From a virus: 64,000 nt of DNA. The translations under genes and the position numbers were made by a program. The DNA is taken from IMG/VR virus record IMGVR_UViG_3300020048_005080. One strand, written 5' to 3'. The notes under the pieces are model-generated. The model was not told where the DNA came from. It worked only from the letters and a program-made list of their open reading frames with translations, and made no database searches. Positions 1 to 64,000 of this stretch are shown here, one piece after another (the stretch's first letter is position 1; the number at the start of each line of letters is the position of its first letter).

Positions 1-957
1 TTAATTCTCTACCAATCTGTTCTTTTGCTTGTTCAATATGATTTGAATATAAATGTGTATCACCCAAATTACCAATCAATTCATCAGGAACCATATTAAC
101 TTCTTTTGAAATAATTTCAATTAGTAAACCATAAGAAGCAATGTTGAATGGTAAACCTAAGAATGTATCTACACTTCGTTGATTCCACATTAAAGAGATT
201 GCTCTAGTTGGAACATTGTTCTCGTTCATTTCCTGTTCAATATGATCATGGTGCATATGAGAACCTATTTTATTTCCATACCAATTAAATCGTTCACTCT
301 CACTCAACTCTCTTGTATAAACTTGAAATCCATAATGACAAGGTGGAAGAACCATTTGGTCTAATTCTCCAACATTCCAAGCATTAACCATTAATCGTCT
401 TGAGTCTGGATTTGTTTTAAGGTCGTTGATTAGGTTCGCGATTTGGTCATAATTATGAGGCATCCATCCTTTACTTTTATCAAAATATGTTTCCCAACTT
501 CTCCATTGCTTACCATATACTGGACCTAAATCACCCCACACTTTAGCAAACTCGTCATCTGTTTTGATTTTATTAATAAATTCTTCTTGTGTTAATATTT
601 TAATATCTTTAAGATACTCATAATATTCATCTTCTGATGAATGTTGTTTTTGTATATTCTTAGCATGTTCCCATCCTTTTAGATAGTTCTTATAAGCATC
701 ACCATCCCAAATATGACAATTGTTATCAACTAAATACTTGATGTTTGTATCACCACGTAGGAACCATAACAATTCTGTTGTAATTGTTTTGAATGGCATT
801 TTTTTGGTTGTAAGCAGTGGAAACCCATCTGACATATTGTGTCTGATTTGTCTTCCAAATACTGAAAGTGTACCTGTACCTGTTCTATCTTGTTTGGTTA
901 CTCCATTATCTAAGATGTCTTGGAGTAATGCTGTGTATTGTTTATCTAATTTATTCA
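1..957 (-). CDS. thyA: thymidylate synthase (complete; stop at window edge)
   Basis: The reverse-strand translation starts MNKLDKQYTALLQDILDNGVTKQDRTGTGTLSVFGRQIRHNM, continues through FPLLTTKKMPFKTITTELLWFLRGDTNI and LPPCHYGFQVY, and ends at the TAA at 1-3. These are the classic ThyA motifs. The ORF is absent from the supplied track because it touches the window edge. Confidence 0.9.
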
Positions 958-969
958 TAATTATCCATA

Positions 970-1209
970 TTAATACTTTATAAATTCTTTGATAATATAT
1001 TCTGGAGCAGGAAGAATGTCTAGTCTACTTGCAATCTCAGTTAAACCAAATTCTTTATCTGTCATTAGTTCTTCTCTTAATTGATCAGCATCCGTTTTAT
1101 TAGGCTCTTCCCAGTACCCAACGAAATGTAAGATGTCTTTCATTTCACCCTCTTGTTCAGGATCAATAACCATTAATCCGTACTTTATATCTTTTACGTC
1201 CTTATCCAT
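970..1209 (-). CDS. hypothetical protein
   Basis: 79-aa ORF, co-oriented and tightly packed with its neighbours. Confidence 0.45.
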   Translation of the reverse strand: MDKDVKDIKYGLMVIDPEQEGEMKDILHFVGYWEEPNKTDADQLREELMTDKEFGLTEIASRLDILPAPEYIIKEFIKY

Positions 1210-1744
1210 TTTTATTCGTTATTTTGTCTAGACTTTCTTTAGTCCTTTCTAATGTTTCGTTTGCTTTTGCTAATTTTTCAGGAAATAATGTCTCTGTAGG
1301 CTCTTCTATTTTTGACTCTTCCTCATCTCTCTTAAATATAGCATCCCAGTTTTCGCCCCACATTTTATCTATAGCATCTTTGTATTTAGGATCATCCGCC
1401 ACTAAATTCATTAGATCTTTATACATCCAATATGTAAATTTTAGTTCAGCTAGATATCCTTTACAGTAATCTCCATCAGGATGCTGTTTACAACTAGTTG
1501 CTGGACAGCATCCATCTTCCCCACATGCTTCGCATATTGGACAATAAGGGGATCTTAATTCTTCATCCATCTCTTTTAAAGGTGATCTTAATTCTTCATC
1601 CATCTCTTTTAATTCTTTTTGAATTCCCTTGTCATTAATAAATTTAGCATCTTCCCACGCTTCTTTTCTATCTCTCCATTTTATCCAGAGTCTAAAAAAA
1701 TCGTATATCAGTTTTATTTTATTCATCTTTTTTGAATTTTTCAA
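1202..1744 (-). CDS. hypothetical Cys-rich protein with internal tandem duplication
   Basis: It contains CPICEACGEDGCCPATSCKQH plus a duplicated KEMDEELRSP(L/Y) segment that corresponds to a 33-bp DNA tandem repeat near 1545-1610. Confidence 0.5.
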   Translation of the reverse strand: MKNSKKMNKIKLIYDFFRLWIKWRDRKEAWEDAKFINDKGIQKELKEMDEELRSPLKEMDEELRSPYCPICEACGEDGCCPATSCKQHPDGDYCKGYLAELKFTYWMYKDLMNLVADDPKYKDAIDKMWGENWDAIFKRDEEESKIEEPTETLFPEKLAKANETLERTKESLDKITNKNG

Positions 1745-1919
1745 ATCCTTCTATTATAAAGAAAGGACCTTCCGAATCTGTATCTGTTAGAAGTTCTGCT
1801 GTGGTATCTGCTTGCTCTTTTATATAAAATCTGGTAGCAAATTCTATACCTCCAAATCTTTTACTATGTTTTGAATAGTATCTTCCTTTGATATTTTGAA
1901 TCAAAAATATTCTTTTCAT
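1719..1919 (-). CDS. hypothetical protein
   Basis: 66-aa ORF in the minus-strand operon. Confidence 0.35.
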   Translation of the reverse strand: MKRIFLIQNIKGRYYSKHSKRFGGIEFATRFYIKEQADTTAELLTDTDSEGPFFIIEGFEKFKKDE

Positions 1920-2275
1920 TATAATGGTTTTAAATATTCGACCTTTATTCCGTTTTGTTTTGCAAATTCAATCTCTGCGGCAACTCCTTTAGAATTTTCC
2001 CATCCTGGTATGGTATTACATACTAGAAGCTTATCGCATTTAGTGAGAAGAACTATACAGAAGTCCATCCAAAATGCCCAATCAGTTGGCATTTCTTTAC
2101 ATTCAGATAGAACATGTCCATATGTTATAGGAGAAATAGCAACATGTCCTTGTGCTACAAGATCTGCAGCTATTTCAGTCACAGCCTCATAATTCTTAAT
2201 TCTAATACTATCGTCAGAATTAGTATAAGGTGAAGCAATGTAGATTAATTCTTTATCCGTTTTCATCTTCGTCAT
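1919..2275 (-). CDS. nucleoside 2-deoxyribosyltransferase / DNPH1 (Rcl)-like protein
   Basis: YIASPYT near the N-terminus and the overall size fit the nucleoside deoxyribosyltransferase-like fold. It has a paralog at 24165..24653. Confidence 0.5.
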   Translation of the reverse strand: MTKMKTDKELIYIASPYTNSDDSIRIKNYEAVTEIAADLVAQGHVAISPITYGHVLSECKEMPTDWAFWMDFCIVLLTKCDKLLVCNTIPGWENSKGVAAEIEFAKQNGIKVEYLKPL

Positions 2276-2729
2276 TTTCCTCGTTATCTGCTTGTTCTTT
2301 GTATTCCAATGCTATACGGAGAAGTCCATTTAGATATTGCCATCTAGGAGCTCCGTGTGGATAACTAGGAAACAGTTCTTTAAGAACAGATTCTTGCCAT
2401 TCTTTTTCTGATTTAATGGGAGAGATCCATGAGCCATCTTCAGCATTAAAAGAGACAAAAGTTTGTACGCCCTTAATAAAGATTTCTAAATCCTCCTTCT
2501 CTGGTTTCATATCTCGTGGATATGAGCCGTAGTATATTTGTTTACCGTCAGTTCCTGTTAATGGAACATTGTTGTATATAAAGTCGGTAAATTGACTAGT
2601 GGATAGAATATCAACTATTGTATCCTCACGGTCGTACAAAACGTATTCATCTGAATCTGTTTTTTTAGCGGTGAGAATTGGGCCTTCACTATTTAGAAGC
2701 TCGATCTCTTCTGATTTTTTCGATCTCAT
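2253..2729 (-). CDS. hypothetical protein
   Basis: 158-aa ORF with an acidic C-terminus. Confidence 0.5.
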   Translation of the reverse strand: MRSKKSEEIELLNSEGPILTAKKTDSDEYVLYDREDTIVDILSTSQFTDFIYNNVPLTGTDGKQIYYGSYPRDMKPEKEDLEIFIKGVQTFVSFNAEDGSWISPIKSEKEWQESVLKELFPSYPHGAPRWQYLNGLLRIALEYKEQADNEENDEDENG

Positions 2730-2901
2730 TTTTTATAAAATTATTCTCGGGATTGTAATCACCGAGATTGTAAGTGATATAATTCTTCTCTATTGGATTA
2801 AATAATCTTACCATTAGATAATTTAACTCTGATATATGAATATTTTCCAATTCATACTCTTTATCATCCAAAATTATTTTTGGGTTTGTTTTTGCTGACA
2901 T
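2689..2901 (-). CDS. hypothetical protein
   Basis: 70-aa ORF. Confidence 0.35.
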   Translation of the reverse strand: MSAKTNPKIILDDKEYELENIHISELNYLMVRLFNPIEKNYITYNLGDYNPENNFIKNEIEKIRRDRASK

Positions 2902-3216
2902 CTATTTAGGTTTAAAAGCACCGAATAATTTTTTAAGTAATCCATTATCTTCTTTCTTAGATTTTTTCATGGGTATCACTTCATTTTTAATTTTAATTTT
3001 TTCTTGCCTGGGTTCTTTTTCGAAATCAAATTCTGTTTTAATCTCCGTGGGTTTTTGCATCTTCTGATGAAGCTCCCAATTAATAATAGAATCCATTTTT
3101 TCTTTGGAAAAATCATCAAAAAAATCATCATCTCCTCTCCTTGTTTTTTTACCTCTGTCTCTAGGAGGTGGTGGAGGATGTGAATGTGAACTAAATTGTG
3201 AAAGTTTTATTGCCAT
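2902..3216 (-). CDS. hypothetical Pro-rich basic protein
   Basis: HSHPPPPPRDRGKKTRRGDDD. The stop and start overlap that of 3216..3647. Confidence 0.4.
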   Translation of the reverse strand: MAIKLSQFSSHSHPPPPPRDRGKKTRRGDDDFFDDFSKEKMDSIINWELHQKMQKPTEIKTEFDFEKEPRQEKIKIKNEVIPMKKSKKEDNGLLKKLFGAFKPK

Positions 3217-3647
3217 TACTTTTCTTCTTTTACTACACGAAAGTAAGAATTTTCTACAAGAAAGCTATGAAGATTTTTAAGATTTTTACAAATTTCTTTT
3301 CCGTTCTCGTCCCAAGCTTGCATATCTTTTCTAGGTTTTCCTGATATTCCATCTTTCTCGTACAAATACCAACTCAGCCAATCTTGTCCATTATCAGTTA
3401 ATATCTGACTCCATAATAGGTAGATAACTTTATCGTAGGGATCTGTATAATCTATAAGGTCTATCTTTAATTGATAAGCTTCATTGCTTTTTCTGTGCAT
3501 TTCGATTAAATTATCTATGCACTCCTTAAAATCTTTAAAATTCATATTATTTTTACGGAATAAAGGAACAAAAGTTCCGGAACAAAAAACAAAAAAATAT
3601 GTATAATTTTTATGATATATTTTACTTCTGATACCCATTACGGTCAT
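3216..3647 (-). CDS. hypothetical protein (possible shorter start at 3545)
   Basis: The longest ORF overlaps the + gene at 3612. The internal Met in MNFKDFKECIDN would leave a 66-nt divergent intergenic region. Confidence 0.45.
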   Translation of the reverse strand: MTVMGIRSKIYHKNYTYFFVFCSGTFVPLFRKNNMNFKDFKECIDNLIEMHRKSNEAYQLKIDLIDYTDPYDKVIYLLWSQILTDNGQDWLSWYLYEKDGISGKPRKDMQAWDENGKEICKNLKNLHSFLVENSYFRVVKEEK

Positions 3648-4220
3648 AAGAATTTAGTTTCTGGATGTACTTCATGGGATAATGACAAAAGATGCAGAAA
3701 GTTTAATTCACTTTCTGAGCATGACGAATTTATAGTTAGATCGATAAATTCCACTGTGGGATACGAAGACACGCTTTACCATTTAGGAGATTGGAGTTTT
3801 GGAGGATTCGATAATATTAAAAAATTCAGAGACAGAATAAACTGTGCTAATGTACATTTGATCTTAGGAAATCATGATCATCACTTAGAGAATAATAGAG
3901 AAGATTGTCGTGATTATTTTTCCAGCGTGCAACATTATTTAGAAATTGAGATTGATGGCATTCGAATAATCATGAGTCATTGGCCAATGAAGGTATGGAA
4001 TAAGTACCATAAAGGATCTTGGCAATTGCATGGGCATTGTCACAATAATCTACAGCCAGATGAATGGTGGACTTCTTCGAAAGTAAACGAAAGAAGAAGA
4101 ACAATGGATATTGGGTTGGACACAAACTCTCTTAAACCTTGGTCTTTTGCTGAGCTTAAGAAGATAATGAATAAGCTAGATAAATTCGGAAAAGTTTTAG
4201 ATCATCACGAGAAAGACTAA
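3612..4220 (+). CDS. calcineurin-like metallophosphoesterase
   Basis: FTSDTHYGH, LGDWSFGG and LGNHDHH are the metallophosphoesterase motifs. Confidence 0.75.
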   Translation: MIYFTSDTHYGHKNLVSGCTSWDNDKRCRKFNSLSEHDEFIVRSINSTVGYEDTLYHLGDWSFGGFDNIKKFRDRINCANVHLILGNHDHHLENNREDCRDYFSSVQHYLEIEIDGIRIIMSHWPMKVWNKYHKGSWQLHGHCHNNLQPDEWWTSSKVNERRRTMDIGLDTNSLKPWSFAELKKIMNKLDKFGKVLDHHEKD

Positions 4221-5293
4221 ACCGTAGGTATATTAATCTGATTGATTAGATCTTCCGGTTTTTTATTCTCTATATCTTTCCAAACGTCAGATATAGTAAT
4301 TCCTATATCTTCAGTCATAATTAGTGCTTTATCTGTCCATTCAGATTTAACAGCTAAATTTATTGCCTGTATATTTTCTGTGCATGCAACAGACCCTAAA
4401 TCTAGGGATTCCTTAATAACATCAGATGCCTTATTTATAAGTTCTAAACAGCAATTATCGTGATTTTTTTTCTGTCCGCTAATATGAAAATGGAAAATGT
4501 TGTCAAAGTAGTTTTTTGATTCCTGACCATTTATTCTTGTCAATAAAGCATTTCCGATTTCTCTATAAGTTATAATCTTTAGACCTTCTAATTCGCTTGA
4601 ATTATTTGCTTTTAATCCGCTTATAAGCTCCGAATATATTTCAATAAGTGTATTTATGGCTTGTATCTCTTTAGCTCCACTTACATCATTTAAAGTGCAT
4701 AATACTGGATCTTTACTAAATATAGAATGATCTATATTTCCTATTTTTATTCCAAAAAATTCAGGAAGATAATCAATTACTATATTTAATGCTTCTTGAG
4801 GAATTCTAGTTGCAGTATTTTTCCAGATATGATTAGCAATATGTGTTAATGGTGTAATTGCTTGGTATTTACTAAAAAATGGTGGATCTATTCTAAATTC
4901 ACCTCTATAGGGCAATCCATTAACAGCATCTATTCCGCCATTAACAACTATTTCACCTGATCCAAAACTTCTTGGAATATTAAATTTACCCTCAGAATCA
5001 CTAATTGCTGTTTTTATTAGTCCTCCGCTATAGGCATATATAAAGTTCACCCTAGCTCCAACTAAAGCAGCATCGGAAACTACTCCCATATGATTTGAAA
5101 TAATATCTAAAGCTCCATCATAAGCTCCTTCTTCCCCGTCCTCATTTTTTTTACTAAATGGGTCTTTATATTTCTTTTTCTCCTCAGCTTCATTTAGTAG
5201 TCTTTGGGTCTCTTTTTCTCTCTGCCATATTTTATACTTTATACGCAGTTGATCCTCCGAAAGACCTGGATATTTTGCTCTGAAACTTATCAT
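4217..5293 (-). CDS. hypothetical protein
   Basis: 358-aa ORF at the 3' end of the long minus operon. Confidence 0.55.
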   Translation of the reverse strand: MISFRAKYPGLSEDQLRIKYKIWQREKETQRLLNEAEEKKKYKDPFSKKNEDGEEGAYDGALDIISNHMGVVSDAALVGARVNFIYAYSGGLIKTAISDSEGKFNIPRSFGSGEIVVNGGIDAVNGLPYRGEFRIDPPFFSKYQAITPLTHIANHIWKNTATRIPQEALNIVIDYLPEFFGIKIGNIDHSIFSKDPVLCTLNDVSGAKEIQAINTLIEIYSELISGLKANNSSELEGLKIITYREIGNALLTRINGQESKNYFDNIFHFHISGQKKNHDNCCLELINKASDVIKESLDLGSVACTENIQAINLAVKSEWTDKALIMTEDIGITISDVWKDIENKKPEDLINQINIPTV

Positions 5294-5311
5294 CGGATTA
5301 TATATCCGAAT

Positions 5312-6322
5312 TTAGATTTTAGAGCTACCAAAGCCAATTCCTGATTTCTTTTTACCCCCTTTGATTCTTGGCTTATCTGATAGAGCATTAAGAGTAGCTA
5401 AAGATTCTTTAAAATCTTTGCCCATAACTATTACAGAAATAACTAATTCTTTTAAATGTGATAATGACATATCTTCACTCGAATCTAACCATTCTTCTAG
5501 ATTGATGTTTTTAAGATCCTCATCAGATAATTTATTCTTAATATATGATTCTCTAATCGCTCTAGATGGCATTTGAACCTCATATCTTCTATCAAATCTA
5601 GAAGGTCTGTTTGTAATACGCTCTTGCAGTTTTTCTGGGTAATTTGTAGTTGCAATATAAACTACATTCTCAATTTGTTTAACACCGTCTAGAATGTTAA
5701 GCAATTTTGTAGTGGAATATCTGTCCTCGCCTGCTAATGAATCAATATCTTCAAGTATTACAATAAGAGGTCTTTCAGGTTCAATTGTTCTGATTGTTGG
5801 AACAAATTCAACAAATGCTTTAAAATCTTCATCCTCTTTGATATTAATAACAATCCCATTCTCTTCTTCAATTAGGTTCTTAACGCAAAGTTGGATAATT
5901 CCTGATTTACCACACCCAGGATCTCCATAAAGTAAAATACCCCTTTTGTGTACGAAGTTATACTCTTTATATGTTTCTCTTTTTCTCCAGAATATTTTTA
6001 TGTCACTTAGAATGCTTTCGATCTCAGGGGAAGGCAGTTCATAAAGTTCATCAATATTTAAAGCCTGTTTAGCAATAACCCAAGTCTGTAATGAGCTATT
6101 CCATTTCATTTCATAAAGCCCAGATGGAACATGCGGAATTGAAACATACGAGGGTGCAAATTGGTCATTCTGTAATACAGACCATTGTGTGTGTGTATGC
6201 GTGTCTATCGATTCTAAATCATCGTCAAAATATCCTTCTCTCATTTTTCTAGTTATATTAATTAAATTGTTTATTCTTTCCGTAACATCTGCCTTAGTTC
6301 TTGCAGTCTTTTTATTTTTCAT
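5312..6322 (-). CDS. AAA+ ATPase
   Basis: Walker A is LLYGDPGCGKSG, Walker B is IVILEDID, sensor-1 is ATTNYP, and the Arg finger region is RPSRFDRR. Confidence 0.8.
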   Translation of the reverse strand: MKNKKTARTKADVTERINNLINITRKMREGYFDDDLESIDTHTHTQWSVLQNDQFAPSYVSIPHVPSGLYEMKWNSSLQTWVIAKQALNIDELYELPSPEIESILSDIKIFWRKRETYKEYNFVHKRGILLYGDPGCGKSGIIQLCVKNLIEEENGIVINIKEDEDFKAFVEFVPTIRTIEPERPLIVILEDIDSLAGEDRYSTTKLLNILDGVKQIENVVYIATTNYPEKLQERITNRPSRFDRRYEVQMPSRAIRESYIKNKLSDEDLKNINLEEWLDSSEDMSLSHLKELVISVIVMGKDFKESLATLNALSDKPRIKGGKKKSGIGFGSSKI

Positions 6323-7334
6323 TCAATAGGAATTTATTACTGATAACTTTAAAAGATATCTTTCTATCAATGCTTCTTATAACAACACCCTCTCTGTCAA
6401 AATTAGGATTATGATAAGATTTTCCGTCTGCATAAGATAAAAGATCCTCTATTGTATCGGGTAAAGTAAATTCTGTTTCAATTTTGGGTACTGTATCAAG
6501 ACCTAATCCATGAATAGTATTAACAAATTCTGTTAACCCCACATATTCACGTGTGTCTATATTAAACACATTAAAGAACTTAACCGTCTGTCCTAAGATT
6601 TTATAAGGATTACCTTGTATACCTTCTCCGATTAGCTCTCCTTGAAAACACACATTATATTCTAAAGATTTCATTTTGTTCTCTAGATCTAAATTTCTTG
6701 CAACTTTCCAGAATGAATTTCCTTCAGTTTCTAAAAGCTCTAAATTTCTAGAACAAACACCAAACTCTCCATCTTTGTAATAGTATGTAGCAGAACTTCC
6801 GTCTAGTTTTTCTGTCACATAGAATTTATTGTCTTCTACTTTCCATCCTTCAAATACTGATGAAAGATTTTGAATTCTTTCTTCATCAGTCTTTGGAATG
6901 AATCCAGGAAATAGTCCTTTAGCTACTCCAGATAATTCTGCAGGCATAGGTGGTTCGTATTTAATGATTCCCAAAATTTCAGATACATCAGATCCTTCTT
7001 CAAATTCTACTATAAAATTCTTATATCTCATAAGAACATTTATTGGAATAATTAGACCTTGAGAAACCTGTCCTCTAAGTTTAATTGTTCTCAATCTGAA
7101 TCCTTCTGAGCCATCTGCCATTTTTTTGTATGAAGACTTTCTAAGGAATTCAAATTCTTCTTTAATTGGAAGGAATGAATCGATCTCGCAGTAGATTACA
7201 TAATCACCCTCTTTGTGTTCTACGTTTTTCCCTACTACCACCTTCCATCCGTTTACAATTGCCAATTCAATAGCATCCGCACCTTCAATTGGAAGGATTT
7301 CTTTAATTTTCTGAATCGTTGCTAGTTTTCTCAT
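6312..7334 (-). CDS. ATP-dependent RNA ligase (KxDG nucleotidyltransferase, DRB0094/TIGR02306-like)
   Basis: The N-terminus MRKLATIQKIKEILPIEGADAIELA is typical of this ligase family. The KxDG motif is TEKLDGSS. Confidence 0.75.
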   Translation of the reverse strand: MRKLATIQKIKEILPIEGADAIELAIVNGWKVVVGKNVEHKEGDYVIYCEIDSFLPIKEEFEFLRKSSYKKMADGSEGFRLRTIKLRGQVSQGLIIPINVLMRYKNFIVEFEEGSDVSEILGIIKYEPPMPAELSGVAKGLFPGFIPKTDEERIQNLSSVFEGWKVEDNKFYVTEKLDGSSATYYYKDGEFGVCSRNLELLETEGNSFWKVARNLDLENKMKSLEYNVCFQGELIGEGIQGNPYKILGQTVKFFNVFNIDTREYVGLTEFVNTIHGLGLDTVPKIETEFTLPDTIEDLLSYADGKSYHNPNFDREGVVIRSIDRKISFKVISNKFLLNEK

Positions 7335-7914
7335 CTATTAACTTATTTTGTTTATATGCGTCTCTCAATATCTCGTCTAGCGACAATTTATTGTTTTCTT
7401 TCTTGTAGATCACTATAGTTACCTGACAATCTCTAAGTTCCTTCTGTATAAGATATTTAATATGATCCCAATCACCTCCTGCAAGTCCTGCTCCGATCAT
7501 AGGAAGTCCTATACGTTTACCTTGAAACACCATATTCATTTTTCTTAGACATAATGTCAAAGCTTCATAATCAATAGGTCTTAAAACACCATCAGAGTGA
7601 TTTCTTCCGTAGTTGTATTGTGTATAGGCATTAACAACAGTTAATTCTGGTTCATTGCGATTGTTCTTTGCATCTTCCAAAGACCATATTGCATTTTCAC
7701 CTAATACAAATGTTTCATGGTCAATATTACCTAATTTGTTAATATCAGAACCAATAAGTTCCATTTCAAATTTATCACATCCAAAAGCCTTAGCCATCTG
7801 GGGAGCAATACCTGCTCCCATAGTTGAATGACAATTGCATCCGTGTGCAATCACATCAAATATGCCTTGCTTAGCATATTCAATTAGATCCCCTTTTATC
7901 TCTTGGTATCTCAT
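7303..7914 (-). CDS. macro domain (ADP-ribose binding/processing) protein
   Basis: GDLIEY...DVIAHGCNCHSTMGAGIAPQMAKAFG is a macro-domain glycine-rich loop. Confidence 0.7.
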   Translation of the reverse strand: MRYQEIKGDLIEYAKQGIFDVIAHGCNCHSTMGAGIAPQMAKAFGCDKFEMELIGSDINKLGNIDHETFVLGENAIWSLEDAKNNRNEPELTVVNAYTQYNYGRNHSDGVLRPIDYEALTLCLRKMNMVFQGKRIGLPMIGAGLAGGDWDHIKYLIQKELRDCQVTIVIYKKENNKLSLDEILRDAYKQNKLIDEKTSNDSEN

Positions 7915-8087
7915 GTCTCCTTAATATAAAATTCTCTATTAGGTGAATCATAATCCCATGACATATCTCTAACGAGAGCTGAGTAAACCCAGTTAGCAAT
8001 CATTTCTGTTGGACATTGACACACCAGCTCATCCCTTGTAATATCTCCTGAATCTGGATCAATATCTTTATATCTAATTTCTGTCAT
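7911..8087 (-). CDS. small hypothetical protein (58 aa, below the track threshold)
   Basis: ORF MTEIRYKDIDPDSGDITRDELVCQCP... fills the gap between the two neighbours with ATGA overlaps. Confidence 0.25.
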   Translation of the reverse strand: MTEIRYKDIDPDSGDITRDELVCQCPTEMIANWVYSALVRDMSWDYDSPNREFYIKET

Positions 8088-8362
8088 GAATTAATTCCTC
8101 TAACCTCATTAATAATTTTACCTTCTTCCTTAGGTTTATCTTCTTCTTTGATTTCTACAAAATCTTCAATAGATTCTATCATTGTATTTACTATAGGATA
8201 ATAGCATAGAATTTTTCTTCTAATTATTTCTTCATTCGGATTATTTTCATCATTATAGAAATAATAATACCCTGAGCCAGAGCTGAAATCATCACAGATT
8301 ATTTCTCTTTTGTAATCACCTGGTGGTGCAATTATAATGAGTTTAAATTTTTGCTTAGCCAT
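8084..8362 (-). CDS. hypothetical protein
   Basis: 92-aa ORF. Confidence 0.4.
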   Translation of the reverse strand: MAKQKFKLIIIAPPGDYKREIICDDFSSGSGYYYFYNDENNPNEEIIRRKILCYYPIVNTMIESIEDFVEIKEEDKPKEEGKIINEVRGINS

Positions 8363-8366
8363 AATT

Positions 8367-8627
8367 TTAGCCTAATTTTATCGTGGAAAATGTTAACCAA
8401 TCGCCTTCTCTTTGGTCACTGTTCCATTTTACATCTTCCCATCCAGCTTTAAGATATCTTTCCTTAATTATTTGAAAATGAGAAAAAGACATCCCTGAAG
8501 GAACTCCTGTATTCACTGAAGAATTTGGTGCTACCTTTTTATTAGCTAATTCATGATCTATTTTATTTTCGAAAGTATCAAGCTCTGCTAGAAAGTTAGC
8601 ATTTAATTGATTCGGTCCTATTGCCAT
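8367..8627 (-). CDS. hypothetical protein
   Basis: 86-aa ORF. Confidence 0.4.
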   Translation of the reverse strand: MAIGPNQLNANFLAELDTFENKIDHELANKKVAPNSSVNTGVPSGMSFSHFQIIKERYLKAGWEDVKWNSDQREGDWLTFSTIKLG

Positions 8628-8628
8628 A

Positions 8629-8964
8629 TTATTTTTCTTTGATTGTTTGTTCTGATTTAACTCTGTACCCTTTTTCTTCTTCTAAAGATTCTCTAAATCT
8701 TTTTAAAAATTCTTTAGCGTCTTTTTCATTGTCGTAATATCTATAGGCATACATTTCGTATCCTATCATATAACAGCAATTCATCCAGATTAAAGCAAAG
8801 GGAACTCTTTGTTGAATGTAATATCTTTTCTCCCCGTTTTGATAAATTACTTTTCTGATCCTGTGTCCCCATGAATATTTGGAAATATCAGACATATGGA
8901 AAAAAATTATACAAAATAACGGAAGTAATATAACTAATACTGATGCTATAGTAAGAAATTTCAT
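8629..8964 (-). CDS. hypothetical membrane protein
   Basis: N-terminal TM helix LTIASVLVILLPLFCIIFF. Confidence 0.4.
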   Translation of the reverse strand: MKFLTIASVLVILLPLFCIIFFHMSDISKYSWGHRIRKVIYQNGEKRYYIQQRVPFALIWMNCCYMIGYEMYAYRYYDNEKDAKEFLKRFRESLEEEKGYRVKSEQTIKEK

Positions 8965-8979
8965 TGATAGTGGTTTAAA

Positions 8980-9900
8980 TTATAATACTTCTAATTGCCA
9001 TAAAAATTTCGAATCAACCGTGTAATCTGAATGTGAATCACATTCTATAACGGAAAAACTGTTTGTTGAATATACATTTTCAAAATACTTAGATAACTCC
9101 AAAAATGAATTGCTGAATATTCCATGAGTCACACAAAGGAATACTTTATTATCTGGAAATTTCTCTTTAATTGCTTTTGAAATCTCTATGAAGGTTCTTC
9201 CTCCATCACAAATATCATCAAAGATTACAAATGTCTTATTAGCATGTGTCATATCCAATGGAACATTTGTACTTACAATTTTACCTGTAGTAATATCTCT
9301 ATGTTTGCTAGCTACAATAACATCGGTTATTCCGTTATGTTCTGCAACATCATAGATTTTCTTTAATGCACCAGCATCAGGAGAAATTATAGCAATATCT
9401 TTCTTGTCAATTGAATGTTCGAAAAATATTCTAGAAATACATTTTTTAGAAAACTCAACGTTAGAGTCTTTTTTAAAATTTATAATACATGATTCTAAAG
9501 CATCTGAATGAGGATCTAACACGATAACTTCTGAATATCCTTGAGCATTTATAATTGGAGAAATTACATCTTTAATATAATTAAATCCACCATCAGAGAA
9601 TTTTCTGTCAGATCTTGCACCAATGAAATAAGGAACGTATAATGAAATATCAGAAACTCCTGCTTCTTTTAATGCTGCAGTTGCACATAAGAGAATCTCG
9701 ACATCTTTAAAATTTCTTAATCTCTTATAAATACGTACGGGGTAACATTTATTAGTACCATATTCATCTTCTTTTTCTTTGTACCAAATTAATGAATCAG
9801 GATCAGTTAGTGTCAAAGATTGTTGTCCGTCAGGAAACTTAGAAATCTTATAAGATATTCCTGTTTGTTCTGGTGTTTCTAGATTAATTATTTTTCTCAT
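8980..9900 (-). CDS. ribose-phosphate pyrophosphokinase (PRPP synthetase) family protein (Prs or ADPR-PP synthetase-like)
   Basis: PRPP-binding loop VIFDDICDGGRTF, Prs-like length, and the N-terminal domain DGQQSLTLTD. Confidence 0.8.
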   Translation of the reverse strand: MRKIINLETPEQTGISYKISKFPDGQQSLTLTDPDSLIWYKEKEDEYGTNKCYPVRIYKRLRNFKDVEILLCATAALKEAGVSDISLYVPYFIGARSDRKFSDGGFNYIKDVISPIINAQGYSEVIVLDPHSDALESCIINFKKDSNVEFSKKCISRIFFEHSIDKKDIAIISPDAGALKKIYDVAEHNGITDVIVASKHRDITTGKIVSTNVPLDMTHANKTFVIFDDICDGGRTFIEISKAIKEKFPDNKVFLCVTHGIFSNSFLELSKYFENVYSTNSFSVIECDSHSDYTVDSKFLWQLEVL

Positions 9901-10480
9901 TCTCTTGTGTTTTTAATTGTTTTTCAATATAATCTGCAATAATAATTACCGCTTCGTCTTGTATCCACCAATGTTCATTACCATTTATAGTAACAGAGAA
10001 ATCCCCGTCTGTTGGATCAAGAACCACTTCATTAATAATGACAACTGGATTTTGCTTTCTTTTCTTTTCTTTATCAAATTTCATAAAAATCTCAGAAGCT
10101 AAACCTACATAATCTTTTCTTCTGATCCTTTCCTTGTAGGCATAATAATAAGTGCTCTCTCCAGTAGGACTGTGAATCACAACCACTTCTAAATCACTCC
10201 AGTCTTTTACCAGCTTCCAATTTTTGTGAATGTAACTTTTTGCTATATTAGCAATGTGTCCCATAGCAGCTAGATGTTTCTGATATTCATCCTTGAATTC
10301 TTTATCAACATAAAATATTGATTCCTTATAACCTTCTTCGAATTCTTCCTCTGTCATGAAGCACGGACTCATTATAGATCCGTGTATAAGATTAGGATGG
10401 TCTTTTTTTCTCGCCATATTCTTTTCTGATTTTATCAACTTCTTCAAAATATCGATCTGCATCATCGTGCCACACATCAA
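9884..10480 (-). CDS. hypothetical protein
   Basis: 198-aa ORF. I checked for NMNAT and 2H motifs and could not confirm either. Confidence 0.5.
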   Translation of the reverse strand: MMCGTMMQIDILKKLIKSEKNMARKKDHPNLIHGSIMSPCFMTEEEFEEGYKESIFYVDKEFKDEYQKHLAAMGHIANIAKSYIHKNWKLVKDWSDLEVVVIHSPTGESTYYYAYKERIRRKDYVGLASEIFMKFDKEKKRKQNPVVIINEVVLDPTDGDFSVTINGNEHWWIQDEAVIIIADYIEKQLKTQENEKNN

Positions 10481-10775
10481 CAGTTCCGTAATAAACTACA
10501 TCTTCTACTTCCTCGATTTTTTTAATTTCATTAGAAACCCATTCTTTATCCGATTCGTTTTTTAGACTATCAAAAAAGAATTGGTATTTCTCTTGATCAC
10601 CTCCGCCAGTACAATCCATTCCCTTAGATATAACAATATCGATTATCTTATCTACAATTTTTCCTTCAGGATCAGGACCACAGTAAACATCAATACAAAA
10701 TCCATATTGTCTGAATTCTCCGACTCTCTTTTTCTTCCTAATTCTTCTGCTGTATTTGCTCCTTTGGAACTCCAT
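10392..10775 (-). CDS. hypothetical protein (first gene of the long minus operon)
   Basis: It lies directly downstream of the conserved promoter cassette at 10790-10840. Confidence 0.45.
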   Translation of the reverse strand: MEFQRSKYSRRIRKKKRVGEFRQYGFCIDVYCGPDPEGKIVDKIIDIVISKGMDCTGGGDQEKYQFFFDSLKNESDKEWVSNEIKKIEEVEDVVYYGTVDVWHDDADRYFEEVDKIRKEYGEKKRPS

Positions 10776-10789
10776 TCTCTTAATTTTAG

Positions 10790-10881
10790 GTAAAGATAGA
10801 AATTTCTTATTGATTAAAAAAACGTTTTAACGAAATTGGATAAATACTTTACTGAATTATAATATATAATGAAAGAATTCT
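10790..10881. promoter_or_regulatory. divergent promoter pair sharing a palindromic TTAAAAAAACGTTTTAA core
   Basis: The minus-oriented cassette AAACGTTTTTTTAATCAATAAGAAATTTCTATCTTTAC drives 10775. The + side, ACGTTTTAACGAAATTGGATAAATACTTTAC, drives 10882. Confidence 0.55.
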
Positions 10882-11283
10882 ATGGAACATTTATTGGAAT
10901 ATGAGAAATTCTCAGGTGATATTTTAAACGAAGCACAGATTGTATATGACGGAGTAAAAATAAGTGCAGCTGGCGACGGAACAGGTAGACTACTTCTAAC
11001 CTACGGTTCAACAAAAAGTTACTATAAGATTAAAGCTAAGGTAAAAAAATTACTAGTTGTTTGGTATGATGGACCAATAGCTGTAGTAAATGCTTGGGAA
11101 AATGAACAAAAAGAATGCTGGGTTAAAGATAATACTGGTAAGCTATTTAAACTTAATAAAGAAACTTTAAAAACTATCGCGGCAAAAGCAAAGGCAAAAG
11201 CTCCATCCATAGAATTAGCAGGAACCGGGGAAATTAAAGGAGTAGAAGGAACATATAATGCAACATTAACCAAAGTTGCTTAA
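10882..11283 (+). CDS. hypothetical protein (N-terminal MEHLLEYEKF tag)
   Basis: 133-aa ORF. Its N-terminus matches the recurring tag. Confidence 0.5.
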   Translation: MEHLLEYEKFSGDILNEAQIVYDGVKISAAGDGTGRLLLTYGSTKSYYKIKAKVKKLLVVWYDGPIAVVNAWENEQKECWVKDNTGKLFKLNKETLKTIAAKAKAKAPSIELAGTGEIKGVEGTYNATLTKVA

Positions 11284-11292
11284 TTTATATTT

Positions 11293-11877
11293 ATGAAATA
11301 CCCAAAAAAATACTTATCGACCAATCCCAATGTCATGAAAAGGGAGATCAAAAAACATGGAGACAAAGAGGATTCTGATTCTTCTGCTTATGGTCCATGG
11401 GATGCTGATTATAAATCACGCAAAGCAGGCAAGGGCAAAGCGGTAAAAACCAAAACAAGTAAGTACACTAAGAAATATAAAGAAATGTTTGGGGAGAATC
11501 TAATGACAGATCCCTATCAATTCATGAATGTCTTAGAAGAACTCGAGAATGAGTTTATCGATTTATTAGAATCTTTGTCAGAAAATGAGATATCGGAAAT
11601 TGAGGGATTTTTAAATGAGGGGGTAACTTCTGCTGGTAGTCCAGTAAAAAAAGCTCTAAAGAATAAATCAGACAAGACTGGATTTCCTCAGGGTATATTA
11701 ACACAAGTATGGAAAAGGGGATATGCAGCTTGGAAAAATGGACATATTCCAGGAACAACGCCTCAACAATGGGCAATGGCTAGAGTTAATTCTTTTGTAA
11801 CTGGTGGTAAAACAACAAAAATGGGAGATAAAGCTTTATATAAACAAGCTAAAGCTAATAGAAAAGACAAGAAATAA
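11293..11877 (+). CDS. hypothetical protein
   Basis: 194-aa ORF with a basic N-terminus. Confidence 0.5.
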   Translation: MKYPKKYLSTNPNVMKREIKKHGDKEDSDSSAYGPWDADYKSRKAGKGKAVKTKTSKYTKKYKEMFGENLMTDPYQFMNVLEELENEFIDLLESLSENEISEIEGFLNEGVTSAGSPVKKALKNKSDKTGFPQGILTQVWKRGYAAWKNGHIPGTTPQQWAMARVNSFVTGGKTTKMGDKALYKQAKANRKDKK

Positions 11878-12270
11878 TCACTTATAGAAAGGATTTAGCT
11901 CGCTTAATACTGAAACGACCTCGTCTATTTTTTTGCAATCGTCTATAAATCCTATTACTTCTTCATCATTCAGATGAAAAAATTCATTATTAGATAGTGT
12001 TCTTTTCGCTTTATATTTTCTATGAAGCCATCTTTCAATTTTCTTATAGTTTTTACTTCTATAAGTTTTAAGCACAGATAAGTCTCCTGAATTCCCGGTT
12101 TTTAATTTCTTTAATCTTTCTTGTGGATCGTTTTTAGTGATTCCGATTTTATACTTCTCTTCGCCGTGCTGGTCTCCTTCTATAATTAGATAAACATAAC
12201 CTTCATTCATATTATATTTATCTTTTATTTTTACGAGAGGAAACTTAAACCTGCAATTAAAATATAACAA
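11878..12270 (-). CDS. GIY-YIG superfamily (T5orf172/MUG113-like) protein
   Basis: GYVYLI...KIGITKNDPQERLKKLKTGNS is the T5orf172-type pattern. Confidence 0.5.
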   Translation of the reverse strand: MLYFNCRFKFPLVKIKDKYNMNEGYVYLIIEGDQHGEEKYKIGITKNDPQERLKKLKTGNSGDLSVLKTYRSKNYKKIERWLHRKYKAKRTLSNNEFFHLNDEEVIGFIDDCKKIDEVVSVLSELNPFYK

Positions 12271-12272
12271 TC

Positions 12273-12746
12273 ATGAAAAAAGAACAGAAGATAAAGCCTT
12301 TAAGTGATTGGGAATGGACACTCACTTGGTCTTCTCTTAGATATTTTTGTGGAAGATACACAATAGCTTCTGCAACATATCCTAGTGATTTACTTATGAA
12401 CTTTGGAAAAAGATTATCAGAAGATCAAAAAAGAGCATTGGTTCAAGAAATACAAAAACAGATTGAAGATGCTATAAGGGTAGATGATAATATGTGGCTA
12501 AAAACAGATATGGAGCCATGGAGTGCATTAAGAAATTATTTAGATGTGTCAACATGGAAAGAGCTCTTCTGTCAAGGAGAGGACATAAAAGACACCACAG
12601 TGATAGCATTTCCATGTGAAAGAAAAGAAGAGGAAACAATAGTTACTCGTTGGATCCCTATAGATGCTTATGAAGGATCAGGATCAGTAAGAACGTCGGT
12701 TTACGAACCCTATATAAAACAAATAAAAGAATATGAATCTAAGTGA
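12273..12746 (+). CDS. hypothetical protein
   Basis: 157-aa ORF. Confidence 0.5.
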   Translation: MKKEQKIKPLSDWEWTLTWSSLRYFCGRYTIASATYPSDLLMNFGKRLSEDQKRALVQEIQKQIEDAIRVDDNMWLKTDMEPWSALRNYLDVSTWKELFCQGEDIKDTTVIAFPCERKEEETIVTRWIPIDAYEGSGSVRTSVYEPYIKQIKEYESK

Positions 12747-13008
12747 AATGAAACTAACTGCAATGTTAGCAGAGAAATTTAATAGTATGGACTCTGATGC
12801 TATTGAACAAGAATGGAAATTAATCGAAAAAGAGGGTGAAAATGCAACACCAGAAAAAGTAGAAGACGTTCTAAAAAGAACCCCAGGATTTACTGCTGTT
12901 GATATGATCAACTTTGGGGAATACTGCAAGAAAGGTTTTACTGATTACGAATGGGACGAGTTAACTCCTGAGCAGCACTTTGCTAATTGGTTAGAAAAGA
13001 TTAGATAA
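12733..13008 (+). CDS. hypothetical protein
   Basis: 91-aa ORF. Confidence 0.4.
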   Translation: MNLSEMKLTAMLAEKFNSMDSDAIEQEWKLIEKEGENATPEKVEDVLKRTPGFTAVDMINFGEYCKKGFTDYEWDELTPEQHFANWLEKIR

Positions 13009-13112
13009 TCAAAAAATGAAAAGAATAATCCAAAAGATTGCTCTGTGGATTTCTTTTAAATTCCCAAGGAGAAAGAAAAAAAGTATATGGGATTTATAAA
13101 AAATAAAAATAA

Positions 13113-13898
13113 ATGCAAGAAACATTAACACTAGCTCAGGCTATGGAAAAATATCATAGACCTGACTTAGCTCCATTAGATAGAGTAAGAGTCAATAAGA
13201 TCTTTGATATAATGATAGACAAAAAACTCTATCCAGTTTATTCTATTCCTGGTTACGAACACCAATTAGGAAAATCTAACGGATGTCCTGATACATGGTG
13301 GTTAGACTGGTCAGATTATGAAGCAACTTCTGACGAGGATGGAGATATACACGAACCTTGTATAAGAGAACTAATCCCTTATATTGACAAAGGAACACAC
13401 AGGACGTGTTGGGAAATTAGATATCGTCAGTTCAATAGAATGAAATACAAGTGGGACGAATGGGACATTAGAAATGGCGGTGTTTGTGAAATGTATGCAA
13501 ACGGTAAATTGGTATACAAATTTCACTCAAGAGAAATAGGTTATGCTCTTTCAAAAGCTCAATCATTAGAAGTGACTCTTTTAGAACACCCGTTTGATTT
13601 TCTTAATCAAGAAAAAGAAGCTGGCAGAAAAATTTGGTACTATGGTCTACCTGCAACTATTAGAATTGGAGTCGAGCCAGGGGAAATTGGTATAGTTCCT
13701 GATTATTCTTATATGAGCAAATCCGACTGGTGGAAAGAACTTAAAAACAAAAAAACTAAGATCACTCCAGAGGGTTATAAAAAAGATGAGGATGATTTCA
13801 TGGACGATGATGATTTCAATGAAAATATGAGAACTGGAGGTTGGATCAATCATGGTGATGCCCTTTGGGACGGGATGATCTGGTGGTTTAGAGATTAA
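13113..13898 (+). CDS. hypothetical protein
   Basis: 261-aa ORF. Confidence 0.5.
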   Translation: MQETLTLAQAMEKYHRPDLAPLDRVRVNKIFDIMIDKKLYPVYSIPGYEHQLGKSNGCPDTWWLDWSDYEATSDEDGDIHEPCIRELIPYIDKGTHRTCWEIRYRQFNRMKYKWDEWDIRNGGVCEMYANGKLVYKFHSREIGYALSKAQSLEVTLLEHPFDFLNQEKEAGRKIWYYGLPATIRIGVEPGEIGIVPDYSYMSKSDWWKELKNKKTKITPEGYKKDEDDFMDDDDFNENMRTGGWINHGDALWDGMIWWFRD

Positions 13899-13939
13899 AA
13901 TCATTTTTTATTACAATTAGTAATTTCTAGATTTGCAAT
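13898..13939 (+). promoter_or_regulatory. promoter cassette (AAATCATTTTTTAT ... TTTCTAGATTTGC)
   Basis: AAATCATTTTTTATTACAATTAGTAATTTCTAGATTTGCAAT sits immediately 5' of the ATG at 13940. The -7 element is TAGATTTG. Confidence 0.55.
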
Positions 13940-14347
13940 ATGGAAAAAATAGCAAAACAGGTTATTGTGATCCGAAAGGATCTTAACATGAGAAAAGGAA
14001 AGATGGTAGCACAAGGTGCTCACGCATCTATGGCAGCAGTACTTGATCAAATGGTTATAAGAAATTGTCCTACAGGAATTCAGGAAAAAACTCTCTCACT
14101 AGAAAGTGGAACACCGATGGAATCTTGGATTAACGGTCTATTCACTAAAGTTTGTGTTTCTGTAGATTCTGAATCGGAATTAATGGAGATATATGAAAAG
14201 GCTAAAGGAGCAGGACTTATTGCATCTATAATCACTGATGCTGGCCTTACTGAATTTGCTGGAGTTCCAACAAAAACATGTATTGCAATTGGACCAAATT
14301 GGTCAGAAGAAGTTAACGAAATAACAGGACATTTAAAACTATTATAA
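13940..14347 (+). CDS. peptidyl-tRNA hydrolase, PTH2 family
   Basis: KQVIVIRKDLNMRKGKMVAQGAHAS and the C-terminus GLIASIITDAGLTEFAGVPTKTCIAIGP...TGHLKLL closely parallel archaeal/eukaryotic PTH2. Confidence 0.8.
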   Translation: MEKIAKQVIVIRKDLNMRKGKMVAQGAHASMAAVLDQMVIRNCPTGIQEKTLSLESGTPMESWINGLFTKVCVSVDSESELMEIYEKAKGAGLIASIITDAGLTEFAGVPTKTCIAIGPNWSEEVNEITGHLKLL

Positions 14348-15534
14348 TGTTACAAGAATTTTTAGATCTTATAGAAAGCAAGTCTCCAGGAGCACAGCCT
14401 CTTCTTATTGTTAAGAGAGGATCGCAGGCTTATGGTACTGCCATTCCCACATCAGATATTGATTATGCTGGAGTTTATATCCAACATATTGATAATATAT
14501 TGGGCTATGGCTACAAAGAGCAGATCAATGATGATAAGAATGACACTGTTTTTTATGAGATTAAAAGATTCTTAGATCTTGTATCTACAAATAACCCGAC
14601 TATTTTAGAGCTCTTAAACACACCAGAAGACTGCATTCTATATAAACACCCATTGATAGGTGAGATACTTCAGCACAGAGACAAATTCATCACTAAAAAG
14701 TGTTCTAATTCATTTGCTGGGTATGCTATTCAACAGATTAAGAAGGCAAAAGGACAGGACAAGAAACAAAACTGGGAGAAAGACAAAGTAACACGTAAAG
14801 ACGTTCTAGACTTTTGCTATGTTATAAAAGGAGAAAAATCTATGCCTTGGAAAGTTTGGAGCGAAGCCCGTTACGAAGAGAAATTTGTTGGTGTTGTAAA
14901 TTTACCTAATGCAAGGGATGTTTATGCTGTTTATTATGATACTGATTCTCACCTTTGCTTTTCTGAATCAATTCCGGAAGGTTCTAGAAATGTATATAAA
15001 AATAATCGAAAAGAATTAGGACTTGTTATGGGTCTAGGCTATAAAGGTCTAGTTAAGTCGGGTGAAGGTGCTAACGTTGCTGAATCCAACCAATTGAGAC
15101 TTTCAAGTATACCCAAAGGAGAAACCCCTATATGTAATATCATATACAATAAAGATGGTTACACTGCACATTGTAAAGATTATAGAGAATACCAAGAATG
15201 GTTAGATAATCGAAATGAACAGAGATGGACTGATGTTAAGACCCACGATCAGAAGATTGATGGTAAAAATATGATGCACTGTCGTAGACTCCTAGAAATG
15301 GCTAAAGAAATTGCTGAAGGTAAAGGCATTCTTGTAAGAAGAGAAAATGCTCAGGAGCTATTAGCAATTAGAAGAGGAGAGGTTGATCTACAAAGTCTAA
15401 TTGATAGAGCTGAAAATGACATCGTAGAAATTGATAGATTATTTAAAGAATCAGATCTTCCAGAATCGGTTGATCTTGGCTTTATTAATGATTTACTTGT
15501 TTCAGTAAGAAAAGAATTTTACGGATTAGCATAA
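14347..15534 (+). CDS. Pol-beta superfamily nucleotidyltransferase (GS-x9-DxD)
   Basis: RGSQAYGTAIPTSDIDYAGVY is the minimal nucleotidyltransferase signature. I cannot assign the subfamily, which could be RNA-repair associated, OAS-like or CD-NTase-like. Confidence 0.55.
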   Translation: MLQEFLDLIESKSPGAQPLLIVKRGSQAYGTAIPTSDIDYAGVYIQHIDNILGYGYKEQINDDKNDTVFYEIKRFLDLVSTNNPTILELLNTPEDCILYKHPLIGEILQHRDKFITKKCSNSFAGYAIQQIKKAKGQDKKQNWEKDKVTRKDVLDFCYVIKGEKSMPWKVWSEARYEEKFVGVVNLPNARDVYAVYYDTDSHLCFSESIPEGSRNVYKNNRKELGLVMGLGYKGLVKSGEGANVAESNQLRLSSIPKGETPICNIIYNKDGYTAHCKDYREYQEWLDNRNEQRWTDVKTHDQKIDGKNMMHCRRLLEMAKEIAEGKGILVRRENAQELLAIRRGEVDLQSLIDRAENDIVEIDRLFKESDLPESVDLGFINDLLVSVRKEFYGLA

Positions 15535-15551
15535 AGGATATATAGTGTCGT

Positions 15552-16124
15552 ATGAGACACATAGAAGCTTACAGCTCATTTAAAAAAGAAACAATATCAG
15601 AAAATTTATCCTATCATCTAAATGAAGGCATAGGTATATTAGAGAGCGTTTTTAGATTGGAATCTGAAAGTTGGTTAGATCTAGTCAACGAATCAAGAGA
15701 TTTATATTATTCAGGAAAAATTGGTCTAACCGAAGATGAAATTTGGTTGGTCGGAACAGATGCTGGCAAAAAGGGAATATATGAGGGAAGAGAGGTTCTT
15801 CTCGACATACCTTTTGAAGATGTAGAAGAGCTACATGAAGCAGAGTATAGAGGTAGAAAAGTAGACCTCAATCGACCATTCAGAACACCTTCGGGGCCTA
15901 GGAAATTTGGCGTATATACCAAAAACGAAAAAGGCAATGTTGTTAAAGTCGGATTTGGTCAGCCAGGTATGAGAGTTAACAATAGCGATCCTAAAAAAGC
16001 AAGATCATTTCAGAAAAGAATGAGATGCGATAATCCAGGACCTAAATGGAGTGCTAAATACTGGTCTTGCAACGTGGCAAGATACAGAAAGCTTTTAGGA
16101 ATTAAATCAAGTAACCCGTGGTAA
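15552..16124 (+). CDS. hypothetical protein (N-terminal MRHIEAYSSF tag)
   Basis: 190-aa ORF. Confidence 0.5.
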   Translation: MRHIEAYSSFKKETISENLSYHLNEGIGILESVFRLESESWLDLVNESRDLYYSGKIGLTEDEIWLVGTDAGKKGIYEGREVLLDIPFEDVEELHEAEYRGRKVDLNRPFRTPSGPRKFGVYTKNEKGNVVKVGFGQPGMRVNNSDPKKARSFQKRMRCDNPGPKWSAKYWSCNVARYRKLLGIKSSNPW

Positions 16125-16465
16125 TGGAACATATAGAATTATACGAGAATTTTAATCAAAGAACAATGATTATTAAACACAGAAACTTTGGGGAGATTAA
16201 AATCGAACTCCAAGGGAGCCAAATAATGGATGTCGTAAATAATTCCAATGTTATGTTTCCCTTCGGTGTAGGTTCTTCATGGAACAGATCAATAGAGACT
16301 TGGGCTTGTAGAAACAACTTTATTAAAATTGAAACATGGATGAATAACCGAATGGCTAGACAAGAAGACACATGTCCGGAGGAAAAAGTAGCAGGGATTA
16401 GAGTTAAAGATATTCCACCTGGACATCCTCTAAGAATCATGTACCCAAATAAGTTTAAAAAATAA
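16124..16465 (+). CDS. hypothetical protein (N-terminal MEHIELYENF tag)
   Basis: ATG at 16124 with a TAATG overlap. The track starts at a GTG at 16118. Confidence 0.45.
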   Translation: MEHIELYENFNQRTMIIKHRNFGEIKIELQGSQIMDVVNNSNVMFPFGVGSSWNRSIETWACRNNFIKIETWMNNRMARQEDTCPEEKVAGIRVKDIPPGHPLRIMYPNKFKK

Positions 16466-17067
16466 TGAGATTTATTGCTATAATTATAGCGTCGTTCTTT
16501 TTTCTTTCAAATGCTGTAGATACAAATGCTGTAGATAATAAGAAGAGAGAGATTAAGGTTGATGCAGGAATATACACAGTGCTATATTCAGAAGCTCTAG
16601 AACAGCCTAAAGAAGTTTGGTACACAGTGGAATGTACAGACGGAAGGGTTTCTAGGAAAGGAATGGATTTTTACACTAACGATTCAATCTATACATCATC
16701 TAAAGAGGATTACGAAAATAACGAATGGGATAAAGGCCATATGGCACCTGCAGCGGATTTTTCTTGTGAAAAGACAACATTATATCAGACATTCTCTTAT
16801 CTTAATTGTTCTTTACAGCATCAGGATTTAAACAGAGGTGTATGGAGACTATTAGAATCTAGAGAAAGAGAGTTAGCAAAAAAGACCGATGTTGAAATTC
16901 ATATATTAGTAGACTTCACTAAAGGCACAAAGAAATTACCATCAGGTGCAACAGTACCAGGTGGATATAGAAAAGAAATAAGATATAGTGGGAAGACTGA
17001 GGTATATTATTTCAAAAATGAAAAACCTTTATCAAATTCTTTCGATAAGTATATCGTTAAGAATTAA
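16465..17067 (+). CDS. secreted DNA/RNA non-specific endonuclease (NucA/EndoG family)
   Basis: Signal peptide MRFIAIIIASFFFLSNA and the active-site motif DKGHMAPAADF, which corresponds to DRGH. Confidence 0.75.
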   Translation: MRFIAIIIASFFFLSNAVDTNAVDNKKREIKVDAGIYTVLYSEALEQPKEVWYTVECTDGRVSRKGMDFYTNDSIYTSSKEDYENNEWDKGHMAPAADFSCEKTTLYQTFSYLNCSLQHQDLNRGVWRLLESRERELAKKTDVEIHILVDFTKGTKKLPSGATVPGGYRKEIRYSGKTEVYYFKNEKPLSNSFDKYIVKN

Positions 17068-17924
17068 GCCATATTTGATGCCCCAGTAGTAGTAATATTA
17101 AATTGATTTGCTATCGCTGTAGCTTTTTCTAGTCCTCCTAAATATGTGCCAGAAACATCGTTACCTAAACCAGCATTTATATTAACTATACCTTTTAAAG
17201 CAGTATTTTGATCGGTGAATGCGTTGATATCTTTAGTACCATATTTTCTCTGCATCACATCATTTTTTGCACCGTTAATAAAGAATAATACTGCTGCTTC
17301 TGCTGCTACATCAATTTCATTTAATTGATCTGGATTATTAACAATATCTACTTTTCTACCTAATTTATTGTCCTTATTCAACATATCTTGGTATTTCTGA
17401 TAAAGACTTTTGAAAGTTATACCATTAAATCCTCTTCCTCTATATTTGTAACCGTCGCCAGGTGCTGTATTACCTGTGTTCCAACCGAAATTTTTAGTTG
17501 CTGCTTGTCCATAAACCATATCATAGAATCTAACATCATCTTTTTTGATTGTCTCTAATTCAGCATCGCTTACCGTGATTCTTTTTCCAAATATTTTTCG
17601 AATTCTATCATTAGAAGTGTTTCTGTAACTGGTTTCGTCTTGCGGAATAAATCCAGACTCTTTTCCTATACATCCAAGAATTGCTTTTTGAGTATACGGG
17701 TTAGTTATTCCGTGTCTTTTCATTGCATCCATAATAGCTTGAACGTTCTTAGCTTTGTCTCCAGATACCGGTATATTAGTTATAGATCCAGATATTGGAG
17801 ATGCACCAGTTTTAGATTGATCATTAGGATCACCAAATAACGCATTTGATAATTTCTTACCATAATCACCAAAAAGCTGTTCGTTAACTGCTTTGAATTC
17901 TTCTATAGATTTTAAATGTTTCAT
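17064..17924 (-). CDS. GH19-like muramidase with N-terminal targeting tag
   Basis: YRGRGFNGITFKSLYQKY...AAVLFFIN resembles the GH19 catalytic region. The N-terminus is MKHLKSIEEFKAVNEQLF. Confidence 0.55.
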   Translation of the reverse strand: MKHLKSIEEFKAVNEQLFGDYGKKLSNALFGDPNDQSKTGASPISGSITNIPVSGDKAKNVQAIMDAMKRHGITNPYTQKAILGCIGKESGFIPQDETSYRNTSNDRIRKIFGKRITVSDAELETIKKDDVRFYDMVYGQAATKNFGWNTGNTAPGDGYKYRGRGFNGITFKSLYQKYQDMLNKDNKLGRKVDIVNNPDQLNEIDVAAEAAVLFFINGAKNDVMQRKYGTKDINAFTDQNTALKGIVNINAGLGNDVSGTYLGGLEKATAIANQFNITTTGASNMA

Positions 17925-17987
17925 ATCGATTAATATTTAATATATATCCATTTTGAAAACATTAAATAGTTTTTTAGTATAACCATT

Positions 17988-18581
17988 ATGGAAGTAAAAT
18001 TTGCAGATAGCTTTTGGGAAAGCTTAGACCGTATGGTCAAAAGAGAAAGATGGTATTGGAAGACTTGGGATTTCCTAAGATATGATATACCTAAAGGAGT
18101 AAAGAATATTATTTTCTTTTGGAGAGTGATATGGAATTTCAGACCATGGGATCACACATATAATTTAAGAATATTTGCAAAATCTTTAGAACCTTTAAGG
18201 GATTCTATAATTAAAGGTAGAGAAGTTGATGTTCCAAGATTAAAGAAGGTAGCAAAGATTGAAAGAGCAATAGAAATTCTTAATAATATCACAGAGGACA
18301 AATACATAGAAATTGCAGAGTCTCAGCTAGGATGTGAAATGAACTATGACTATACTTTTCGTGATGATGAACCAGAGGAAATAAAAGGAGCAAATAAGAT
18401 AATTAGGGATCTTTCTCAAGAAATAGAGGATAAAGAATGGAAAGAGCTCTGGACTATTTTTCACGGGCAAGAACACTCTCATTATGTAATGCTATTAGAT
18501 AAAATGACTCCTGAGCAGAGAAAGGAAGGGGTTTGGAATAATTGGTATGATGGATCAGGAATGGGCCATTGGTGGAATTAA
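17988..18581 (+). CDS. hypothetical protein
   Basis: 197-aa ORF. Confidence 0.5.
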   Translation: MEVKFADSFWESLDRMVKRERWYWKTWDFLRYDIPKGVKNIIFFWRVIWNFRPWDHTYNLRIFAKSLEPLRDSIIKGREVDVPRLKKVAKIERAIEILNNITEDKYIEIAESQLGCEMNYDYTFRDDEPEEIKGANKIIRDLSQEIEDKEWKELWTIFHGQEHSHYVMLLDKMTPEQRKEGVWNNWYDGSGMGHWWN

Positions 18582-18815
18582 CTAAAGATTGTTCAAAACT
18601 TTTTTACGTATATCATATATTATTTTTAATTTAGCAATAACAATATAAATCCTAGTATATGAAATTCAAAATTAGAAAATTAAGATTCTGGCTTGATAAA
18701 ACATTCGGGTGGTTTTTTATTAATGGAAGAAAACAGGAATTTTGGGAGAAAGGGGTAATGAGAGAAGAAAGAGAAATTGCAAGAATAGAAGCTGAAATTA
18801 AAACAAAACCAAATA

Positions 18816-19130
18816 ATGAGTAAAAAAGTTTATCTTATCAAAGGTGCATTAGTCGATACGGAAGGAAAAAAAGAATGGATAGAATCAATAACAGCTTCTA
18901 AAGAAAGAGCAAATAAAATAAAAGCTCAATTGAATCGTTCATTAGAGGATGAGATTATCGTATCAAAAGAAATATTTGATAAGTACACTAAAGAGGGTTC
19001 AGAAGAATTAGAATGGGGTAAAATGGAATTTCACACTGATAATATGACAGATGACGAATTCGAAAAGTTCTGTATTTATAGATACGGAACTAAGATGCCA
19101 TTTAAAATAGAAGTATCAGATCTTGTCTAG
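18816..19130 (+). CDS. hypothetical protein
   Basis: 104-aa ORF. Confidence 0.45.
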   Translation: MSKKVYLIKGALVDTEGKKEWIESITASKERANKIKAQLNRSLEDEIIVSKEIFDKYTKEGSEELEWGKMEFHTDNMTDDEFEKFCIYRYGTKMPFKIEVSDLV

Positions 19131-20002
19131 ATACTTCCTTTTAAATTTCTTCTACTAACAATAGCTTTTATTCTCCTTTCAGCTTTATTAGATACACCTC
19201 TAGCCCATTCAGCGGTTCTTTCAAACGATTCCCCAATTTGTCTAAAAGATTGGGGTTCTTTATTTTCATCTAATCCGTATTTAAGTATAGTGATTTGTCT
19301 TTCCATTGGTTTGAGCTCGGATAATATACTCATTATAGATTTTTTTAAATCCTCATTTATTATATTACTGTCTGTGCTTGTTTCAGATTCTATCCAATTG
19401 ATAGGACTAAAAGAATCATCATCACTAGCATTTGTGCTACTTTCTAAAGGAATCGATCTTGGTGTATTTTTAATAGTTTCTATAGCTGATGCTGATAATT
19501 GAATATCCGTGTTCTCTTCTATTATTAATAACATTTCATCAATCGAAGGTTCTCTTCCGTGATAAGAAATAAAGCTTTCTTCCAGAGTTTGGTATTGTCT
19601 TAATTGTTGTGTGATATTAGTAGGGATTCTAACAGATCTTGAATTATTGTTCAGATACAGAAATATATTTTTTCTGATATGCCATACAGCATAACTGATA
19701 AATTTAAAACCTGTAGACGGATCGAAAGTTTCTATAGCTTCTACTAGACCTTTATTACCTTCAGATATTAGATCCTCTAAAGGATTTTGTTGTGAAGCAT
19801 AAGCTTTAGCAACAGATACAACAAATCTTAGATTTGATTTTAATATAAGCTCTTTAGCTTTAAGATCTCCATTTTTTGATTTAACTGCTAATTCAGCTTC
19901 TTTCTCAGGACTTAATATTTCATACTTACTTATTTCAGTGAAATATCTAGATATATTATCGTTAGTATTTGTAATTCTATTGATAATCTTAAATTCCCTC
20001 AT
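19127..20002 (-). CDS. RNA polymerase sigma-70 family factor (divergent)
   Basis: Region 2 is LRFVVSVAKAYASQQNPLEDLISEGNKGLVEAIETFDPSTGFKFISYAVWHIRKNI. Region 4 is the helix-turn-helix SFRQIGESFERTAEWARGVSNKAERRIK. Confidence 0.75.
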   Translation of the reverse strand: MREFKIINRITNTNDNISRYFTEISKYEILSPEKEAELAVKSKNGDLKAKELILKSNLRFVVSVAKAYASQQNPLEDLISEGNKGLVEAIETFDPSTGFKFISYAVWHIRKNIFLYLNNNSRSVRIPTNITQQLRQYQTLEESFISYHGREPSIDEMLLIIEENTDIQLSASAIETIKNTPRSIPLESSTNASDDDSFSPINWIESETSTDSNIINEDLKKSIMSILSELKPMERQITILKYGLDENKEPQSFRQIGESFERTAEWARGVSNKAERRIKAIVSRRNLKGSI

Positions 20003-20048
20003 GATTGTATTTTAAAGTTTCTAATTTTATTCTTAGAAACCTGTTTAG

Positions 20049-20255
20049 TTACAAAGGATTTTGATTTTTGTTTTTTTCCATCCACATTTTAGCTCCATTT
20101 CCAAGCATATCAAAAATGTCATTCGAAGGCATTTCCGACTGTTGCATATGTTTTTTGAACTCTTTATTAGCTTCTGGGTCTACACCTGCTGCTTTATTCA
20201 TTGCATCAAGTTTTTTCTTGATATTTTCTAAATACTCGTTATAGTTTGGAATCAT
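20049..20255 (-). CDS. hypothetical protein
   Basis: 68-aa ORF. Confidence 0.4.
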   Translation of the reverse strand: MIPNYNEYLENIKKKLDAMNKAAGVDPEANKEFKKHMQQSEMPSNDIFDMLGNGAKMWMEKNKNQNPL

Positions 20256-20277
20256 ATTTTTCTTTTTTTAACAATGT

Positions 20278-20339
20278 ATATATTAAATCATTTTTTTTAT
20301 CAATAAGAAATTTCTAATATTGCAAGGTAATTAAAAAAT
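20278..20339 (+). promoter_or_regulatory. promoter cassette
   Basis: AAATCATTTTTTTTATCAATAAGAAATTTCTAATATTGCAAGG. The segment TCAATAAGAAATTTCTA is identical to the 10775 promoter. Confidence 0.55.
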
Positions 20340-20651
20340 ATGGAAACTTCTAAAAGCGATTACAGATTCAGATTCATAAGCGATGTTCTAGTTATAGAGG
20401 ATCTAAATCTAGGAAGAATGTCAGTAACAAATAATGCTGAAGATGTTATTTCAGAAATAAGAACAAGTACCGACAGAAGATTGACTGAACATTTTATAAT
20501 CTATAAAGATAGCGATGGAGTTTGGGATCAAATGATTCCTTCATATTCTTTAACAGGTTGCTCTGAAGTTTTTTTTAAACATATCGGAGAAACTAATCTT
20601 GAAGATGCTATTATAAAACTAAGAGAATCATTAACTTTAAAACACCAATAA
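20340..20651 (+). CDS. hypothetical protein
   Basis: 103-aa ORF. Confidence 0.45.
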   Translation: METSKSDYRFRFISDVLVIEDLNLGRMSVTNNAEDVISEIRTSTDRRLTEHFIIYKDSDGVWDQMIPSYSLTGCSEVFFKHIGETNLEDAIIKLRESLTLKHQ

Positions 20652-20657
20652 ATAAAT

Positions 20658-22184
20658 ATGATAAATCCAGCTCTGCTAACAGACGGGTATAAAACTGGGC
20701 ATCACCAGCAATATCCCAAGGGAACGACATTAGTCTATTCCAATTTTACACCAAGAAGCAACAAGTACGCACCTAAGGGATGTGATATGGTAGTTTCTTT
20801 CGGACAACAATTAATCATGAAGCAAATTCACGAGAGTTTTAGAAAAGATTTCTTTGATCAACCAAAAGAAGCAGTATGTAAAGAGATTAGAGAGGAGCTC
20901 TCTTTATACCTAGGTGTAGATTATGACACAAGTCATTTCGAAGCTCTTCATGATCTTGGACATCTTCCTATTAAAGTTAAAGCATTACCAGAAGGCACAT
21001 TGGTTCCTATTAAAGTTCCAGTTTTAACTATCTACAATACAAACCCAGATTTTTACTGGATAACAAATTATTTGGAAACCCTAGTTTCTAATCTTCTTTG
21101 GAAACCAATAACCTCAGCAACTATTGCATTCCAATACAAAAGAGTACTTACAGAATGGGCTCTTAAAACAAATCAAGAAGCTAAAGAATTTGTTTACTGG
21201 CAAGGACACGATTTCTCTATGAGAGGTTTAGATTCTATTGATGCTGTAGTTTCATCTGGACTTGGTCACTTAACATCATTCTACGGTACGGATTCTCTTC
21301 CAGCAATTTACGGAGCACGTAAATTCTACGGAGCAGAAGGATTTGTTGGAGGCTCAGTTCCTGCAACAGAACACTCAGTTATGTGTGCAGGTGGTAAAGA
21401 AGACGAGATTGATACGTTCAGAAGATTACTTGAAACATATCCTAAAGGAATTCTTTCTGTAGTATCTGATACATGGGATTTATGGAAAGTGTGTACAGAA
21501 CACGTAGTCACTTTGAAAGATGAAATTCTTGCTCGTGATGGTAAATTAGTTATACGTCCTGACTCAGGAGATCCGGTTGATATTCTTTGTGGGTGGGGTG
21601 GCTTTGATCCTGAAGGTGAAAGCGAAGAAGCTAAAAATGAGCCACAAAATAAAGGAGTAATTGAATTACTTTGGGACGTATTTGGCGGAACAGTCAATGC
21701 TCAAGGTTACAAAGTACTTGACCCACACATCGGAGCTATCTATGGGGATTCAATCACAATCGACAGAGCAAATGAAATCTGCGCAAGACTAGAAGCAAAA
21801 GGATTCGCATCAACAAATGTTGTATTAGGGGTTGGTTCTTTCACTTATCAATATAACACTCGTGACACATTTGGTTTTGCAATGAAAGCAACGTATGTCG
21901 AAGTAAATAAACCAAAATTCGAAGGCGATTTCAATCCAGAAGGACGTGAGATCTTTAAAGATCCTATCACAGATGATGGAACAAAAAAATCTGCAACGGG
22001 ATTATTAAGTGTTCACAGTCATGATGGCGAATTGGTTTTAATTGACAAATGTACATGGGAAGGTGAAGAGGTTAGTTTATTACAAACAATTTACCAAGAC
22101 GGTATTTTTCACAATCCAGTTACTCTAAATGAAATCAGAGAGAAATTAGATAAAGCTATACATTTACAATTCGAATTAGCTTAA
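20658..22184 (+). CDS. nadV: nicotinamide phosphoribosyltransferase (NAMPT family)
   Basis: N-terminus MINPALLTDGYKTGHHQQYPKGT. The 508-aa length and colinear conservation are typical of NadV/NAMPT. Confidence 0.85.
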   Translation: MINPALLTDGYKTGHHQQYPKGTTLVYSNFTPRSNKYAPKGCDMVVSFGQQLIMKQIHESFRKDFFDQPKEAVCKEIREELSLYLGVDYDTSHFEALHDLGHLPIKVKALPEGTLVPIKVPVLTIYNTNPDFYWITNYLETLVSNLLWKPITSATIAFQYKRVLTEWALKTNQEAKEFVYWQGHDFSMRGLDSIDAVVSSGLGHLTSFYGTDSLPAIYGARKFYGAEGFVGGSVPATEHSVMCAGGKEDEIDTFRRLLETYPKGILSVVSDTWDLWKVCTEHVVTLKDEILARDGKLVIRPDSGDPVDILCGWGGFDPEGESEEAKNEPQNKGVIELLWDVFGGTVNAQGYKVLDPHIGAIYGDSITIDRANEICARLEAKGFASTNVVLGVGSFTYQYNTRDTFGFAMKATYVEVNKPKFEGDFNPEGREIFKDPITDDGTKKSATGLLSVHSHDGELVLIDKCTWEGEEVSLLQTIYQDGIFHNPVTLNEIREKLDKAIHLQFELA

Positions 22185-22193
22185 CAAAATATT

Positions 22194-22233
22194 CCATAGC
22201 AGCAATATCCCTGTGTTGCTATGGATTTTAAAA
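22194..22233 (+). terminator. rho-independent terminator
   Basis: CCATAGCAGCAA-loop-TTGCTATGG hairpin followed by ATTTTAAAATTT. Confidence 0.6.
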
Positions 22234-22269
22234 TTTCGGGGATTTATTTAATCATATAAATCAAAAAAA

Positions 22270-24162
22270 ATGTTTATGAATTTAATTTTAGATTACTGGT
22301 GGACCATCATCCCAGTACTTGCGTTGGTCTTTTACAAGTTCACGCTCCGTTTCTTCTTCGGTATGGTAATTATACCAGAAGATAAAATTGGTTTAGTAAC
22401 CAAAAAATTCGTTCTCTTTGGAGACAACAAATCTTTACCAGACGGTAAGATTATTGCTCTAAATGGAGAACCAGGGTATCAAGCAGATACATTAGCACCA
22501 GGTTTATACTGGGCTTATTGGGTTTGGCAATACTCAATTGATCAAGCAGATTTAATAATCGTTGAGAAAGGAAAATTAGGTCTTATCACTGCAAAAGATG
22601 GTATGTCACTACCTACTGGTTCTATCTTAGCTCGCCACGTAAAATGTGACGATTATCAAGACACACGTGCATTCTTAACTAACGGGGGTCAAAGAGGTAA
22701 ACAAGTTGGATATCTTAACAACGGGGTTTATCGAATCAATACACAACTATTTGAAGTGTTTCAAGCAGATATCACTTACATTGAAGATGGAATGGTAGGT
22801 ATTATAACAACACTTGATGGTAAGCCACTAGATCAAAATGCTATTGCAGGATCACCAGTTAATGACCATAATAACTTCCAAGATTTTGATAGATTCTTAG
22901 ATCATGGAGGACAAAGAGGTTTACAAACTCAAGTTATCCAAGCAGGTTCTTATACATTAAACCCTTGGGCAGTTGAGGTAGAGAAGAAAGAAATGACTTC
23001 TATTCCTATTGGTCACGTAGGTGTTGTTATATCATACGTTGGAGAAGAAGGAATTGATCAAACTGGAGACACTTTCAAACACGGTAACATCGTTAAGAAA
23101 GGACAAAAAGGAGTTTGGATTACACCTTTAGATCCAGGTAAATACGCGGTTAACCCGTACACTCAAAAAATCGAGATCGTACCTACAACAAACTTAGTAC
23201 TTAACTGGGCAAATGCTAGAAGTGAATCACACAACTTAGATAAGAACTTAAGTACTATCACAGTGCGTTCTAAAGACGGTTTCCCTTTCAATTTGGACGT
23301 ATCTCAAATTATCCATATTCCTTCTACTGAAGCACCTAAGGTAATTGCTCGATTTGGTTCTATGTCAAACTTAGTTTCTCAGGTACTTGAGCCAACAATT
23401 GGTAACTACTTCCGTAACTCTGCACAAGATTCAGATGTTATCTCTTTCTTAAGTACACGTCAGACAAGACAAAATGCTGCTAAAGATTCAATCTCTAAAG
23501 TATTAGAGGAATACAACGTACATGCAGTAGACACATTGATTGGAGATATCACACCTCCAGCAGAACTTATGAAAACTCTTACTGATCGTAAGATCGCACA
23601 AGAGGAGGAAATAACTTTCGAAACTCAGCGTAAAGCTCAAGACCAACGTAAGACTTTAGAGTCTGCTAAGTCATTAGCTGATATGCAAGGTAAAATGGTT
23701 GCTGCACAGCAATCAGTAGAAATCTCACAACGTGAAGCAGAAGCATCTGTTAAGAGATCAGAAGGTGAAGCTCAGGCAATGAAACTTAAAGCTGGTGCTC
23801 AGGCAGAAGCTAAAAAGATGATGGCTGAAGCAGATGCTGCTCAGATCAAATTAACGGGAGACGCAGAGGCAAGTAAGATTGAAGCAATAGGTAAAGCAAC
23901 TGCTGAAGCTTATGATCTTCAGGTTAAGGCAATGGGATCTGATAACTTTGGTAAATTGAAAGTTACCGAAATGATTGGGACAAATGGAATTAAAATTATT
24001 CCGGAAATACTTATCTCTGGCAATGACGGAGGTAACGGGCCAATCTCAGGACTTCTCGGAATGGAGTTATTAAAACAGATTACAGAAAAAAATAAATCTG
24101 AAGTTTTAACAGAAACTTCTAGTAAAAAACGAAACAATTCAGGAGAAGGTGAAGTAAAATAA
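22270..24162 (+). CDS. flotillin / SPFH (band 7) domain membrane protein
   Basis: N-terminal TM, an SPFH body, and the C-terminal Ala/Glu-rich coiled coil AQAEAKKMMAEADAAQIKLTGDAEASKIEAIGKATAEAY typical of flotillins/YqiK. Confidence 0.8.
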   Translation: MFMNLILDYWWTIIPVLALVFYKFTLRFFFGMVIIPEDKIGLVTKKFVLFGDNKSLPDGKIIALNGEPGYQADTLAPGLYWAYWVWQYSIDQADLIIVEKGKLGLITAKDGMSLPTGSILARHVKCDDYQDTRAFLTNGGQRGKQVGYLNNGVYRINTQLFEVFQADITYIEDGMVGIITTLDGKPLDQNAIAGSPVNDHNNFQDFDRFLDHGGQRGLQTQVIQAGSYTLNPWAVEVEKKEMTSIPIGHVGVVISYVGEEGIDQTGDTFKHGNIVKKGQKGVWITPLDPGKYAVNPYTQKIEIVPTTNLVLNWANARSESHNLDKNLSTITVRSKDGFPFNLDVSQIIHIPSTEAPKVIARFGSMSNLVSQVLEPTIGNYFRNSAQDSDVISFLSTRQTRQNAAKDSISKVLEEYNVHAVDTLIGDITPPAELMKTLTDRKIAQEEEITFETQRKAQDQRKTLESAKSLADMQGKMVAAQQSVEISQREAEASVKRSEGEAQAMKLKAGAQAEAKKMMAEADAAQIKLTGDAEASKIEAIGKATAEAYDLQVKAMGSDNFGKLKVTEMIGTNGIKIIPEILISGNDGGNGPISGLLGMELLKQITEKNKSEVLTETSSKKRNNSGEGEVK

Positions 24163-24164
24163 GT

Positions 24165-24653
24165 ATGAAAGTACAAATTTTAAAACCTACTGACGGTGAC
24201 CCTGTGCTTAACAAGGTCACCGTTTTTCTTGCTGGTTCTATAGAAATGGGAGCAGCAGAGGATTGGCAGACTATTGTTTCTAACAAGATGGAAGAATTGG
24301 AAATGCCTATTACTATATTTAATCCAAGAAGAGATTCATGGGATTCATCTTGGGAACAGAGAGAATCTAATCCACAATTTAGCCAACAGGTTAACTGGGA
24401 GATGGATAGACTTAATGAATGTGATATTATATTTATGTACTTCTCCCCTGGTACAAAATCCCCTATCTCTCTATTAGAATTAGGTCTTCATGCAGATTCA
24501 AGAAAAATGATCGTGTGTTGTCCTGATGAATTTTGGAGAAAGGGCAACGTTGAAATTGTTTGCTCTAGACACAATATACCTTTACATGACAATCTAGAAC
24601 ACGCTATGATGTGTTTGTCAGCTGTAACATCATCAGAATTAATTAATAAATAA
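24165..24653 (+). CDS. 2'-deoxynucleoside 5'-phosphate N-hydrolase / nucleoside deoxyribosyltransferase-like (DNPH1/Rcl fold)
   Basis: VFLAGSIEMGAAEDWQ, FNPRRDSWDS, ECDIIF, and SLLELG. It is a paralog of 1919..2275. Confidence 0.6.
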   Translation: MKVQILKPTDGDPVLNKVTVFLAGSIEMGAAEDWQTIVSNKMEELEMPITIFNPRRDSWDSSWEQRESNPQFSQQVNWEMDRLNECDIIFMYFSPGTKSPISLLELGLHADSRKMIVCCPDEFWRKGNVEIVCSRHNIPLHDNLEHAMMCLSAVTSSELINK

Positions 24654-24660
24654 AAAATAT

Positions 24661-25551
24661 ATGGATTTTTTAGAAACAGCAAAGAACTTAGAAACCACGC
24701 ACAGTCACGGTACAATTACATATTTAGATTTTAATCTAGATCCTAGTACATCAGATAAGGATTATCCACATTTGAAATTAAACACTAAGACTAAACATAT
24801 AGAATTACAGACATATCAGGTAAAGTCTAGAATTGACGAAGATGTTATAGCTGATTTAAAATTATTTCATGCTGTAGATGGAGAGGGAATGGTAAGGTCC
24901 GTATTAGAGTCTGAATCATTAATTCAAAGACAGAAGAATCTATTAAATATCTATAATATTTTAGGAGAAGAAACAGCAGGAGAGATTCTAACAGGATGGA
25001 AAAAAACTATAAAAAAAATATTTCCAAAAATTAGATATAAAACATACTTAATAAATGACTCAATAGAGGGATCAAAATTATTAATATATAGTATTATAAG
25101 TAGATCACATTTAATTGCAGCTAGAAGCAGAAGAGGACCTGCAAATTTTATTATATGTAACGGACAGGTTGGTTCTTTAATACAGGATCACCCATCTTTT
25201 GTTTATATAAATAATAATATTCCAGTCAGTTTGTCCGATAAAATTAGATCTATAGGAAGTATAGCAGGAAATATAGAAGTATTTATTAATCCTTTCCAAA
25301 GATTTACTGACAACAATATTATAATAGGAAGAAAAACACAGGAGCATGAGCCAGGAGTTTATATTGTGGAAAATAAAGGTTCCAAAGAGATTATGGAAAC
25401 TGCTATGTGGGAAGAATCAAAAATGATTAAATCAAAATCACTTCGTGAAAAATTAGCTTTTGTAGATACTGAAAATGCAAGCAGAAATTTTGTAAAATTC
25501 GAAGTGGAATTTACTAAAAAACCACTATGGAGAAGAATGTTATTCGTATAA
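24661..25551 (+). CDS. hypothetical protein
   Basis: 296-aa ORF. Confidence 0.5.
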   Translation: MDFLETAKNLETTHSHGTITYLDFNLDPSTSDKDYPHLKLNTKTKHIELQTYQVKSRIDEDVIADLKLFHAVDGEGMVRSVLESESLIQRQKNLLNIYNILGEETAGEILTGWKKTIKKIFPKIRYKTYLINDSIEGSKLLIYSIISRSHLIAARSRRGPANFIICNGQVGSLIQDHPSFVYINNNIPVSLSDKIRSIGSIAGNIEVFINPFQRFTDNNIIIGRKTQEHEPGVYIVENKGSKEIMETAMWEESKMIKSKSLREKLAFVDTENASRNFVKFEVEFTKKPLWRRMLFV

Positions 25552-25554
25552 ATT

Positions 25555-25767
25555 ATGAGCGAATCTAATACAACAAAACAAGGTGGCGGATTATTATATC
25601 TACTACTCTGTTTAGCAACTTCGATGATAGGATACACTATCCATGGCAGTATTTTTTGGGCTATTATCGATTGGATATTTATGCCTATTGCTTGGTGTAA
25701 ATGGCTAATCTGTCACGAAGTTAATATGACAATAATTAGAGAAACATTCTCTTTCTTTTTTAAATAA
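25555..25767 (+). CDS. small membrane protein
   Basis: 70 aa with two hydrophobic helices. Confidence 0.35.
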   Translation: MSESNTTKQGGGLLYLLLCLATSMIGYTIHGSIFWAIIDWIFMPIAWCKWLICHEVNMTIIRETFSFFFK

Positions 25768-25776
25768 ACAAAAACA

Positions 25777-26331
25777 ATGGAAGTAAAGAAATTAATATTT
25801 GATAAGCTAGAAGCTCTTCTAAATAAACCCGCAACAATAAATAAATTCTTCGTATTCACATTAGAGGATTTAAAACATGATTCAGAGGGATGTATAGAAG
25901 TAATAGAAAATTACCTAGAACAACACAAAGACAAAATTGAAGACATCGAATTTGATACGTGGATAGACGAAGCAACATTTTCTCCTGTAGTAATGATGCG
26001 AATGATCCCAAATAAGGAATTAGGAAGATACCTACACATAACTAATGTATTAAATAGTCTTCTTCCATCTTCTACTGAAGCTCATCTACTTAGAGAAAGA
26101 GTTACTGGGGTATTTGAGAAATTCCAATTTGAGTTTAATGAGACTTCTATTAGAAATAATATGAAGCAAGAAATAGAATACATTTTAGGGGTAACTATTA
26201 TAGATAAAACAACAGATACTAATTCTGATCAAGGTGTTGCTAATTTCGTTGTTATCGATGATTCTAATGAAATGACCTTAACAGAGTATTTAGATGCTGT
26301 AGCGGCAAAGAAAAGGCATGAAAACGGGTAG
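25777..26331 (+). CDS. hypothetical protein
   Basis: 184-aa ORF. Confidence 0.5.
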   Translation: MEVKKLIFDKLEALLNKPATINKFFVFTLEDLKHDSEGCIEVIENYLEQHKDKIEDIEFDTWIDEATFSPVVMMRMIPNKELGRYLHITNVLNSLLPSSTEAHLLRERVTGVFEKFQFEFNETSIRNNMKQEIEYILGVTIIDKTTDTNSDQGVANFVVIDDSNEMTLTEYLDAVAAKKRHENG

Positions 26332-26338
26332 CTAAATG

Positions 26339-27184
26339 CTACCCTAACATGTTTTTATTTATAATTCTTAATGATTCCATGTATTCCTCTTCTTTTTTAG
26401 CTGATCCACATAAGTGTGTGTAATGATCCTGTTCAATATTAGGGTCTTCAAGTACCACTTTTATATGATATCCGTCAACTATTTCCATTGCCCTCAATAA
26501 AGATTGCTCTATCCACACAACAGCTAAATATCTTTCACCTACGAATTCATTAGATTGTATCTTACTGTCATAAAGATTAACTAGCGATATCATATTATGA
26601 GCCCATTTTTTTAAGAACTCAAGATCATTCCCTCCTACTACTCCTGTATTATAAGCTAAATGCTCTAAATTTTCAGCATGAAAATTATCAAAGTATTTAC
26701 AAGCACCCTCAAAATTCATATGATAGTCGTCAGATCTTTTGGAGTATAACTGATTTTGATATGGATCCCATTTTCCCTCTCTGCTCTGTGCAAACACTTT
26801 AGATTCTAATATCTCCTTATTTAATCCAGACCATAAATAAACATCAGGATCTAAATGAACAAAGGGATCGTCCATTTCCATTATCGCATAAGCTTTTGCA
26901 GTTGACCACATATCCGTTGTGTAATTTATGTCGTCAAGTATTATCTTAACCTCATCAATAGGTAGTCCTAAAGGTTCAAATAGATTTTTCCATGCCCATG
27001 TGTCAGTAACAAGAATGACCTTAGTGAAATGTCTTCTTGCTAATTTTACAGAAACACTCCAGCTTAAAAGAAAATCTTCTTTTGTATTAAATTCGCCAAA
27101 AGTCTTAAATTCAGCTTTGGCTAAAAAAGGTTTAGACCAAAAACTATACAGAGCTGTTTTTACCATATTATAACATTTTATCAA
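26339..27184 (-). CDS. hypothetical protein, possible DxD nucleotide-sugar transferase
   Basis: 281-aa ORF. DDPFVHLDPD is a weak GT-A-like DxD, and I am not confident of the function. Confidence 0.45.
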   Translation of the reverse strand: MIKCYNMVKTALYSFWSKPFLAKAEFKTFGEFNTKEDFLLSWSVSVKLARRHFTKVILVTDTWAWKNLFEPLGLPIDEVKIILDDINYTTDMWSTAKAYAIMEMDDPFVHLDPDVYLWSGLNKEILESKVFAQSREGKWDPYQNQLYSKRSDDYHMNFEGACKYFDNFHAENLEHLAYNTGVVGGNDLEFLKKWAHNMISLVNLYDSKIQSNEFVGERYLAVVWIEQSLLRAMEIVDGYHIKVVLEDPNIEQDHYTHLCGSAKKEEEYMESLRIINKNMLG

Positions 27185-27572
27185 TTCTTATCACCGATCC
27201 CTGTCCGTGCATAACTTGAATAATGTAAGATCCCATATAATAAGCTTCTCCCGTGAACATATTCAGATATTTTTCATCTGTACATTCTTTGCAATATTTC
27301 TTTGCGTATCCTAAAGCTATCCATAGAAGAGATTCTCTAGGTTCATATCCTAAAGAATATTCTCTTCTTACGTATTCATCAGAATCGTATTTTTCTATTA
27401 ACTTCTCAAGATAAGCGTCAATATCGGACTCTGCTAATTTTTTGAATTTTTCGATCCATCTATCTTTACGCTCTTCCTCTCTTTTTATTTTGTTTCCAAA
27501 TTCCTCAATGGATTTCTTACCCTCTTCGGTATCTAAAAATTCTCTCAATTTTTCTACCATGCTTTTACTCAT
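27168..27572 (-). CDS. hypothetical protein
   Basis: 134-aa ORF. Confidence 0.5.
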   Translation of the reverse strand: MSKSMVEKLREFLDTEEGKKSIEEFGNKIKREEERKDRWIEKFKKLAESDIDAYLEKLIEKYDSDEYVRREYSLGYEPRESLLWIALGYAKKYCKECTDEKYLNMFTGEAYYMGSYIIQVMHGQGSVIRIDKML

Positions 27573-28303
27573 AACTCAAATGTTGGTTTTAACCATATGC
27601 CCCTGCTGAAAACTAATTTAGTAAATCCAGGTAATGTATTTTCAACTTCTCTAAAAAGATCTAAAGATGCAACAGTGTCGTGCTTCATCATCTTAAAAAC
27701 TTCCTCTCTAATTCTTTCTGCAGAAACAACCTTCTCAAGCTTTTCTAAAATTTCAGGTTGTGTCATTGCAGAAATAATATCGTAATTTATTAGAAATCCC
27801 TTAGTAACCGCAAATCTTAAGGCTCTTAAAAACCTTAAAGGATCATCCATCATAGTCTGCTCAGCTGGAAGTGGTGTTCTTAATATTTTTCTTTCTAAAT
27901 CTTCTTTACCTCCAAATAGATCTATGATGTTTCCATCATCATCCTCTGCCATAGCATTTAGAGTAAAGTCTCTCCTGATAAGATCATCTTCCAAAGTTCC
28001 AAGAACCAAAATTGGCTGTCTTGTCCCCTGTACATATCCAATCTCTTTTCTTGCCATTACAAAATCTGCAACTAGTCCTTCGTTTTTATGTCCTTTTGGA
28101 AACTTAGCTCTGATAGTAAAACAATCAGGAGTAGACAAGAATATACTAAATGCCTCTTGGGCTAGCCAATTTGTCATTGATTGAAATCCTTCTTCTACTG
28201 TCTGATCTAGATTATCTAGAATAAATGTGAAATCGATATCTTTAGATTCTACGCCTAATAGCTTATCCCTTACACATCCTCCAACTTTAAATATCTGTGG
28301 CAT
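27569..28303 (-). CDS. tRNA nucleotidyltransferase (CCA-adding / poly(A) polymerase head domain, class II), minimal
   Basis: VGGCVRDKLLGVESKDIDFTF matches GGxVRD...DxD, and RRDFTLNAMA is the class II NTase motif. Confidence 0.8.
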   Translation of the reverse strand: MPQIFKVGGCVRDKLLGVESKDIDFTFILDNLDQTVEEGFQSMTNWLAQEAFSIFLSTPDCFTIRAKFPKGHKNEGLVADFVMARKEIGYVQGTRQPILVLGTLEDDLIRRDFTLNAMAEDDDGNIIDLFGGKEDLERKILRTPLPAEQTMMDDPLRFLRALRFAVTKGFLINYDIISAMTQPEILEKLEKVVSAERIREEVFKMMKHDTVASLDLFREVENTLPGFTKLVFSRGIWLKPTFEL

Positions 28304-28309
28304 TTTTTT

Positions 28310-28356
28310 TATTTTTTGTAAAGATAGAAAAAACTAATTAAATTAAAAAATGATTC
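28310..28356 (-). promoter_or_regulatory. promoter cassette
   Basis: On the minus strand: GAATCATTTTTTAATTTAATTAGTTTTTTCTATCTTTAC, about 20 nt before the ATG at 28303. Confidence 0.55.
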
Positions 28357-28382
28357 ATAAAAAAAGGCCCGAAGGCCTTTTA
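28357..28382 (-). terminator. rho-independent terminator (bidirectional hairpin)
   Basis: AAAAAAAGGCCCGAAGGCCTTTT is a perfect GC stem flanked by an A-run and a T-run. Confidence 0.7.
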
Positions 28383-28398
28383 ATTAAATCATTAAAGA

Positions 28399-29064
28399 TT
28401 ATTTAGATTCTTCTCTTTGCTTGTCATCAAAGTTAAGATCTTTTGAAAGTTGTTCCATATCAACATCACTTAAATTCATTGAAGCAAATTTAGAGCTTCT
28501 GTATTTAGACATGTTAGAAGAAACATTTGCAAATACATTCCCTGTTGATTTGTCATTTGATGAATAGTTAATTGAATTGGATCCTCTAATTCCTATAGAT
28601 CCACCAGCTTTAATAGCATCTTGGTTAGCTGCAAGGAATAAGAATTTCCATCCTGCTTCAGTTTGAGTTTCAATCATTTTCATAATTGCTTCTCTTTTAT
28701 AAGTCTTACTTGAGTTTTCTTCCCCGTCTGTGATGATTACAAAAACTACGTCTCTATCAGTATTAAGATCCTCAATAGTTTTACCAATAGCATCAAATAA
28801 TGAAGTACCACCTCTAGGAATGAAATTCTCTCCAAGAATTAATGGTGTTGCATCTTTTACTGGTAATCCTTGGTAATCCATTTCATATCTGTCATCGAAT
28901 TGTACAAGAGTGATAAATGCTTCACCTTCTGAATTTTTTTGCTCGTCTAAGAATTTATTAAATCCTTCAACTGTTGCTTTTCCTATAGAAGCCATAGATC
29001 CTGATCTATCCAAAATTACTACGATCTCTGTTTGTTCTGTGTTTTTAATTTTTTTACTTTCCAT
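28399..29064 (-). CDS. von Willebrand factor A domain protein
   Basis: The MIDAS motif is VVILDRSGSM. GGTSLFDAIG and FVIITDGEENSS are also present. Confidence 0.8.
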   Translation of the reverse strand: MESKKIKNTEQTEIVVILDRSGSMASIGKATVEGFNKFLDEQKNSEGEAFITLVQFDDRYEMDYQGLPVKDATPLILGENFIPRGGTSLFDAIGKTIEDLNTDRDVVFVIITDGEENSSKTYKREAIMKMIETQTEAGWKFLFLAANQDAIKAGGSIGIRGSNSINYSSNDKSTGNVFANVSSNMSKYRSSKFASMNLSDVDMEQLSKDLNFDDKQREESK

Positions 29065-29124
29065 TTTAAATGTGTTTATTATTTTAGTGAATTATTTCAT
29101 TAAGTTTCTTCTAATATATAAGTT

Positions 29125-29400
29125 ATGAATCAAGATTTACCCTTTAACGAAAACTGGATATCAAATAACCAATCTATTAGAATATTTAGTCCTGATCTAG
29201 AAGACGAAGAACTAAAATGGCATTTTGATGAAGAGGACAGAATTGTTATATCCTCCAATGAAACCGATTGGAAATTCCAATTTGATAATGAGTTACCAAT
29301 CTCTATCAAAGAGGAAATTAAAATTCCTAAAGGCGTATGGCATCGGTTAATTAAAGGATCAGGAACTCTTGAACTTTTAATAACACGGCCAGAGCTTTAA
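29125..29400 (+). CDS. hypothetical protein
   Basis: 91-aa ORF. Confidence 0.45.
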   Translation: MNQDLPFNENWISNNQSIRIFSPDLEDEELKWHFDEEDRIVISSNETDWKFQFDNELPISIKEEIKIPKGVWHRLIKGSGTLELLITRPEL

Positions 29401-29538
29401 AAAGAGCATCCCGAAAAAATGTTTTATTACGTAAATCAGTTAAACATAGTCAAACAGCGGAAAGCTAGAACACAGGCAAATGTAAAATAAACTGAGCCTC
29501 CAACTTTTTATTTCAACGAGATGCTCAAAAATTATAGC

Positions 29539-30327
29539 TTAAATAAGCCCTTTAATCTCTGCTAGAATCTCTCTAAATCGAGCTAATTCTTTAATCCCTT
29601 TGTGATAAGCTAGACCTTCCTCTAATAGATCATACGTTTTAACCACCGTACTTCCTTCGTTATCTTTGTTTGCTAGAACTAACACAGTGTCAGCAATAGC
29701 ACAAGATGTTTCAATATCATGTGATACGACAACCAAAGTGTTCATTTCATCTAAGTTTGATACTTTAATAAGAAGTTCAACAACTTTATCTTTCATGATT
29801 GTGTCCAATCCAGAGAATGGTTCGTCCAAAAGAATAAATTTGTTACCTGCAAGAACTTGTTGTAAAATAGACACCCTCTGCTTTTGTCCTCCTGATAAAT
29901 CACAAGGGTATTTACTAAGCTGATCTGTTAATTCAAAATGCTCAGCATATTGTTTGATTGTCTCTATTTTCTCTTTACCCTTCATACTAGTTAAAGCTAA
30001 TGAAAGATTCGTCATAATAGTTCGATGATTAAATAGGTGATAATCCTGTGGTACCACACCCATTTCTCCAGTTTTAACCGGGTGTTGATCTGCTCCAACT
30101 TTAATATCTCCCGAATTGGCTTTGTTGTATCCAGATAGAAGTTTAAATAAAGATGTTTTACCACATCCGCTTCTTCCACATATTGCTACGATTTGCCCTT
30201 GTGTCATACCAGGTCTTGTAACATTATGGATCTGCATATTGATATCTTTTAGTATTGGCTTATCGTCATAAGTGAGACTCACATTATTGACAGATAAGAT
30301 CAATTCTTCTTTTTTGTAGTCAATCAT
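29539..30327 (-). CDS. ABC transporter ATP-binding protein (NitT/TauT-like)
   Basis: Walker A is GRSGCGKTS, the ABC signature is LSGGQKQRV, and Walker B is ILLDEPFSGLD. Confidence 0.85.
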   Translation of the reverse strand: MIDYKKEELILSVNNVSLTYDDKPILKDINMQIHNVTRPGMTQGQIVAICGRSGCGKTSLFKLLSGYNKANSGDIKVGADQHPVKTGEMGVVPQDYHLFNHRTIMTNLSLALTSMKGKEKIETIKQYAEHFELTDQLSKYPCDLSGGQKQRVSILQQVLAGNKFILLDEPFSGLDTIMKDKVVELLIKVSNLDEMNTLVVVSHDIETSCAIADTVLVLANKDNEGSTVVKTYDLLEEGLAYHKGIKELARFREILAEIKGLI

Positions 30328-31136
30328 TTTCTAAGAATTTTATTGATCCATAATTTATTATAACGAGTGGTATCTGTATAAGGGAAGATCCAAACTTTCA
30401 TTAAATCGAATAAGTAATCGAATACGATACCTATAATAAGAATCACAATTAATACACCAAACACATCGTCCATTTTTAAGTACTTATTAGATTTGATCAT
30501 CATAGTACCTAAACCTCCTTCAGACATACAAATCCCTTCCACTGAAGTTATCATCATCCAAGCAATTGCAAAGTTCTGTCTAATAACTTCCAGAACTAAA
30601 TGAAGCTTACCTTTAATAACCACTTCATATAATGTCTTCCATGTGCTGAATTTAAGGGAGTAACAAAGTTCGTATTCTTTCTTAGGTATATCTCCAATGT
30701 AAGCTAAAAGAGATGTAACAAAGTATGGTATAATACCAAATAAAAGCAGTGAGATCTTAATATCGCTTCCATCCTTGATGAGTATAGTAAAGACGAATAA
30801 AAGTCCAGTATACGTCAAGAAACGAAGCTTAGAAACGAATATTGCTATTCCTTTAAAAGCTGGAATTAATGCAAGATAAACTATAGCTAAAGAAATAGTT
30901 ATAGATATCACCATTCCTTTTAGTATTAGTCCTAGTGTTGCGAAGAAGTTATCTAAGAATCCAGGTCCTGTAATAATCTTCCATGATGAATTTAAAATTC
31001 CTGAAGGTTTAGGAAGTAACTCATTTCCGTTTACCTGTGCTATAAATAGAAATATAGCTATTTGAATTATCCCGATGATAAGCATAGTTCTTACACTTAC
31101 GCTCTCTAGGAATCTTGGTGAGAATATTTTCTTCAT
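30324..31136 (-). CDS. ABC transporter permease
   Basis: Six predicted TM helices. It is overlap-coupled to the ATPase. Confidence 0.7.
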   Translation of the reverse strand: MKKIFSPRFLESVSVRTMLIIGIIQIAIFLFIAQVNGNELLPKPSGILNSSWKIITGPGFLDNFFATLGLILKGMVISITISLAIVYLALIPAFKGIAIFVSKLRFLTYTGLLFVFTILIKDGSDIKISLLLFGIIPYFVTSLLAYIGDIPKKEYELCYSLKFSTWKTLYEVVIKGKLHLVLEVIRQNFAIAWMMITSVEGICMSEGGLGTMMIKSNKYLKMDDVFGVLIVILIIGIVFDYLFDLMKVWIFPYTDTTRYNKLWINKILRK

Positions 31137-31151
31137 CTTATTTATATAATA

Positions 31152-31190
31152 AGGGGCTACTCAGTTGAGAATAGCCCCTTTTATTGTTTT
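31152..31190 (-). terminator. intrinsic terminator-like hairpin
   Basis: AGGGGCTA-12 nt loop-TAGCCCCT followed by TTTATTGTTTTT. Confidence 0.5.
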
Positions 31191-31192
31191 TA

Positions 31193-32968
31193 TTATTGTC
31201 CTAAGATTGAAATCTCTACTCTTCGGTTTTGTGCTCTTCCTGCTGCATTTGAATTGCTAGCAATTGGATTTGAAGATCCGTATCCTTTAGATTGTAGACG
31301 TGTAGAAGTCATACCTTTTTGCTTTAAGTAATTAAGTACTGATAAAGCTCTTTGTTCAGATAAAGGAAGGTTGATAGACTCACTACCTACATTATCTGTA
31401 TAACCTCCGATAAGTACTTTAGTACCATCTGCTGTTACTGCGTCTTGAAAAATCTCATCTAATACACTCATAGAAGATGCAGAGATTTGAGCAGATCCTG
31501 TGACGAACTCGATGTGATAAGATTTATTACCAATCTTATTTGTCATCTTAGTGTTCGTATAGTCTGTCAAATTGATCTTACCTTGTAATAGATCTGGGTT
31601 GTTTGCTACAACTGACATTAGGATCGATTTATCAAATGCTTTAGAGTAATCTAAGTATGATGGTAAATCGCTAGAGTAATACTTAGACTGTAATGTACCG
31701 AATGTATTATAGATTGCTCTGTAGATGTCCGTGTTGTCAGTTTTACCTTCTACATAAATACCTAACATATTCGCCATATCACCCAAGTTAAATACCATCG
31801 AACCTCCTAAGTGTGTGTCATCGTCAGTTTTAATACCGTTGTAGTATGTGTACCAATATTGACCATTTTGTTCGTCGTAAATTTTAGCATTCAATCCGCA
31901 AGCAAATCTTTTAGCATCATCGAATGTACGGATTTGATCCCCTGCAATAGCAGTGCATTTAGTGATTTCCTCTGCTGCTGTACGGTGATCGTTTAACCAC
32001 TTACGACATGTGATAGTGATGTTAGGCATAATTGAAGAATATTCTTTAGTAGAGATAATAGTTACTCCGCCACGTCCATTCTTAGCATTAACGTCACCAG
32101 GTGTCCAAGTAGCAACTAAGTCCGCTCTTACTGTAGTGTCACGTCCAATAGTTTTACCGTCTTTCATGATCTTACGTGTTTCTCTATATCCTGAGTTGTA
32201 TTTAACTACAGCATCTAAGAAATCTTTACAGTACATGAAGTTAAGAGCATCAGGATCATATGTTGTTTCGTCTACGTTAACTTTTACACCATTGTCTCCT
32301 GCTAATTTAAGAGCTAAGTCTAAGTCTCCATCCATACGATAACCAACGATTGTTGCTCCTTTTAGATTTTGCTTATTGTTCTTGTATTTGATATCTCCAA
32401 TAACTTGGTCTTCTCCATAAGATTTACCAGTTGTTAAGAAGGCTACCGGCTGATATTCAGGACCTAAATCTTTCACTGCATTTGAAATACCTGTAATATA
32501 AGAAGGAATTCCTGATCCCATAAAGGTGATGAATACACCTGGTGTGTTAGGATTGCTTTTATACTCCTTACAGAATTTAACTAATTCAGCGCAAGATTGA
32601 GCACAGTCGTCTTGACGGATAAGGCTGATATCCAAACCTGAGCGATCAAATAAAGATCCTTTTGTTGTTTGTTTACCTCCATTTGCATAAGCAATACCGT
32701 TTTGTGATTGCCAAGCCATGATGTACCAATTAACTTTAGTACCTCCGTTGTTTGCAGGTTCAGCTGAAGGAAAGTTCAACTTGATAGCTGCTTTTCCAGA
32801 TAATGAAGCTTCGGGAGCGTCTGGAATTGCCACTTGTCCGAATGTTTTTGAGTCTTCTACTTCGTGTGGTCTGTTGTCCCACCATAACACTTTAAGTGCG
32901 AAGATTACTGCTACAGCGAATAGTCCAATAACGACTTTACCGCTTGTTTTTAACTTTACATTTGCCAT
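31193..32968 (-). CDS. periplasmic substrate-binding-like protein fused to a C-terminal OmpA/MotB peptidoglycan-binding domain
   Basis: N-terminal signal anchor and an SBP-like body. The C-terminal OmpA signature is DNVGSESINLPLSEQRALSVLNYL...RRVEISI. Confidence 0.7.
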   Translation of the reverse strand: MANVKLKTSGKVVIGLFAVAVIFALKVLWWDNRPHEVEDSKTFGQVAIPDAPEASLSGKAAIKLNFPSAEPANNGGTKVNWYIMAWQSQNGIAYANGGKQTTKGSLFDRSGLDISLIRQDDCAQSCAELVKFCKEYKSNPNTPGVFITFMGSGIPSYITGISNAVKDLGPEYQPVAFLTTGKSYGEDQVIGDIKYKNNKQNLKGATIVGYRMDGDLDLALKLAGDNGVKVNVDETTYDPDALNFMYCKDFLDAVVKYNSGYRETRKIMKDGKTIGRDTTVRADLVATWTPGDVNAKNGRGGVTIISTKEYSSIMPNITITCRKWLNDHRTAAEEITKCTAIAGDQIRTFDDAKRFACGLNAKIYDEQNGQYWYTYYNGIKTDDDTHLGGSMVFNLGDMANMLGIYVEGKTDNTDIYRAIYNTFGTLQSKYYSSDLPSYLDYSKAFDKSILMSVVANNPDLLQGKINLTDYTNTKMTNKIGNKSYHIEFVTGSAQISASSMSVLDEIFQDAVTADGTKVLIGGYTDNVGSESINLPLSEQRALSVLNYLKQKGMTSTRLQSKGYGSSNPIASNSNAAGRAQNRRVEISILGQ

Positions 32969-33008
32969 TTTGTTTTTCTTTTTAAATTAATACTGATTTT
33001 TACTGATT

Positions 33009-34001
33009 TTACTTTAACAGATTGTCATACGAATCTGAACTAGCTTTTGGAGTAGGCATTACTACCTCCGGCTTAGCATTTTCACCTTCATTGTTGTAAA
33101 TGAATAATTCTGGTTTATATTCTTCTAGCATTCTTAGACCCTCAATTTGATAAGAAGCATTTTCTAAATCGATTGATTTCATAAAGTCTGAAGAGTAGCT
33201 TATTGCTTTTTTCATTGAAGCAAGTTTACCTGCGATGTCATCTTTAAGGTAATCCATGCTTTGTTCTACCATTAAACGTTTTTCTACGTCCCCATTAAAG
33301 ATAGACATTGCTGATTTAAGAGCGTTGTTACCTTTGGTTACTGAATGATAAAGATCCTTTTTTAACTCAAGATCATTCTTCATATCATCTAGCATGAATT
33401 TTGAATTTTTATGGACCTGAGTAAGGTATGCTCCTATTTTATCGAGATTGTCACGGATAGGGGTTAATTGTTGGATATAACCTTCCAATCTAGATACCTG
33501 TCGTGTAGCTGTAGCAAGTTCCATTCCCATGTTATTTGCTTTTGCTGCTGCAGCGATATCGAGTTGTTTTCTTTTCTCTTTTTCCTTCTCTTTAATCTTA
33601 GAGTCAATACCTTCTTTTTGACCATCAACCTCTACTGATTTATTATAGAGATTTTCTCTCTCTTTCTCAATATCTTTGATGTAATCTTCTGCTATAATAA
33701 ATGGATCTAATTCGATTACGATTCCTACCAATTTTTTAAGAAGGATCTCGTAAAGATAAAATAGACTCATCCATAATTTACGATTTGAAAGAATCATATA
33801 AAGAATGAAAGCTACTGCACATGCAATACCAAAATTGATGGTATTCCAAACGATAGTTGTAAGAAGCGGAACTACATAATATCCTATTGCTCCTAAAATA
33901 CCCAATCCTAAGATTGATCCTATTTTACCTCCCGGACGATTCCAGTAGGATTTAATTTTATTTTCCTTGGAGTCACCAGAGGGAAAGACCTGTGTATTCA
34001 T
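33009..34001 (-). CDS. membrane protein with coiled-coil domain
   Basis: Two TM helices followed by a long coiled coil. Confidence 0.5.
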   Translation of the reverse strand: MNTQVFPSGDSKENKIKSYWNRPGGKIGSILGLGILGAIGYYVVPLLTTIVWNTINFGIACAVAFILYMILSNRKLWMSLFYLYEILLKKLVGIVIELDPFIIAEDYIKDIEKERENLYNKSVEVDGQKEGIDSKIKEKEKEKRKQLDIAAAAKANNMGMELATATRQVSRLEGYIQQLTPIRDNLDKIGAYLTQVHKNSKFMLDDMKNDLELKKDLYHSVTKGNNALKSAMSIFNGDVEKRLMVEQSMDYLKDDIAGKLASMKKAISYSSDFMKSIDLENASYQIEGLRMLEEYKPELFIYNNEGENAKPEVVMPTPKASSDSYDNLLK

Positions 34002-34012
34002 ACTGATTTGTT

Positions 34013-34678
34013 TTATTTGATTAGATTATTGATTTTTTGTAGATCTGATGCGATCATAGATTTTCTAGATTCACATGCTGCTTTGTAAGTCAAAGACTTT
34101 TGGTTTGCTTTATTTTCTTGCTCAGATGCTTCAGCTTCAAGTTTAGCAATACCAACAGTTTCGTTTGCAATTTCTTGTTGAAGATTTTTAATCATATCTT
34201 CACGTTCCATTATAGATTTCCTTTTCTGTTCTGCTTCTGATCTTTTGTTTTGCACATCGGAAAGAATTTTTTGATCAATTGCACTATTGAATTTGTTAGC
34301 GTCCTCATCAATAATAGCAATATAATGATTTGCAGACTCAAGCAATTTTTCTTTGGTTAGACCTTGTACCTGTAGACCTCCAAATGCTGCAGTGAATTTC
34401 ATATCCTCTGGTAATGTGCTCATTGCCTGACACATTTTGGAAAATTCAAAGTAATCAGGACCAGGAAGATTTGCCTTATCAAATAGCTCATCGAAGTGCT
34501 GATTGAATTTTTGTAGGTCATCCGTAGAAACAGAAACTGTTCCCTGATATGATGTTGTGCGTGCTTCCATTGGTATTGGAGGCACTGTTGTATTTGTCTG
34601 GGTAAGAACTGGCGGAGTATTTTTTTGATCTCCTTTTGGTTCCTCTTCCCTTTCAATAAAATAATCTATTAATCCCAT
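34013..34678 (-). CDS. coiled-coil protein (start chosen at MGLIDYF)
   Basis: The promoter cassette at 34700-34750 lies inside the longer ORF from the track (34013..34753), so the internal ATG at 34678 is preferred. Confidence 0.45.
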   Translation of the reverse strand: MGLIDYFIEREEEPKGDQKNTPPVLTQTNTTVPPIPMEARTTSYQGTVSVSTDDLQKFNQHFDELFDKANLPGPDYFEFSKMCQAMSTLPEDMKFTAAFGGLQVQGLTKEKLLESANHYIAIIDEDANKFNSAIDQKILSDVQNKRSEAEQKRKSIMEREDMIKNLQQEIANETVGIAKLEAEASEQENKANQKSLTYKAACESRKSMIASDLQKINNLIK

Positions 34679-34699
34679 TTCTATTTTAGTTTGGTTTTT

Positions 34700-34752
34700 A
34701 ATTATGGTGTAAAGATAGAAACTTCCATTTGATAAAAAAAACGTTTCCTTCA
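34700..34752 (-). promoter_or_regulatory. promoter cassette
   Basis: On the minus strand: GAAACGTTTTTTTTATCAAATGGAAGTTTCTATCTTTAC. Confidence 0.5.
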
Positions 34753-34823
34753 TTTTTTACTGAAATTTACTGAAAAAATTTCAATACCCCTTATATTATT
34801 AAAAAACACGCACGCGTATGACC

Positions 34824-34861
34824 ACAAAAAAAGCCAGAAAAACTGGCTTTTAATTTTTTTT
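34824..34861 (-). terminator. rho-independent terminator
   Basis: AAGCCAGAAAAACTGGCTT hairpin flanked by an A-run and TTAATTTTTTTT. Confidence 0.65.
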
Positions 34862-34870
34862 GTATGTAAA

Positions 34871-36031
34871 TTATTTTACTACATCCAAAGCTATTTGAGC
34901 GGATCCTTTTTTTAATATACTTGGTTCAGCTGTTATAAATTTGAATTCGAAAGCTTGATCAGGATCTAATTGATTTCCTTTTTTAGCTTTATTAATATAG
35001 ACTTTATCTCCGGGGTTTAGTGTAACTGCTTTAGGAAAAGACGATAATTTTCTGTAAACTGGAATGGTGGGATTTCCCCCCATATATCTCTCAAACTTAT
35101 CCATCGGATATCCTTTAAATATTACTGGTGTTTCTTTAAGTAAATCGGTTTTATTCTCTTTGTCACCTAAATAATTCAAATACATTTGCTCTGTATTTAA
35201 TGGATCGTCAGCAACCTCATAAATATTCTTTTTTCCTGTTTCCGGATTAACAATAGAAATAGTAAGACCTTTAGATATCTGAATTCTTTTGTAATCCACA
35301 TTTGCATAATTTATCTCCTTCTTTTTCATCTCACCTTTTAGTGCAGGTCCTAATTTCCATTCTTTCTCTTCTACCTGGGCTTTTAATTTATTAACAATAA
35401 ATAATTCTAAATCCTCGGTAAGATCCACTATTAATTCAAAATTTTGTCCATAAGGATATCCATATGCTGAATTATTATAGAAAGCAAATGGCTTAAGATT
35501 GCTTACTCTTTCAGAGTCTTTATACATATCATCTTTCCCTTTCTCATCAGATAGATAATATTTAATAGTAACTCCCACTATATTAGATTTAACTAGTCCC
35601 CAAACTTTATCTCCTTCTCTATAAAATCCAGGCTTATCTGGTCCTTTTCCTCCTTTGAAAATAGGATAAAGCTTAGTATCATCCTTATAGAAACATATTC
35701 TTCCAAGATCTAGCATCTGTGCTTCCTTATCATTATCAGGAATCCAAGCTGCTAAGTTTTTACTATTAGTTAGAATATTTAAAGCTTTACTAATGTATTT
35801 ATTTACGGAAGTATTATCCATCTTTAATAATCTAATACCATCATAGAGAGATATTTTATTATTTTTTGAATCTAAAAATCCTGTCAATTCAAATCCGAAT
35901 CGATAATCATTATCATAGGGTACAATTCTTGATTGCAGATCTTGTAAAGATGTGCGTTCTATCCAATGTGCGTCGTATTTTATTTCGTCTAATCTAGAGA
36001 AATATGATTCAAATAATAATAAATGTTCCAT
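34871..36031 (-). CDS. hypothetical protein (N-terminal MEHLLLFESYF tag)
   Basis: 386-aa ORF. Confidence 0.55.
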   Translation of the reverse strand: MEHLLLFESYFSRLDEIKYDAHWIERTSLQDLQSRIVPYDNDYRFGFELTGFLDSKNNKISLYDGIRLLKMDNTSVNKYISKALNILTNSKNLAAWIPDNDKEAQMLDLGRICFYKDDTKLYPIFKGGKGPDKPGFYREGDKVWGLVKSNIVGVTIKYYLSDEKGKDDMYKDSERVSNLKPFAFYNNSAYGYPYGQNFELIVDLTEDLELFIVNKLKAQVEEKEWKLGPALKGEMKKKEINYANVDYKRIQISKGLTISIVNPETGKKNIYEVADDPLNTEQMYLNYLGDKENKTDLLKETPVIFKGYPMDKFERYMGGNPTIPVYRKLSSFPKAVTLNPGDKVYINKAKKGNQLDPDQAFEFKFITAEPSILKKGSAQIALDVVK

Positions 36032-36034
36032 GTG

Positions 36035-36685
36035 TTATATATCTGTTGATTCAATAAGTGTATAAGAGAATTTATTTCCGTGAATTTTTGCTGCTTTTTT
36101 ACAAATCGCTAGAAAAGCATCAAAATCTTTTACTCTTTTAAATACCTGACATCCTTCGCTCCAGTTTTCTACCCATGTAGAATCCGTACCTGCTTTATGA
36201 ATATTAATACCGAACATACCTGTGTCAGTTACTTTCTCTTCAAAAAGTAAATCTTTGTTAGCATCTCGCCAAACTGTAACATTACCGTTTCTTTGGCAAA
36301 GAGCTTCATATTTACCTTGATGTTTATCGATAGACCATACTCCTCTGTATTGTCCAGGAACTAATCTTGCAACACCTTTATTGTTATGAAATTCCATAAC
36401 TCCTTTTTTACCTGGGTCACATGTAGCATTCCAAGCATAATATTGCCAATTTTTACTTTCATCTTTAAATGAAATAGTTAGCGTGTCATCAAAAACGTTA
36501 GTAACTTTATCTGCTATTGACGGAGCGTTATTTCTAACGCCAACAATATTAACATCATAAGTTTTGTTTGATGTGTCTTCAAACCAAGCATAGCCTTTTG
36601 CTTTAACTGCTTTTTCTATCTGTTCTCTTGTATAACTCATTTTTTTGTTTTTATTTTGTAATTTTTTTATATTAATCAAAACCAA
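36035..36685 (-). CDS. L,D-transpeptidase (YkuD)-like cell-wall enzyme
   Basis: GINIHKAGTDSTWVENWSEGCQVFKR resembles the YkuD catalytic motif IHG...SHGC(I/V)R. I consider this tentative. Confidence 0.4.
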   Translation of the reverse strand: MVLINIKKLQNKNKKMSYTREQIEKAVKAKGYAWFEDTSNKTYDVNIVGVRNNAPSIADKVTNVFDDTLTISFKDESKNWQYYAWNATCDPGKKGVMEFHNNKGVARLVPGQYRGVWSIDKHQGKYEALCQRNGNVTVWRDANKDLLFEEKVTDTGMFGINIHKAGTDSTWVENWSEGCQVFKRVKDFDAFLAICKKAAKIHGNKFSYTLIESTDI

Positions 36686-37827
36686 TTTTTAGGATTCCAT
36701 TTTGATTTTTTAGCATCTTCTGCAGCTTTATTTAAAGCATCTTGTGTTTCTCTAGCTACTCTTTCTGTTTCTCTTTGTGTTGCTTCAGCTGCTTCTCTAG
36801 CTACTCTTTCTGTTTCTCTTTGTGCTGCTTCAGCTGCTTCTTGTGTTTCTTTAGCTACTCTTTCTGTTTCTTTTTGAGCAGCAGCTGCTTGTTCTGCTAA
36901 GACTCTATCAGCTTCATCAGCTAAACGTTTAGCTTCTGCTGCTTGTTCATCAGCAAATTTTTGAGCTGCTTCAGCTTGTTCTTTAGCAATTCTTTCCGCT
37001 TCACCGTCAGCAATTGCATTACCTAAGTCAATAGCAGGATTCAAATCTAGATTAACATTAACATCGGCGTCAAGTCCAACTAGTAAAGCAGCTTCTCCGC
37101 TAATCCCTACGCTTACTTCTCCATCGTTAAAAGTTCCATGTGCTTCACCTTCAGCGCCAACTTGAACGCCAATACTAGCTCCAGCTGAACCACTTGCCTC
37201 TGCACCTCCAATTGGAGTATTGACACCAACAGTTCCACCAGCTTCAACACCAACACCGGCACCGGCCATAGCTCCACCGCCAACATCCACACCATGTTCG
37301 CCTACAGTAGCGTGTCCTTCTACTCCAGCGTGTGCTTCCGCGTAAGCACCTGCGTGTCCTTCAGCATCTGCTTCAACCTTAACCTCACCTAGTGGAGTAT
37401 CAAGTCCTGCTTCAGCATGAGCTTCTGCACTTGCTTCAACTTCAACTCTAGCGCTAACTTCTGCACCTGCTTCTATTTTAGCATCCGATCCGTCCCATCC
37501 CGCTTCTGCGTGTGCTTCTGCACTTGCCTCTGCACTTGCGTGTGCTTCCGCCCGAGCATCAACCTCTGCACCAATACTTACTCCCCCGCCTAAATCTTGG
37601 CTTGCGTGAGCTTCTGCATTTGCATCTACATTTACTTCAGCACTTACCTCTGCTTCCGCACTTGCATGAGCCATAGTACCATCGATACCTGCTTCTGCAC
37701 TTACATGAGCTTCTGCTGAAGCATCATAACTTGCATCTGAACTTGCTCCTAGATTTTCATTTCCTGTTTGTGTTGATACATTCCCATTTAAAGATGCGCT
37801 TGCTCCTATTTCTACTTCTTCGTTCAT
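36676..37827 (-). CDS. Ala/Glu/His/Gly-rich repeat protein with C-terminal coiled-coil repeats
   Basis: AEAHASAEA-type repeats, and a C-terminal RETERVA(R/K)E repeat matching about 42-bp DNA tandem repeats at 36720-36900. There is a local GC-rich island. Confidence 0.55.
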   Translation of the reverse strand: MNEEVEIGASASLNGNVSTQTGNENLGASSDASYDASAEAHVSAEAGIDGTMAHASAEAEVSAEVNVDANAEAHASQDLGGGVSIGAEVDARAEAHASAEASAEAHAEAGWDGSDAKIEAGAEVSARVEVEASAEAHAEAGLDTPLGEVKVEADAEGHAGAYAEAHAGVEGHATVGEHGVDVGGGAMAGAGVGVEAGGTVGVNTPIGGAEASGSAGASIGVQVGAEGEAHGTFNDGEVSVGISGEAALLVGLDADVNVNLDLNPAIDLGNAIADGEAERIAKEQAEAAQKFADEQAAEAKRLADEADRVLAEQAAAAQKETERVAKETQEAAEAAQRETERVAREAAEATQRETERVARETQDALNKAAEDAKKSKWNPKNWF

Positions 37828-37830
37828 ATT

Positions 37831-38142
37831 TTATTTATTTTTTAATTCGTCTATTGCATCTTGTGCATATCGATCCGTTTGGTCTTGGAGATACTTAATT
37901 CTATCTAGCATTATTTGCTTGTCGTTTGCTATGGTTTGTTCAATATAAGCTTCTTTCACCTCATATTCATCTTGCCAAAATGCTACTCTCTCCTCCATTA
38001 ATCTGTGTTGATAATATATTACACCAAGCATAAGAATAATCACAAATGACTGCTCTTTTAGCTTAGAAAGAAATACATCAGAAAATCCAGATAATGTTGT
38101 TTTGTCTTTATTTTCCTCTTTATTTTCCTCTTTATTTTCCAT
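37831..38142 (-). CDS. small membrane protein with N-terminal ENKEE repeats
   Basis: MENKEENKEENKDK from a 13-bp DNA repeat, followed by one TM helix. Confidence 0.4.
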   Translation of the reverse strand: MENKEENKEENKDKTTLSGFSDVFLSKLKEQSFVIILMLGVIYYQHRLMEERVAFWQDEYEVKEAYIEQTIANDKQIMLDRIKYLQDQTDRYAQDAIDELKNK

Positions 38143-38174
38143 TAATTACTATATAATTTTTTGTAATATTTATA

Positions 38175-38987
38175 TTATTTAAGCAGAGCGTAATATTCTT
38201 TGAAATGCTTAATTCTATCAGGAAGACCAATAGTTCCACCATTAACTCTTTTAGTTACCGCAGTCACTGTTGCATCATCAGCACCTTTATCACAGATAGA
38301 CCAAAGTTTATTTGAATTGAAGAAGAATGCAGCTGAAGCTAAAGGATATTTAGTCGCAACCAAATCTGGGTTTGCAACAGTATCTTCTCCTATGAATTTA
38401 GCGAAGTTAGTGTAATTTGATTTTCCAGTTAATTGAATATAACCTCTACCACGAAACTTGAATCCTTCTTTAGAAGATTCATCGCCATTACCCATACGGG
38501 AAGCATAAACTCTAGCAGCAATCTTTTCTGGCTGACGAGCATAAGATTCGTTAAGATTTCCAGGGAAATATTTACCAAATATTTTCTTAAGTCCGTCTGC
38601 TGAATAATTTAAGTTTTCTGAAACTGCTTTAAATCCTCCAGACTCGTGTCCGCATTGAGCAAGAAAATGAGCTAATCTAAGAACGTTAGTGATTCCAAAT
38701 TTAGCTGCAGTATCTGGGATTTGTGCAATTACAGAATCAGGAACGTGTCCTTTTAGTTTTTCTAATTTGAAAGGAGATGAAGGAACTGCTAAATCTGATT
38801 CTAGCAATATTCCCATTTTTTTAAGTGTAACCGGACCAGCTACACCATCGTCTTTTAGACCGTTAGATTTTTGCCAAGCTTTTAATGAGGTATCAACTTG
38901 AGCGTCAAAAGTACCGTTAATTGGAAGTCCTAAGAAATTTTGGAGTTTTTCTACTTCTACTCCTACAGAGCCTAATTTAAGTATCAT
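38175..38987 (-). CDS. endolysin: PG_binding_1 domain plus GH19 muramidase/chitinase-like catalytic domain
   Basis: The N-terminus LKLGSVGVEVEKLQNFLG...DGVAGPVTLKKMG is a PG-binding domain. The catalytic region has FKFRGRGYIQLTGKSNYTNF and AAFFFN. Confidence 0.85.
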   Translation of the reverse strand: MILKLGSVGVEVEKLQNFLGLPINGTFDAQVDTSLKAWQKSNGLKDDGVAGPVTLKKMGILLESDLAVPSSPFKLEKLKGHVPDSVIAQIPDTAAKFGITNVLRLAHFLAQCGHESGGFKAVSENLNYSADGLKKIFGKYFPGNLNESYARQPEKIAARVYASRMGNGDESSKEGFKFRGRGYIQLTGKSNYTNFAKFIGEDTVANPDLVATKYPLASAAFFFNSNKLWSICDKGADDATVTAVTKRVNGGTIGLPDRIKHFKEYYALLK

Positions 38988-39028
38988 AGAGATATATTTT
39001 ATTTATATATCCATATGACATTTATAAA

Positions 39029-39283
39029 TTATTTGACCATTATCACCTTAAATGCTAATGTATCACCTATTTTATATGGTTCCGAAGATATGCACTCATT
39101 TCCACACGAAGTTTTAAGTTTCCATTTTCTTCTACCCATATTCATTTCATCGTGAATAGATTTAGGGGTATTGTCGATTTCGACACAATAATTAACCACA
39201 CATTTTCTTTGTTCTATTTTAGTGTTATTATTACACGAAAATAATAATGCAGGGAATACAAAAAATAAGATCTTTTTCATCAT
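39029..39283 (-). CDS. lipoprotein (possible spanin-like lysis accessory)
   Basis: MMKKILFFVFPALLFSCNNN is a lipobox-type signal with Cys. The gene lies immediately downstream of the endolysin. Confidence 0.4.
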   Translation of the reverse strand: MMKKILFFVFPALLFSCNNNTKIEQRKCVVNYCVEIDNTPKSIHDEMNMGRRKWKLKTSCGNECISSEPYKIGDTLAFKVIMVK

Positions 39284-39468
39284 CTATTAAATACTGAGTT
39301 AATATAATGCTCTATTCTTTCGTCATGTAATTCTTCGCACATTTTAAATTGCATTTCTGTGTTCCCTTTAGGGTAAAGTCTTCTCATGGTTTCAAATAGA
39401 ACTTTTCTTCTATCGGTTAAATTAATGTCTTTTTCTTTAGAAGCTACGATGATTTTAGTTTTTTCCAT
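39280..39468 (-). CDS. hypothetical protein
   Basis: 62-aa ORF. Confidence 0.35.
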   Translation of the reverse strand: MEKTKIIVASKEKDINLTDRRKVLFETMRRLYPKGNTEMQFKMCEELHDERIEHYINSVFNR

Positions 39469-39624
39469 ATAATCTTTGATAAGTATTATATGTTAAATAA
39501 CGAGTAAAATTTCATTATAAGACTATCAGTTAATATTAATATGGCGAAATATTATGGATTGTAAGATAGATATAATAATAAAATCACACACGGCTTAGGA
39601 CCGTGATGTTACGCAAGTATCATT

Positions 39625-39668
39625 GAGAGTCAGGATAAATCGCAACCTTCCTGGCTCTCTTTTTTTAA
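39625..39668 (+). terminator. strong hairpin plus T8 (plus-strand intrinsic terminator geometry)
   Basis: GAGAGTCAGGA-loop-TCCTGGCTCTC (11 bp, one G-U) followed by TTTTTTTT. Confidence 0.45.
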
Positions 39669-39679
39669 TTCAAATAAAT

Positions 39680-40255
39680 CTAATTGTTTTTATTCTCGCT
39701 GGCGTATTTAACACCCATGATAGTACCAACTATTGAGAAAGCATTAGTCAGAAGAATACCAAACATATTACTCCATGTAGATCCTATGATCTGTGTGTCC
39801 TTTCCTGTCATCATTGCAATTCCGTACATAATAGTCGTAATAACACCAACACTTATAATAACTAATAAAGCAACTTTAACAATTGTTCCTATAAGTTCTG
39901 TCTGTGATTTTTTTTGCATTACGTCTAAATCGTTTAATGCAATATCTTTTGCTTCTAGAGCTTCATTTTTAGAATCCTCTGCTTCATGTAATGCAATCTT
40001 AAGCTCCTCGTTTATTCTTGTATTCTCCTCTTCAGAAGCTTGGAGCTCACGATTTCGTTCTTGTACCTGTTTAGTTATTTCAAGTCTTTTCCTCCTACCG
40101 TCTTTATCCTTCTCTATTGATACGGAGAGATAATTTTTAAAATCATTATCTCCATCCTCTGCCTCAAGGATCTTTAGTATATTACCTTCTAAGCTTACCC
40201 TTTTTGTTTTTTGTATTTCAAGTAAGCAATCCCTGACTTCTTTACTTACTTTCAT
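39680..40255 (-). CDS. coiled-coil protein with C-terminal TM helices
   Basis: 191-aa ORF. Confidence 0.5.
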   Translation of the reverse strand: MKVSKEVRDCLLEIQKTKRVSLEGNILKILEAEDGDNDFKNYLSVSIEKDKDGRRKRLEITKQVQERNRELQASEEENTRINEELKIALHEAEDSKNEALEAKDIALNDLDVMQKKSQTELIGTIVKVALLVIISVGVITTIMYGIAMMTGKDTQIIGSTWSNMFGILLTNAFSIVGTIMGVKYASENKNN

Positions 40256-40686
40256 TACTTATAAATCTTAAATGGATTTGTTCTATTTTTGTATCCTGGA
40301 AAATCATTTTTGAAATCCTCTAATCTTGGTTCAATATCATCTGATTTTATAATCCAAAATTGAGCACCTGCTTTAACTGCTTTAGCTTGTTCTTCTGGTT
40401 CATTAGAGGAAGATATTATTCCAATAACAACATTATTACCATACTCAAAATTAATCTTACGGATTAATTCTATACCATCATAGGAAGATCCAATTATGTT
40501 TAGGTCTACAAATACACATTCAGGTTTTCCGTCTGGATTTTTTTGCCATTCTGCAAAAAGTCTAGCAGCTTCATCTGAGCTATCAAGACTTTCTAAAGAA
40601 AGTGAAATATCAAGAAGACTGCAAGCATCTTCAAATACAAGATGAAATAGACTTTCGTCATCTACTAATAAAATTGAATCAATCAT
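40255..40686 (-). CDS. response regulator receiver (REC-only) protein
   Basis: ILLVDDE and FVDLNI are the phospho-acceptor context. The protein is CheY-like in size. Confidence 0.7.
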   Translation of the reverse strand: MIDSILLVDDESLFHLVFEDACSLLDISLSLESLDSSDEAARLFAEWQKNPDGKPECVFVDLNIIGSSYDGIELIRKINFEYGNNVVIGIISSSNEPEEQAKAVKAGAQFWIIKSDDIEPRLEDFKNDFPGYKNRTNPFKIYK

Positions 40687-42814
40687 TTTTTAAGTTTATT
40701 TTTATTTGACTTCCTTCAACTGGAAGTTTATCACAAGAAACACTAAACCCATGTTCTTCTAATATTGCTATACATATATTTAATCCCAGACCAGTGCCAG
40801 ACTCTTTCTGTCCTTCCTTACGAGTATATGGTTGCGAAAGTAATTTGAACTCTTCTGAGCTTAATCCTCTTCCGTTATCCTCTACATATAATGTATCATC
40901 TATTCTATAGATCTTTACAATCTTATTATTGCTATCATTATATTTTAGGCCATTTCTGATTAAATTATCCAACGCTGTACAGAATAGTGCTTCGTTAACA
41001 CTTAATTCTCCTAAATCTGATAGATCAACCTGAGGTCTATATGCAGTTGCTGATAGATAATCCTCAAGAATATTTTTCAAATTACATTCTTCTCTATTAA
41101 GTACTACGTCTTTCTTTACAAGATTTGTAAACTCGTAAACTCCTTTATAAACTTTTTGTGTGTGACGAAGTCCTTCTTTAATCATTTTAATAGGGGCTTC
41201 AATCTTAAGTTCCTTTATTTGCTCCTCAGATAATCTTCTATCTAAAGAGCTTAGTCCTCTAGGCATGTATGTGTTAATGCCACTGTGCATATCATGTCTA
41301 AGTATTTTAGCAGCATGCTCAAGATACGTATTTTTCTTTTCTAGTTCTTTCTGTTGATTATAACTTTCAGTAATATCGGTAGCAATTTTCATCACTCGAT
41401 ATGGTTTTTCATCAGGTCCTATGATAGGATTGTATGTTGCTTGGAGATAAATTAATGCCCCATTTTTTCTTCTTCTTGTAACTTCGCCTCTGAAGAATTT
41501 TCCGTCGCTTAGTGATTTCCAAAAATCTTGATATTCTTTGGTATTCTTTTCTGAATTTTCTATAAATATGCTATGGTGTTTTCCTATAATTTCTTCTTGT
41601 GAATATCCTAATATGCTCAAAAATGAATCATTTGCAAATTTTATATTACCATCTAAATCAAATTCAATAACAGCATTTGATCTATTAATAGCATTCATTC
41701 TATTGGATATTTCAACCTCTTTTCTTTTTAACTCAGTTACATCTTGGCGTATAGAAGAGAATCCACAAAGTTTATTATTTTCGTCAAATCTAGCTTTAAT
41801 AAAAGTATCTACATAATATAGACTTCCGTCTTTAGCTCTATTTGTACAAACAGCATTCCATATTTTTTTTTCGGCTACAACTGTTTTGTACATATCACTC
41901 CAAAACTCTTTAGGATGTGTACCTGAGTTTACTATATTATGATCCCTTCCTATAACTTCATCTAAAGAATATCCAGAAACATCAGTGAATCTTTGATTTA
42001 CATAAGTTATTTTTCCTTTCTCGTCAGCAACTGAGATAATAGAAGAAGCATCAAGAAATTTTTCATTCTCAATTATTTCGTGAGATAATTTATTAGATTC
42101 TTTAACTGAATACCCAAACGAGTATAATGAAGAAAGCATCTGTGCAAAATCTACCTCGTCTTTATCCCATATTCTTGGTGAAAGACTTTCAATACATATA
42201 ACTCCTATTACTTCCCCTTTATACCAGATAGGAACATCGAGCATTGATTTTACACCTAATGGTTTAAGATATCCTTCTAAAAAACAAGAAGTTGCTGGAT
42301 GTGTTTCTGCATTATCTGCAATGATTATTGGATTATCTTTTATTGCTTCAAAATATGGAAAAAAGTCTTTCTCAAATAGCTCTATATCTTTATAAAAATT
42401 ATCCTCCGATCTAATATAAAGATTCTGACAGATAATAGACGTACGATCGTTATTATAAAGCCAAAAAGAACATCTATCAGATTCTATAGTATCTGAAACT
42501 TCTTTAGAAAGAATAGCAGATCCTGCTTCTATATTACCAGAAAAAAATACCTCATTATGAGATTGTCTGATTAAAGAGTCCGATAATTTCTTATTGTATT
42601 TTAATTTCTTTTTTTCCTGTCTGCTTTTATTTAAAAATGTTCTTCCTATAAAATATGAAGGGACACAGAAAGAAATAAAACATAGATACTCGATTAAATT
42701 GTAAAAATCTGAGTCTTTAACTATTCCGAATGTGATAGATGTTTTTATCACAAAGAAAAATATCATAATAAGAATAGCGGACGCCGTAGAAAATAATAAT
42801 CCAAATTTTTTCAC
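40679..42814 (-). CDS. sensor histidine kinase with TM, GAF-like and two PAS domains
   Basis: PAS region ITYVNQRFTDVSGYSLDEVIGRDH. H box RHDMHSGI. N box LIRNGLKYN. G boxes DNGRGL and GTGLGLNI. Confidence 0.85.
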   Translation of the reverse strand: MKKFGLLFSTASAILIMIFFFVIKTSITFGIVKDSDFYNLIEYLCFISFCVPSYFIGRTFLNKSRQEKKKLKYNKKLSDSLIRQSHNEVFFSGNIEAGSAILSKEVSDTIESDRCSFWLYNNDRTSIICQNLYIRSEDNFYKDIELFEKDFFPYFEAIKDNPIIIADNAETHPATSCFLEGYLKPLGVKSMLDVPIWYKGEVIGVICIESLSPRIWDKDEVDFAQMLSSLYSFGYSVKESNKLSHEIIENEKFLDASSIISVADEKGKITYVNQRFTDVSGYSLDEVIGRDHNIVNSGTHPKEFWSDMYKTVVAEKKIWNAVCTNRAKDGSLYYVDTFIKARFDENNKLCGFSSIRQDVTELKRKEVEISNRMNAINRSNAVIEFDLDGNIKFANDSFLSILGYSQEEIIGKHHSIFIENSEKNTKEYQDFWKSLSDGKFFRGEVTRRRKNGALIYLQATYNPIIGPDEKPYRVMKIATDITESYNQQKELEKKNTYLEHAAKILRHDMHSGINTYMPRGLSSLDRRLSEEQIKELKIEAPIKMIKEGLRHTQKVYKGVYEFTNLVKKDVVLNREECNLKNILEDYLSATAYRPQVDLSDLGELSVNEALFCTALDNLIRNGLKYNDSNNKIVKIYRIDDTLYVEDNGRGLSSEEFKLLSQPYTRKEGQKESGTGLGLNICIAILEEHGFSVSCDKLPVEGSQIKINLKND

Positions 42815-42870
42815 TGAGAATATTTTCTTTTATATATCCCCCCGTGCCAAAAAAATCGATATGGAATTAT

Positions 42871-43194
42871 CTATTTATAGTAGATCTTCTCTGGATATTT
42901 ACCAAATACAAATTCAGTGACTGAACACAGCCAAATTGTCGAAGGACCATGCCAAGCATCATTGTTGTAATAACCCTCACTAGACTCGTTATGATCATAG
43001 GAAAGTATCTTAGAATCTTCGAATGGTTCGTCTGCAAAGGTAACAAAACAATAGTCGGATTCGCCAGATAATATCTCCAAAAGAATATCTGCTCCTAACA
43101 CCATTTCAAGTTCATCTTTTTCCCCTTCCCATTCTGGAAGATCCACGAACCATCTATTATCTTCTTCCTTGTAAAATTTGAATCTTCTTATCAT
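42871..43194 (-). CDS. hypothetical protein
   Basis: 107-aa ORF. Confidence 0.45.
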   Translation of the reverse strand: MIRRFKFYKEEDNRWFVDLPEWEGEKDELEMVLGADILLEILSGESDYCFVTFADEPFEDSKILSYDHNESSEGYYNNDAWHGPSTIWLCSVTEFVFGKYPEKIYYK

Positions 43195-43346
43195 AGCTTA
43201 GGCTTAATAAAATTAATTCCAATTAAGAATATCATAACTAAATTAGTAGTTAGGTGAAGACCCCTTCCGTTGTATTTATAGCAAAGAATATTTCCAATGG
43301 CTAAGGCAATTAGTAAAATAATTGGAAAGATATATTTTTTTATCAT
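43191..43346 (-). CDS. small membrane protein (51 aa, below the track threshold)
   Basis: MIKKYIFPIILLIALAIG... with ATGA overlaps on both sides. Confidence 0.25.
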   Translation of the reverse strand: MIKKYIFPIILLIALAIGNILCYKYNGRGLHLTTNLVMIFLIGINFIKPKL

Positions 43347-44164
43347 ACTTCTAAATCTAAAATTAGTACATCATCATAATCATCCCATGGACAATCAACT
43401 AAATAATGTGTGACCTCTCCACAGATAATATCTTTTATCATTTTTTGTGGAGTGTGTCCAACTATCTGATTAACCCCTTCTAAAGGAAAATCATTTAGTA
43501 TTGTGGGCCTAACCCAGAAAGGCCCTGCCCATAAGTTATAGCCTCCGCTGTGTGCATCAACATTAAATATGTTATCGACTCTGAGCTCAAATAGATCATT
43601 TATAAATTTTTCCAGATCATTAGGATCAAAATCTTTAGTTATTTCATGTTTTTTATATCTTGGGTTATTAATATCTCTACAAACATCTTTTAGCCATCCG
43701 TTAGTAACTCCTGCATGTGTCCATAAATACTTAACACCTGTATTATCTTTTTCTAAATGAGCCGCTTTAAAACATTCTTTATTATCAGTAAATAATTGAT
43801 AAAGATCTGGCTTCATTTCTGCTCTATATCCGCTACAAACTTCGTTGGGAACAAAATATTGAATATCGTGATTTCCAAGTAAAAGTACAACCTTGTCAGG
43901 TAATGCTTTTTTGAAGAAAAGTATTTTTTTAAGATTGTCTAGGATTGTAACATTGCTAATATCAAAGCTGTCTACATAATCTCCGACGAATATGATTTGA
44001 TCATATTCAGTATAAGGCATTTCTTTCCAAAATTCTTCAGCATCTGCTGGAACTCCATTTTCAACCATTGTCATCCAGTGATTGAATTCATAAGGGCTTC
44101 CGTGTGTATGAAACATCCACTTATCCCGCCCATGAACATCCCCTAATGTTAAAATCTTCTTCAT
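43343..44164 (-). CDS. Ser/Thr phosphatase-like metallophosphoesterase
   Basis: LGDVHG, GDYVD and LLGNHD. Confidence 0.75.
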   Translation of the reverse strand: MKKILTLGDVHGRDKWMFHTHGSPYEFNHWMTMVENGVPADAEEFWKEMPYTEYDQIIFVGDYVDSFDISNVTILDNLKKILFFKKALPDKVVLLLGNHDIQYFVPNEVCSGYRAEMKPDLYQLFTDNKECFKAAHLEKDNTGVKYLWTHAGVTNGWLKDVCRDINNPRYKKHEITKDFDPNDLEKFINDLFELRVDNIFNVDAHSGGYNLWAGPFWVRPTILNDFPLEGVNQIVGHTPQKMIKDIICGEVTHYLVDCPWDDYDDVLILDLEV

Positions 44165-44204
44165 GCTGTAAATTTAATAGAAAATTCGGTAAGTAAAAAA
44201 CGAT

Positions 44205-44645
44205 TTACTTTTCTTTTTTATATCGACAGGATTTGCATAGATTATAAAGCCACCCTTTACCCATAGTTCTTACGTTCTTATTGCTTCCGCATCTTTCGCA
44301 AGTTCTGTAGCATTCGTCCTCCGCTTTATCTATTATTTCCTCTATTTCCGGTCCAAAATGTCCATAAATTCTAAGTGATGCAAACTTATCCTTAATATCA
44401 GTAACCATTTGACCTTTAGTTAGCTTCTTACGCACTTTATCCCAGAATCTATACTTAACCCAAACAACAGAATTTCCAGTAGCTAAATAGTGGATCTTAC
44501 GCTTAATAAACATGGGTATCCATCTTGGCCACATTTCTTTTTCTATATCAACTATAGCTTTCTCAACTATTTTAACCCACCCCTCAGGAACAGAAGGATA
44601 AGAATACCCTACATGTTTATATTTTTCAGATATTTTCATTTTCAT
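44205..44645 (-). CDS. zinc-ribbon protein
   Basis: CYRTCERCGS...CKSCRYKK contains two CxxC pairs. Confidence 0.45.
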   Translation of the reverse strand: MKMKISEKYKHVGYSYPSVPEGWVKIVEKAIVDIEKEMWPRWIPMFIKRKIHYLATGNSVVWVKYRFWDKVRKKLTKGQMVTDIKDKFASLRIYGHFGPEIEEIIDKAEDECYRTCERCGSNKNVRTMGKGWLYNLCKSCRYKKEK

Positions 44646-45009
44646 TATTTATTTCTGGATCTTCTAGATCCTCCTCTGGCTTATCTTCGCTCAGATATCC
44701 TATAGATCTTAACCACACCGCCAAAGATACACCTGCGGATAATTTCTCAAAGAATTCCGCTTTATAACCTATCAATAAAAATATTAGATATAATATAGCA
44801 AAAATCCCTATTATTCCTAATCCAGGTTCCCAGATATATTTATCTTCCTTCAATTTATTAAAATTGAATATAATAATAAAGAACCCTACAATATAGACTA
44901 GGGTTAATTCAGGAATTGGAATATTAAATAGAACAGATAATTCTTCTGCAATACCAATTCCGAAGAAAATAGCTAATAGGTGTTTAACCTTAGAATCGTT
45001 TAAGTACAT
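44626..45009 (-). CDS. membrane protein
   Basis: Three TM helices. Confidence 0.4.
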   Translation of the reverse strand: MYLNDSKVKHLLAIFFGIGIAEELSVLFNIPIPELTLVYIVGFFIIIFNFNKLKEDKYIWEPGLGIIGIFAILYLIFLLIGYKAEFFEKLSAGVSLAVWLRSIGYLSEDKPEEDLEDPEINNENENI

Positions 45010-46426
45010 ATAATTTTTTACTTGATCTTGTGTATGCTGTATATTTTATTCTATTTCTTTCTACAACATTTGGATTAACATCTATATCATCTTCCAAAAC
45101 GAAAGCTGTTGTATATGTACTTCCTTGCGATTTGTGAGCAGTTATAGAATATGCGTAGCTAACATCAGCAAATCTCCTGATAAAGTCATAATACTTTATC
45201 CATGATTTTTCCTTGCCTCTTTTTTCTATTGCTATCTTTTTTAATTTGTTCGCTAGAACAAAGAAATATGATTCGCTGTCTTCATGAAGTATATCAATAA
45301 AATATGTAACCTTCTTGTCTTCATCATTCAAAAATGTAACACCAGTTTCATAATATTTTAATGTGCCTTCCTCGTCAGCAACTCTGACCTTCTCTTTTTT
45401 TATTTCGAATTTATCAACAGTAAATTCGTCGTTGGTATTAAAAAGAATTTGACCCATTTCTATTATAGGATTATTTGCTATAAGCTTTTCACCTAGTAAT
45501 ATCTTAGATCCAATAGATTCATCACCATAAATAACTTTCCTTACAAGCTGATTCATCTTCTCAACAGTCTTATTCCTCCATGCAATTATTTTAGAATATT
45601 CAGGATCTTCTTTAAAATCTTCACTATTAAAATAGGATGAGAGTATATCATTAAAGGATTCTCTGATTGATGATGAGTTAAGGTTAAGAAATTCTATACC
45701 CTCTCCTTTATCATTCAACATAGATTCTACCCCAGTCTCAATATAAGGATTTTCTAAATCAGTTCTAATTAATACTGATGTATCGATTATAGGATTATCT
45801 CCTTTCTGTCTCATGATGGTTTTTAACTCCAAAGTTTTTATTCCATACATTTCTAATAGTTCATCTCTAAAAGGAATACAATCAGGTTTACCAACAGGTG
45901 GGATTTGAGCAGGATCTCCCATGCAGATTATCTTAATATCACTTCTATATCTAAGAATCTCGTGAAATAAATCATCATTAAGCATAGAAACTTCGTCTAT
46001 TATAAGAAGCTTTGTCTTTCTTATTTGTGGCTCAAAATCTCCTTGATTTACAAACTCTTGCTGACCGTCAGAGGTGATTCTTTCAGTCAGGCCCAAAAGC
46101 TTGTGTATGGTCTGAAAAGTTACCCTTGCATTCTTTATTCCTGTGGTTTTTTTAATAACTCTAACAGATTTATTAGTTGGGCCTGTTACTGCTATTTTGT
46201 ACCAATTTTTGTTCGGATAAATCACATCAAGGACATACCTTACCAAGAAACTCACACAATAGGTTTTACCTGTTCCTGCCCATCCCTTTAATACGTAAAT
46301 ATTATCATCATTCTTATCATGAATAAAATCTTTCAACTCGTCAAAAGCTTTCTTCTGATCACCATTTAATGTGGAAATATCTACTATTGGTTTGTATTTT
46401 TTTTCCTTAACTTTTTCCTCACTCAT
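44990..46426 (-). CDS. SF1B DNA helicase (Dda/RecD-like)
   Basis: Walker A is LKGWAGTGKTY and Walker B is LLIIDEVSM. Also present are GDPAQIPPV and SITAHKSQGSTY. Confidence 0.85.
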   Translation of the reverse strand: MSEEKVKEKKYKPIVDISTLNGDQKKAFDELKDFIHDKNDDNIYVLKGWAGTGKTYCVSFLVRYVLDVIYPNKNWYKIAVTGPTNKSVRVIKKTTGIKNARVTFQTIHKLLGLTERITSDGQQEFVNQGDFEPQIRKTKLLIIDEVSMLNDDLFHEILRYRSDIKIICMGDPAQIPPVGKPDCIPFRDELLEMYGIKTLELKTIMRQKGDNPIIDTSVLIRTDLENPYIETGVESMLNDKGEGIEFLNLNSSSIRESFNDILSSYFNSEDFKEDPEYSKIIAWRNKTVEKMNQLVRKVIYGDESIGSKILLGEKLIANNPIIEMGQILFNTNDEFTVDKFEIKKEKVRVADEEGTLKYYETGVTFLNDEDKKVTYFIDILHEDSESYFFVLANKLKKIAIEKRGKEKSWIKYYDFIRRFADVSYAYSITAHKSQGSTYTTAFVLEDDIDVNPNVVERNRIKYTAYTRSSKKLYVLKRF

Positions 46427-46429
46427 TTC

Positions 46430-47002
46430 TTACAAAATAATCTCGTCTATAACTTTAAGTTTAATTGCTTCATTTGAATCCATATACCAATCTTTTTTTG
46501 CTTTATAGATTCTTTCTAATTTTTTAGCAGTAATTCCTGTTTGTTGAAGAGTAATTTCTTCAACCTGTTTTTGTAGTCTTAGCATTTCAATAAGCTCTTC
46601 TTCCATATCTTTTGATTTCCCGAAAGCGCCTCCACCAACTTGGTGATAAAGATATGTTGATCTCTCATATCCATATCTCTTGTGTCCTGAAATTGAAATT
46701 AGGAATCCGCAAGACATAGCACATCCAGTAACTATAGTGTGAATAGGAACTTTGCTAGTTTTCATTATGCCTAAAAGCCCCATACACTGATAAACTAATC
46801 CTCCATATGAATCTATGTATAGCTTTATCGGTTTTGCTATGTATACTAGATCGTGAGCTTCGTATATTCTTCTAATGTACTCATCATGATCGTTAATCTC
46901 AATTATTTCTTTCGAGATAGCATTAATAGAACTTTGCGAGACCTGACGATCAAGAAATAGTTTTCTTTCCTTTGGACTTGGTAAATTGATAGTTTCTGCC
47001 AT
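46430..47002 (-). CDS. ClpP-like serine peptidase (S14)
   Basis: IDSYGGLV, TGCAMSCGFLI (the catalytic Ser context), and GHKRYG. Confidence 0.75.
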   Translation of the reverse strand: MAETINLPSPKERKLFLDRQVSQSSINAISKEIIEINDHDEYIRRIYEAHDLVYIAKPIKLYIDSYGGLVYQCMGLLGIMKTSKVPIHTIVTGCAMSCGFLISISGHKRYGYERSTYLYHQVGGGAFGKSKDMEEELIEMLRLQKQVEEITLQQTGITAKKLERIYKAKKDWYMDSNEAIKLKVIDEIIL

Positions 47003-47003
47003 T

Positions 47004-47525
47004 TTATTTTGTTATGTGTAGTTTTATTTGATGTAAACAATCTTTATTATATAGATTGAATATAGGGATAAAGTTTCTCTTAGCAATTCTAAGAGCCTGT
47101 CCAGTACCTCCATCTATTCTACCACCTTTAGTCCAACACACAATAAATGAAACAGGGGTTTTGAGATCATCGCCTAGAACTTGGAATGTATTTCTAGTCA
47201 TAAGTTTTTTTGCAGCTTCCGATAAATAATTCCAAGAAGGATGGTTAGCTTTAGCTATCTCCCTAGCTTCAGCTATTTTAACCTGATCCATATTGTCAAG
47301 ATACAGATCGGAGATATTATCATTGAAGCCTTTCCATGGTAAATAAATTTGTTTATCATGAATGCAATGCTTTTCGAACATAGAATCAGCACCAGGAGCA
47401 CCCCCTGATCTTAACGTGTATCCGAAAATTCCTAAAAACCGAGCAGCTTCCTCTATCATCGGTTCTACCCCAGGAGGAGTTTCTCTGGAACCTATTCCAG
47501 CATAAAATTTATTAGCGGTTTCCAT
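47004..47525 (-). CDS. SLOG/DprA(Smf)-like Rossmann protein
   Basis: GIGSRETPPG...LRSGGAPGADSMFEKH. Confidence 0.5.
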   Translation of the reverse strand: METANKFYAGIGSRETPPGVEPMIEEAARFLGIFGYTLRSGGAPGADSMFEKHCIHDKQIYLPWKGFNDNISDLYLDNMDQVKIAEAREIAKANHPSWNYLSEAAKKLMTRNTFQVLGDDLKTPVSFIVCWTKGGRIDGGTGQALRIAKRNFIPIFNLYNKDCLHQIKLHITK

Positions 47526-47530
47526 TAAAA

Positions 47531-47830
47531 TTATTTGGTGTTTTCTTCTTGTAATTTTTTGTAGTGATCTTTTCCTGATCCTTTTACATATTGTACTGAA
47601 ACCCCTTTTGGTGTATGTAGTTCTACAAATAAAGGATTACCTATTGCAAGACAAATATGTATATCTCTCGAGTTAAGCTTCATTTCAAGTAGGAATTCCC
47701 GATCCTTTCCTAGAAATTTAATTTTGCTGTCTGTGATGTCTAAGGATTCACCGATCTTTATGTTTATACATTTCTCGCTCTCAACGAAAGCTTCCCAATC
47801 TGTTAATGCTGGTGATTGATGTTTTTCCAT
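47531..47830 (-). CDS. hypothetical protein
   Basis: 99-aa ORF. Confidence 0.4.
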   Translation of the reverse strand: MEKHQSPALTDWEAFVESEKCINIKIGESLDITDSKIKFLGKDREFLLEMKLNSRDIHICLAIGNPLFVELHTPKGVSVQYVKGSGKDHYKKLQEENTK

Positions 47831-47832
47831 CG

Positions 47833-48210
47833 TTATAATATTATTTTCTTTTTAACAAGCATTTCCCTAACTTTGACCCAGTCAACAAAATCTCGGTGCT
47901 CAGAAACTAGCGGACATCCCAAAGCAGCGTCGTCAATATAAAGCTGGCAAAAAGCTTTTGGTGATGAAGTCCAAGATGATTGCTCGGGATTAGTTTGAAT
48001 ACCATAGAGAGGAATTTCGTTTTCTTTAAACCAATTTATTGCATCATCCAAGAAATTGCCCTTATCACCATTCGATCTCATTGTCCATAAGATTAGACTA
48101 TGACCATTAGCAATGAGTTCTTTTAGTACTGGAGCAGCTCCAATATCTCTTCCTACATATGGAAACGCGTGAACTACACAAGTTCCATCAAAATCAATTC
48201 CAATTACCAT
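47833..48210 (-). CDS. small HAD-superfamily phosphatase
   Basis: Motif I is IGIDFDGT and motif IV is YIDDA. Confidence 0.55.
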   Translation of the reverse strand: MVIGIDFDGTCVVHAFPYVGRDIGAAPVLKELIANGHSLILWTMRSNGDKGNFLDDAINWFKENEIPLYGIQTNPEQSSWTSSPKAFCQLYIDDAALGCPLVSEHRDFVDWVKVREMLVKKKIIL

Positions 48211-48211
48211 A

Positions 48212-48364
48212 CTACTTATTTTCTTTCACTTCAGCTATAGTCTTTTTAAATATCCCTTTAGCTACAAAGTATTCTCTTAATTTTTTACCTAGATCCAAAT
48301 CATTTGGATATTTTATAACCATCTCCTCAATAGTTCTGATTTCATCAATTTTATTATCGCTCAT
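48212..48364 (-). CDS. small hypothetical protein (50 aa, below the track threshold)
   Basis: MSDNKIDEIRTIEEMVIKYPNDLDLGKKLREYF... Confidence 0.2.
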   Translation of the reverse strand: MSDNKIDEIRTIEEMVIKYPNDLDLGKKLREYFVAKGIFKKTIAEVKENK

Positions 48365-48398
48365 AATCTTTTATTTATTATACCGAATTAAAATTGTT

Positions 48399-48908
48399 TT
48401 ATTTCGTTAATAAACTTTCAGATGCTTTTGAATAATCTAATAAATTGTCTCCTCCTGGATTTTTACCTGGATTAACTTTCTGCTTGTCCCAGTATTCATG
48501 AAGAGAATCTTCAGAGAAAAATCCAACAGGAAATATATCTACACAAAGTCTATCAAGAGATAATTCATCAATACCCTCTTGCTTCATTTTGTATGCTATG
48601 TAATAAGTGTACATAACAGCAGCTCCTGGAGTCGAACAAGAAAGAGATATTAAAAGTCTAGAAGCTTTATCAAGCTTACAGTCAATATGATCCAATCTGC
48701 CTTCTAATATTCCTAAAATCCAATGCTTTGATTTAATATCATCATACATTTCCTCAATCTTATCAGGTGAAAGTTGAAGTAATGTGATAAGGATTTTCAT
48801 TTGTTGTTCATCTAATCCTTTTCTTACACCATTTTCGTCTAATGGTTTACAAAAGATCATTTCTACGCTGTCAGGTAATTGTGTTACCTCATAATCTAAA
48901 TAAGTCAT
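48399..48908 (-). CDS. hypothetical protein
   Basis: 169-aa ORF. Confidence 0.5.
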   Translation of the reverse strand: MTYLDYEVTQLPDSVEMIFCKPLDENGVRKGLDEQQMKILITLLQLSPDKIEEMYDDIKSKHWILGILEGRLDHIDCKLDKASRLLISLSCSTPGAAVMYTYYIAYKMKQEGIDELSLDRLCVDIFPVGFFSEDSLHEYWDKQKVNPGKNPGGDNLLDYSKASESLLTK

Positions 48909-48959
48909 GTTTTTAATTTTTTAATTATGCTATAAATTGTACTTATGAAACATACATAA

Positions 48960-49301
48960 TTAGATTTTTAAATCTTGTGTGTGTCTCTTAATAAATTGCG
49001 CTTTAGTAAGGAGTGAGGCATTAGTTTTTAAACCAATCATTCTATTGATATCCTTCTCTGTGATGTACAAAGGTTTTTTATTCTTATAGAAAAAGCTACC
49101 TTTGGTTTTCTCTATGAAAGAAACCCTCTCGATGAACTTAGAAGAGTTCTCTTCCGTTATCTCTCTCATTCCCACTATCATTGTACAAAAAATTATTGTA
49201 CGATATGGTTCTTTCATCTGTGTATTTTCTTGCGTAATTTCGCTTCTTTCCCACAATTTTTTGTAATCCTTTATTTGAGATAAGTCATAATTTAGTGCCA
49301 T
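48960..49301 (-). CDS. hypothetical protein
   Basis: 113-aa ORF. Confidence 0.45.
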   Translation of the reverse strand: MALNYDLSQIKDYKKLWERSEITQENTQMKEPYRTIIFCTMIVGMREITEENSSKFIERVSFIEKTKGSFFYKNKKPLYITEKDINRMIGLKTNASLLTKAQFIKRHTQDLKI

Positions 49302-49312
49302 GATATTTAAGT

Positions 49313-49768
49313 TTAATTTGTTTTTATTAAATGTTCAACAAAATTTAATGTGACTATATCCATTGACGATTCAATGAAAGACACAGGATTTGCATATATT
49401 TCACCGTTAACTCTAGCGATCTCGTCAGAAGTTAATTTGTAATCCGTCCCGTCAGCATAATGAATTTCAGCTTTTGTTACTTGGTTATCGTCCCAGCTAA
49501 AATCTATCAATCTTTTAATCTCTTTGTTATTAATAATAAAAGATACATTACCTTTTACTGGGGTAATAAAATAAATAGTACAAGATTCAACTTTTTCTCT
49601 TTCGAGTATATAATTTGCTATGCCCTCTGTTAGTTCGTCAGCAGTACGATTTCCTATGCTATTGTGCATTTGTATGTCTAATAAAAATCTATTAGACTCA
49701 GTATTTCTTGAATTTTTAATTTGATCCTTTTTCATTTGTTTCAGATTTAAAGTTCTGAGGGTATTCAC
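49313..49768 (-). CDS. hypothetical protein
   Basis: 151-aa ORF. Confidence 0.45.
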   Translation of the reverse strand: MNTLRTLNLKQMKKDQIKNSRNTESNRFLLDIQMHNSIGNRTADELTEGIANYILEREKVESCTIYFITPVKGNVSFIINNKEIKRLIDFSWDDNQVTKAEIHYADGTDYKLTSDEIARVNGEIYANPVSFIESSMDIVTLNFVEHLIKTN

Positions 49769-50177
49769 TTTTTGCTAATTTAATATATTTAGCTACATCT
49801 TCTTCTTTATCGGGAGATCTCATCATTATTCCCATTGTTAAAGAGAAATCGTACCATCCAAATGCGATGATCCAAGAATAATACAATTCTGAGCTTCCTT
49901 CTGGTAAATAAACTTCTCGTCTATATCCTTTGATGTAGTCGTAAGCATCTTTAAATTCTGCGGAAGGAAATCTTTCTTTTAATTCCTTCATAAATTCTTT
50001 TTCAGCTTCTCTAGCTTCAGCAGCTTCTTTTGGTTCGTGATCGTATCCGAAGTAAACCAAATCTTGATATTCAAGATTATCTTTCGAACTTGAGCTCTCC
50101 ATCGACATAAACTTTAATGATTGATTCGTCTTTAGTGATTCTTTTAATATATGCTCCAGGATTTTTAATCTTGTCAT
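49716..50177 (-). CDS. hypothetical protein
   Basis: 153-aa ORF. Confidence 0.45.
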   Translation of the reverse strand: MTRLKILEHILKESLKTNQSLKFMSMESSSSKDNLEYQDLVYFGYDHEPKEAAEAREAEKEFMKELKERFPSAEFKDAYDYIKGYRREVYLPEGSSELYYSWIIAFGWYDFSLTMGIMMRSPDKEEDVAKYIKLAKSEYPQNFKSETNEKGSN

Positions 50178-50289
50178 ATACTAATCTTAGACCTTTGTCG
50201 TTAAAAGTCTCTACTACAGAACCGCCAGGAATATGGCTTTCTGGATTTGTCCGGTAATTATCCAGGACCTTAATAATTTTTTCACCCAT
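50077..50289 (-). CDS. hypothetical protein
   Basis: 70-aa ORF, the first gene after the promoter cassette at 50295-50345. Confidence 0.4.
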   Translation of the reverse strand: MGEKIIKVLDNYRTNPESHIPGGSVVETFNDKGLRLVYDKIKNPGAYIKRITKDESIIKVYVDGELKFER

Positions 50290-50294
50290 ATTAG

Positions 50295-50345
50295 TTATTT
50301 TGGGTAAATATAGAAACTTCTAGTTGTATAAAAAAATGATTTCAG
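50295..50345 (-). promoter_or_regulatory. promoter cassette
   Basis: On the minus strand: GAAATCATTTTTTTATACAACTAGAAGTTTCTATATTTACC. Confidence 0.55.
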
Positions 50346-50348
50346 AAA

Positions 50349-51122
50349 TTATGCTAGAGGAGCTCCAGATTCCCATGTTTTTTTGTATGGCCCAACGTAT
50401 CTGAATGATGCAGTTTGTGAAGGATTTCTTGCAGCAACACTAGACCAGCTATTTAGATTATAGTTCATTTCAATCTGTCCTTTTTTGTCTCCTTTAAATC
50501 CACCTGATGAATTTGAAATTATATTTCCTCCATCTATAACAACACCAACGTGACCGGGTTTTGATGCTCTAGCAGTTAGTATTATATCTCCAGGTTGTGA
50601 TCCATTTTTCCAATCTGTAATTTTTTGCCAAACTCCGCCGCTCTTTTTACTCTCAGAATCCATATAACTCCAAAGAGATCCCGTTCCAAGAGTAATAGCT
50701 CCTGATCCAGCTATAGCATATCCAGTTGCTCTATAGAATATAATAGAAGCTGCTGCTGCACATCCCAAATTACCTCCACCTGTACCCGGTATTTTTCTTG
50801 TTGATACATTAAGATTAGCATAAGCTGAATTGACTATGTTTCCTATAGGACCTCTAAGTGGTTGTTTTAATTCTGCTGAGTCATTTTTGTCAGTGATACC
50901 CACTGTTGATCCAAAAGAATCCATTTGACTTGTGTTTACATTAGCTATAGGAACTAATGCTTGGCCTAATCCTACTGGAGATTCTGCTGCAAAAAGATTA
51001 GGTTCTGCCATTCCTGTATCCTCAACAGAAATTCCCATCAATTTATTAAACATGGCTATTTCAGATCTAAACAATTGCTCGTTTACTATTTTAAAATTCT
51101 CTATACTTTTGAGATGTTTCAT
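50349..51122 (-). CDS. CHAP/NlpC-P60-like peptidase with N-terminal targeting tag
   Basis: MKHLKSIENFKIVNEQLF at the N-terminus. GCAAAASIIFY carries the candidate catalytic Cys, and PGHVGVVID the candidate His. Confidence 0.6.
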   Translation of the reverse strand: MKHLKSIENFKIVNEQLFRSEIAMFNKLMGISVEDTGMAEPNLFAAESPVGLGQALVPIANVNTSQMDSFGSTVGITDKNDSAELKQPLRGPIGNIVNSAYANLNVSTRKIPGTGGGNLGCAAAASIIFYRATGYAIAGSGAITLGTGSLWSYMDSESKKSGGVWQKITDWKNGSQPGDIILTARASKPGHVGVVIDGGNIISNSSGGFKGDKKGQIEMNYNLNSWSSVAARNPSQTASFRYVGPYKKTWESGAPLA

Positions 51123-51124
51123 TA

Positions 51125-51913
51125 TTAAATGTATTTCATTAATGCTTCAACTGCATCATTATTTGTATCCATGTGATCGTTTTTATTATTCGATACTGAT
51201 TTTGAAACAGCCTGGGAAATTGAGTTTCTTGCTGTATTGTTATCTGCTCCAAAACTAGTATAGTAATATTCAACCTTTCCTTTATTTTCTCTAGCTAGCT
51301 TAGTATAAAAATCAGATACTGAAGCATTACCCATCCATATATCAACAAGATATATTTTATCAAAGGCATCAGCGCCAACACTTTTTAATAATTCCATTCC
51401 TGGTTTATATCCCCCGGAAAATAAATATAGTATCTTTTTAGATGGATTTATATCTTTTTTCATTACTGAATCATAAGAAGCCTTACCATTGACATTTGAA
51501 TTAGATGCGACAAAAAGATTAAGCTTGTTTCCTGTTTTATTAAAGTAATCGTACATATACTCTCCACTTTGTTTTCCTCCTACTGGAATTCCACCAAAAA
51601 CAATAGCTAATGGCGATGTTTTACTTGCACCATCACTAAATTTACCATAATCTCCTACACTTCCTGCTGCCTTACCTGGTGCAGGCCCTGTTCCCCCTTT
51701 ATTATCTTTAGAATCTCCTTCCGCAGATTTAGGATCCATAATTTTTAAAAGACCCTTAGTGAGTTCCCTAGTATCATTACCGAATAATTGTTCGTTTACT
51801 TGCTTAAACTCATCTATTGATTTTAAATGCCTCATTCTATTTCTTTTATTATGTATATAACCCAATGTTGAAATAATAAAAACCAGTGCTATAATAACAT
51901 AAGATCTTATCAT
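51125..51913 (-). CDS. hypothetical protein carrying the MRHLKSIDEFKQVNEQLF tag (the true start may be the internal Met at 51835)
   Basis: The tag starts at residue 27 of the longest ORF. The upstream 26 aa are hydrophobic. Confidence 0.5.
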   Translation of the reverse strand: MIRSYVIIALVFIISTLGYIHNKRNRMRHLKSIDEFKQVNEQLFGNDTRELTKGLLKIMDPKSAEGDSKDNKGGTGPAPGKAAGSVGDYGKFSDGASKTSPLAIVFGGIPVGGKQSGEYMYDYFNKTGNKLNLFVASNSNVNGKASYDSVMKKDINPSKKILYLFSGGYKPGMELLKSVGADAFDKIYLVDIWMGNASVSDFYTKLARENKGKVEYYYTSFGADNNTARNSISQAVSKSVSNNKNDHMDTNNDAVEALMKYI

Positions 51914-51949
51914 ATACTATATATCAAAAAAAATGTACGTGTTTTTAAA

Positions 51950-51980
51950 ATAAGGGAGGGTACTTAATGTACCTTCCCTT
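51950..51980 (-). terminator. hairpin terminator
   Basis: AAGGGAGGGTAC-TTAA-TGTACCTTCCCTT followed by TTATTTG. Confidence 0.5.
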
Positions 51981-52961
51981 TTATTTGTCTAATATCCAAG
52001 AAAAGATAAGTGGAGCAACAATAGTTGCATCTGACTCGACAATAAATTTAGGTGTGTTAGTATCCAATTTACCCCAAGTGATCTTTTCATTTGGTACTGC
52101 TCCCGAGTAAGATCCATATGATGTTGTAGAATCTGAAATTTGACAGAAATAAGCCCAGAATGGTACATCTTCCCATTCAAGATCTTGGTACATCATCGGA
52201 ACAACACATATTGGAAAGTCCCCTGCAATACCTCCTCCGATTTGGAAGAATCCTATTCCAGGCTCAGAACAATTGTTTCTGTACCATTCACTAAGGTAAA
52301 CCATATATTCAATACCATTTCTCACCGTATTAGGCTCCAATTCTCCTTTTATAACATAAGAAGCAAAGATATTACCTAATGTGGAATCCTCCCATCCAGG
52401 TACAACCATTGGAAGATTTCTTTCCGCTGCAGCAATCATCCAGGAGTCTTTAGGATCAATCTCATAATATTGCGTAAGAATTCCGCTATTAATTAGCATG
52501 TACATGAATTCATGAGGAAAGTATTTTTTACCCTCGGCTTCCGCTTCTTTCCATAGATCATAAATATAAGATTGTAATCTTCTAAAAGCTTCTTCCTCAG
52601 GAATACAAGTGTCAGTGACTCTATTTAAACCTTGATCTAACAATTCTCTTTCTTGCTCTGGTGTAAGATCCCTATAATTAGGTATTCTTTTATAATGAGA
52701 ATGTGCTACAAGATTCATTAAATCCTCTTCCAAGTTAGCTCCAGTACAAGATATAATATCAACTTTACCAGCTCTAATCATTTCAGCTAAAGAAATACCA
52801 ATCTCTGCTGTACTCATTGCACCAGCAAGAGAAATTAGCATCTTGCCACCTTTATCTATATGTGTCTCGTAACCAATTGCTGCATCCTTTAATGCTGCAG
52901 AATTAAAATGCTTATAATTTCTATTAATAAACATTGATATAGGACCTTTCTTCTTTACCAT
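51981..52961 (-). CDS. deoxyhypusine synthase-like / homospermidine synthase-like enzyme
   Basis: KMLISLAGAMSTAEIG, DIISCTGANLEEDL and EKITWGKLD track the DHS family, which is NAD-dependent. Confidence 0.65.
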   Translation of the reverse strand: MVKKKGPISMFINRNYKHFNSAALKDAAIGYETHIDKGGKMLISLAGAMSTAEIGISLAEMIRAGKVDIISCTGANLEEDLMNLVAHSHYKRIPNYRDLTPEQERELLDQGLNRVTDTCIPEEEAFRRLQSYIYDLWKEAEAEGKKYFPHEFMYMLINSGILTQYYEIDPKDSWMIAAAERNLPMVVPGWEDSTLGNIFASYVIKGELEPNTVRNGIEYMVYLSEWYRNNCSEPGIGFFQIGGGIAGDFPICVVPMMYQDLEWEDVPFWAYFCQISDSTTSYGSYSGAVPNEKITWGKLDTNTPKFIVESDATIVAPLIFSWILDK

Positions 52962-53070
52962 ATTATCTTTATTTAGTTATAGTGAGATTGTATGAAATTA
53001 TTTCGAATATATAATATACAATAATATGTAGTAAATTCTTATATTTACAAAAATACTAATATAAAACCCT

Positions 53071-53292
53071 ATGAAGTCTTACGAAAAACAATTGGAAGAA
53101 TTTGGAAGAGAAATTGCTGACGAGGTTATCTCTAAAGAAAAAGATTACAAATACGAAGCATCTTTAGACCGATACCAAATATCAAGATCCCTATCTTCTA
53201 TATACAGTCAGGATTTAAGAAAAACTACAGAAGATTTAGACAGATCAATAAATAAATCGCTGGCTAGAATGAGAAGCCAGGATCAATACTAA
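53071..53292 (+). CDS. hypothetical protein
   Basis: 73-aa ORF preceded by TTCTTATATTTAC. Confidence 0.35.
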   Translation: MKSYEKQLEEFGREIADEVISKEKDYKYEASLDRYQISRSLSSIYSQDLRKTTEDLDRSINKSLARMRSQDQY

Positions 53293-53597
53293 ATACCTCT
53301 AACTAATCTCACATACAATTCATTAGATTGATCTGTAATGTGTGGTGAATATCCCTTAGATAGATTGTAGTACCATGCTTTAGTACCTGACGAAGATGCT
53401 GACCAATATTTATCAGGTTTAAATCTACCTATTCCTAATTTATCAAAGTCATAAATACTTTTAAATTCAGCTTCTGTTGGTAGTCTCCATCCGTTCCCAC
53501 CTAATGCTTCAAGTTCTCCTGCCACTGAGGTCCATGGCATTTTATTAGGAAGATCTTCTGCCATTATTTCCAATTTATCAAAAATAATATTGTTCAT
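53289..53597 (-). CDS. DUF1566 (Lcl C-terminal)-like protein
   Basis: GWRLPTEAEFKSIYDFDKLG...YWSAS. Confidence 0.45.
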   Translation of the reverse strand: MNNIIFDKLEIMAEDLPNKMPWTSVAGELEALGGNGWRLPTEAEFKSIYDFDKLGIGRFKPDKYWSASSSGTKAWYYNLSKGYSPHITDQSNELYVRLVRGI

Positions 53598-53634
53598 ATA
53601 TCCTATATATTAAAGAATGTATAATATATAATAT

Positions 53635-54150
53635 ATGTTCAAATATATCTCAAAAATTCTAGCACAATTCTCAACGCCACAAAAAATAGTGGCTCTTTCT
53701 ATGCTACTTTTAGCAATAGTAATAATATCCATAGCTCCTTCTATTATTTCTTCTGTAACATTAGATAGAGATGAATTAAATTCGGAAATAAAAAGACAAG
53801 ATACTAAAATAAAAAATCTAGAAATCCATGCAGATTCTTTGGAATATAAGATAAGAAAAAGTGGTATGGAATGTACAAACCAAATAGTTCTTAGAGAAGA
53901 GGAATTCTTAGAAATGTTGGAAAATCTAAAAGGTGACCTTAGAAATCATAATAATATGGAAGATAGAATAGTAAGACTTAATACTGTTTCAAAAGAAAAA
54001 AGAATATACCAAGTTGGAGACTCTTCTGTATCTATGATGATGGTACATGAAGAACCAAGACAAGAAAAAGTAATAATCTATAAAAAACCACAAATCAGTT
54101 CAACTCTATCGTTGATAGATGAGATGAAAAAGAAGATAAAAAAGAATTAA
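53635..54150 (+). CDS. membrane coiled-coil protein
   Basis: N-terminal TM plus a coiled coil. Confidence 0.45.
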   Translation: MFKYISKILAQFSTPQKIVALSMLLLAIVIISIAPSIISSVTLDRDELNSEIKRQDTKIKNLEIHADSLEYKIRKSGMECTNQIVLREEEFLEMLENLKGDLRNHNNMEDRIVRLNTVSKEKRIYQVGDSSVSMMMVHEEPRQEKVIIYKKPQISSTLSLIDEMKKKIKKN

Positions 54151-54522
54151 TTATCTAGGAAAATCTTTCCCTCTAGCAACTACGTGTATTTCGCAATCTT
54201 CGGGTTTAAATAAATCCTTAGTTATCTGTATAGCTCTTTCAACATCAAAATCTTTACAAGAGAATATATCAATGAAGCAATATCCTTTATCTTCGAATGA
54301 ATGAACAGATATATGGCTTTCCGCAATAATAACTATTCCAGTAATTCCTTTATCTTCTGGTACTAATCCTGAATAAGGGAAAACATATGGCTGAGTTATA
54401 GGGGTCATGTGAATTAACTCCGGGAGTGATTTTAAATAATTGAAATGTAAGTTATAATCTGATAATACTTCTTTTGGGCATCCTTTTAAATCGAGTGTAA
54501 TGTGAGGTCCAAATTCTTCCAT
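54151..54522 (-). CDS. speH: S-adenosylmethionine decarboxylase proenzyme, SpeH class (pyruvoyl-dependent)
   Basis: GPHITLDLKGC and IAESHISVHSFEDKGYCFIDIFSC, which holds the ES self-cleavage site and resembles the ESH(I/L)S(V)HTWPE motif. Confidence 0.75.
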   Translation of the reverse strand: MEEFGPHITLDLKGCPKEVLSDYNLHFNYLKSLPELIHMTPITQPYVFPYSGLVPEDKGITGIVIIAESHISVHSFEDKGYCFIDIFSCKDFDVERAIQITKDLFKPEDCEIHVVARGKDFPR

Positions 54523-54572
54523 TTCTTTAAAAATTATTTACTGATTATATATCCCCCTTATTACAAAAAACC

Positions 54573-54612
54573 ACAAAAAAAGCCTGTTTTTTAAAACAGG
54601 CTAATATTTTTA
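54573..54612 (-). terminator. rho-independent terminator
   Basis: AGCCTGTTTT-TTAA-AACAGGCT perfect hairpin between an A-run and a T-run. Confidence 0.65.
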
Positions 54613-54622
54613 TGAGAAATTA

Positions 54623-55054
54623 TTATACGTCATCATCATCATTCTGTGTAAATCTAGATATTCCTGATGCAGCTCTTGTGTATGCTCCAAAATCCATTTC
54701 GTTTCCTGGAACATTTTCGAAATTACCAATTTGATTGAATTCTCTATCAAATACAGCAACATCAAAAGATAACGGAGATAACGTTTTTGTAATATATCTG
54801 GTAAACCCACCATCTCCTGTCTTTTTATGAGCCATAAAAAGACCTGCTTTTTCTAAATCACCAGATCTTAAGTCTGTTGCTGATTCTTTTAAAGATCCTA
54901 AAAAATTACCTAGATCTTTGCTATTTAATTCAGCAGGCATAGATGATTGTATAGGATTCGTAATTTGATCATCGAAAGGCATCCAATCAAAAATCAGATC
55001 TGTTGATTTACCTATATTTGCATCAAAGTTTTCGAATAACTTAATATATCTCAT
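54623..55054 (-). CDS. hypothetical protein, paralog A (MRYIKLFENFD ... RFTQNDDDDV)
   Basis: It shares its N-terminal tag and poly-Asp C-terminus with 55755..56396. Confidence 0.5.
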   Translation of the reverse strand: MRYIKLFENFDANIGKSTDLIFDWMPFDDQITNPIQSSMPAELNSKDLGNFLGSLKESATDLRSGDLEKAGLFMAHKKTGDGGFTRYITKTLSPLSFDVAVFDREFNQIGNFENVPGNEMDFGAYTRAASGISRFTQNDDDDV

Positions 55055-55211
55055 TTTATATTATTTTTTATAGATTATATATCCTTAGGAAAAACAAAAA
55101 TATAATAAAGAACTAAATGAAATAATAAAAACAGCAAATATTAGATATTCTTGGATCTCACTTAATGGTTTACATTTAAGATCACAATTAGGATCCCCGC
55201 AATAAACACAT

Positions 55212-55487
55212 TTATTTTTTTCTTCCCTTTCCATTTTTTTTCTTATTACTTACACAACAATATCTATCTATAGGAAGAATATTTACTAAAAGAATAACAG
55301 GCTTTTTCTGCTCTGGTGTATCTTCGTAGTCTTTCCAAGAATGCGCTATTAAATGTCCAATATTGTTATTAAGCAACCATAAGGTATCTTTAGATGGGGA
55401 TACAAAAGAGATTCTTTCGGGTTCATTGTTTTGTGAATATGCTACTCCTTGAAACAGTAAAAATAATAGGATACAAATTTTTTTCAT
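55212..55487 (-). CDS. small secreted protein
   Basis: Signal peptide MKKICILLFLLFQGVAYSQ. Confidence 0.4.
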   Translation of the reverse strand: MKKICILLFLLFQGVAYSQNNEPERISFVSPSKDTLWLLNNNIGHLIAHSWKDYEDTPEQKKPVILLVNILPIDRYCCVSNKKKNGKGRKK

Positions 55488-55545
55488 AATATATTTGGAT
55501 ATTATATTTGCTGTAAATATTTTTGTTTCCTAAAATATATAAATT

Positions 55546-55758
55546 ATGAATTTAAAAAAAGAATATATCAAAATCATATCAGAAAAAATATCTCTAAAAG
55601 AAGAAGATTTTAGCCATATAGAGAAAGAAATAGTAAATCTAGGGTTTGATATGGTAAAGGAGAAAATAGAAGAAATAAGAGAGCTTAATGATGAAATAAT
55701 AAGGCTTAAAATAGAAATATCAAATCTTAAATCTTATAATGACAATAATGATTATTAA
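55546..55758 (+). CDS. small coiled-coil protein
   Basis: 70-aa ORF. Confidence 0.3.
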   Translation: MNLKKEYIKIISEKISLKEEDFSHIEKEIVNLGFDMVKEKIEEIRELNDEIIRLKIEISNLKSYNDNNDY

Positions 55759-56396
55759 TCATCATCATCATCTCTAGTAAATCTATAAATACCTACTGCA
55801 CCTCTAGTAAGATCTGGGGTTTCTTTTCTAAACATTTCACATTTATCTTTTAAACCCTGTGGAAGTATAGGTTTGGTTGTATCAGTCCTTGAATCGTCGA
55901 AATTTATAAAATACTCAGCAAGATATTTTATAAGATTAATCATATCTTCTTTTTTTATCCATTCGGATTTATATTCCATATTATCTAATTCGTACTCGTT
56001 GACTTCGTCCTTATCTAAATAAAAAGCGGATTCAATTTCAATATCACTTAATTGATATTCTCCACCTTCTGGAGGATCATTATAAGTTCCTGTATAGTAT
56101 TTAGAAAATCCTCCACTGAATAAAATAACACAACTTATGTAAACCAAGGATTCAGATTTTTCTACAGGGAAACTAAAAATCATTTCCAAACTGCCATCAC
56201 CATCTTCATCAGGTTCAGCTTCATTTGTTCCGTCATATTCAACTTCAAACAATGATTCCTTTTTATCTTTTTCTAGCATATATGAATATAAGCCAAGAAA
56301 GCATAACTCCTCAGGCTCTAACTTATTAAGCCAAAATATTGAATCAGGCCATAGGTAATGAGAATCAAAATTTTCAAATAATTTTATGTTTTTCAT
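55755..56396 (-). CDS. hypothetical protein, paralog B (MKNIKLFENFD ... RFTRDDDDD)
   Basis: See 54623..55054. Confidence 0.5.
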   Translation of the reverse strand: MKNIKLFENFDSHYLWPDSIFWLNKLEPEELCFLGLYSYMLEKDKKESLFEVEYDGTNEAEPDEDGDGSLEMIFSFPVEKSESLVYISCVILFSGGFSKYYTGTYNDPPEGGEYQLSDIEIESAFYLDKDEVNEYELDNMEYKSEWIKKEDMINLIKYLAEYFINFDDSRTDTTKPILPQGLKDKCEMFRKETPDLTRGAVGIYRFTRDDDDD

Positions 56397-56412
56397 TATT
56401 TATATATCACTA

Positions 56413-56871
56413 TTATTTATGCTTACCTGATTTAAAATTTTTAAGCACATCTCCGACTTTATATTTTTTATCGGAATAGAAAAGAATTCCACATTCGGTA
56501 ATATAAGCATATGGAGGATTAGTTCTTCTTTCTATAATAGTCTCTGCTACTACACAATCGAAGTGCTTTTCGTCAGGAGCTATATAATCTTTATCTTCTA
56601 TTTCTAATCGGCAGGAATCTTTATATTCCCCTTTATGTATTGGATTAGAGCAGTTACCTTTATGTGAACCCCATCGAGTATTTCCGACTCCAATCACAAT
56701 ATATTCACATCCTTCTAAAGTGTATACTTTATAATTCAGATCATAACGTCTAGAGTTGTTACTTAATTCTCTAGTTTCTTTTTTACTTTCTACTGGATTG
56801 GAATTACATGACATTAAAACAACAGTAGTAATAAAGATCTGTAATATAGACAATATGCTATTTTTTTTCAT
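56413..56871 (-). CDS. lipoprotein
   Basis: MKKNSILSILQIFITTVVLMSCNS is a lipoprotein signal. Confidence 0.5.
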   Translation of the reverse strand: MKKNSILSILQIFITTVVLMSCNSNPVESKKETRELSNNSRRYDLNYKVYTLEGCEYIVIGVGNTRWGSHKGNCSNPIHKGEYKDSCRLEIEDKDYIAPDEKHFDCVVAETIIERRTNPPYAYITECGILFYSDKKYKVGDVLKNFKSGKHK

Positions 56872-56930
56872 TTTTAGATTTTATACAAATCTATAGAATA
56901 TTCGACTTAGTAAAAAATGATTTTTTAGAA
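56872..56930 (-). promoter_or_regulatory. promoter cassette (embedded in the 3' end of the upstream ORF)
   Basis: On the minus strand: AAAATCATTTTTTACTAAGTCGAATATTCTATAGATTTG. Confidence 0.45.
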
Positions 56931-57109
56931 AATATCCTATTATGTAAAAATAGGTAGGTATAAACAGATATTAGGCTAAAAGGCCAAAATAGACACCCAA
57001 TTAAGTAAATTAATGGTCTTTCTACTCTAGAATTAAATATTGATATTAACCAGAAAATAATTCCAGATGATATCATAAGGGTCATAAAAATCACAAACAA
57101 TGTATACAT
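56891..57109 (-). CDS. small membrane protein
   Basis: Two TM helices. Confidence 0.35.
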   Translation of the reverse strand: MYTLFVIFMTLMISSGIIFWLISIFNSRVERPLIYLIGCLFWPFSLISVYTYLFLHNRIFSKKSFFTKSNIL

Positions 57110-57119
57110 ATCAGTTATA

Positions 57120-58832
57120 TTAAATAAATTCTAAATTGTCAAAAGATTTAAGATAGCTCATTTCCCAAATTTGTGACTCTTTAACTTTCTCTTTTTTCTT
57201 CTCGACTTTACCTTCTGATTTATTAACAGCTTTCTTAATAAGCTTCACATCTTTTTTAGTAACATTCTTAGGATCTATTTTATGTTTAGGAGCTAATGGG
57301 TTGTGTGATCCTTTTCCACTTGGTTTATGTACTGCGTGATGTGATATACCTGTATGTAATTCGTGCTTATATTCTTTTAATAATGTATTAGCTTCAGCAA
57401 AAGATTTAATTTGTAGATCAAACCATTTTTTAACACCATCAACTGTAGGCTGTATATATTTTGCTATCACTTTAGCTGCAGAGCTTGTCATAGGCTTAAC
57501 CAATTTATCCAGTCCTTTAGCTATAATTTTTGTAAATGTATTATTTGCTTTCTTCGATATAGAACTAATAAATGAAGTTATTTTAGCAGGCATATTTATT
57601 AAGAAATCAAAACCTTTAACTATACCCTGGCCAGCTTTAAGAATAAAGTCCCAAATCCATCCAAGAACAGAAGAAAGTATTGATGATGATGCTAAAGCAA
57701 CAACACCCGTTAATATTTTACCAATTGCTCCTGCTCCCGCTTTTTTAAGAGCTGCTTTAGCTACCTCGTCTCCAGCTTTTTTTGATAAATCTACTCCGAA
57801 TTTTTTTGCTGTAGCTACTCCTGCTGCTTCTATAAAGTGGTGTATTGCTCCTCCTGGCTTAGCTATAGTTTTAGCTGCTCCTGATAATGCAGATTTAGTA
57901 GAAGTACCAACTGCTACACTTTCTGTACCTGATGCAGGATTTATAATAGATGTTCCAGCTTTAACAACATCATATATTCCTAATGCTACCATACCGCCTC
58001 CTATTACTACTTCGGGCAAAGCCTGAGAAACACCAGAAGCCATTTTTGCTAGCGGGGTTATAGTTTGGTTTTTATCAAGTATTTTTTTAGAATTTTTTAT
58101 TTTTACCCATCCTTCGTAAAGATGAATTCCCCCACCTAGTGCCTGAAATACACCAGCAGCTACAGCAAGAGGTGGTTCTAGCCAAGAAAAAGCAGCAGAT
58201 CCTAGAGCTACAGCTCCTAATATACCTAATATAGCAGATATAACACTCATAGCTAAAGCTGCCCAATCTAGCCATGTCATGTCTTTTACGAATTGTACAA
58301 CTACATTTCCACATGTTTTAAGAAATTCCCAAGCTTTTTGAGCTCCATAAGATAAAGCGTCGTATCCTTTTTTAAGAACGGATGCAGTTTTTTTAATTGC
58401 ACTCTTAGCGACAGATTTTACTTTATTCCATCCGGCTTTTATATCGCTCCAGCCAATTCCCCATTCATTTATATTATTGCTTCTTCCTCTAGCAACAGCA
58501 AATGTACTTTTTTCAATAACGAATCCTTCGCCATTTTTCATTAGTATCATATGTGTATCTGCATCAAGATATACGAATTGTCCAGGTGTTTCTAACCAAT
58601 GAGACTTGTTCTCATAAAGCATTGATATTTCATAGTAAGCATGAGCTTTTTCTAATAAAGCTTCATCAACGGATCCTTCAGATTCTAGCAAAGGGCCTCT
58701 GAACATATTTTTAAATTCTGCCTTGCTATACTTGGGTGCTGATCCGTTCTCGTTTAAAGAGAAAACATCATCAAGATCTATAAGATTAGATTCATTAGAA
58801 AATTGATCAAAATCAGATATAATATTAGTCAT
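57120..58832 (-). CDS. large Ala/Gly/Lys-rich membrane-associated protein
   Basis: 570 aa with a central hydrophobic Gly/Ala-rich region and a highly basic C-terminal tail. Confidence 0.55.
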   Translation of the reverse strand: MTNIISDFDQFSNESNLIDLDDVFSLNENGSAPKYSKAEFKNMFRGPLLESEGSVDEALLEKAHAYYEISMLYENKSHWLETPGQFVYLDADTHMILMKNGEGFVIEKSTFAVARGRSNNINEWGIGWSDIKAGWNKVKSVAKSAIKKTASVLKKGYDALSYGAQKAWEFLKTCGNVVVQFVKDMTWLDWAALAMSVISAILGILGAVALGSAAFSWLEPPLAVAAGVFQALGGGIHLYEGWVKIKNSKKILDKNQTITPLAKMASGVSQALPEVVIGGGMVALGIYDVVKAGTSIINPASGTESVAVGTSTKSALSGAAKTIAKPGGAIHHFIEAAGVATAKKFGVDLSKKAGDEVAKAALKKAGAGAIGKILTGVVALASSSILSSVLGWIWDFILKAGQGIVKGFDFLINMPAKITSFISSISKKANNTFTKIIAKGLDKLVKPMTSSAAKVIAKYIQPTVDGVKKWFDLQIKSFAEANTLLKEYKHELHTGISHHAVHKPSGKGSHNPLAPKHKIDPKNVTKKDVKLIKKAVNKSEGKVEKKKEKVKESQIWEMSYLKSFDNLEFI

Positions 58833-58871
58833 AAGATATTTTTAACTAATTATATATCCAGATTTAAAAAA

Positions 58872-59738
58872 TTACCCCAAGTATGATCTTAGTAATCTGC
58901 TTCTTGTAGAAACTCTAAGTTTCTTAATTCCCTTCTCCTTTATCTGTCTTGCACGTTCTCTAGATATCTCTAATTTCTGTCCAATTTCGTCTAATGATCT
59001 TGGACAAGACTGATCGATACCATAGAACATTTTAATCACATTTTTAGAGCGTATGTCTAGTGTATTAAGACTTCTTTCTATTTCTGTTCTTAAAGATTCG
59101 TGAATTAATAAATTGTCTGCAGATGGAGAATCGGGATTAATTAAAACCTCAATCATTGCTGAAGCTTCAGAATCCCCGCCTAACGGTGCATCAAAGGATG
59201 TGTGTTTTAAAGATGTCTTGACAGTTTCTGAAATTTTATATTCAGGAATATCCAAAGCTTCTGATATCTCTTCGTGAGTTGGTATTCTTTCTAGATCCTG
59301 CTCTAATTTTCCTATAGTTCTATTAATTTTACTAAGAACCCCAACCTGATTTAAAGGTATACGAATAACCCTAGATTTTTCAGAAAGAGCTTCTAATATA
59401 CTCTGTCTAATCCACCAAACTGCATACGATATAAATTTGAATCCTCTTGTTTCGTCAAATTTTCTAGCTGCTTTTATTAGACCTAGATTACCCTCGTTTA
59501 TAAGATCTATTAGTGGTAATCCTTGATTCTGGTATTGCTTAGCAACAGATACTACGAATCTTAGATTTGCTTTAGTTAATTTATCTAAAGCAGCTTGATC
59601 TCCTTCTCTAATTCTTCTTGCTAATCTAGTTTCTTCCTCTATTGTAATCAGAGCCTCCTTAGAAATATCACTAAGATACTTTTCCAATGATTTATCTGCA
59701 CGGTTAGTAATAGATTGGGTAATCTTAAGTTGTCTCAT
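58872..59738 (-). CDS. rpoD: RNA polymerase sigma factor, near copy of the Bacteroidota primary sigma A
   Basis: MRQLKITQSITNR, LTKANLRFVVSVAKQYQNQGLPLIDLINEGNLGLIKAARKFDETRGFKFISYAVWWIRQSI, and the terminal LRSYLG. The short 288-aa form is characteristic of Bacteroidota. Confidence 0.9.
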   Translation of the reverse strand: MRQLKITQSITNRADKSLEKYLSDISKEALITIEEETRLARRIREGDQAALDKLTKANLRFVVSVAKQYQNQGLPLIDLINEGNLGLIKAARKFDETRGFKFISYAVWWIRQSILEALSEKSRVIRIPLNQVGVLSKINRTIGKLEQDLERIPTHEEISEALDIPEYKISETVKTSLKHTSFDAPLGGDSEASAMIEVLINPDSPSADNLLIHESLRTEIERSLNTLDIRSKNVIKMFYGIDQSCPRSLDEIGQKLEISRERARQIKEKGIKKLRVSTRSRLLRSYLG

Positions 59739-59744
59739 CTATAG

Positions 59745-59812
59745 GCTTTTAAAGTTTATAAGCGCTAATGTAGAAAATTCTTATGCTATAAAAAAATGAT
59801 TTTCAAGGATAT
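59745..59812 (-). promoter_or_regulatory. promoter cassette
   Basis: On the minus strand: GAAAATCATTTTTTTATAGCATAAGAATTTTCTACATTAGCG. Confidence 0.5.
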
Positions 59813-59841
59813 TAATAAAATTTCTTGTTATAACAGGTAAA

Positions 59842-60387
59842 TTATATCTTAAATTTATTTATAAACTCATCTATATTATCACTCCACATTATCATAGCAT
59901 TTTCTTTTATCTTATCTTCGTCCCAATTCCACCATGAAATATTTAGAAGATCTTCTATTTGCTGATAAGTAAATCTCATCTTTACAACCTTAGCAGGATT
60001 ACCTGCAACTATAGAATAAGGTGGAACATCCTTTGTTACTACAGATCCGCTAGCTACAATAGACCCATTAGATATTTTTACACCTGACATTATAGTAGCT
60101 TTTGCGCCTATCCACACATCATTCTCTATTATAATATCTCCCTTACAAGAAGGATGACCCATTTTCATGTGCATTTCTGCTATTGTATCATTTACTAGAC
60201 CTAGTAGCTGAGAGCTAGTAGTTACCCAATCTGGTCTATGATTTGCATGTAGAAAAAAATTACAATCCCTGCCGACCGAATTATATTTGCCTAAGATAAT
60301 CTTATATTGATCACTCCATGTAATTATGTTTACATTCCTATCAAAATATGTTCCTCTATCAGGATGCCACAGGTGTATATTTTCCAT
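59842..60387 (-). CDS. hexapeptide-repeat acetyltransferase (xenobiotic acetyltransferase, CatB/Vat-like)
   Basis: NVWIGAKATIMSGVKISNGSIVASGSVVTKDVPPYSIVAGNPAKVV is a left-handed beta-helix. The N-terminal domain is XAT-like. Confidence 0.8.
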   Translation of the reverse strand: MENIHLWHPDRGTYFDRNVNIITWSDQYKIILGKYNSVGRDCNFFLHANHRPDWVTTSSQLLGLVNDTIAEMHMKMGHPSCKGDIIIENDVWIGAKATIMSGVKISNGSIVASGSVVTKDVPPYSIVAGNPAKVVKMRFTYQQIEDLLNISWWNWDEDKIKENAMIMWSDNIDEFINKFKI

Positions 60388-60469
60388 TGCTTTAAATTTT
60401 TACATTCAAGATTATTAACTCTACTAATTTATATACTAAATAGGATCTTAAGTTTCTGCCTCAGCACAC

Positions 60470-60508
60470 AAAAAACCCCAGAATTTTTAAAGTTCCGGGG
60501 TTTTTAAA
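60470..60508 (-). terminator. rho-independent terminator
   Basis: AAAAAACCCCAGAA-loop-TTCCGGGGTTTTT. Confidence 0.6.
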
Positions 60509-60509
60509 T

Positions 60510-62048
60510 TTATCCTAATATACCTTTGATCTTATCTTTATTGTCTATTAATTTTTTAAGTAATCCTTGTAGTTCAGATGTAAGAATCTTACCTCCATCA
60601 ACCTTAACTTCTTTTCCAGCTAGGCTTTTAATCATATTAGAAACCTTAACTATCGCTTTCTCTGTATTTCTACCGTATGCTCCGTCAGTTGTAAGTTTTA
60701 CTCCTATTCCTAAATTGTTATAGTCTTCTTGGAATTTTTTAATAGCGGGTGCATTAGGCCCATCTTTTTTAAGATTTCCTTTTTCAACATTACCGCTCTT
60801 AATATCTTTACCTTCTTCTTTAGGCTCTTCTTTACCGCCTTCTACTTTTCCTGTAAGGTCTTTTTTATCCTTAGTAAATTCTTTTCCTTCTTTATCTTTA
60901 AAGAATACCTTATCACCCTCCATTTTAATTATTTCACTTTGAGCTTCTTCTCCGTTTTCTTTTTTGTATTTAACTACATCGCCTTCTTTATATTCTATAA
61001 CTGGTGTACTTGCTTTAGCATCAGCAATTGCTTTATCGTCGATCTCTTTAGCTTTATCTGACATAGAATTTATACTTGTGATAATAGTAGACATACCATC
61101 TGCTATTTTCTTATCCACTCCGATTTTAGTTAATTCTGATTTTTGAAGATCGTTAGTTTCTTGTATTATTTTATCAATTTCTGTATTCATTGATTCAAGT
61201 TTATCCTTTCTTTCTTTTCTTTTCATCTTCTCCCAAGCTCCTTTATCAGTAAGTAACTTTTGGTATTCATCAAATTTACCAATAACCTCTGAAGCTTTAC
61301 CCTTTAAGGCATCGGTACTAGGCGTTTTTTGTTGAGAGACCATTTCAGAGTAAATAGATTTCATTTTATCCGAAAGAGCATCTCTTTCATCATCAAATGT
61401 ATTTTTCTCGTAAAGTGAAGGATAACTGTAATTATCGAATCCTAATAGATTTTTATAAGGAGAGACATTACGATTTTCTTTTAGAGGCTGACTCTTAAGA
61501 ATATCTTGATAGCTTATTATCTTACTAGTAACCATTTTATTGATTACCTCTGCGTATTTCTTAGCTTCTTCTGTTGAAGCAACATCATTATAAATGTTTT
61601 TAATAGCACTGGCTGATTTATTTGCATCTTCTTTAATGCTATCATATTTAGGGTCTACCTTTTCTGCTACTTTTTTAATTACAGATTCCATAGTATCTGC
61701 TCTTTTAGCTGGATCTTTTTCCTCTGATACTGATAATAAATCTGCAAGTACATCCGGATATTTAGGTGCCTTAGTTGCGACAAACATGTAGCATTTAAAA
61801 AATAGAGATACTATCTCGCTTATAGTTTTTACTGTTCCTGATGTTGCTCCTGCTCCTGTAGCTGCTCCTGTAGCTGCTCCCGTCGCTGCTCCTGTTGCTG
61901 CTCCTGTCGCTGCTGGTGCTGCTCCTGTAGCTGCTGGTGCTGCTCCTGTAGCTGCTGGTGCTGCTGGTGTAGGTGCTGCTCCAGTTACTGCTACTTGTTC
62001 GTATACCTGTGTATAACTATTAAAGTTTAATATATTTCGATATTGCAT
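60510..62048 (-). CDS. Lys-rich protein with N-terminal (A-A-P/T-G) repeats and a C-terminal PG_binding_1 domain
   Basis: AAPAATGAAPAATGAATGAATG repeats from 15-18-bp DNA repeats at 61850-61990. The C-terminus is IKKFQEDYNNLGIGVKLTTDGAYGRNTEKAI. Confidence 0.6.
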   Translation of the reverse strand: MQYRNILNFNSYTQVYEQVAVTGAAPTPAAPAATGAAPAATGAAPAATGAATGAATGAATGAATGAGATSGTVKTISEIVSLFFKCYMFVATKAPKYPDVLADLLSVSEEKDPAKRADTMESVIKKVAEKVDPKYDSIKEDANKSASAIKNIYNDVASTEEAKKYAEVINKMVTSKIISYQDILKSQPLKENRNVSPYKNLLGFDNYSYPSLYEKNTFDDERDALSDKMKSIYSEMVSQQKTPSTDALKGKASEVIGKFDEYQKLLTDKGAWEKMKRKERKDKLESMNTEIDKIIQETNDLQKSELTKIGVDKKIADGMSTIITSINSMSDKAKEIDDKAIADAKASTPVIEYKEGDVVKYKKENGEEAQSEIIKMEGDKVFFKDKEGKEFTKDKKDLTGKVEGGKEEPKEEGKDIKSGNVEKGNLKKDGPNAPAIKKFQEDYNNLGIGVKLTTDGAYGRNTEKAIVKVSNMIKSLAGKEVKVDGGKILTSELQGLLKKLIDNKDKIKGILG

Positions 62049-62090
62049 CGTTTATTGTTTTTCTTATATATATCTAAGAAAAAAATGATT
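62049..62090 (-). promoter_or_regulatory. promoter cassette (short variant)
   Basis: On the minus strand: AAAATCATTTTTTTCTTAGATATATATAAG. Confidence 0.4.
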
Positions 62091-62447
62091 TTATTTCTTA
62101 TCGCTATTTCTTTTTAAATTTTCAGATCTTGATATAGCTAATAAATTACTTGGGTCATCATTATATCGATCCCCGTCTATATGTATAATAACATGCCCTT
62201 CTGGAATAGGCCCAAATGTTTCCTCGTAAGCAACCCTAGGTCTTCTAGCCCTTTTACCTGTGCCATTCCAAAGATATGTACAGTCTTTTTTCATTACTTG
62301 AACTCCTCCGCCCCAGGTGATATGGGTTTCTCCTGTATGGTGTTCACCCTTAGTAAATACAGTATCAGATTTTCCGTTAACACCTTTTTTACCTTTATTC
62401 CAAGGGGGTTTCCCCTTAATAAATTGTCCATTACTGCTTCTCTCCAT
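62091..62447 (-). CDS. HNH endonuclease
   Basis: GHVIIHIDGDRYNDDPSNLLAISRSENLKRN is an HNH motif. The N-terminal domain has PWNKGKKG repeats. Confidence 0.65.
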   Translation of the reverse strand: MERSSNGQFIKGKPPWNKGKKGVNGKSDTVFTKGEHHTGETHITWGGGVQVMKKDCTYLWNGTGKRARRPRVAYEETFGPIPEGHVIIHIDGDRYNDDPSNLLAISRSENLKRNSDKK

Positions 62448-63055
62448 TATTTAATCTTTTTGTAGATCCAGCAAGCATCATTTATACCAGAAAATTTAGG
62501 TATATTAAAACAATCACACTCTTCAAAATCATTGTAAAGGGACTCAAAGAAAGCATCATCACCCGTACAACCACCGTGTCCTTCACCTACATATATTAAA
62601 TATGCTCCAACTTTCATACTGGTTACAACATTATGAGCCATTGGCTTATCGTAAGGAGGCCAAGCCATAAAAACATTACGATCTTCATATTTTTTCACAG
62701 CTTCATCAGCATGTAATTTCTCTACTTTGCAGTGAAATTTACCGTCTCTGCACCATCCATTTTTTTTATTTGGCTGTATATCAGTTGCTATAATATCAGC
62801 TCCTTGAACAATTGCTATGCTTTCAGTATAAGCAAATCCTGCCCCTACCGAAACAATTGGACCATGTTCTAATAATTTAGATACCAATTCTTGATTTGGT
62901 ACATGCCATGATGTTCCCACCCTGAATTGCTCTCTTTTCTCGTAAGAAGCATAAAAATCTCCAGACTCCCGCATTTTTTTCATCATGCTTAAAAAATCCA
63001 TATCAGGAGATACCATCTCTTTTATGTCATCTGGTGCAAATACTGTGTTATCCAT
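62447..63055 (-). CDS. hypothetical protein
   Basis: 202-aa ORF. Confidence 0.5.
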   Translation of the reverse strand: MDNTVFAPDDIKEMVSPDMDFLSMMKKMRESGDFYASYEKREQFRVGTSWHVPNQELVSKLLEHGPIVSVGAGFAYTESIAIVQGADIIATDIQPNKKNGWCRDGKFHCKVEKLHADEAVKKYEDRNVFMAWPPYDKPMAHNVVTSMKVGAYLIYVGEGHGGCTGDDAFFESLYNDFEECDCFNIPKFSGINDACWIYKKIK

Positions 63056-63061
63056 AATTTT

Positions 63062-63268
63062 TTAATTACCTTTTAATGAACTGATGCAAACATTCTTATC
63101 CGTTATGCTCTCTTTATAACCCCATATATCAGAAGTTATCATATGACAAGCATGTTTTTTATTTTGAATCTTTCCAATCCCTTCAATAGTTTTAACATAT
63201 CCTGGCCAAGATTTACTGTGTGAATCATCTTTAGTCCAGGGGCATTCTTTACATGGCTTTCTATCCAT
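63062..63268 (-). CDS. small Cys-rich protein
   Basis: CKECPW...CHMI...CISS. Confidence 0.35.
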   Translation of the reverse strand: MDRKPCKECPWTKDDSHSKSWPGYVKTIEGIGKIQNKKHACHMITSDIWGYKESITDKNVCISSLKGN

Positions 63269-63560
63269 TTGCTTTACACATTAAACATCCATTATCCATT
63301 TCTGGATTACTTCTTTCTCCTGGCATTCCTTTGTACTTAATCCATGGGCCAGAAGGATCTTCTTTGCCATCCCATTTATTAAGAGCTTCTAAAGCATCTG
63401 ATTCATTCGAATAACAATATCTTCCGTAATATAGATTCTCATCCATTCCTATTACCAATCCAGTAGTGAAAATAAATTTTCTAAGTCCGCATAAGCCTCT
63501 TCCTGGAATTTCTCTTATTTCGTAATAACCTTCTGTCTCAAGATATGCTTTTAAATCCAT
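63261..63560 (-). CDS. hypothetical protein
   Basis: 99-aa ORF. Confidence 0.45.
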   Translation of the reverse strand: MDLKAYLETEGYYEIREIPGRGLCGLRKFIFTTGLVIGMDENLYYGRYCYSNESDALEALNKWDGKEDPSGPWIKYKGMPGERSNPEMDNGCLMCKANG

Positions 63561-63625
63561 GTCTATTATTTTTATAAAACAAATATAGAAACATCTACTA
63601 AAACAAAAAAATGATTTCAGTAAAT
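63561..63625 (-). promoter_or_regulatory. promoter cassette
   Basis: On the minus strand: GAAATCATTTTTTTGTTTTAGTAGATGTTTCTATATTTG, with -33 TTTG and -7 TATATTTG. Confidence 0.55.
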
Positions 63626-63639
63626 TAATTTTATTTTCT

Positions 63640-64000
63640 CCCCCAGGTATAATAGATCACCTTACCGTCAATATATTCCTTCCATGTTTTTTCCCATGGA
63701 CCAGATATTAACATAGTTAAGCATCCTTTACTATTTGCTATTCTATGATAAGAATCCCTAGGAAACCACTTAAATATTGAAGTTCTTCTCTGAATATAAT
63801 ATTCTCCTGTCTCTTCAGATGTAAGAATGTGTTCGTCATATTCACCAAAGAACTTAATAGATAAAGCATTAAATGCGTGTGTATGAAATCTATCTTGAGA
63901 CTTTGTAGATTTATGAAAATAGAAGAAAATGATACTACCTATCCATTTCAGCTCAAAGACTACAAACTGAGAAACTATCTGGTCTCCAAATTCGAATCTG
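63640..64000 (-). CDS. hypothetical protein (5' truncated at window edge)
   Basis: The ORF has no stop codon before the window edge. It ends ...VIYYTWGRK with a TAA near 63640. Confidence 0.4.

Follow-up and report, generated by a model that had tools for sequence, protein, structure and literature searches.

A conserved three-hairpin RNA element resembling part of tRNA-Leu(UAG) in a decayed gene slot of a large T4-like viral genome

The window analyzed here is a stretch of 64,000 nucleotides from the IMG/VR virus record IMGVR_UViG_3300020048_005080. Its genes, among them those for a Gp23-type capsid protein, a Dda helicase and two sigma factors, are those of a large T4-like phage. Among cultured phages, even the nearest reach no more than 32% identity in the Dda helicase, so that no annotated relative is of help. 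Between the ATG of a 62-aa ORF and the stop codon of a 191-aa ORF lies a gap (Table 1), which an earlier note, made by reading the letters of this DNA, had singled out as the longest non-coding stretch of the window. This is borne out by a tiling of the ORFs of at least 50 aa, in which the runner-up measures 172 nt. The gap is composed of three parts, namely a short putative promoter region of the 62-aa gene, the two ends of a decayed gene, and an intact element of about 80 nt. Homologues of the 62-aa protein show protein identities of 35–94%, with DNA identities of 61–70% for most of them. The protein itself has no match in Pfam or PHROG, and its AlphaFold2 (AF2) model is predicted to form three helices (pLDDT 74) for which no significant fold match was obtained in the PDB, and which thus give no clue to a partner.

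Table 1. Features of the gap and of its two neighbours, numbered along the window.
Feature	Position	Strand	Description
62-aa ORF	39280–39468	−	Left neighbour, transcribed away from the element
Gap	39469–39679		211 nt, non-coding
ACATATAATAC box	39483–39493	−	15 nt before the ATG of the 62-aa gene
Gene 5′ remnant	39490–39530	+	ATG TTA AAT AAC GAG TAA; 3′ limit approximate
Gene 3′ remnant	39541–39598	+	Ends with TAG at 39596–39598; 5′ limit approximate
String GATTTTATTATTATATCTATCTTAC, the “degenerate cassette” of the earlier note	39561–39585 (read 39585→39561)	−	93 nt from the ATG
Whole element	39589–39666	+	About 80 nt; three adjacent hairpins A, M and B, and T run
Hairpin A	39589–39605	+	CACGG-CUUAGGA-CCGUG; anticodon UAG at 39596–39598
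Hairpin M	39606–39623	+	AUGUUAC-GCAA-GUAUCAU; seven positions, one U·U
Hairpin B	39625–39659	+	11-bp stem, 13-nt loop UAAAUCGCAACCU; stem of the earlier note
T7 run	39660–39666	+	Terminator geometry on the plus strand
191-aa ORF	39680–40255	−	Convergent right neighbour; C-terminal membrane segment

In close relatives, the genes for the 62-aa and 191-aa proteins are separated by a plus-strand gene encoding a multi-pass membrane protein of about 160 aa. This gene is intact (159–161 aa) in L001, L003, L089 and others, and its stop codon TAG lies inside the loop of hairpin A. In the window, about 400 nt of its middle have been deleted and codon 6 has become an in-frame stop (39505–39507). The 5′ remnant matches the start of the intact 160–161-aa gene of L003 and L089 (ATGTTCAATAATCAG.. 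and ATGTTCTCTCACAGAAAAGATTTC.., respectively), and the 3′ remnant aligns, in L089 and L001, with about the last 55 nt of the uninterrupted gene. The same deletion is found in L102, which like the window keeps only the two ends of the gene. Judging from these alignments, the decay of the gene can be taken as established. It was stated in the earlier note that the gap holds no plus-strand ORF, which is true of the window because the plus-strand gene of the relatives has decayed there. The element overlies the 3′ end of this gene and survives intact in the window, where the stop codon of the gene doubles as the “anticodon” triplet of hairpin A.

The 11-bp stem of hairpin B, already noticed at first reading, stands, with one wobble pair: GAGAGTCAGGA (39625–39635) pairs with TCCTGGCTCTC (39649–39659) through six G–C, four A–U and one G–U pair, the latter being T630–G654. 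The T8 reported to follow it is in fact a run of seven. This T run is seen in most copies and is weaker where the convergent gene overlaps. Structure prediction and covariance, the two computational checks named in the earlier note, indicate that the structure exceeds chance. The 81-nt plus-strand RNA is predicted to fold with −28.5 kcal/mol (z = −5.4, none of 200 shuffles being as good), and the minus strand with −23.3 kcal/mol (z = −3.25). With the covariance model R1, a single copy is detected in the 64-kb window (105 bits), others occur in about 40 related contigs, and each related locus has one. Lakes are the source of L001, L083, L249 and others among these contigs. Among 26 distinct copies, compensatory changes affect 10 of the 11 pairs of helix B and 99.3% of the cells are paired, as compared with 20–43% in a control where the partner columns were slid. 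The strand is indicated by wobble pairs, since 11 G–U cells fit the plus strand and a single A·C cell (in L088) fits the minus strand; a G–U pair is also present in M of L105. The small plus-strand RNA ending near 39668 that had been suggested is supported by this conserved three-hairpin element and by the G–U pairs fitting the plus strand only.

The conservation differs from one hairpin to the next. The loop of B varies from 11 to 16 nt in relatives around a conserved core, UCGCAACC, and the loop of M is GCAA, GAAA or GAGA, all of GNRA type. The M stem shows a flip from U–A to A–U in L243, itself a diverged copy of the element, and the U·U becomes a bulge in L255. Hairpin A is invariant in all 26 distinct copies, which leaves no changes from which covariation could support it. 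As parts of A or M were prescribed in several searches, the invariance of these two hairpins is to some extent a retrieval effect. Their conservation nevertheless holds in copies retrieved through the neighbouring protein (seven of eight protein clusters, seven of nine viral loci), and A and M have changed hardly or not at all, as against the DNA identity given above for the adjoining 62-aa gene in most relatives. Relaxed patterns freeing the A or M stems returned the same seven viral contigs only, and a search of viral contigs for the exact hairpin B gave no match because its stem varies. The window contains no match to Rfam 15 at the gathering threshold; over the element, the best hit at E ≤ 10 is ctRNA_pGA1, with 13.2 bits where 45 are needed. 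Neither the region nor the element alone has a blastn match in 50,697 GenBank phage records. As far as comparison of copies can tell, the structure, strand and conservation of the element, as well as the tRNA-Leu identity described below, are well established, and even if its function turned out to be modest, it would represent an uncatalogued family of structured RNA with strong covariation, clear tRNA ancestry and a defined genomic niche.

Hairpin A reproduces the anticodon arm of tRNA-Leu(UAG) at 17 of 17 bases, including the expected 5-bp stem, 7-nt loop, U33 and purine 37. This 17-mer matches more than 120 genome contigs and, among the matches listed, 118 of 120 fall in tRNA-like genes, 116 of which are called tRNA-Leu(tag), with the anticodon at the centre of the loop. 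Real tRNA-Leu genes, which belong to class II, continue after this arm with U-GCC-GCAA-GGC-GU. Hairpin M has the same layout: it follows A directly, occupies the position of the long variable arm and carries the same kind of tetraloop, although its stem is 6–7 bp long as compared with 3–4 bp in the compared tRNAs. Two of the matched tRNAs have an acceptor stem identical to the seven loop-proximal base pairs that B shows in some copies (GCCAGGA/TCCTGGC), a likeness that is suggestive only. The element differs from a tRNA in having no 5′ acceptor strand, D arm, canonical T arm, discriminator or CCA. A full cloverleaf is not formed, the sequence upstream of the element being coding or promoter-like in relatives. 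ARAGORN found no tRNA or tmRNA in the window, and the Rfam tRNA model has no match there even at E ≤ 10. According to 80 listed record titles, the exact arm occurs in CPR bacteria, Elusimicrobia, Acidobacteria, Chloroflexi and archaea, and none of these 80 matches is a tRNA of Bacteroidota, the likely host phylum, to which the T9SS-tail proteins point.

Hairpin B has much in common with intrinsic terminators: a G+C-rich 11-bp stem directly followed by seven U, and a position at the end of a transcription unit, facing a convergent gene. It follows a plus-strand ORF in L001, L003, L089, L097, L100, L106, L252–254, L101 and L243, and in every case it ends a plus-strand unit and faces either a convergent gene or a new promoter. 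We infer that the element is transcribed and that transcription would terminate at B. The 13-nt loop is nevertheless long, and a consensus terminator scan missed B because only loops of 3–8 nt were accepted; the same scan listed instead the small hairpin 39589–39605, read on the minus strand. The other terminators of the window have the same form of stem and T run with short loops. B also differs from intrinsic terminators by the conserved core of its 12–16-nt loop, by the two extra conserved hairpins directly upstream, and by a conservation going far beyond what termination needs. The idea that the hairpin is merely the relic terminator of the deleted gene was dropped, since the element is present without that gene in L081, L083 and others, where covariation and conserved loops likewise speak against a relic as the whole story.

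Two explanations would place the function of the gap on the minus strand. According to the earlier note, the string at 39561–39585 is a promoter cassette, and the gap would then be a regulatory leader of about 100 nt for the 62-aa gene, which is now very improbable. The 3′ part of the string, TCTATCTTAC, does resemble the TTTCTATCTTTAC core of the window cassettes, but it is the only part that matches. The T run ATCATTTTTTTAT and the AAGAA of all seven full cassettes (aaTCATTTTTTTAT..AAGAA..TTTC-TAnnTTTr) are absent, and the string is too remote from the ATG, since these cassettes stand within about 35 nt of it where an ATG is visible. Moreover, the string is antisense to conserved codons of the membrane protein in relatives; in the window it is the antisense of the gene remnant, and probably no promoter. 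In relatives devoid of the membrane-protein gene, only 50–75 nt separate the element from the ATG, and a CATATAATA-type box precedes the ATG of the 62-aa gene by 10–20 nt in all 12 relatives checked, being less exact in L083, L088 and L001. Its counterpart in the window, ACATATAATAC, is likely to be the promoter element of the 62-aa gene, which implies a short leader. The hairpins could also end the minus-strand unit comprising the histidine kinase, response regulator and 191-aa genes before the 62-aa gene, in line with the bidirectional stop evoked in the earlier note. On the minus strand, hairpin A is indeed followed by UGUGAUUUUAUUAUU and was listed as terminator-like in the scan, and B is preceded by an A7 run, with the T run on the other side. 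Such a role is nonetheless quite unlikely, given that minus-strand B contains an A–C mismatch in the window and is followed by AAUGAUAC instead of a U run, and that the U-rich stretch of relatives begins about 6 nt past the A stem, inside a coding region. The 191-aa gene also runs straight into the next gene, with no visible hairpin, in most of the 28 relatives read downstream, and the wobble pairs favour the plus strand by 11 to 1.

The two other explanations accept the tRNA-like sequence and deny it a role as RNA. The first holds that B and its T run are only the intrinsic terminator of a lost plus-strand gene, A and M being role-less leftovers of an old tRNA-Leu gene that frequent recombination at the junction keeps identical from phage to phage; this is possible, if rather doubtful. 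The model here is the mobile regulatory cassettes of T4-type phages, repeated units of a terminator and an early promoter that flank variable genes. The junction is in fact a mosaic, with the membrane-protein gene present, absent or decayed on the left and differing genes on the right; the same type of B occurs with and without that gene, suggesting exchange at or near the element, and the geometry of B is canonical for a terminator except for loop size. However, the invariant block has sharp boundaries that do not differ between copies, and it lies next to a hairpin changed at 10 of 11 pairs, a pattern that patchy recombination would not produce. The UCGCAACC core and the GNRA loop of M are kept while the stems change, as expected of a working RNA; a conserved loop of 12–16 nt is unusual for a terminator and contrasts with the short ones elsewhere in the window. 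Flanking genes do vary as they do around the T4-type cassettes, but the element is present once in 64 kb and not in many copies per genome. An action in double-stranded DNA is unlikely. The palindromes CACGG-N7-CCGTG and GATGTTAC-N4-GTATCATC would then either form the attP-like core of a site-specific recombination site of tRNA-Leu gene origin, or serve the small neighbouring protein as an operator. Integrases targeting tRNA genes classically use a core made of a 5-bp inverted repeat with a 7-bp spacer, equal to the anticodon arm, which is the form of hairpin A, and the element adjoins one small gene in most contigs, at a variable-gene junction. Like attP tRNA fragments, it is a phage-borne partial tRNA starting at the anticodon arm. 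Unlike them, the copy stops before the T arm and acceptor 3′ end, so that integration would not rebuild a tRNA, and its downstream hairpin evolves by RNA pairing rules, as the G–U pattern in B and the G–U pair in M of L105 indicate. The 22-mer GGACCGTGATGTTACGCAAGTA, which runs from the 3′ part of hairpin A across most of hairpin M, has no match in the genomes of 185,579 species (one genome each), hence no attB or prophage copy was found, and an attP or a host gene was dropped on this ground. The sequence common to the element and these genomes is limited to the 17-mer arm, in tRNAs of other phyla. No integrase was detected by Pfam or PHROGs among about 47 ORFs scanned in the window, beyond which the genome extends; the gene content is that of a T4-like phage, and the small neighbouring protein has no recognizable DNA-binding fold in its predicted model.

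The favoured explanation, towards which we lean slightly beyond even, is that the gap is a decayed gene slot still holding an intact, selected RNA module, whose tRNA-mimic mechanism is covered by the same degree of confidence and whose terminator is built in. In this scheme, plus-strand transcription would enter from the left and stop at hairpin B. Any transcript ending there, be it an independent small RNA or the mRNA for the membrane protein at its 3′ end, would expose two arms of tRNA-Leu(UAG), the anticodon arm and the variable arm, immediately ahead of a protective terminator hairpin. The displayed arms would act as a tRNA mimic at the RNA level, bound or cut by a protein that normally recognizes tRNA-Leu, the most attractive case being a decoy for a host nuclease targeting tRNAs.

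Partial copies of tRNAs are already familiar. The operator of the thrS mRNA copies the anticodon arm of tRNA-Thr. That operator belongs to the 5′ leader of a cellular gene, whereas the present copy is phage-borne, located at a 3′ end and joined to a terminator. YrlA, a Y RNA-like molecule of bacteria and phages, is also a tRNA mimic (PMC4201824). YrlA and tmRNA are, like the element, non-tRNA transcripts with a faithful partial tRNA copy, but they copy the acceptor, T and D part, and the element copies the anticodon and variable arms. By analogy, such a faithful partial copy in a non-tRNA transcript suggests that it is read by tRNA-binding proteins. The element is also an example of a tRNA gene remodelled into a different kind of molecule.

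The element may possibly serve as a decoy in a tRNA-centred conflict between phage and host. Phages answer tRNA-cleaving defences with whole replacement tRNAs and repair enzymes. The window itself encodes an RNA ligase, RlaP, Pth2, the head domain of a CCA/poly(A) polymerase and a phosphoesterase, and relatives carry tRNA arrays. A tRNA of phage T5 counters the PARIS defence (PMC11464382). The resemblance is that a phage genome with RNA-repair genes also encodes an RNA whose anticodon arm is host-like; the T5-type tRNAs are, however, complete and chargeable and replace the cleaved species, whereas the element is not chargeable and could only be a decoy or a binding partner. A more specific and decidedly tentative proposal would be a non-chargeable, “unfolded” tRNA-Leu(UAG) in large uncultured phages with Bacteroidota as their probable hosts, its anticodon and variable arms standing as free hairpins before an acceptor-like terminator hairpin. 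It would act as a decoy or inhibitor of a host nuclease directed at tRNA-Leu (a class II tRNA) or of another tRNA-binding defence protein, alongside the phage RNA ligase, RlaP, Pth2 and CCA-type enzymes. If true, a short RNA limited to two arms of a single tRNA, the anticodon arm and the variable arm, would offer another, cheaper answer to such defences, and would point to an unrecognized host factor reading tRNA-Leu(UAG). The case also calls for caution in annotation, since what looks in a gap like an “orphan terminator” may be all that is left intact of a decayed gene slot.

As for a trans-acting small RNA that base-pairs with targets, the element has a terminator, and a promoter-like half-cassette abuts it in some relatives only. 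Leaving aside matches to T runs and pairing between the arms of the hairpin itself, its longest complementarity to the window is 9–10 nt, and antisense targets within the window were dropped for this reason. In the window, no recognizable promoter cassette precedes the element, and the promoter that once served the decayed gene may no longer work. If the 4-nt spacing between box and ATG of the window's Pth2 cassette is applied to the relatives with a half-cassette, the start site falls within hairpin A, in its 5′ arm or its loop, and the anticodon-arm hairpin might be incomplete in these contigs. The 62-aa ORF adjoins the element in most copies, directly or across the membrane-protein gene, with L101, L187 and L243 as exceptions. 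Relatives of the 191-aa protein are encoded in 252 viral contigs and, among 80 such loci fetched, DNA in common with the gap is present in precisely the two that carry the element.

The stretch between the 62-aa and 191-aa ORFs was described in the earlier note as the longest non-coding one of the window, and it is so at 211 nt, the runner-up measuring 172 nt when the sequence is tiled with ORFs of at least 50 aa. Its plus strand carries the 11-bp stem of hairpin B, in which GAGAGTCAGGA (39625-39635) pairs with TCCTGGCTCTC (39649-39659) across a 13-nt loop, with a single U-G wobble in the window (T39630-G39654). The stem is thus as first described, the T run behind it being however T7 (39660-39666) and not T8. 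This big hairpin is missing from a consensus terminator scan because only loops of 3-8 nt were accepted; the scan reported the small hairpin A (39589-39605), in the minus-strand reading. Structure prediction, one of the checks proposed initially, folds the 81-nt plus-strand RNA (39587-39667) into three adjoining hairpins, A, M (39606-39623) and B, at -28.5 kcal/mol (z = -5.4), a structure which represents 51% of the ensemble, as compared to -23.3 kcal/mol (z = -3.25) for the minus strand of the same 81 nt. The hairpin at the end of this element has terminator geometry.

Exact-pattern scans recovered the element core from 7 viral contigs and 25 metagenome contigs. A covariance model (R1), built from five copies, detects a single copy in the window (39584-39668, plus strand, 105 bits) and none in the 78 loci fetched as relatives of the 191-aa gene that have no DNA in common with the gap; E-values of this short-calibrated model are rough, the scores being 55-110 bits against a noise of at most 20 bits. 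Loci were also retrieved through the neighbouring 62-aa protein, against circularity, and the element lies beside the gene in 7 of these 9 viral loci, and in 7 of the 8 protein clusters looked up, with proteins 35-45% identical to that of the window. Covariation, the other proposed check, is clear for helix B, with compensatory changes at 10 of its 11 pairs and 99.3% of cells paired over the 26 distinct copies of the final alignment, compared to 20-43% for shifted partner columns. Its loop core UCGCAACC is kept, with weak variants UCGCACC and UCGCUACC in the contigs L187 and L243, respectively. G-U or U-G pairs fill 11 cells on the plus-strand reading, whereas the minus-strand wobble candidate is one A.C cell (contig L088), and the RNA is therefore that of the window's plus strand. 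Helix M is almost without change, its loop being GCAA, GAAA or GAGA, always of the GNRA type; variations consist of a U-A to A-U flip with a repaired mismatch (L243), a U.U turned into a one-base bulge (L255), and a gain of U-A and G-U (L105). Helix A does not vary in any copy, hence the lack of covariation. The invariance of A and M is owed partly to the search patterns, the same picture being obtained by protein-anchored retrieval. For comparison, the DNA identity of the adjoining 62-aa gene is only 61-70% in most element contigs: the structured plus-strand element is kept far more strictly than its neighbours.

Hairpin A reproduces the tRNA-Leu(UAG) anticodon arm. Its 17-mer, CACGGCTTAGGACCGTG, has matches in at least 120 contigs (one genome per species). 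Among the matches listed, 118 of 120 are tRNA-like, 116 of them called tRNA-Leu(tag), and ARAGORN assigns 22 of 23 tested to tRNA-Leu(tag) genes, the anticodon occupying the middle of the loop. The two non-tRNA matches are L187 and L231. The first is a phage-like contig, binned as Chitinophagaceae, that bears the complete element in diverged form; the second appears to match by chance. In the matched tRNAs, U-GCC-GCAA/GAAA-GGC-GU follows the arm and forms the long class II variable arm; the element has A-UGUUAC-GCAA-GUAUCA-U at the corresponding place. In L096, L001, L088 and similar copies, the loop-proximal 7 bp of B read GCCAGGA/TCCTGGC, identical to the acceptor stem of two matched tRNAs; B is one base away in the window (GUCAGGA), and other B types are one base off other tRNA-Leu acceptor stems. 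This resemblance, noticed post hoc, is only suggestive. The acceptor 5' strand, the D arm and a canonical T arm are all absent, and neither ARAGORN nor Rfam calls the element a tRNA. A 22-mer covering the 3' side of A and the larger part of M has no match in 185,579 species genomes, so the element neither duplicates a known cellular gene nor occurs in known prophages. The element is derived from tRNA-Leu(UAG).

Relatives of the 191-aa protein occur in 252 viral contigs. Among 80 fetched loci of its gene, only L001 and L003 have DNA in common with the gap, almost confined to 39574-39667 (92-93% identity), with a further 38-nt match of L003 to 39484-39521. A plus-strand gene of 159-161 aa is found in both and in L089, L097, L100, L106 and L252-254, where it separates the 62-aa gene homologue from the conserved block (for example L001 5658-6143 (-)). 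Its product has no Pfam match and resembles, in sequence, a multi-pass membrane protein. The last five codons and the stop of this gene lie inside the element in every copy, the stop TAG being the 'anticodon' triplet in the loop of hairpin A. Only the two ends of the gene subsist in the window; the same deletion is seen in its nearest relative, L102, whose 62-aa gene has 94% DNA identity, and L089 (95% identity) has the membrane-protein gene intact. The element has been left untouched by this decay. Many of the element contigs are without the membrane-protein gene, in which case only 50-75 nt separate the element from the start codon (ATG) of the 62-aa homologue.

Hairpin B closes a plus-strand unit in every context, opposite a new promoter or a convergent gene (191-aa gene, 106-aa gene or gene of a T9SS-tail protein). 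In L244, L251, L255 and L257 (locus 1-1274), the convergent gene encodes a ~640-aa PF18962 protein. The upstream side varies, with a half-cassette, the membrane-protein gene or other small ORFs, as in L101, where the element follows such ORFs ~950 nt downstream of a tRNA array. The two diverged copies have quite different gene contexts; in L243, homologues of the endolysin and of the 103-aa gene of the window precede the element in the same orientation. The family therefore probably has more members than exact-pattern scans could reach.

The window's promoter cassette, with seven full copies, reads aaTCATTTTTTTAT-N-AAGAAa-TTTC-TAnnTTTr-C. Upstream of Pth2, its TAnnTTTG-type box (a perfect TAGATTTG at 13928-13935) is 4 nt from the ATG, a distance implying that this mRNA would be leaderless or nearly so. 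With such a spacing, the promoter-like half-cassette of some relatives, AAA(A/G)ATTTC-(T/C/A)AT(C/T)TTAC, would start transcription inside the 5' arm or loop of A, and hairpin A may then be incomplete in these transcripts. No such cassette precedes the element in the window, where transcription, if any, would come from the promoter of the decayed gene. The degenerate minus-strand cassette initially proposed in the gap is probably not a promoter: it is devoid of the T run and AAGAA of real cassettes, lies 93 nt from the ATG and is antisense to conserved membrane-protein codons. Nor is the long leader it implied needed, since a CATATAATA-type box lies close to the ATG of the 62-aa gene, at 10-20 nt in 12 of 12 relatives checked, those of L083, L088 and L001 being less exact matches. 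Another motif, GGGGGATATATAA (a G run with ATATATAA), lies ~20-35 nt before several ATGs, often past a terminator, and may define a second, late-type promoter class.

Features of the window and of related contigs
Feature	Position	Strand	Remark
Gap	39469-39679		211 nt; ATG of 62-aa ORF to stop of 191-aa ORF
62-aa ORF	39280-39468	-	left neighbour of gap
191-aa ORF	39680-40255	-	right neighbour; stop borders gap
GATTTTATTATTATATCTATCTTAC	39585->39561	-	93 nt from ATG
CATATAATA-type box	39493->39483	-	before ATG of 62-aa gene
5' remnant	39490-39507	+	ATG TTA AAT AAC GAG TAA, stop = codon 6; matches ATGTTCAATAATCAG.. of L003
3' remnant	~39541-39598	+	final ~55 nt of membrane-protein gene
Diverged copy, L187	2535-2617	-	
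Diverged copy, L243	7188-7275	+	
Cassette copies	13896-13936, 20283-20323, 59804-59764, 50344-50303, 34747-34709, 28356-28318, 10828-10789		
Second upstream motif	54523-54622, 42815-42870, 34754-34870, 55055-55211; L101 9880-9900		
Two sigma factors	19127-20002, 58872-59738		
RNA ligase	6312-7334	-	PF09414 with PHA02142 OB fold
Pth2, peptidyl-tRNA hydrolase	13940-14347	+	RlaP directly behind
RlaP	14347-15534	+	PF10127
CCA/poly(A)-polymerase head domain	27569-28303	-	
Calcineurin-like phosphoesterase	43343-44164	-	

The structural case for a tRNA-derived, tRNA-mimicking non-coding RNA is solid. We favour its reading, as an RNA-level tRNA mimic, by a protein that recognises tRNA-Leu: the element would stop plus-strand transcription, and whichever RNA ends there would expose, at its 3' end, the tRNA-Leu(UAG) anticodon and variable arms. 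The most interesting version, a decoy for a tRNA-targeting host nuclease, is a candidate. The RNA-repair and tRNA-related enzymes encoded in the window, and the tRNA arrays of relatives, fit such mimicry but are no proof of it. One rival is an ordinary terminator joined to a fossil piece of tRNA that recombination keeps uniform. Another is a recombination or operator site, which would act at the DNA level; the compensatory changes and G-U pairs of B point to an RNA. As for a minus-strand stop, to which the scan's reading of hairpin A would correspond, B has on this strand an A-C mismatch and no U run behind it, and the U-rich stretch past hairpin A is ~6 nt from the stem; the bidirectional stop put forward in the earlier note is unlikely.

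The tRNA mimics known so far copy other tRNA parts or are placed otherwise. The thrS leader has an anticodon-arm copy within a cellular 5' leader, whereas the element belongs to a phage and to a 3' end. The acceptor, T and D part is mimicked in tmRNA, and repair enzymes are a known phage answer to tRNA cleavage. Complete tRNAs are another such answer (PMC11464382). The Y RNA-like YrlA also mimics the acceptor, T and D part (PMC4201824), whereas the element, in contrast to both YrlA and tmRNA, copies the anticodon and variable arms. A literature search found no description of an anticodon-plus-variable-arm copy joined to a terminator.

The window is phage-like, with 32% G+C and dense coding, and encodes an endolysin (PHROG 181), a Gp23-type capsid protein, a Dda-like helicase, two sigma factors, NAMPT and a histidine kinase with response regulator. 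Close relatives in culture are lacking: the best match to Dda does not exceed 32% identity, and the top matches include Flavobacterium phages. The stretches before its ATGs are A-rich, with no Shine-Dalgarno-like motif seen there, and proteins encoded beside the element in relatives bear the T9SS sorting tail PF18962, which suggests, but does not prove, a Bacteroidota host. RNA-repair and tRNA toolkit genes are scattered over the window, an AAA ATPase and the RNA ligase lying together (5312-7334 (-)). The 64-kb window has no tRNA gene, and tRNA arrays are present in relatives. One related phage contig (L018 571-644, also L019) has a 9-tRNA array, the UAG tRNA of which measures only 74 nt, lacks the long variable arm that is normal for a class II tRNA-Leu, and differs from hairpin A in its anticodon arm.

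Directly upstream of the 191-aa gene, 40255-42814 (-) encodes a phage-borne two-component pair, consisting of a GAF-PAS-PAS histidine kinase of 711 aa and a stand-alone receiver of 143 aa; with the 191-aa gene it forms a trio kept in L001, L003, L249 and L252. Just downstream of the lysis genes, 36676-37827 (-) encodes a 383-aa protein made mostly of degenerate repeats (AEAHASAEA / EAxAxxE), with a local G+C peak of 39.6% against ~32%. Auxiliary metabolic genes (29539-31136 (-), 20658-22184 (+), 8980-9900 (-), 24165-24653 (+)) encode an ABC-transporter ATPase and permease, NAMPT and a phosphoribosyltransferase (NAD salvage), and a nucleoside 2-deoxyribosyltransferase-like protein.

Follow-up and report, generated by a model that had tools for sequence, protein, structure and literature searches.

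Single-domain response regulators act with dedicated histidine kinases in pairs such as CheA-CheY, Cph1-Rcp1, and DivJ/PleC-DivK, and three-component systems with a membrane accessory are known as well, including LiaF-LiaS-LiaR and BceS with its transporter. FAD redox sensors that detect their signal through a PAS domain include MmoS (Methylococcus capsulatus), NifL (Azotobacter vinelandii), and Aer (E. coli); NifL controls NifA by binding, not by phosphorylation. Phages eavesdrop on their hosts through single receptors or peptide systems, and time lysis with holin/antiholin pairs (e.g., T4 T/RI). In the agr locus of phage phiCDHM1 (AgrB, AgrD, AgrC), a phage-encoded AgrC kinase, which is not accompanied by a response regulator, has been proposed to provide the phage with sensory input and to signal via a host regulator (PMC3901668). 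We found no description of a complete kinase-to-receiver pair of a bacteriophage's own, and the jumbo-phage surveys examined mention none.

Here we describe a locus in a 64,000-nt stretch of viral DNA (IMG/VR record IMGVR_UViG_3300020048_005080; the whole stretch is referred to as the window). An initial annotation had reported a complete kinase/receiver pair in a phage genome, and both ORFs are indeed present and, as far as can be judged from their sequences, apparently functional. The locus has the following features.

40679..42814, minus strand: histidine kinase; ORF of 711 aa with a GTG start at 42814 and Pfam domains
40255..40686, minus strand: stand-alone receiver (REC); 143 aa with a Response_reg match
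39680..40255, minus strand: third gene, here called TM3; membrane coiled-coil protein of 191 aa, TAATG overlap with REC
39589..39605, minus strand: terminator-like hairpin in the 212-nt gap 3' of TM3
38175..38987, minus strand: endolysin with PG_binding_1 and GH19; a neighbour, given as context and for a possible functional link

The ATG of REC sits within the final kinase codons (ATGATTGA), and this 8-nt overlap bears out the coupling that had been proposed between the kinase and the 143-aa REC-only protein. The hairpin at 39589..39605 likely marks the 3' end of the kinase-REC-TM3 unit; a second inverted repeat is also present in the same gap. The triad is complete in all 24 kinase-anchored IMG/VR loci, and among TM3-anchored IMG/VR loci the kinase core was found upstream in 65 of 67 and REC upstream in 73 of 75. 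Based on the stop/start overlaps, the hairpin after TM3, and this co-occurrence across loci, we treat the three genes as one unit; they are translationally coupled and co-inherited, and evolve under purifying selection, with dN/dS values of 0.02-0.18 overall (kinase, 0.08-0.18; REC, 0.02-0.10; TM3, 0.06-0.15).

The genomic context of the unit is that of a phage; genes in the 64-kb window encode, in addition to the endolysin, a Dda-like helicase, NAMPT, PRPP synthetase, sigma factors, and RNA ligase, along with many orphan ORFs, and the source is an uncultivated large phage, probably with a Bacteroidota host. Relatives of TM3 are encoded at at least 462 IMG/VR loci, and the triad also occurs on 591-kb and 617-kb contigs together with T4 gp13, a T4-type RNA ligase, and DnaK/DnaJ/GrpE. 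A search of 185,579 species genomes gave only 8 clear matches, all of them MAG contigs assigned to six phyla, and the module is absent from deposited phages. The latter absence, the lack of a clear capsid, portal, or terminase gene in the window, and the cellular-looking context of one relative (L032, on a 967-kb contig) are what one might expect if the genes belonged to the host and lay on a bacterial contig, a mis-binned contig, or the flank of a prophage. We consider this extremely unlikely, given that phage-type genes and orphan ORFs are dense on both sides of the triad, that hundreds of IMG/VR contigs bear the module (with T4 gp13 and T4-type RNA ligase on the 617-kb contig), that a few clear MAG matches scattered over six phyla are typical of mis-binned viral contigs, and that the cellular relative does not carry TM3.

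Within this phage locus, the kinase is composed of a TM hairpin followed by GAF, PAS1, PAS2, DHp, and CA modules, an architecture found in identical form in more than 120 homologue clusters (62-95% identity).

42641..42811, minus strand: N-terminal membrane hairpin, residues ~2-58, from hydropathy; model helices 2-28 and 36-85
42095..42532, minus strand: GAF, residues ~95-240; Pfam GAF at 102-230, 57.7 bits
41705..42046, minus strand: PAS1, residues ~257-370; Pfam PAS, flavin-type (Aer/MmoS/NifL-like)
41366..41674, minus strand: PAS2, residues ~381-483; Pfam PAS, subfamily shared with PAS1
41090..41359, minus strand: DHp region with the divergent H-box RHDMHSGIN; H507 codon at 41294-41296
40682..41089, minus strand: CA domain; HATPase_c at residues 611-709, with N, G1, and G2 boxes

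The TM anchor, the GAF region, and the two PAS domains that had been assigned to the 711-aa protein were all recovered by Pfam, hydropathy, and AlphaFold helices. Domain HMMs, which had been put forward as a check on the kinase assignment, supported it in part; PAS (up to 86 bits) and HATPase_c (48.3 bits versus a cut-off of 26.4) were matched by Pfam, while HisKA (PF00512) was unmatched at E <= 0.01, and homologues had no precomputed HisKA match either. Because of this missing match, the case for an intact H-box was made on family conservation instead. H507 is invariant in 106 of 106 family representatives and D508 is found in 104 of 106, down to ~24% identity; the N box (DNLIRNGLKYNDS), G1 (DNGRG), and G2 (GTGLGL) are all invariant across the family. 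The H, N, and G boxes had thus been correctly described as intact. In the most distant family members, the H-box shades into the ordinary SHDLKSPL type, and a family profile aligns DHp helix alpha2 and the CA domain with HK853, QseC, and EnvZ; the core also matches CpxA. The AlphaFold monomer has pLDDT values below 50 at DHp residues 494-521 and 535-574. By these criteria the phage protein is a predicted membrane-anchored class I histidine kinase with all catalytic motifs. In a whole-protein fold comparison, full-length NifL ranked first (E = 5e-24); this match, along with the undetected Pfam HisKA, could indicate a NifL-like protein that has kept the kinase fold for protein-protein binding only and carries out no phosphotransfer. 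This appears highly improbable, as the H-box His-Asp, the N, G1, and G2 boxes, and the acidic pocket of the ever-adjacent REC are conserved over deep divergence; such conservation is hard to explain by means other than phosphoryl chemistry.

With regard to the receiver, the Pfam Response_reg match (36.4 bits versus a cut-off of 30.2) covers residues 5-115 of 143, and Pfam identified no further domain. Residues D9, D10, D61 (codon 40504-40506), S92-94, and K114 are invariant among 17 diverse homologues, and D61 occupies the acceptor position in an alignment with 3ILH, the closest solved receiver, a single-domain protein from Cytophaga hutchinsonii. H507 and D61 were retained in all 106 kinase representatives and all 17 receiver homologues, respectively. 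REC identity is 72-96% among IMG/VR loci and goes down to 64% in MAG relatives. REC is thus a single-domain receiver whose phospho-acceptor pocket is complete, and gene coupling together with co-conservation points to phosphotransfer from the kinase to REC. As in CheA-CheY, Cph1-Rcp1, and DivJ/PleC-DivK, the kinase gene lies beside that of an output-less receiver of ~140 aa, a type of regulator whose output is protein binding or phosphorelay; REC differs from these regulators by a conserved C-terminal extension of ~27 aa. Neither an Hpt protein nor another receiver accompanies the pair, so there is no sign of a phosphorelay.

The REC-only output had initially been taken to suggest a phospho-sink or protein-protein signalling instead of DNA binding, and the kinase had been suggested to titrate a host response regulator. 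Of these suggestions, signalling by protein contacts or phosphate flow holds up, while a simple phospho-sink and titration of a host regulator are not favoured. Both would make the module a decoy that rewires a host pathway, with the kinase phosphorylating or dephosphorylating host response regulators or REC draining phosphate from host kinases. REC has no output domain, as would suit a decoy; cross-talk is conceivable in that a cellular Bacteroidota MAG contig encodes a kinase paired with a receiver of 64% identity, and phiCDHM1 provides a precedent for signalling through a host regulator (PMC3901668). The kinase of phiCDHM1 is a recent, host-derived AgrC; the module described here is unrelated to AgrC and supplies a receiver and a third protein of its own. 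Manipulation of host regulators or kinases by the module is unlikely because the phage always supplies both partners, because the DHp region and REC, always found together, show the strongest conservation in the system (as expected of a cognate insulated pair), and because the H-box is unusually divergent. Moreover, module-bearing contigs span 39-66% GC and hence very different hosts, which speaks against adaptation to a single host pathway, and the conserved third phage protein comes with the pair.

Among the sensor modules, GAF, PAS1, and PAS2 are modelled with AlphaFold pLDDT values of 85-94. PAS1 is nearest in sequence to MmoS, NifL, and Aer; the best PDB matches were MmoS 3EWK (97 bits), Aer 8DIK (60 bits), and NifL 2GJ3 (57 bits), which score higher than any LOV or other PAS structure, and the NCBIfam NifL model scored 140 bits over its PAS1. 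Invariant PAS1 residues H292, M308, Y309, N325, and R356 occupy the positions of the Aer flavin-pocket residues H53, M69, W70, N85, and R115, the roles of which have been described (PMC9668731); Y309 is an aromatic residue that replaces the Aer Trp. PAS1 is thus a probable FAD-holding redox sensor, and this assignment fits the initial suggestion that the kinase senses host physiology. PAS2, which is missing from one family branch (L012-L022), does not have the flavin-pocket Asn/Arg, with R447 and A478 standing at the Aer N85 and R115 positions; MmoS likewise combines a flavin-type PAS with a second PAS that is devoid of the pocket residues. Compared to MmoS, NifL, and Aer, the phage kinase adds a membrane hairpin and a GAF domain, has a divergent H-box and REC-only and TM3 partners, and is phage-encoded.

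Light, the other input that had been suggested, is not supported to the same extent. A LOV blue-light sensor was rejected, since DHNIVN stands in place of the LOV cysteine motif (PAS1 segment GRDHNIVNSG versus the adduct-Cys motif GXNCRFLQ); LOV structures scored only 24-34 bits. A bilin-type GAF is a weak possibility. Cysteines C129, C177, and C207 of the GAF are invariant in the family, and if the GAF bound bilin via C177, the kinase would be a phage photoreceptor. The GAF profile matches the bilin GAFs miRFP670nano, 6P58, 2M7U, 4FOF, 3VV4, 2K2N, 2LB5, and 4BWI, C177 corresponds in the alignment to the Cys of miRFP670nano, 6P58, and 2LB5 (the bilin-attachment site), and the top fold matches include phytochromes from plants and bacteria. 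By contrast, the highest scores were obtained with GAFs for which bilin binding is not obvious (3O5Y and PtsP 3CI6), C177 is followed by an invariant Phe where the His of the canonical CH motif would be expected, and no PHY or PAS_2 domain was found by Pfam; the phytochrome fold matches are explained by the common GAF, PAS-PAS, kinase-like order. As, in addition, the host, probably a heterotroph, may not produce bilins and the GAF is missing in most family members, we regard a photoreceptor as very improbable.

The sensor region varies considerably across the family. Kinases fall into length classes from ~295 to 718 aa with a common core; the flavin-PAS and the GAF are missing from most family members, so that redox sensing would be limited to the present sub-lineage. 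The N-terminal hairpin, which in the present kinase has no periplasmic domain, is the sole 'sensor' of the ~295-aa minimal kinases. In five loci (L012, L022, L026, L045, and L093), a second kinase with a periplasmic domain is encoded ahead of the common REC, and in some phages the second kinase shares its DHp type with the first. The DHp-CA core, REC, and TM3 are thus constant, while sensor modules have been swapped or duplicated, such that different phages seem to wire different inputs to one conserved output. The minimal kinases resemble those of the LiaF-LiaS-LiaR and BceS systems in that they consist of a two-helix hairpin with no extracellular domain and a DHp-CA core (i.e., an intramembrane-sensing architecture) and have a small membrane protein alongside; the phage systems differ in that TM3 does not resemble LiaF in sequence, the genes run in the order kinase, receiver, membrane protein, and the regulator has no DNA-binding domain.

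TM3, the third coupled gene, was missing from the initial annotation. The protein comprises a conserved N-terminal segment, a coiled-coil stalk of variable length, and a conserved C-terminal two-helix membrane hairpin; in the model, a continuous helix (35-150) runs into TM1, and TM2 lies at 154-189. TM3 had no match in Pfam, NCBIfam, or PHROG and matched no holin family, and among the 7,283 homologue clusters of TM3 relatives, none has a Pfam domain. A comparison of the kinase, REC, TM3, and two neighbouring genes against PADLOC-DB gave no match to anti-phage defence systems (e.g., Detocs). TM3 is most likely a partner of REC or of the kinase; by analogy with LiaF and LiaS, it could equally be an accessory to kinase input rather than an output.

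The surroundings of the triad may hint at a role in lysis. GH19- or g216-type hydrolase genes adjoin the triad in nearly all kinase-anchored IMG/VR loci with sufficient flank (L001-L023) and flank it on either side in rearranged lineages; among long TM3-anchored loci, however, only 22 of 42 have such a gene within 1.5 kb of the triad. For the megaphage loci L024 and L025 and the higher-GC MAG loci, a homologue of the window GH19 or g216 was not detected in the vicinity of the triad; L025 has a Glyco_hydro_108 gene ~3 kb downstream of the triad. Like T4 T/RI-type timers, TM3 is small and membrane-bound and ends in a short polar C-terminus, and its gene often lies beside that of an endolysin lacking a signal peptide; unlike holins, TM3 has a ~115-aa cytoplasmic coiled coil and no holin-family similarity. 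TM3 is not necessarily a lysis protein, as another holin-like protein, with three TM helices and an acidic tail, is encoded nearby (44626-45009). The 212-nt gap with its hairpins indicates that the lysis genes of the window are probably transcribed separately. Accessory genes commonly gather beside lysis cassettes, and adjacency is for this reason weak evidence of function; a functional link between the triad and the endolysin is suggestive only.

Overall, we have moderate confidence that the kinase, REC, and TM3 form a self-contained phage signalling operon that leads from sensing through phosphotransfer to an output at the membrane. In this operon, the cytoplasmic sensor region would read the state of the infected cell, with FAD-bound PAS1 reporting redox or respiratory status, by analogy with Aer, MmoS, and NifL, and with the GAF binding a second ligand. 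The sensor would then set the balance between H507 autophosphorylation and phosphatase activity, and the phosphoryl group would pass from H507 to D61 of REC. As REC has no DNA-binding domain, phosphorylated REC is expected to act via protein binding; its best candidate partner is the co-translated TM3, which would make the output a membrane-associated event. We infer the REC-TM3 contact in the same manner as phosphorylation and flavin binding. Our most specific guess, prompted by the peptidoglycan hydrolase genes that adjoin the module in many lineages, is that the output may be a late envelope event (e.g., lysis timing) tuned to host energy status.

Extended to the whole family, these steps would describe a phage 'decision' circuit, in which interchangeable kinases phosphorylate a dedicated REC, which binds the TM3 stalk and gates a late envelope event, most plausibly lysis timing. 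Inputs would include redox or energy status via the flavin-PAS, membrane state via the TM hairpin, and periplasmic cues via the second kinase. While we consider this full circuit unlikely as formulated, it would, if true, represent a strictly viral, phosphorylation-based lysis clock that is widespread in uncultivated large phages. The module is not a one-off pick-up from a host, as it belongs to a deep family found mainly on viral contigs, with a conserved output side and swappable sensors, and it looks like standard equipment of a large uncultivated phage group. TM3 in turn defines a large membrane-protein family that is at present without annotation. If the flavin-PAS reading is true, the module would provide a testable route by which a phage gauges host respiration or energy during infection.

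The kinase and receiver genes are followed on the minus strand by a third, translationally coupled ORF, here called TM3, which is part of the same unit; the three genes are referred to as the triad.

Genes of the triad
40679-42814, minus strand: kinase ORF, 711 aa, GTG start
40255-40686, minus strand: receiver ORF, 143 aa, start codon within the last codons of the kinase (ATGATTGA)
39680-40255, minus strand: third ORF (TM3), 191 aa, start on the stop codon of the receiver (TAATG)

A 212-nt gap containing a terminator-like hairpin lies 3' of TM3. With regard to the kinase and the receiver, the anatomy given in the initial annotation was right, as ORFs, Pfam domains, hydropathy, and an AlphaFold model agree; two amendments are needed, in that Pfam HisKA does not match and the coupled third ORF had been overlooked, and the observation itself is confirmed, now with three genes.

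Pfam places a GAF domain at residues 102-230 of the kinase, two PAS domains at approximately 257-370 and 381-483, and HATPase_c at 611-709, while hydropathy and the AlphaFold model identify the N-terminus as a helical membrane hairpin. Of the domain HMMs proposed as a check, those for PAS and HATPase_c matched and HisKA did not, and the H-box was therefore established through family conservation and a PDB profile. In an alignment of 15 homologues, the segment KKNTYLEHAAKILRHDMHSGINTY and the N, G1, and G2 boxes are almost invariant and are much better conserved than the sensor domains. Among solved kinases, HK853, QseC, EnvZ, and CpxA are matched by a profile built from the C-terminal 226 residues, over the stretch from helix 2 of the dimerization (DHp) domain through the catalytic (CA) domain. 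Searched exhaustively with the kinase core, a set of 1.84 billion representatives yielded 93 proteins at E <= 1e-30. The intact H-box claimed initially held up when conservation was counted over the 106 representatives that cover this region, with the putative phospho-acceptor H507 invariant (106/106) and D508 present in 104 of the 106; H500 and H510, on either side, tolerate substitution, the latter by R or K (cf. the canonical H-E/D-L-R/K), and the most remote family members carry ordinary SHDLKSPL-type H-boxes. This conservation argues that the H-box is real, though divergent. The DHp domain is modeled at low confidence in the AlphaFold monomer and is not resolved there.

The receiver matches Response_reg at 36.4 bits against a Pfam cut-off of 30.2, and 17 diverse homologues all retain D9, D10, D61 (the acceptor Asp), S92-94, and K114; among solved proteins, it comes closest to a single-domain regulator from Cytophaga hutchinsonii. 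All three triad genes are under purifying selection and the receiver is the best conserved of the three proteins, with 72-96% identity across IMG/VR loci, as compared to 46-90% for the kinase, and a dN/dS of 0.02-0.10. Judging from sequence, we consider it highly probable that the phage encodes a functional phosphotransfer pair. As the receiver has no effector domain, it must work by binding something; the interpretation offered initially, i.e., a sensor of host physiology or light, or a titrator of a host response regulator, with a receiver acting as phospho-sink or through protein-protein contacts, is supported in part.

TM3 begins with a conserved segment, continues in a coiled-coil stalk that insertions make variable in length, and ends in a two-helix membrane hairpin that is very well conserved; its structural model contains helices only, with the stalk helix continuing directly into the first TM helix. 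No match to TM3 was found among Pfam, NCBIfam, PHROG, and PADLOC families; homologues in metagenomes nevertheless form 7,283 clusters at 90% identity, and relatives are encoded by at least 462 IMG/VR loci, 79 of which were newly fetched for analysis. In these new loci, TM3 is preceded by a family kinase core in 65 of 67 cases and by a receiver in 73 of 75, and TM3 alone occurs in only one variant (loci L069 and L100). Starting from the kinase, the order kinase, receiver, TM3 was found in all 24 loci with enough sequence. One sub-lineage (locus L075 and 12 loci like it) has an additional gene for a four-TM protein of 162 aa between receiver and TM3 (5501-5989 in L075), as well as one for a 357-aa membrane protein after TM3; no family match was found. 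The triad was also considered as a defence system, which was ruled out as no defence model in PADLOC matched.

While the receiver and TM3 recur, the N-terminus joined to the DHp-CA core of the kinase differs widely and takes several forms.

Forms of the kinase in the family
Bare TM hairpin: about 295 aa
Hairpin and one PAS: about 410 aa
Soluble PAS-PAS: 474 aa
GAF-PAS without TM segment: 524 aa
Hairpin, flavin-PAS, and PAS: 534 aa
Full form, as in the window: 711-718 aa

In addition, five related loci (L012, L022, L026, L045, and L093) have another kinase gene inserted after that of the first kinase and before that of the receiver. Its product shares the H-box and DHp domain with the first kinase and combines a signal peptide with a ~230-aa periplasmic domain and a single TM helix; in L012 and L026, this gene comes after one for a secreted protein of 201-245 aa.

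Second kinase paralogues
L012, 12357-13796
L022, 1992-3368
L026, 6287-7510

The picture across the family is one of a single receiver and a single membrane protein served by many inputs.

With regard to the input used in the window, the best solved relatives of the first PAS domain (PAS1) are MmoS PAS-A, Aer, and NifL PAS1, all FAD-binding redox sensors; the NCBIfam NifL model covers this region with 140 bits, and full-length NifL is the best fold match of the whole kinase. The flavin pocket of Aer includes H53, M69, W70, N85, and R115, with equivalents in MmoS (PMC9668731), and the matching PAS1 positions, H292, M308, Y309, N325, and R356, are all invariant. The second PAS domain belongs to the same subfamily and lacks the flavin-pocket Asn and Arg, which parallels MmoS, where the second PAS is flavin-free. 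These similarities slightly favor redox sensing through a flavin in the sub-lineage of the window. Of the alternatives involving light, LOV-type sensing by PAS1 is ruled out as the LOV cysteine is absent, and a chromophore in the GAF domain is unlikely; this domain is equally far from ordinary and bilin-binding GAFs, its invariant C177 aligns with the Cys that we take to be the bilin-attachment site, and the residue that follows is an invariant Phe.

The output is where the analysis is weakest. TM3, being co-translated and co-inherited with the receiver, is the obvious candidate for its target, and we tentatively put this direct partnership at somewhat short of an even chance; that TM3 is instead an accessory of the membrane-anchored kinase is equally plausible. 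There is one clue from context: a peptidoglycan hydrolase, either the GH19 endolysin or a domain of the type encoded by the window ORF g216, directly adjoins the triad in nearly all of those IMG/VR loci anchored on the kinase that have sufficient flanking sequence (L001-L023), upstream or downstream and at varying distance. This link is present in 22 of 42 long TM3-anchored loci, and no such hydrolase was detected beside the triad in the loci on two very large contigs (L024, 617 kb, and L025, 591 kb) or in MAG loci of higher GC; downstream of TM3 in L025 there is only a gene of the GH108 type, at a distance of about 3 kb. Lysis cassettes are places where accessory genes often gather. The link is weakened by this tendency, by the lysis genes of the window seeming to lie on a separate transcript, and by another holin-like ORF close by, and control of lysis timing by the triad is thus unlikely. 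TM3 as the sole possible holin is ruled out, since two other TM proteins are encoded within 5 kb. Both of these, encoded upstream of the triad at a distance of a few kb, are holin-like candidates: one, of 127 aa, has three TM helices and a tail at the C-terminus that is very acidic (44626-45009, minus strand) and is conserved in related loci, and the other is a 51-aa single-TM protein (43191-43346, minus strand). While g216 (36035-36685, minus strand) has no Pfam or PDB match, its domain is fused in L005-L007 to the same PG_binding_1 module as the GH19 endolysin and matches a PHROG endolysin family; on these two points only, it is probably an unannotated cell-wall hydrolase domain. No family match was obtained for the product of 36676-37827 (minus strand), a 383-aa low-complexity protein rich in Ala, Glu, and Gly and containing repeats that resemble AEAHASAEA; its gene follows immediately downstream of the lysis genes and occupies the one GC-rich patch in the window (GC 0.40).

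The window carries phage-like genes for an endolysin, a second lysozyme-like protein, a Dda-like helicase, RNA ligase, NAMPT, and PRPP synthetase, as well as two sigma factors, ClpP, and many orphan ORFs. The sigma-70-like factors (19127-20002 and 58872-59738, both minus strand) match phrog_351 at E = 1e-45 and 2e-65, and the phage probably redirects transcription through them. Nicotinamide phosphoribosyltransferase, PRPP synthetase, and a nucleotidyltransferase form an NAD-salvage set (20658-22184, plus; 8980-9900, minus; 14347-15534, plus) of a kind reported from other jumbo phages (PMC11662467). An envelope-directed accessory cluster at 29539-32968 (minus strand) consists of consecutive genes for an ABC transporter ATPase, a permease, and a protein of 591 aa that has an OmpA domain at its C-terminus, and a 326-aa ORF (51981-52961, minus strand) matches deoxyhypusine synthase (Pfam DS, 137 bits), an unexpected enzyme in a bacterial phage.

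The neighboring genes of the window recur at 99-100% identity on metagenomic contigs of 62 and 69 kb; relatives are found on L024 and L025 and on IMG/VR contigs that reach 430 kb. L024 and L025, either of which may be a megaphage genome of about 0.6 Mb, both encode T4 gp13, a T4-type RNA ligase, DnaK/DnaJ/GrpE, and dense small ORFs; PrkA, a tRNA-synthetase-like protein, and adenylosuccinate synthetase were also observed there. Triad-bearing IMG/VR contigs and those with a T4 gp13-like neck gene had no contig names in common, the assemblies being too fragmented. The host is probably a member of the Bacteroidota, on weak evidence, namely a GC content of 32%, best helicase matches in Flavobacterium phages, and a lifestyle resembling that of freshwater "moraphages" (PMC12619734).

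A scan for two H-box motifs in one genome per species (185,579 species) gave eight clear matches and one weak match (26%), all on contigs of MAGs assigned to six phyla and with GC contents of 39-66%, a spread typical of mis-binned viral contigs. The exception is L032, at 3709-7109 of a 967-kb Bacteroidetes MAG contig (VGMW01000001.1), where a PAS-rich kinase with the same H-box, possibly split in two ORFs, and a receiver 64% identical to that of the window lie among cytochrome c, TetR, and ABC1-kinase genes; TM3 is absent. This cellular-looking context indicates that a cellular relative of the kinase/receiver pair exists, and it may have been the source or the sink in a horizontal transfer; for the complete triad, only phage-type contexts have been found to date.

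Among 50,697 deposited phages, a nucleotide search with the 8-kb region gave no match, and protein searches gave PAS fragments only for the kinase and nothing for the receiver or TM3; there is thus no cultured relative to hand, and the module is absent from all of these records. No description of it was found in the literature searched, jumbo-phage work included. The nearest published precedent is phiCDHM1, which carries a kinase without a regulator (PMC3901668), whereas the phage studied here encodes a kinase, its own receiver, and a third protein. As a whole, we consider the composite explanation of the triad reasonably probable. Its parts (a class I kinase, a CheY-like receiver, and a flavin-PAS) are textbook; what is unusual is the phage carrier, which combines a complete private kinase/receiver pair with a phage-specific third protein in a module that, while missing among deposited phages, is very widespread in uncultivated ones.

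Follow-up and report, generated by a model that had tools for sequence, protein, structure and literature searches.

A SpeDA-like decarboxylase gene and a SpeY gene in a large phage suggest an agmatine-dependent route toward homospermidine

The viral DNA analysed here (the window; 64,000 nucleotides of IMG/VR virus record IMGVR_UViG_3300020048_005080) carries two minus-strand genes of polyamine enzyme families. The first, at 54151..54522(-), encodes a 123-aa protein of the AdoMetDC fold that resembles the proenzyme of SpeDA, a pyruvoyl-dependent decarboxylase, and the second, at 51981..52961(-), encodes a 326-aa SpeY, a bacterial homolog of deoxyhypusine synthase (DHS). Both open reading frames lie exactly where a first-pass annotation, made from the sequence alone, had placed them. 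The phage-like genes of the window include those for a Gp23-like head protein, a Dda-like helicase, NAMPT, an RNA ligase and a GH19 lysin; most of its ORFs match no family, and IMG/VR viral contigs make up the relatives at 87-94% identity.

The two genes share a strand and lie 1.19 kb apart, with a DUF1566-like gene between them, as the first-pass annotation had described; it left unmentioned two opposite-strand ORFs in the same interval. The DUF1566-like gene (53289..53597(-), 102 aa; Pfam Lcl_C, E 4.7e-11) is found at the same place in the related phage loci L001, L002, L009 and L010. Neither opposite-strand ORF matches a family: the smaller (53071..53292(+), 73 aa) lies in an interval occupied in relatives by ORFs of about 71-75 aa, and the larger (53635..54150(+), 171 aa), whose N terminus includes a hydrophobic segment and which directly adjoins the SpeDA-like gene at that gene's end, has its place taken in relatives by an ORF of 157-172 aa. 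Because these opposite-strand ORFs intervene, the SpeDA-like and SpeY genes do not form one simple operon. Directly after the SpeY stop codon stands a hairpin with a 12-bp stem (51952..51980), a possible terminator identified by consensus scan only and called on the plus strand, its stem being palindromic. Another hairpin (54581..54602), whose 9-bp stem is accompanied by T-runs on either strand, stands 59 bp upstream of the SpeDA-like gene start; it may terminate the preceding gene, leaving the SpeDA-like gene as a separate unit. A sigma-70 promoter scan gave no excess of sites over shuffled sequence (27 versus 28.3).

Profile searches of the window ORFs confirmed both enzyme families that had been read from the sequence: the 123-aa protein matches Pfam AdoMet_dc (PF02675, E 1.4e-26) and the 326-aa protein matches DS (PF01916, E 8.7e-40), its sole Pfam match. 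The pyruvoyl AdoMetDC proenzyme signature reported for the smaller protein is also present, with an 'AESH' processing context and, by alignment, S69, H74 and C89 at the positions of T. maritima S63, H68 and C83, the same catalytic Ser, His and Cys as in AdoMetDC. Self-cleavage is predicted between E68 and S69 (codons 54316..54321), with H74 and C89 as the catalytic residues besides the processing Ser.

The more specific label of a SpeH-type AdoMetDC probably does not stand, since by identity, clade-specific residues and NJ tree the protein falls in the SpeDA branch of the family. Over its full length it is about 57% identical to Vampirovibrio chlorellavorus SpeD2 (WP_181385235), a validated arginine decarboxylase (SpeDA) with no AdoMetDC activity (PMC10407285), against only 24-30% to six validated AdoMetDCs. 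It has the SpeDA-clade state at 29 of 30 clade-specific positions and the AdoMetDC state at only one of the 16 AdoMetDC-specific ones, and its score against TIGR03330, the NCBIfam AdoMetDC equivalog, is 72.4 bits, under the cut-off of 75.65. At the position of T. maritima Pro71, described as an invariant residue of true AdoMetDCs, it has Glu77. The score, the residues and the missing Pro led us to reject a bona fide AdoMetDC (SpeD/SpeH, class 1b), although the Pro is a weak criterion and fails as the lone decider between AdoMetDC and arginine decarboxylase (ADC): the validated AdoMetDCs of phages phiN3 and phiYS40 also lack it, and a 735-kb megaphage homolog within the SpeDA-like clade carries the AdoMetDC-type Pro. 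We likewise rejected an L-ornithine decarboxylase (SpeDC) on its four diagnostic residues, Gln, Thr, Phe and Tyr (E-T-S context); around the processing site the protein reads V-I-I-A-E-S...H-S-F...S-C-K-D-F, compared with Q-x-I-E-T-S...H-F...S-C-N-Y-Y in SpeDC domains. In the NJ tree the phage clade is nested inside the SpeDA clade. Bootstrap support for a SpeDA-like clade that excludes all validated AdoMetDCs is only 59%, and reaches 83% when the long-branch phiN3 protein, a validated AdoMetDC that groups at times with this clade, is admitted. Substrate specificity in the AdoMetDC family is evolutionarily labile, because SpeDA activity emerged several times. Judged by its sequence, the 123-aa protein probably belongs to the SpeDA branch and not among true AdoMetDC/SpeH proteins, and is a probable L-arginine decarboxylase.

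The nearest 80 cellular relatives of the 123-aa protein, at 51-68% identity, come from Planctomycetia, Omnitrophota, Sericytochromatia, Vampirovibrionales, Woesearchaeota and Calditrichia. In 52 of them an agmatinase homolog lies immediately downstream of the SpeDA-like gene, 19 of the 80 additionally have SpeY (often after the agmatinase gene), and 14 show the speD1-speD2-speE-speB order of V. chlorellavorus.

The 326-aa protein, which had been labelled a deoxyhypusine/homospermidine synthase, does belong to the DHS family and keeps the catalytic Lys (K298 of a WGK motif, codon 52068..52070, aligned to human DHS K329), but by its sequence it is an ortholog of bacterial SpeY. Its identity to Bacteroidota SpeY proteins is 78-80%, equal to the divergence among those proteins across orders, and its active-site motif is the Bacteroidota-type GGGIAGDF, not the GGGVxKHH of DHS, with Asp where human H288 aligns. 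A deoxyhypusine synthase proper, modifying eIF5A/aIF5A, was rejected on that motif and on a best DHS equivalog score of 105 bits against a cut-off of 434. A bacterial homospermidine synthase (HSS, related to carboxyspermidine dehydrogenase) was rejected too, as only DS matches in Pfam and the HSS/CANSDH fold is not found; HSS and DHS are not homologous. The genes of the Bacteroidota orthologs sit in ADC-SpeY and ADC-Arginase-SpeY clusters, with examples in Saprospiraceae and Weeksellaceae, the latter arrangement being that of the Winogradskyella type. For SpeY of that cluster type, work of 2026 demonstrated the coupling of two agmatines to N1,N9-bis(guanidino)homospermidine (G44G) (PMC13625781). 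The same study reports G44G formation from agmatine for SpeY of several phyla, Bacteroidota included; SpeY condenses two agmatines, with neither spermidine nor putrescine serving it as an aminobutyl donor, every bacterial SpeY tested uses agmatine, and eukaryotic DHS made no G44G (PMC13625781). The phage protein is a probable NAD-dependent agmatine-coupling enzyme that would form G44G. The host is likely to be a member of the Bacteroidota.

The two genes also occur together beyond the window. A SpeDA-like gene and a SpeY gene lie within 1.2-3 kb of each other, in mostly conserved synteny, in related phage contigs 115-344 kb long, whereas very large contigs of 527 kb and 735 kb have the SpeDA-like gene without SpeY. 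Matches to SpeY occur in at least 20 further IMG/VR contigs, some other IMG/VR contigs pairing SpeY with an Arginase-family gene, and a tblastn search of the 326-aa SpeY against 50,697 GenBank phage records gave no match, so that the phage context of SpeY is taken from metagenome and IMG/VR contigs. Searching the 64-kb window and eight phage loci (tblastn, E<=1), we found no agmatinase (speB), spermidine synthase (speE) or PLP-dependent ADC; the search for speB and speE covers 64 kb of a genome likely to exceed 150 kb, and either gene could lie elsewhere in it. The ABC transporters of the window were considered and rejected as polyamine-specific (PotA/B), their NCBIfam matches being far under cut-off and the permease looking Tau/Sao-like.

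Because the small enzyme falls in the SpeDA branch and SpeY condenses agmatines, the pair probably represents consecutive steps of one pathway, and not the aminopropyl donor and aminobutyl transferase of the first-pass annotation; its idea of a phage polyamine module built from these two families is borne out, and the specific chemistry that it assigned is probably wrong. We propose, with a probability of about 0.68, that the two genes encode successive steps of an agmatine-dependent homospermidine pathway in a large phage, probably of a Bacteroidota host. The 123-aa proenzyme would cleave itself between Glu68 and Ser69 to generate its pyruvoyl cofactor, and the processed enzyme would decarboxylate L-arginine to agmatine (SpeDA activity), S-adenosylmethionine not being a substrate. 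SpeY, with NAD+ and Lys298, would then join two agmatines to form G44G, from which a SpeB-type G44G ureohydrolase would strip two urea groups to leave homospermidine; this last enzyme would be the host's, since the window encodes none. The likely benefit would be a larger homospermidine supply for a phage that must replicate, translate and package a genome well over 100 kb. The proposal draws on sequence, gene context and published assays of homologs: the analysis itself shows to which families the proteins belong, that their catalytic residues are conserved, where they fall among known clades, what surrounds their genes, and that related phages keep the pair, and from this we infer which substrates both enzymes use, that a ureohydrolase of the host is relied on, that this host belongs to the Bacteroidota, and what physiological purpose the pair serves. 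The published observation (Li et al.) that speDA is in most cases clustered with speY is consistent with it. Counting against it are the low NJ bootstrap, the weakness of the Pro rule, the lability of specificity, the intervening opposite-strand ORFs and the occurrence of the SpeDA-like gene without SpeY elsewhere.

An alternative that we consider unlikely, the main reading of the first-pass annotation, has a true SpeH/SpeD AdoMetDC that makes decarboxylated AdoMet and a deoxyhypusine or homospermidine synthase using spermidine or putrescine; the two would transfer aminopropyl and aminobutyl groups and thereby provide spermidine and homospermidine. Both Pfam families do match, the catalytic Ser, His and Cys are identical to those of AdoMetDC, several phages encode validated AdoMetDCs, one of them infecting a Bacteroidota host (PMC9992855), and the phiN3 enzyme groups with the SpeDA-like clade in some bootstraps. 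Against this stand the identity of about 57% to a validated ADC, compared with 24-30% to validated AdoMetDCs, the clade-specific residues and the TIGR03330 score, and the agmatine use of all tested bacterial SpeY proteins. The window and the phage loci examined yielded no spermidine synthase or other aminopropyltransferase.

A somewhat less probable reading accepts the arginine and agmatine chemistry and ends the pathway early, with G44G or agmatine itself as the functional product, serving for instance as a capsid DNA counter-ion or as a drain on host arginine and not feeding host homospermidine synthesis. The ureohydrolase would on this account be absent deliberately, and the product would be either a stronger DNA-condensing counter-ion packaged with a jumbo genome or an effector that disturbs host arginine and polyamine signalling; this, too, we regard as improbable. 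It fits the negative search for a ureohydrolase in the window and related phage loci, a related SpeDA-like gene standing alone in the 527-kb and 735-kb contigs, and the accumulation of G44G when SpeY is expressed in E. coli without SpeB (PMC13625781). However, in Bacteroidota the orthologous SpeY gene is clustered with one of the Arginase family, so a finishing enzyme is to be expected in the host, and the pairing of SpeY with such a gene in other IMG/VR contigs points to homospermidine as the goal.

Two further proposals of the first-pass annotation found no support. One is depletion of S-adenosylmethionine, in which the small enzyme would destroy this metabolite and so disable methylation-dependent host defences, the DHS-like gene being unrelated. 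The AdoMet_dc family membership of the protein agrees with it, and phages do attack S-adenosylmethionine with other enzymes, but clade and residue evidence favours arginine as the substrate and the gene stays with SpeY across related phages, as a shared pathway would have it; we consider this very improbable. The least probable is DNA hypermodification, with a polyamine or aminoalkyl product placed on thymidine or cytidine in the style of putrescinyl-thymine. The ThyA and two DNPH1-like genes cited in its favour were recovered in part, as a ThyA-like gene cut by the window edge (5..943(-)) and one nucleoside deoxyribosyltransferase-like gene (Nuc_deoxyri_tr2, 24165..24653), a second DNPH1-like gene not being located; yet these lie 51 kb and 27 kb from the pair, over its aligned portion the ThyA-like protein shares 40% identity with E. 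coli ThyA, the ORFs scanned include no hydroxymethyl-dUMP kinase or transferase family, and close orthologs of both enzymes sit in ordinary polyamine clusters.

The agmatine-dependent homospermidine pathway proposed here has its nearest counterparts in cellular genomes. Bacterial and archaeal speDA-speB-speY clusters (Capsulimonas corticalis, Ca. Sericytochromatia, Ca. Marinimicrobia and Woesearchaeota; Li et al. JBC 2023, 2026) pair the same two families with the same inferred chemistry, a pyruvoyl ADC followed by agmatine coupling to G44G, and the phage SpeDA-like protein lies in their clade at 51-68% identity. In contrast to these clusters, the phage loci yielded no speB, the two phage genes are non-adjacent with opposite-strand ORFs between them, the carrier is a virus, and the phage SpeY is Bacteroidota-type and only 21-25% identical to the SpeY found there. 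Bacteroidota ADC-SpeB-SpeY clusters of the Winogradskyella algicola type (JBC 2026) have an orthologous SpeY and the same expected product, but their host-type decarboxylase is a PLP-dependent enzyme of 466-477 aa with an alanine-racemase fold, whereas the phage would use an unrelated 123-aa pyruvoyl enzyme, apparently of non-Bacteroidota origin. Vampirovibrio chlorellavorus SpeD2, with which the phage protein has its clade-specific residues in common, feeds a speB-speE-speD1 spermidine pathway and not SpeY.

Among viruses, the SpeDA of pelagiphage HTVC201P and other phage SpeD homologs with AdoMetDC, ADC or ODC activity (Li et al. PNAS 2023) are likewise phage-borne homologs of class 1b AdoMetDC, some of them turned arginine decarboxylase; the HTVC201P protein groups with the SpeDC (ODC) clade and so marks a separate emergence, and none of these phages was reported with SpeY. 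Viral HSS enzymes (chlorovirus PBCV-1, Ralstonia phage phiRSL1 and Achromobacter phage Motura) also serve homospermidine production, but they are of an unrelated fold and use putrescine, in contrast to the agmatine and DHS-fold enzyme of the pathway considered here. A 2023 survey of virus-encoded polyamine metabolism recorded no SpeY homolog in any virus or phage, and in the literature searched we found neither mention of a phage SpeY nor a report of an arginine to agmatine to G44G route in viruses. The window and the further IMG/VR contigs suggest that phages do carry SpeY, and that in this lineage it is paired, judging from the sequences, with a probable miniature pyruvoyl arginine decarboxylase of different evolutionary origin.

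Our findings offer a cautionary case, as phage genes of this kind are probably misannotated when labelled 'S-adenosylmethionine decarboxylase'. Together the two enzymes would provide a two-step, PLP-independent shortcut to agmatine-dependent homospermidine synthesis, a route defined only in 2026. If this is true, it would be a third viral way of making a spermidine analogue and would indicate that phages assemble chimeric pathways from different donors, and the question why extra polyamine is needed by large phages whose hosts use homospermidine could then be addressed in a tractable system.

The two polyamine-type genes of the first-pass annotation proved exact in position, with minus-strand ORFs at 51981..52961 (326 aa) and 54151..54522 (123 aa), and the HMM check that it proposed, now run, gave full-length matches to Pfam DS (PF01916, E 8.7e-40) and AdoMet_dc (PF02675, E 1.4e-26), respectively. 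The deoxyhypusine synthase (DHS)-type fold holds, with the catalytic W-G-K lysine (human DHS K329) kept as K298, and the pyruvoyl 'ESH' context is real, as S69, H74 and C89 align with the processing and catalytic S63, H68 and C83 of Thermotoga maritima AdoMetDC (PDB 1TLU). The DUF1566-like gene placed between the enzymes is likewise present on the same strand (Pfam Lcl_C, formerly DUF1566; 53289..53597), though two opposite-strand ORFs without a family match in that interval (53071..53292 and 53635..54150) had gone unmentioned.

A database search with the DHS-like protein returned thousands of relatives, in which matches at 81-95% identity were contigs resembling the window's phage relatives and those at 77-80% were named Bacteroidota (Weeksellaceae, Saprospiraceae, Rikenellaceae). 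The Weeksellaceae speY overlaps the end of an alanine-racemase (AR)-fold Orn/Arg decarboxylase gene (477 aa), and the Saprospiraceae cluster runs decarboxylase (466 aa), Arginase-family gene (298 aa), DS; an 'ancestral AR-fold ADC - SpeB - SpeY' cluster has been described in Winogradskyella algicola, a member of the Bacteroidota (Li et al. JBC 2026, PMC13625781). In that study, SpeY of W. algicola, like SpeY of four other phyla, converted agmatine to N1,N9-bis(guanidino)homospermidine (G44G), which a ureohydrolase converts to homospermidine; DHS from humans or plants did not form G44G. Bacteroidota SpeY proteins are 78-84% identical between orders, so the phage protein, at 78-80% identity to those of different orders, lies within the normal divergence of the family. 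It carries the GGGIAGDF motif of that family where DHS proper has GGGVxKHH, and scores far under all NCBIfam DHS equivalog cut-offs. We file it as SpeY, with a catalytic activity predicted from these features.

The class 1b AdoMetDC homologs comprise true AdoMetDC (SpeD), the arginine decarboxylase SpeDA and the ornithine decarboxylase SpeDC, and speDA is usually clustered with speY (Li et al., PNAS 2023; Li et al., JBC 2023). Scanning one genome per GTDB species, we recovered relatives of the small protein at 80 loci (51-68% identity) from Planctomycetia, Omnitrophota, Sericytochromatia, Vampirovibrionales, Woesearchaeota, Calditrichia and other groups, with hardly any Bacteroidota. An agmatinase homolog begins within ~200 bp downstream in 52 of the 80, agmatinase and SpeY occur together in 19, and 14 have the order speD1-speD2-speE-speB. 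Vampirovibrio chlorellavorus NCIMB 11383 is among them; spermidine synthesis is restored by V. chlorellavorus SpeD1 but not by SpeD2, which decarboxylates arginine (kcat/Km 780 M-1 s-1). The window protein shares ~57% identity with this SpeD2, against 24-30% with the six validated AdoMetDCs compared (V. chlorellavorus SpeD1 and those of T. maritima and phages S-PM2, phiN3, P2559S and phiYS40). A neighbor-joining tree placed the phage clade within the SpeDA clade and all validated AdoMetDCs outside it, with modest bootstrap support for the split (59%, rising to 83% when phiN3, on its long branch, is the one protein permitted inside). Contrasting the 80 SpeDA-clade proteins with 31 AdoMetDCs (25 SpeD1 paralogs that share a genome with them and six references, five of them functionally validated) yielded 30 SpeDA-specific positions, a six-residue insertion among them; at 29 of these the window protein shows the SpeDA state, and of 16 AdoMetDC-specific positions just 1 shows the AdoMetDC state. 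It falls slightly under the NCBIfam AdoMetDC equivalog cut-off, and SpeDA, an arginine decarboxylase, is its most likely identity. SpeDC was considered and rejected, its diagnostic residues being absent. Glu77 stands where AdoMetDC has a proline described as invariant by Li et al.; the reported functional AdoMetDCs of phiN3 (locus L115, 289-705) and phiYS40 (locus L117, 142-576) both lack this proline, which is therefore an unsafe discriminator, and the phiN3 processing site reads D-S-H, not E-S-H.

We propose that phage SpeDA, a pyruvoyl enzyme self-processing at E68|S69, would convert arginine to agmatine, that phage SpeY would use NAD+ and K298 to join two agmatines into G44G, and that a host SpeB-type ureohydrolase would then yield homospermidine. 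This three-step route is the most economical reading; the functions of both proteins are assigned from homology, from gene context and from what published assays show for relatives. G44G or agmatine may instead be the end product. The AdoMetDC with aminobutyl-transfer chemistry envisaged earlier is disfavoured by the SpeY identity of the DHS-like protein, by the SpeDA evidence and by missing partner genes, agmatinase, spermidine synthase and AR-fold ADC all lacking a tblastn match (E<=1) in the window and eight related phage loci (partial genomes). SAM depletion by the small enzyme, another suggestion, shares the weakness of a true AdoMetDC and leaves the persistent SpeY linkage unexplained. 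DNA hypermodification finds no support: the ThyA-like ORF (5..943, minus strand, cut by the window start) lies 51 kb off and is an ordinary-looking ThyA (40% identity to E. coli), and the scanned ORFs include no hypermodification families. Of the two claimed DNPH1-like genes, one was found (Nuc_deoxyri_tr2, 24165-24653, plus strand) and the second was not located.

The window's lineage is one of large phages. The SpeD-like, Lcl_C, DS order recurs in metagenome contigs (133, 176 and 344 kb), where the sigma factor, ClpP, helicase, phosphoesterase and kinase genes around it are the same, and in viral contigs of IMG/VR (29-207 kb; SpeY identity 87-94%). GC ranges from 28 to 40% across the window, whose products include a Gp23-like head protein, a helicase of Dda/PIF1 type, a GH19 lysin that carries a peptidoglycan-binding domain, two sigma-70 homologs (58872-59738 and 19127-20002, both minus strand; one kept in relatives) and a 711-aa GAF-PAS-PAS-HATPase histidine kinase (40679-42814, minus strand; kept in relatives); most remaining ORFs have no family match. 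The Gp23-like protein (24661-25551, plus strand, 296 aa) matches only the middle of the T4 Gp23 profile (107-314 of 376); its length falls short of a complete major capsid protein, and it could be a paralog or decoration-type derivative. NAMPT (20658-22184, plus strand) and a PRPP-synthetase (ribose-phosphate diphosphokinase)-like gene (8980-9900, minus strand) look like an NAD+ salvage pair, NAD+ being also the predicted cofactor of SpeY. An RNA-repair-like set (5312-7334, minus; 14347-15534, plus; 27569-28303, minus) comprises an AAA ATPase, an RNA ligase bearing a PHA02142 OB domain, an RlaP nucleotidyltransferase and a head domain of PolyA_pol/CCA-adding type; the search of the 64-kb window yielded no tRNA gene. 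Unusual phage cargo is an ABC transporter set of ATPase (29539-30327), BPD_transp_1 permease (30324-31136) and a 591-aa protein whose C-terminal part is an OmpA domain (31193-32968), all minus strand, whose ABC genes match no polyamine-specific NCBIfam model (matches far below cut-off, Tau/Sao-like).

A 2023 virosphere survey detected no SpeY homolog in viruses or phages, GenBank phage records gave no match to the window SpeY, and we found no report of phage SpeY in the literature searched. IMG/VR holds SpeY at 21 loci, with a SpeDA-like gene within 3 kb at six and an Arginase-family gene directly upstream at three. Some phages may also encode the ureohydrolase step, as an Arginase-family gene adjoins Bacteroidota-type SpeY in three putative viral stretches, IMG/VR contigs of 130, 40 and 80 kb (L109, 4887-9693; L104, 5171-6969; L112, 1337-3408); in L109 a PAD_porph (agmatine-deiminase family) gene follows 1.7 kb downstream, and Toprim and radical-SAM genes lie close by. 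SpeDA-like genes without SpeY in their flanks occur in two very large phage-like contigs, one of 527 kb (L006, 8001-8378; 78% identical to the window's) and the 735-kb uncultured phage LR756501 (L012, 8001-8360; 57%), whose whole record has no SpeY match. The 274-kb GenBank record MW495066, 'Microcystis phage MaAM05', contains a speH_2 - speH_1 - speE - speB block (within 240743-257063) that adjoins purL, purF and guaD and encodes proteins 96-98% identical to those of V. chlorellavorus NCIMB 11383; the record looks like Vampirovibrio DNA, not phage.

The phage SpeY looks host-derived, from Bacteroidota. The decarboxylase apparently comes from an unrelated lineage and, at 123 aa, is roughly one-quarter as long as the host-type PLP enzyme (466-477 aa). 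Among the loci examined, Bacteroidota-type SpeY was not seen with a SpeDA-like gene in cellular genomes, and SpeY of cellular speDA clusters shares just 21-25% identity with the phage protein. The pair overturns nothing and would interest specialists in polyamines and phage metabolism. Phages are known to depend on polyamines and, in keeping with this, the pair probably boosts the homospermidine supply for the replication, translation and packaging of a large genome.
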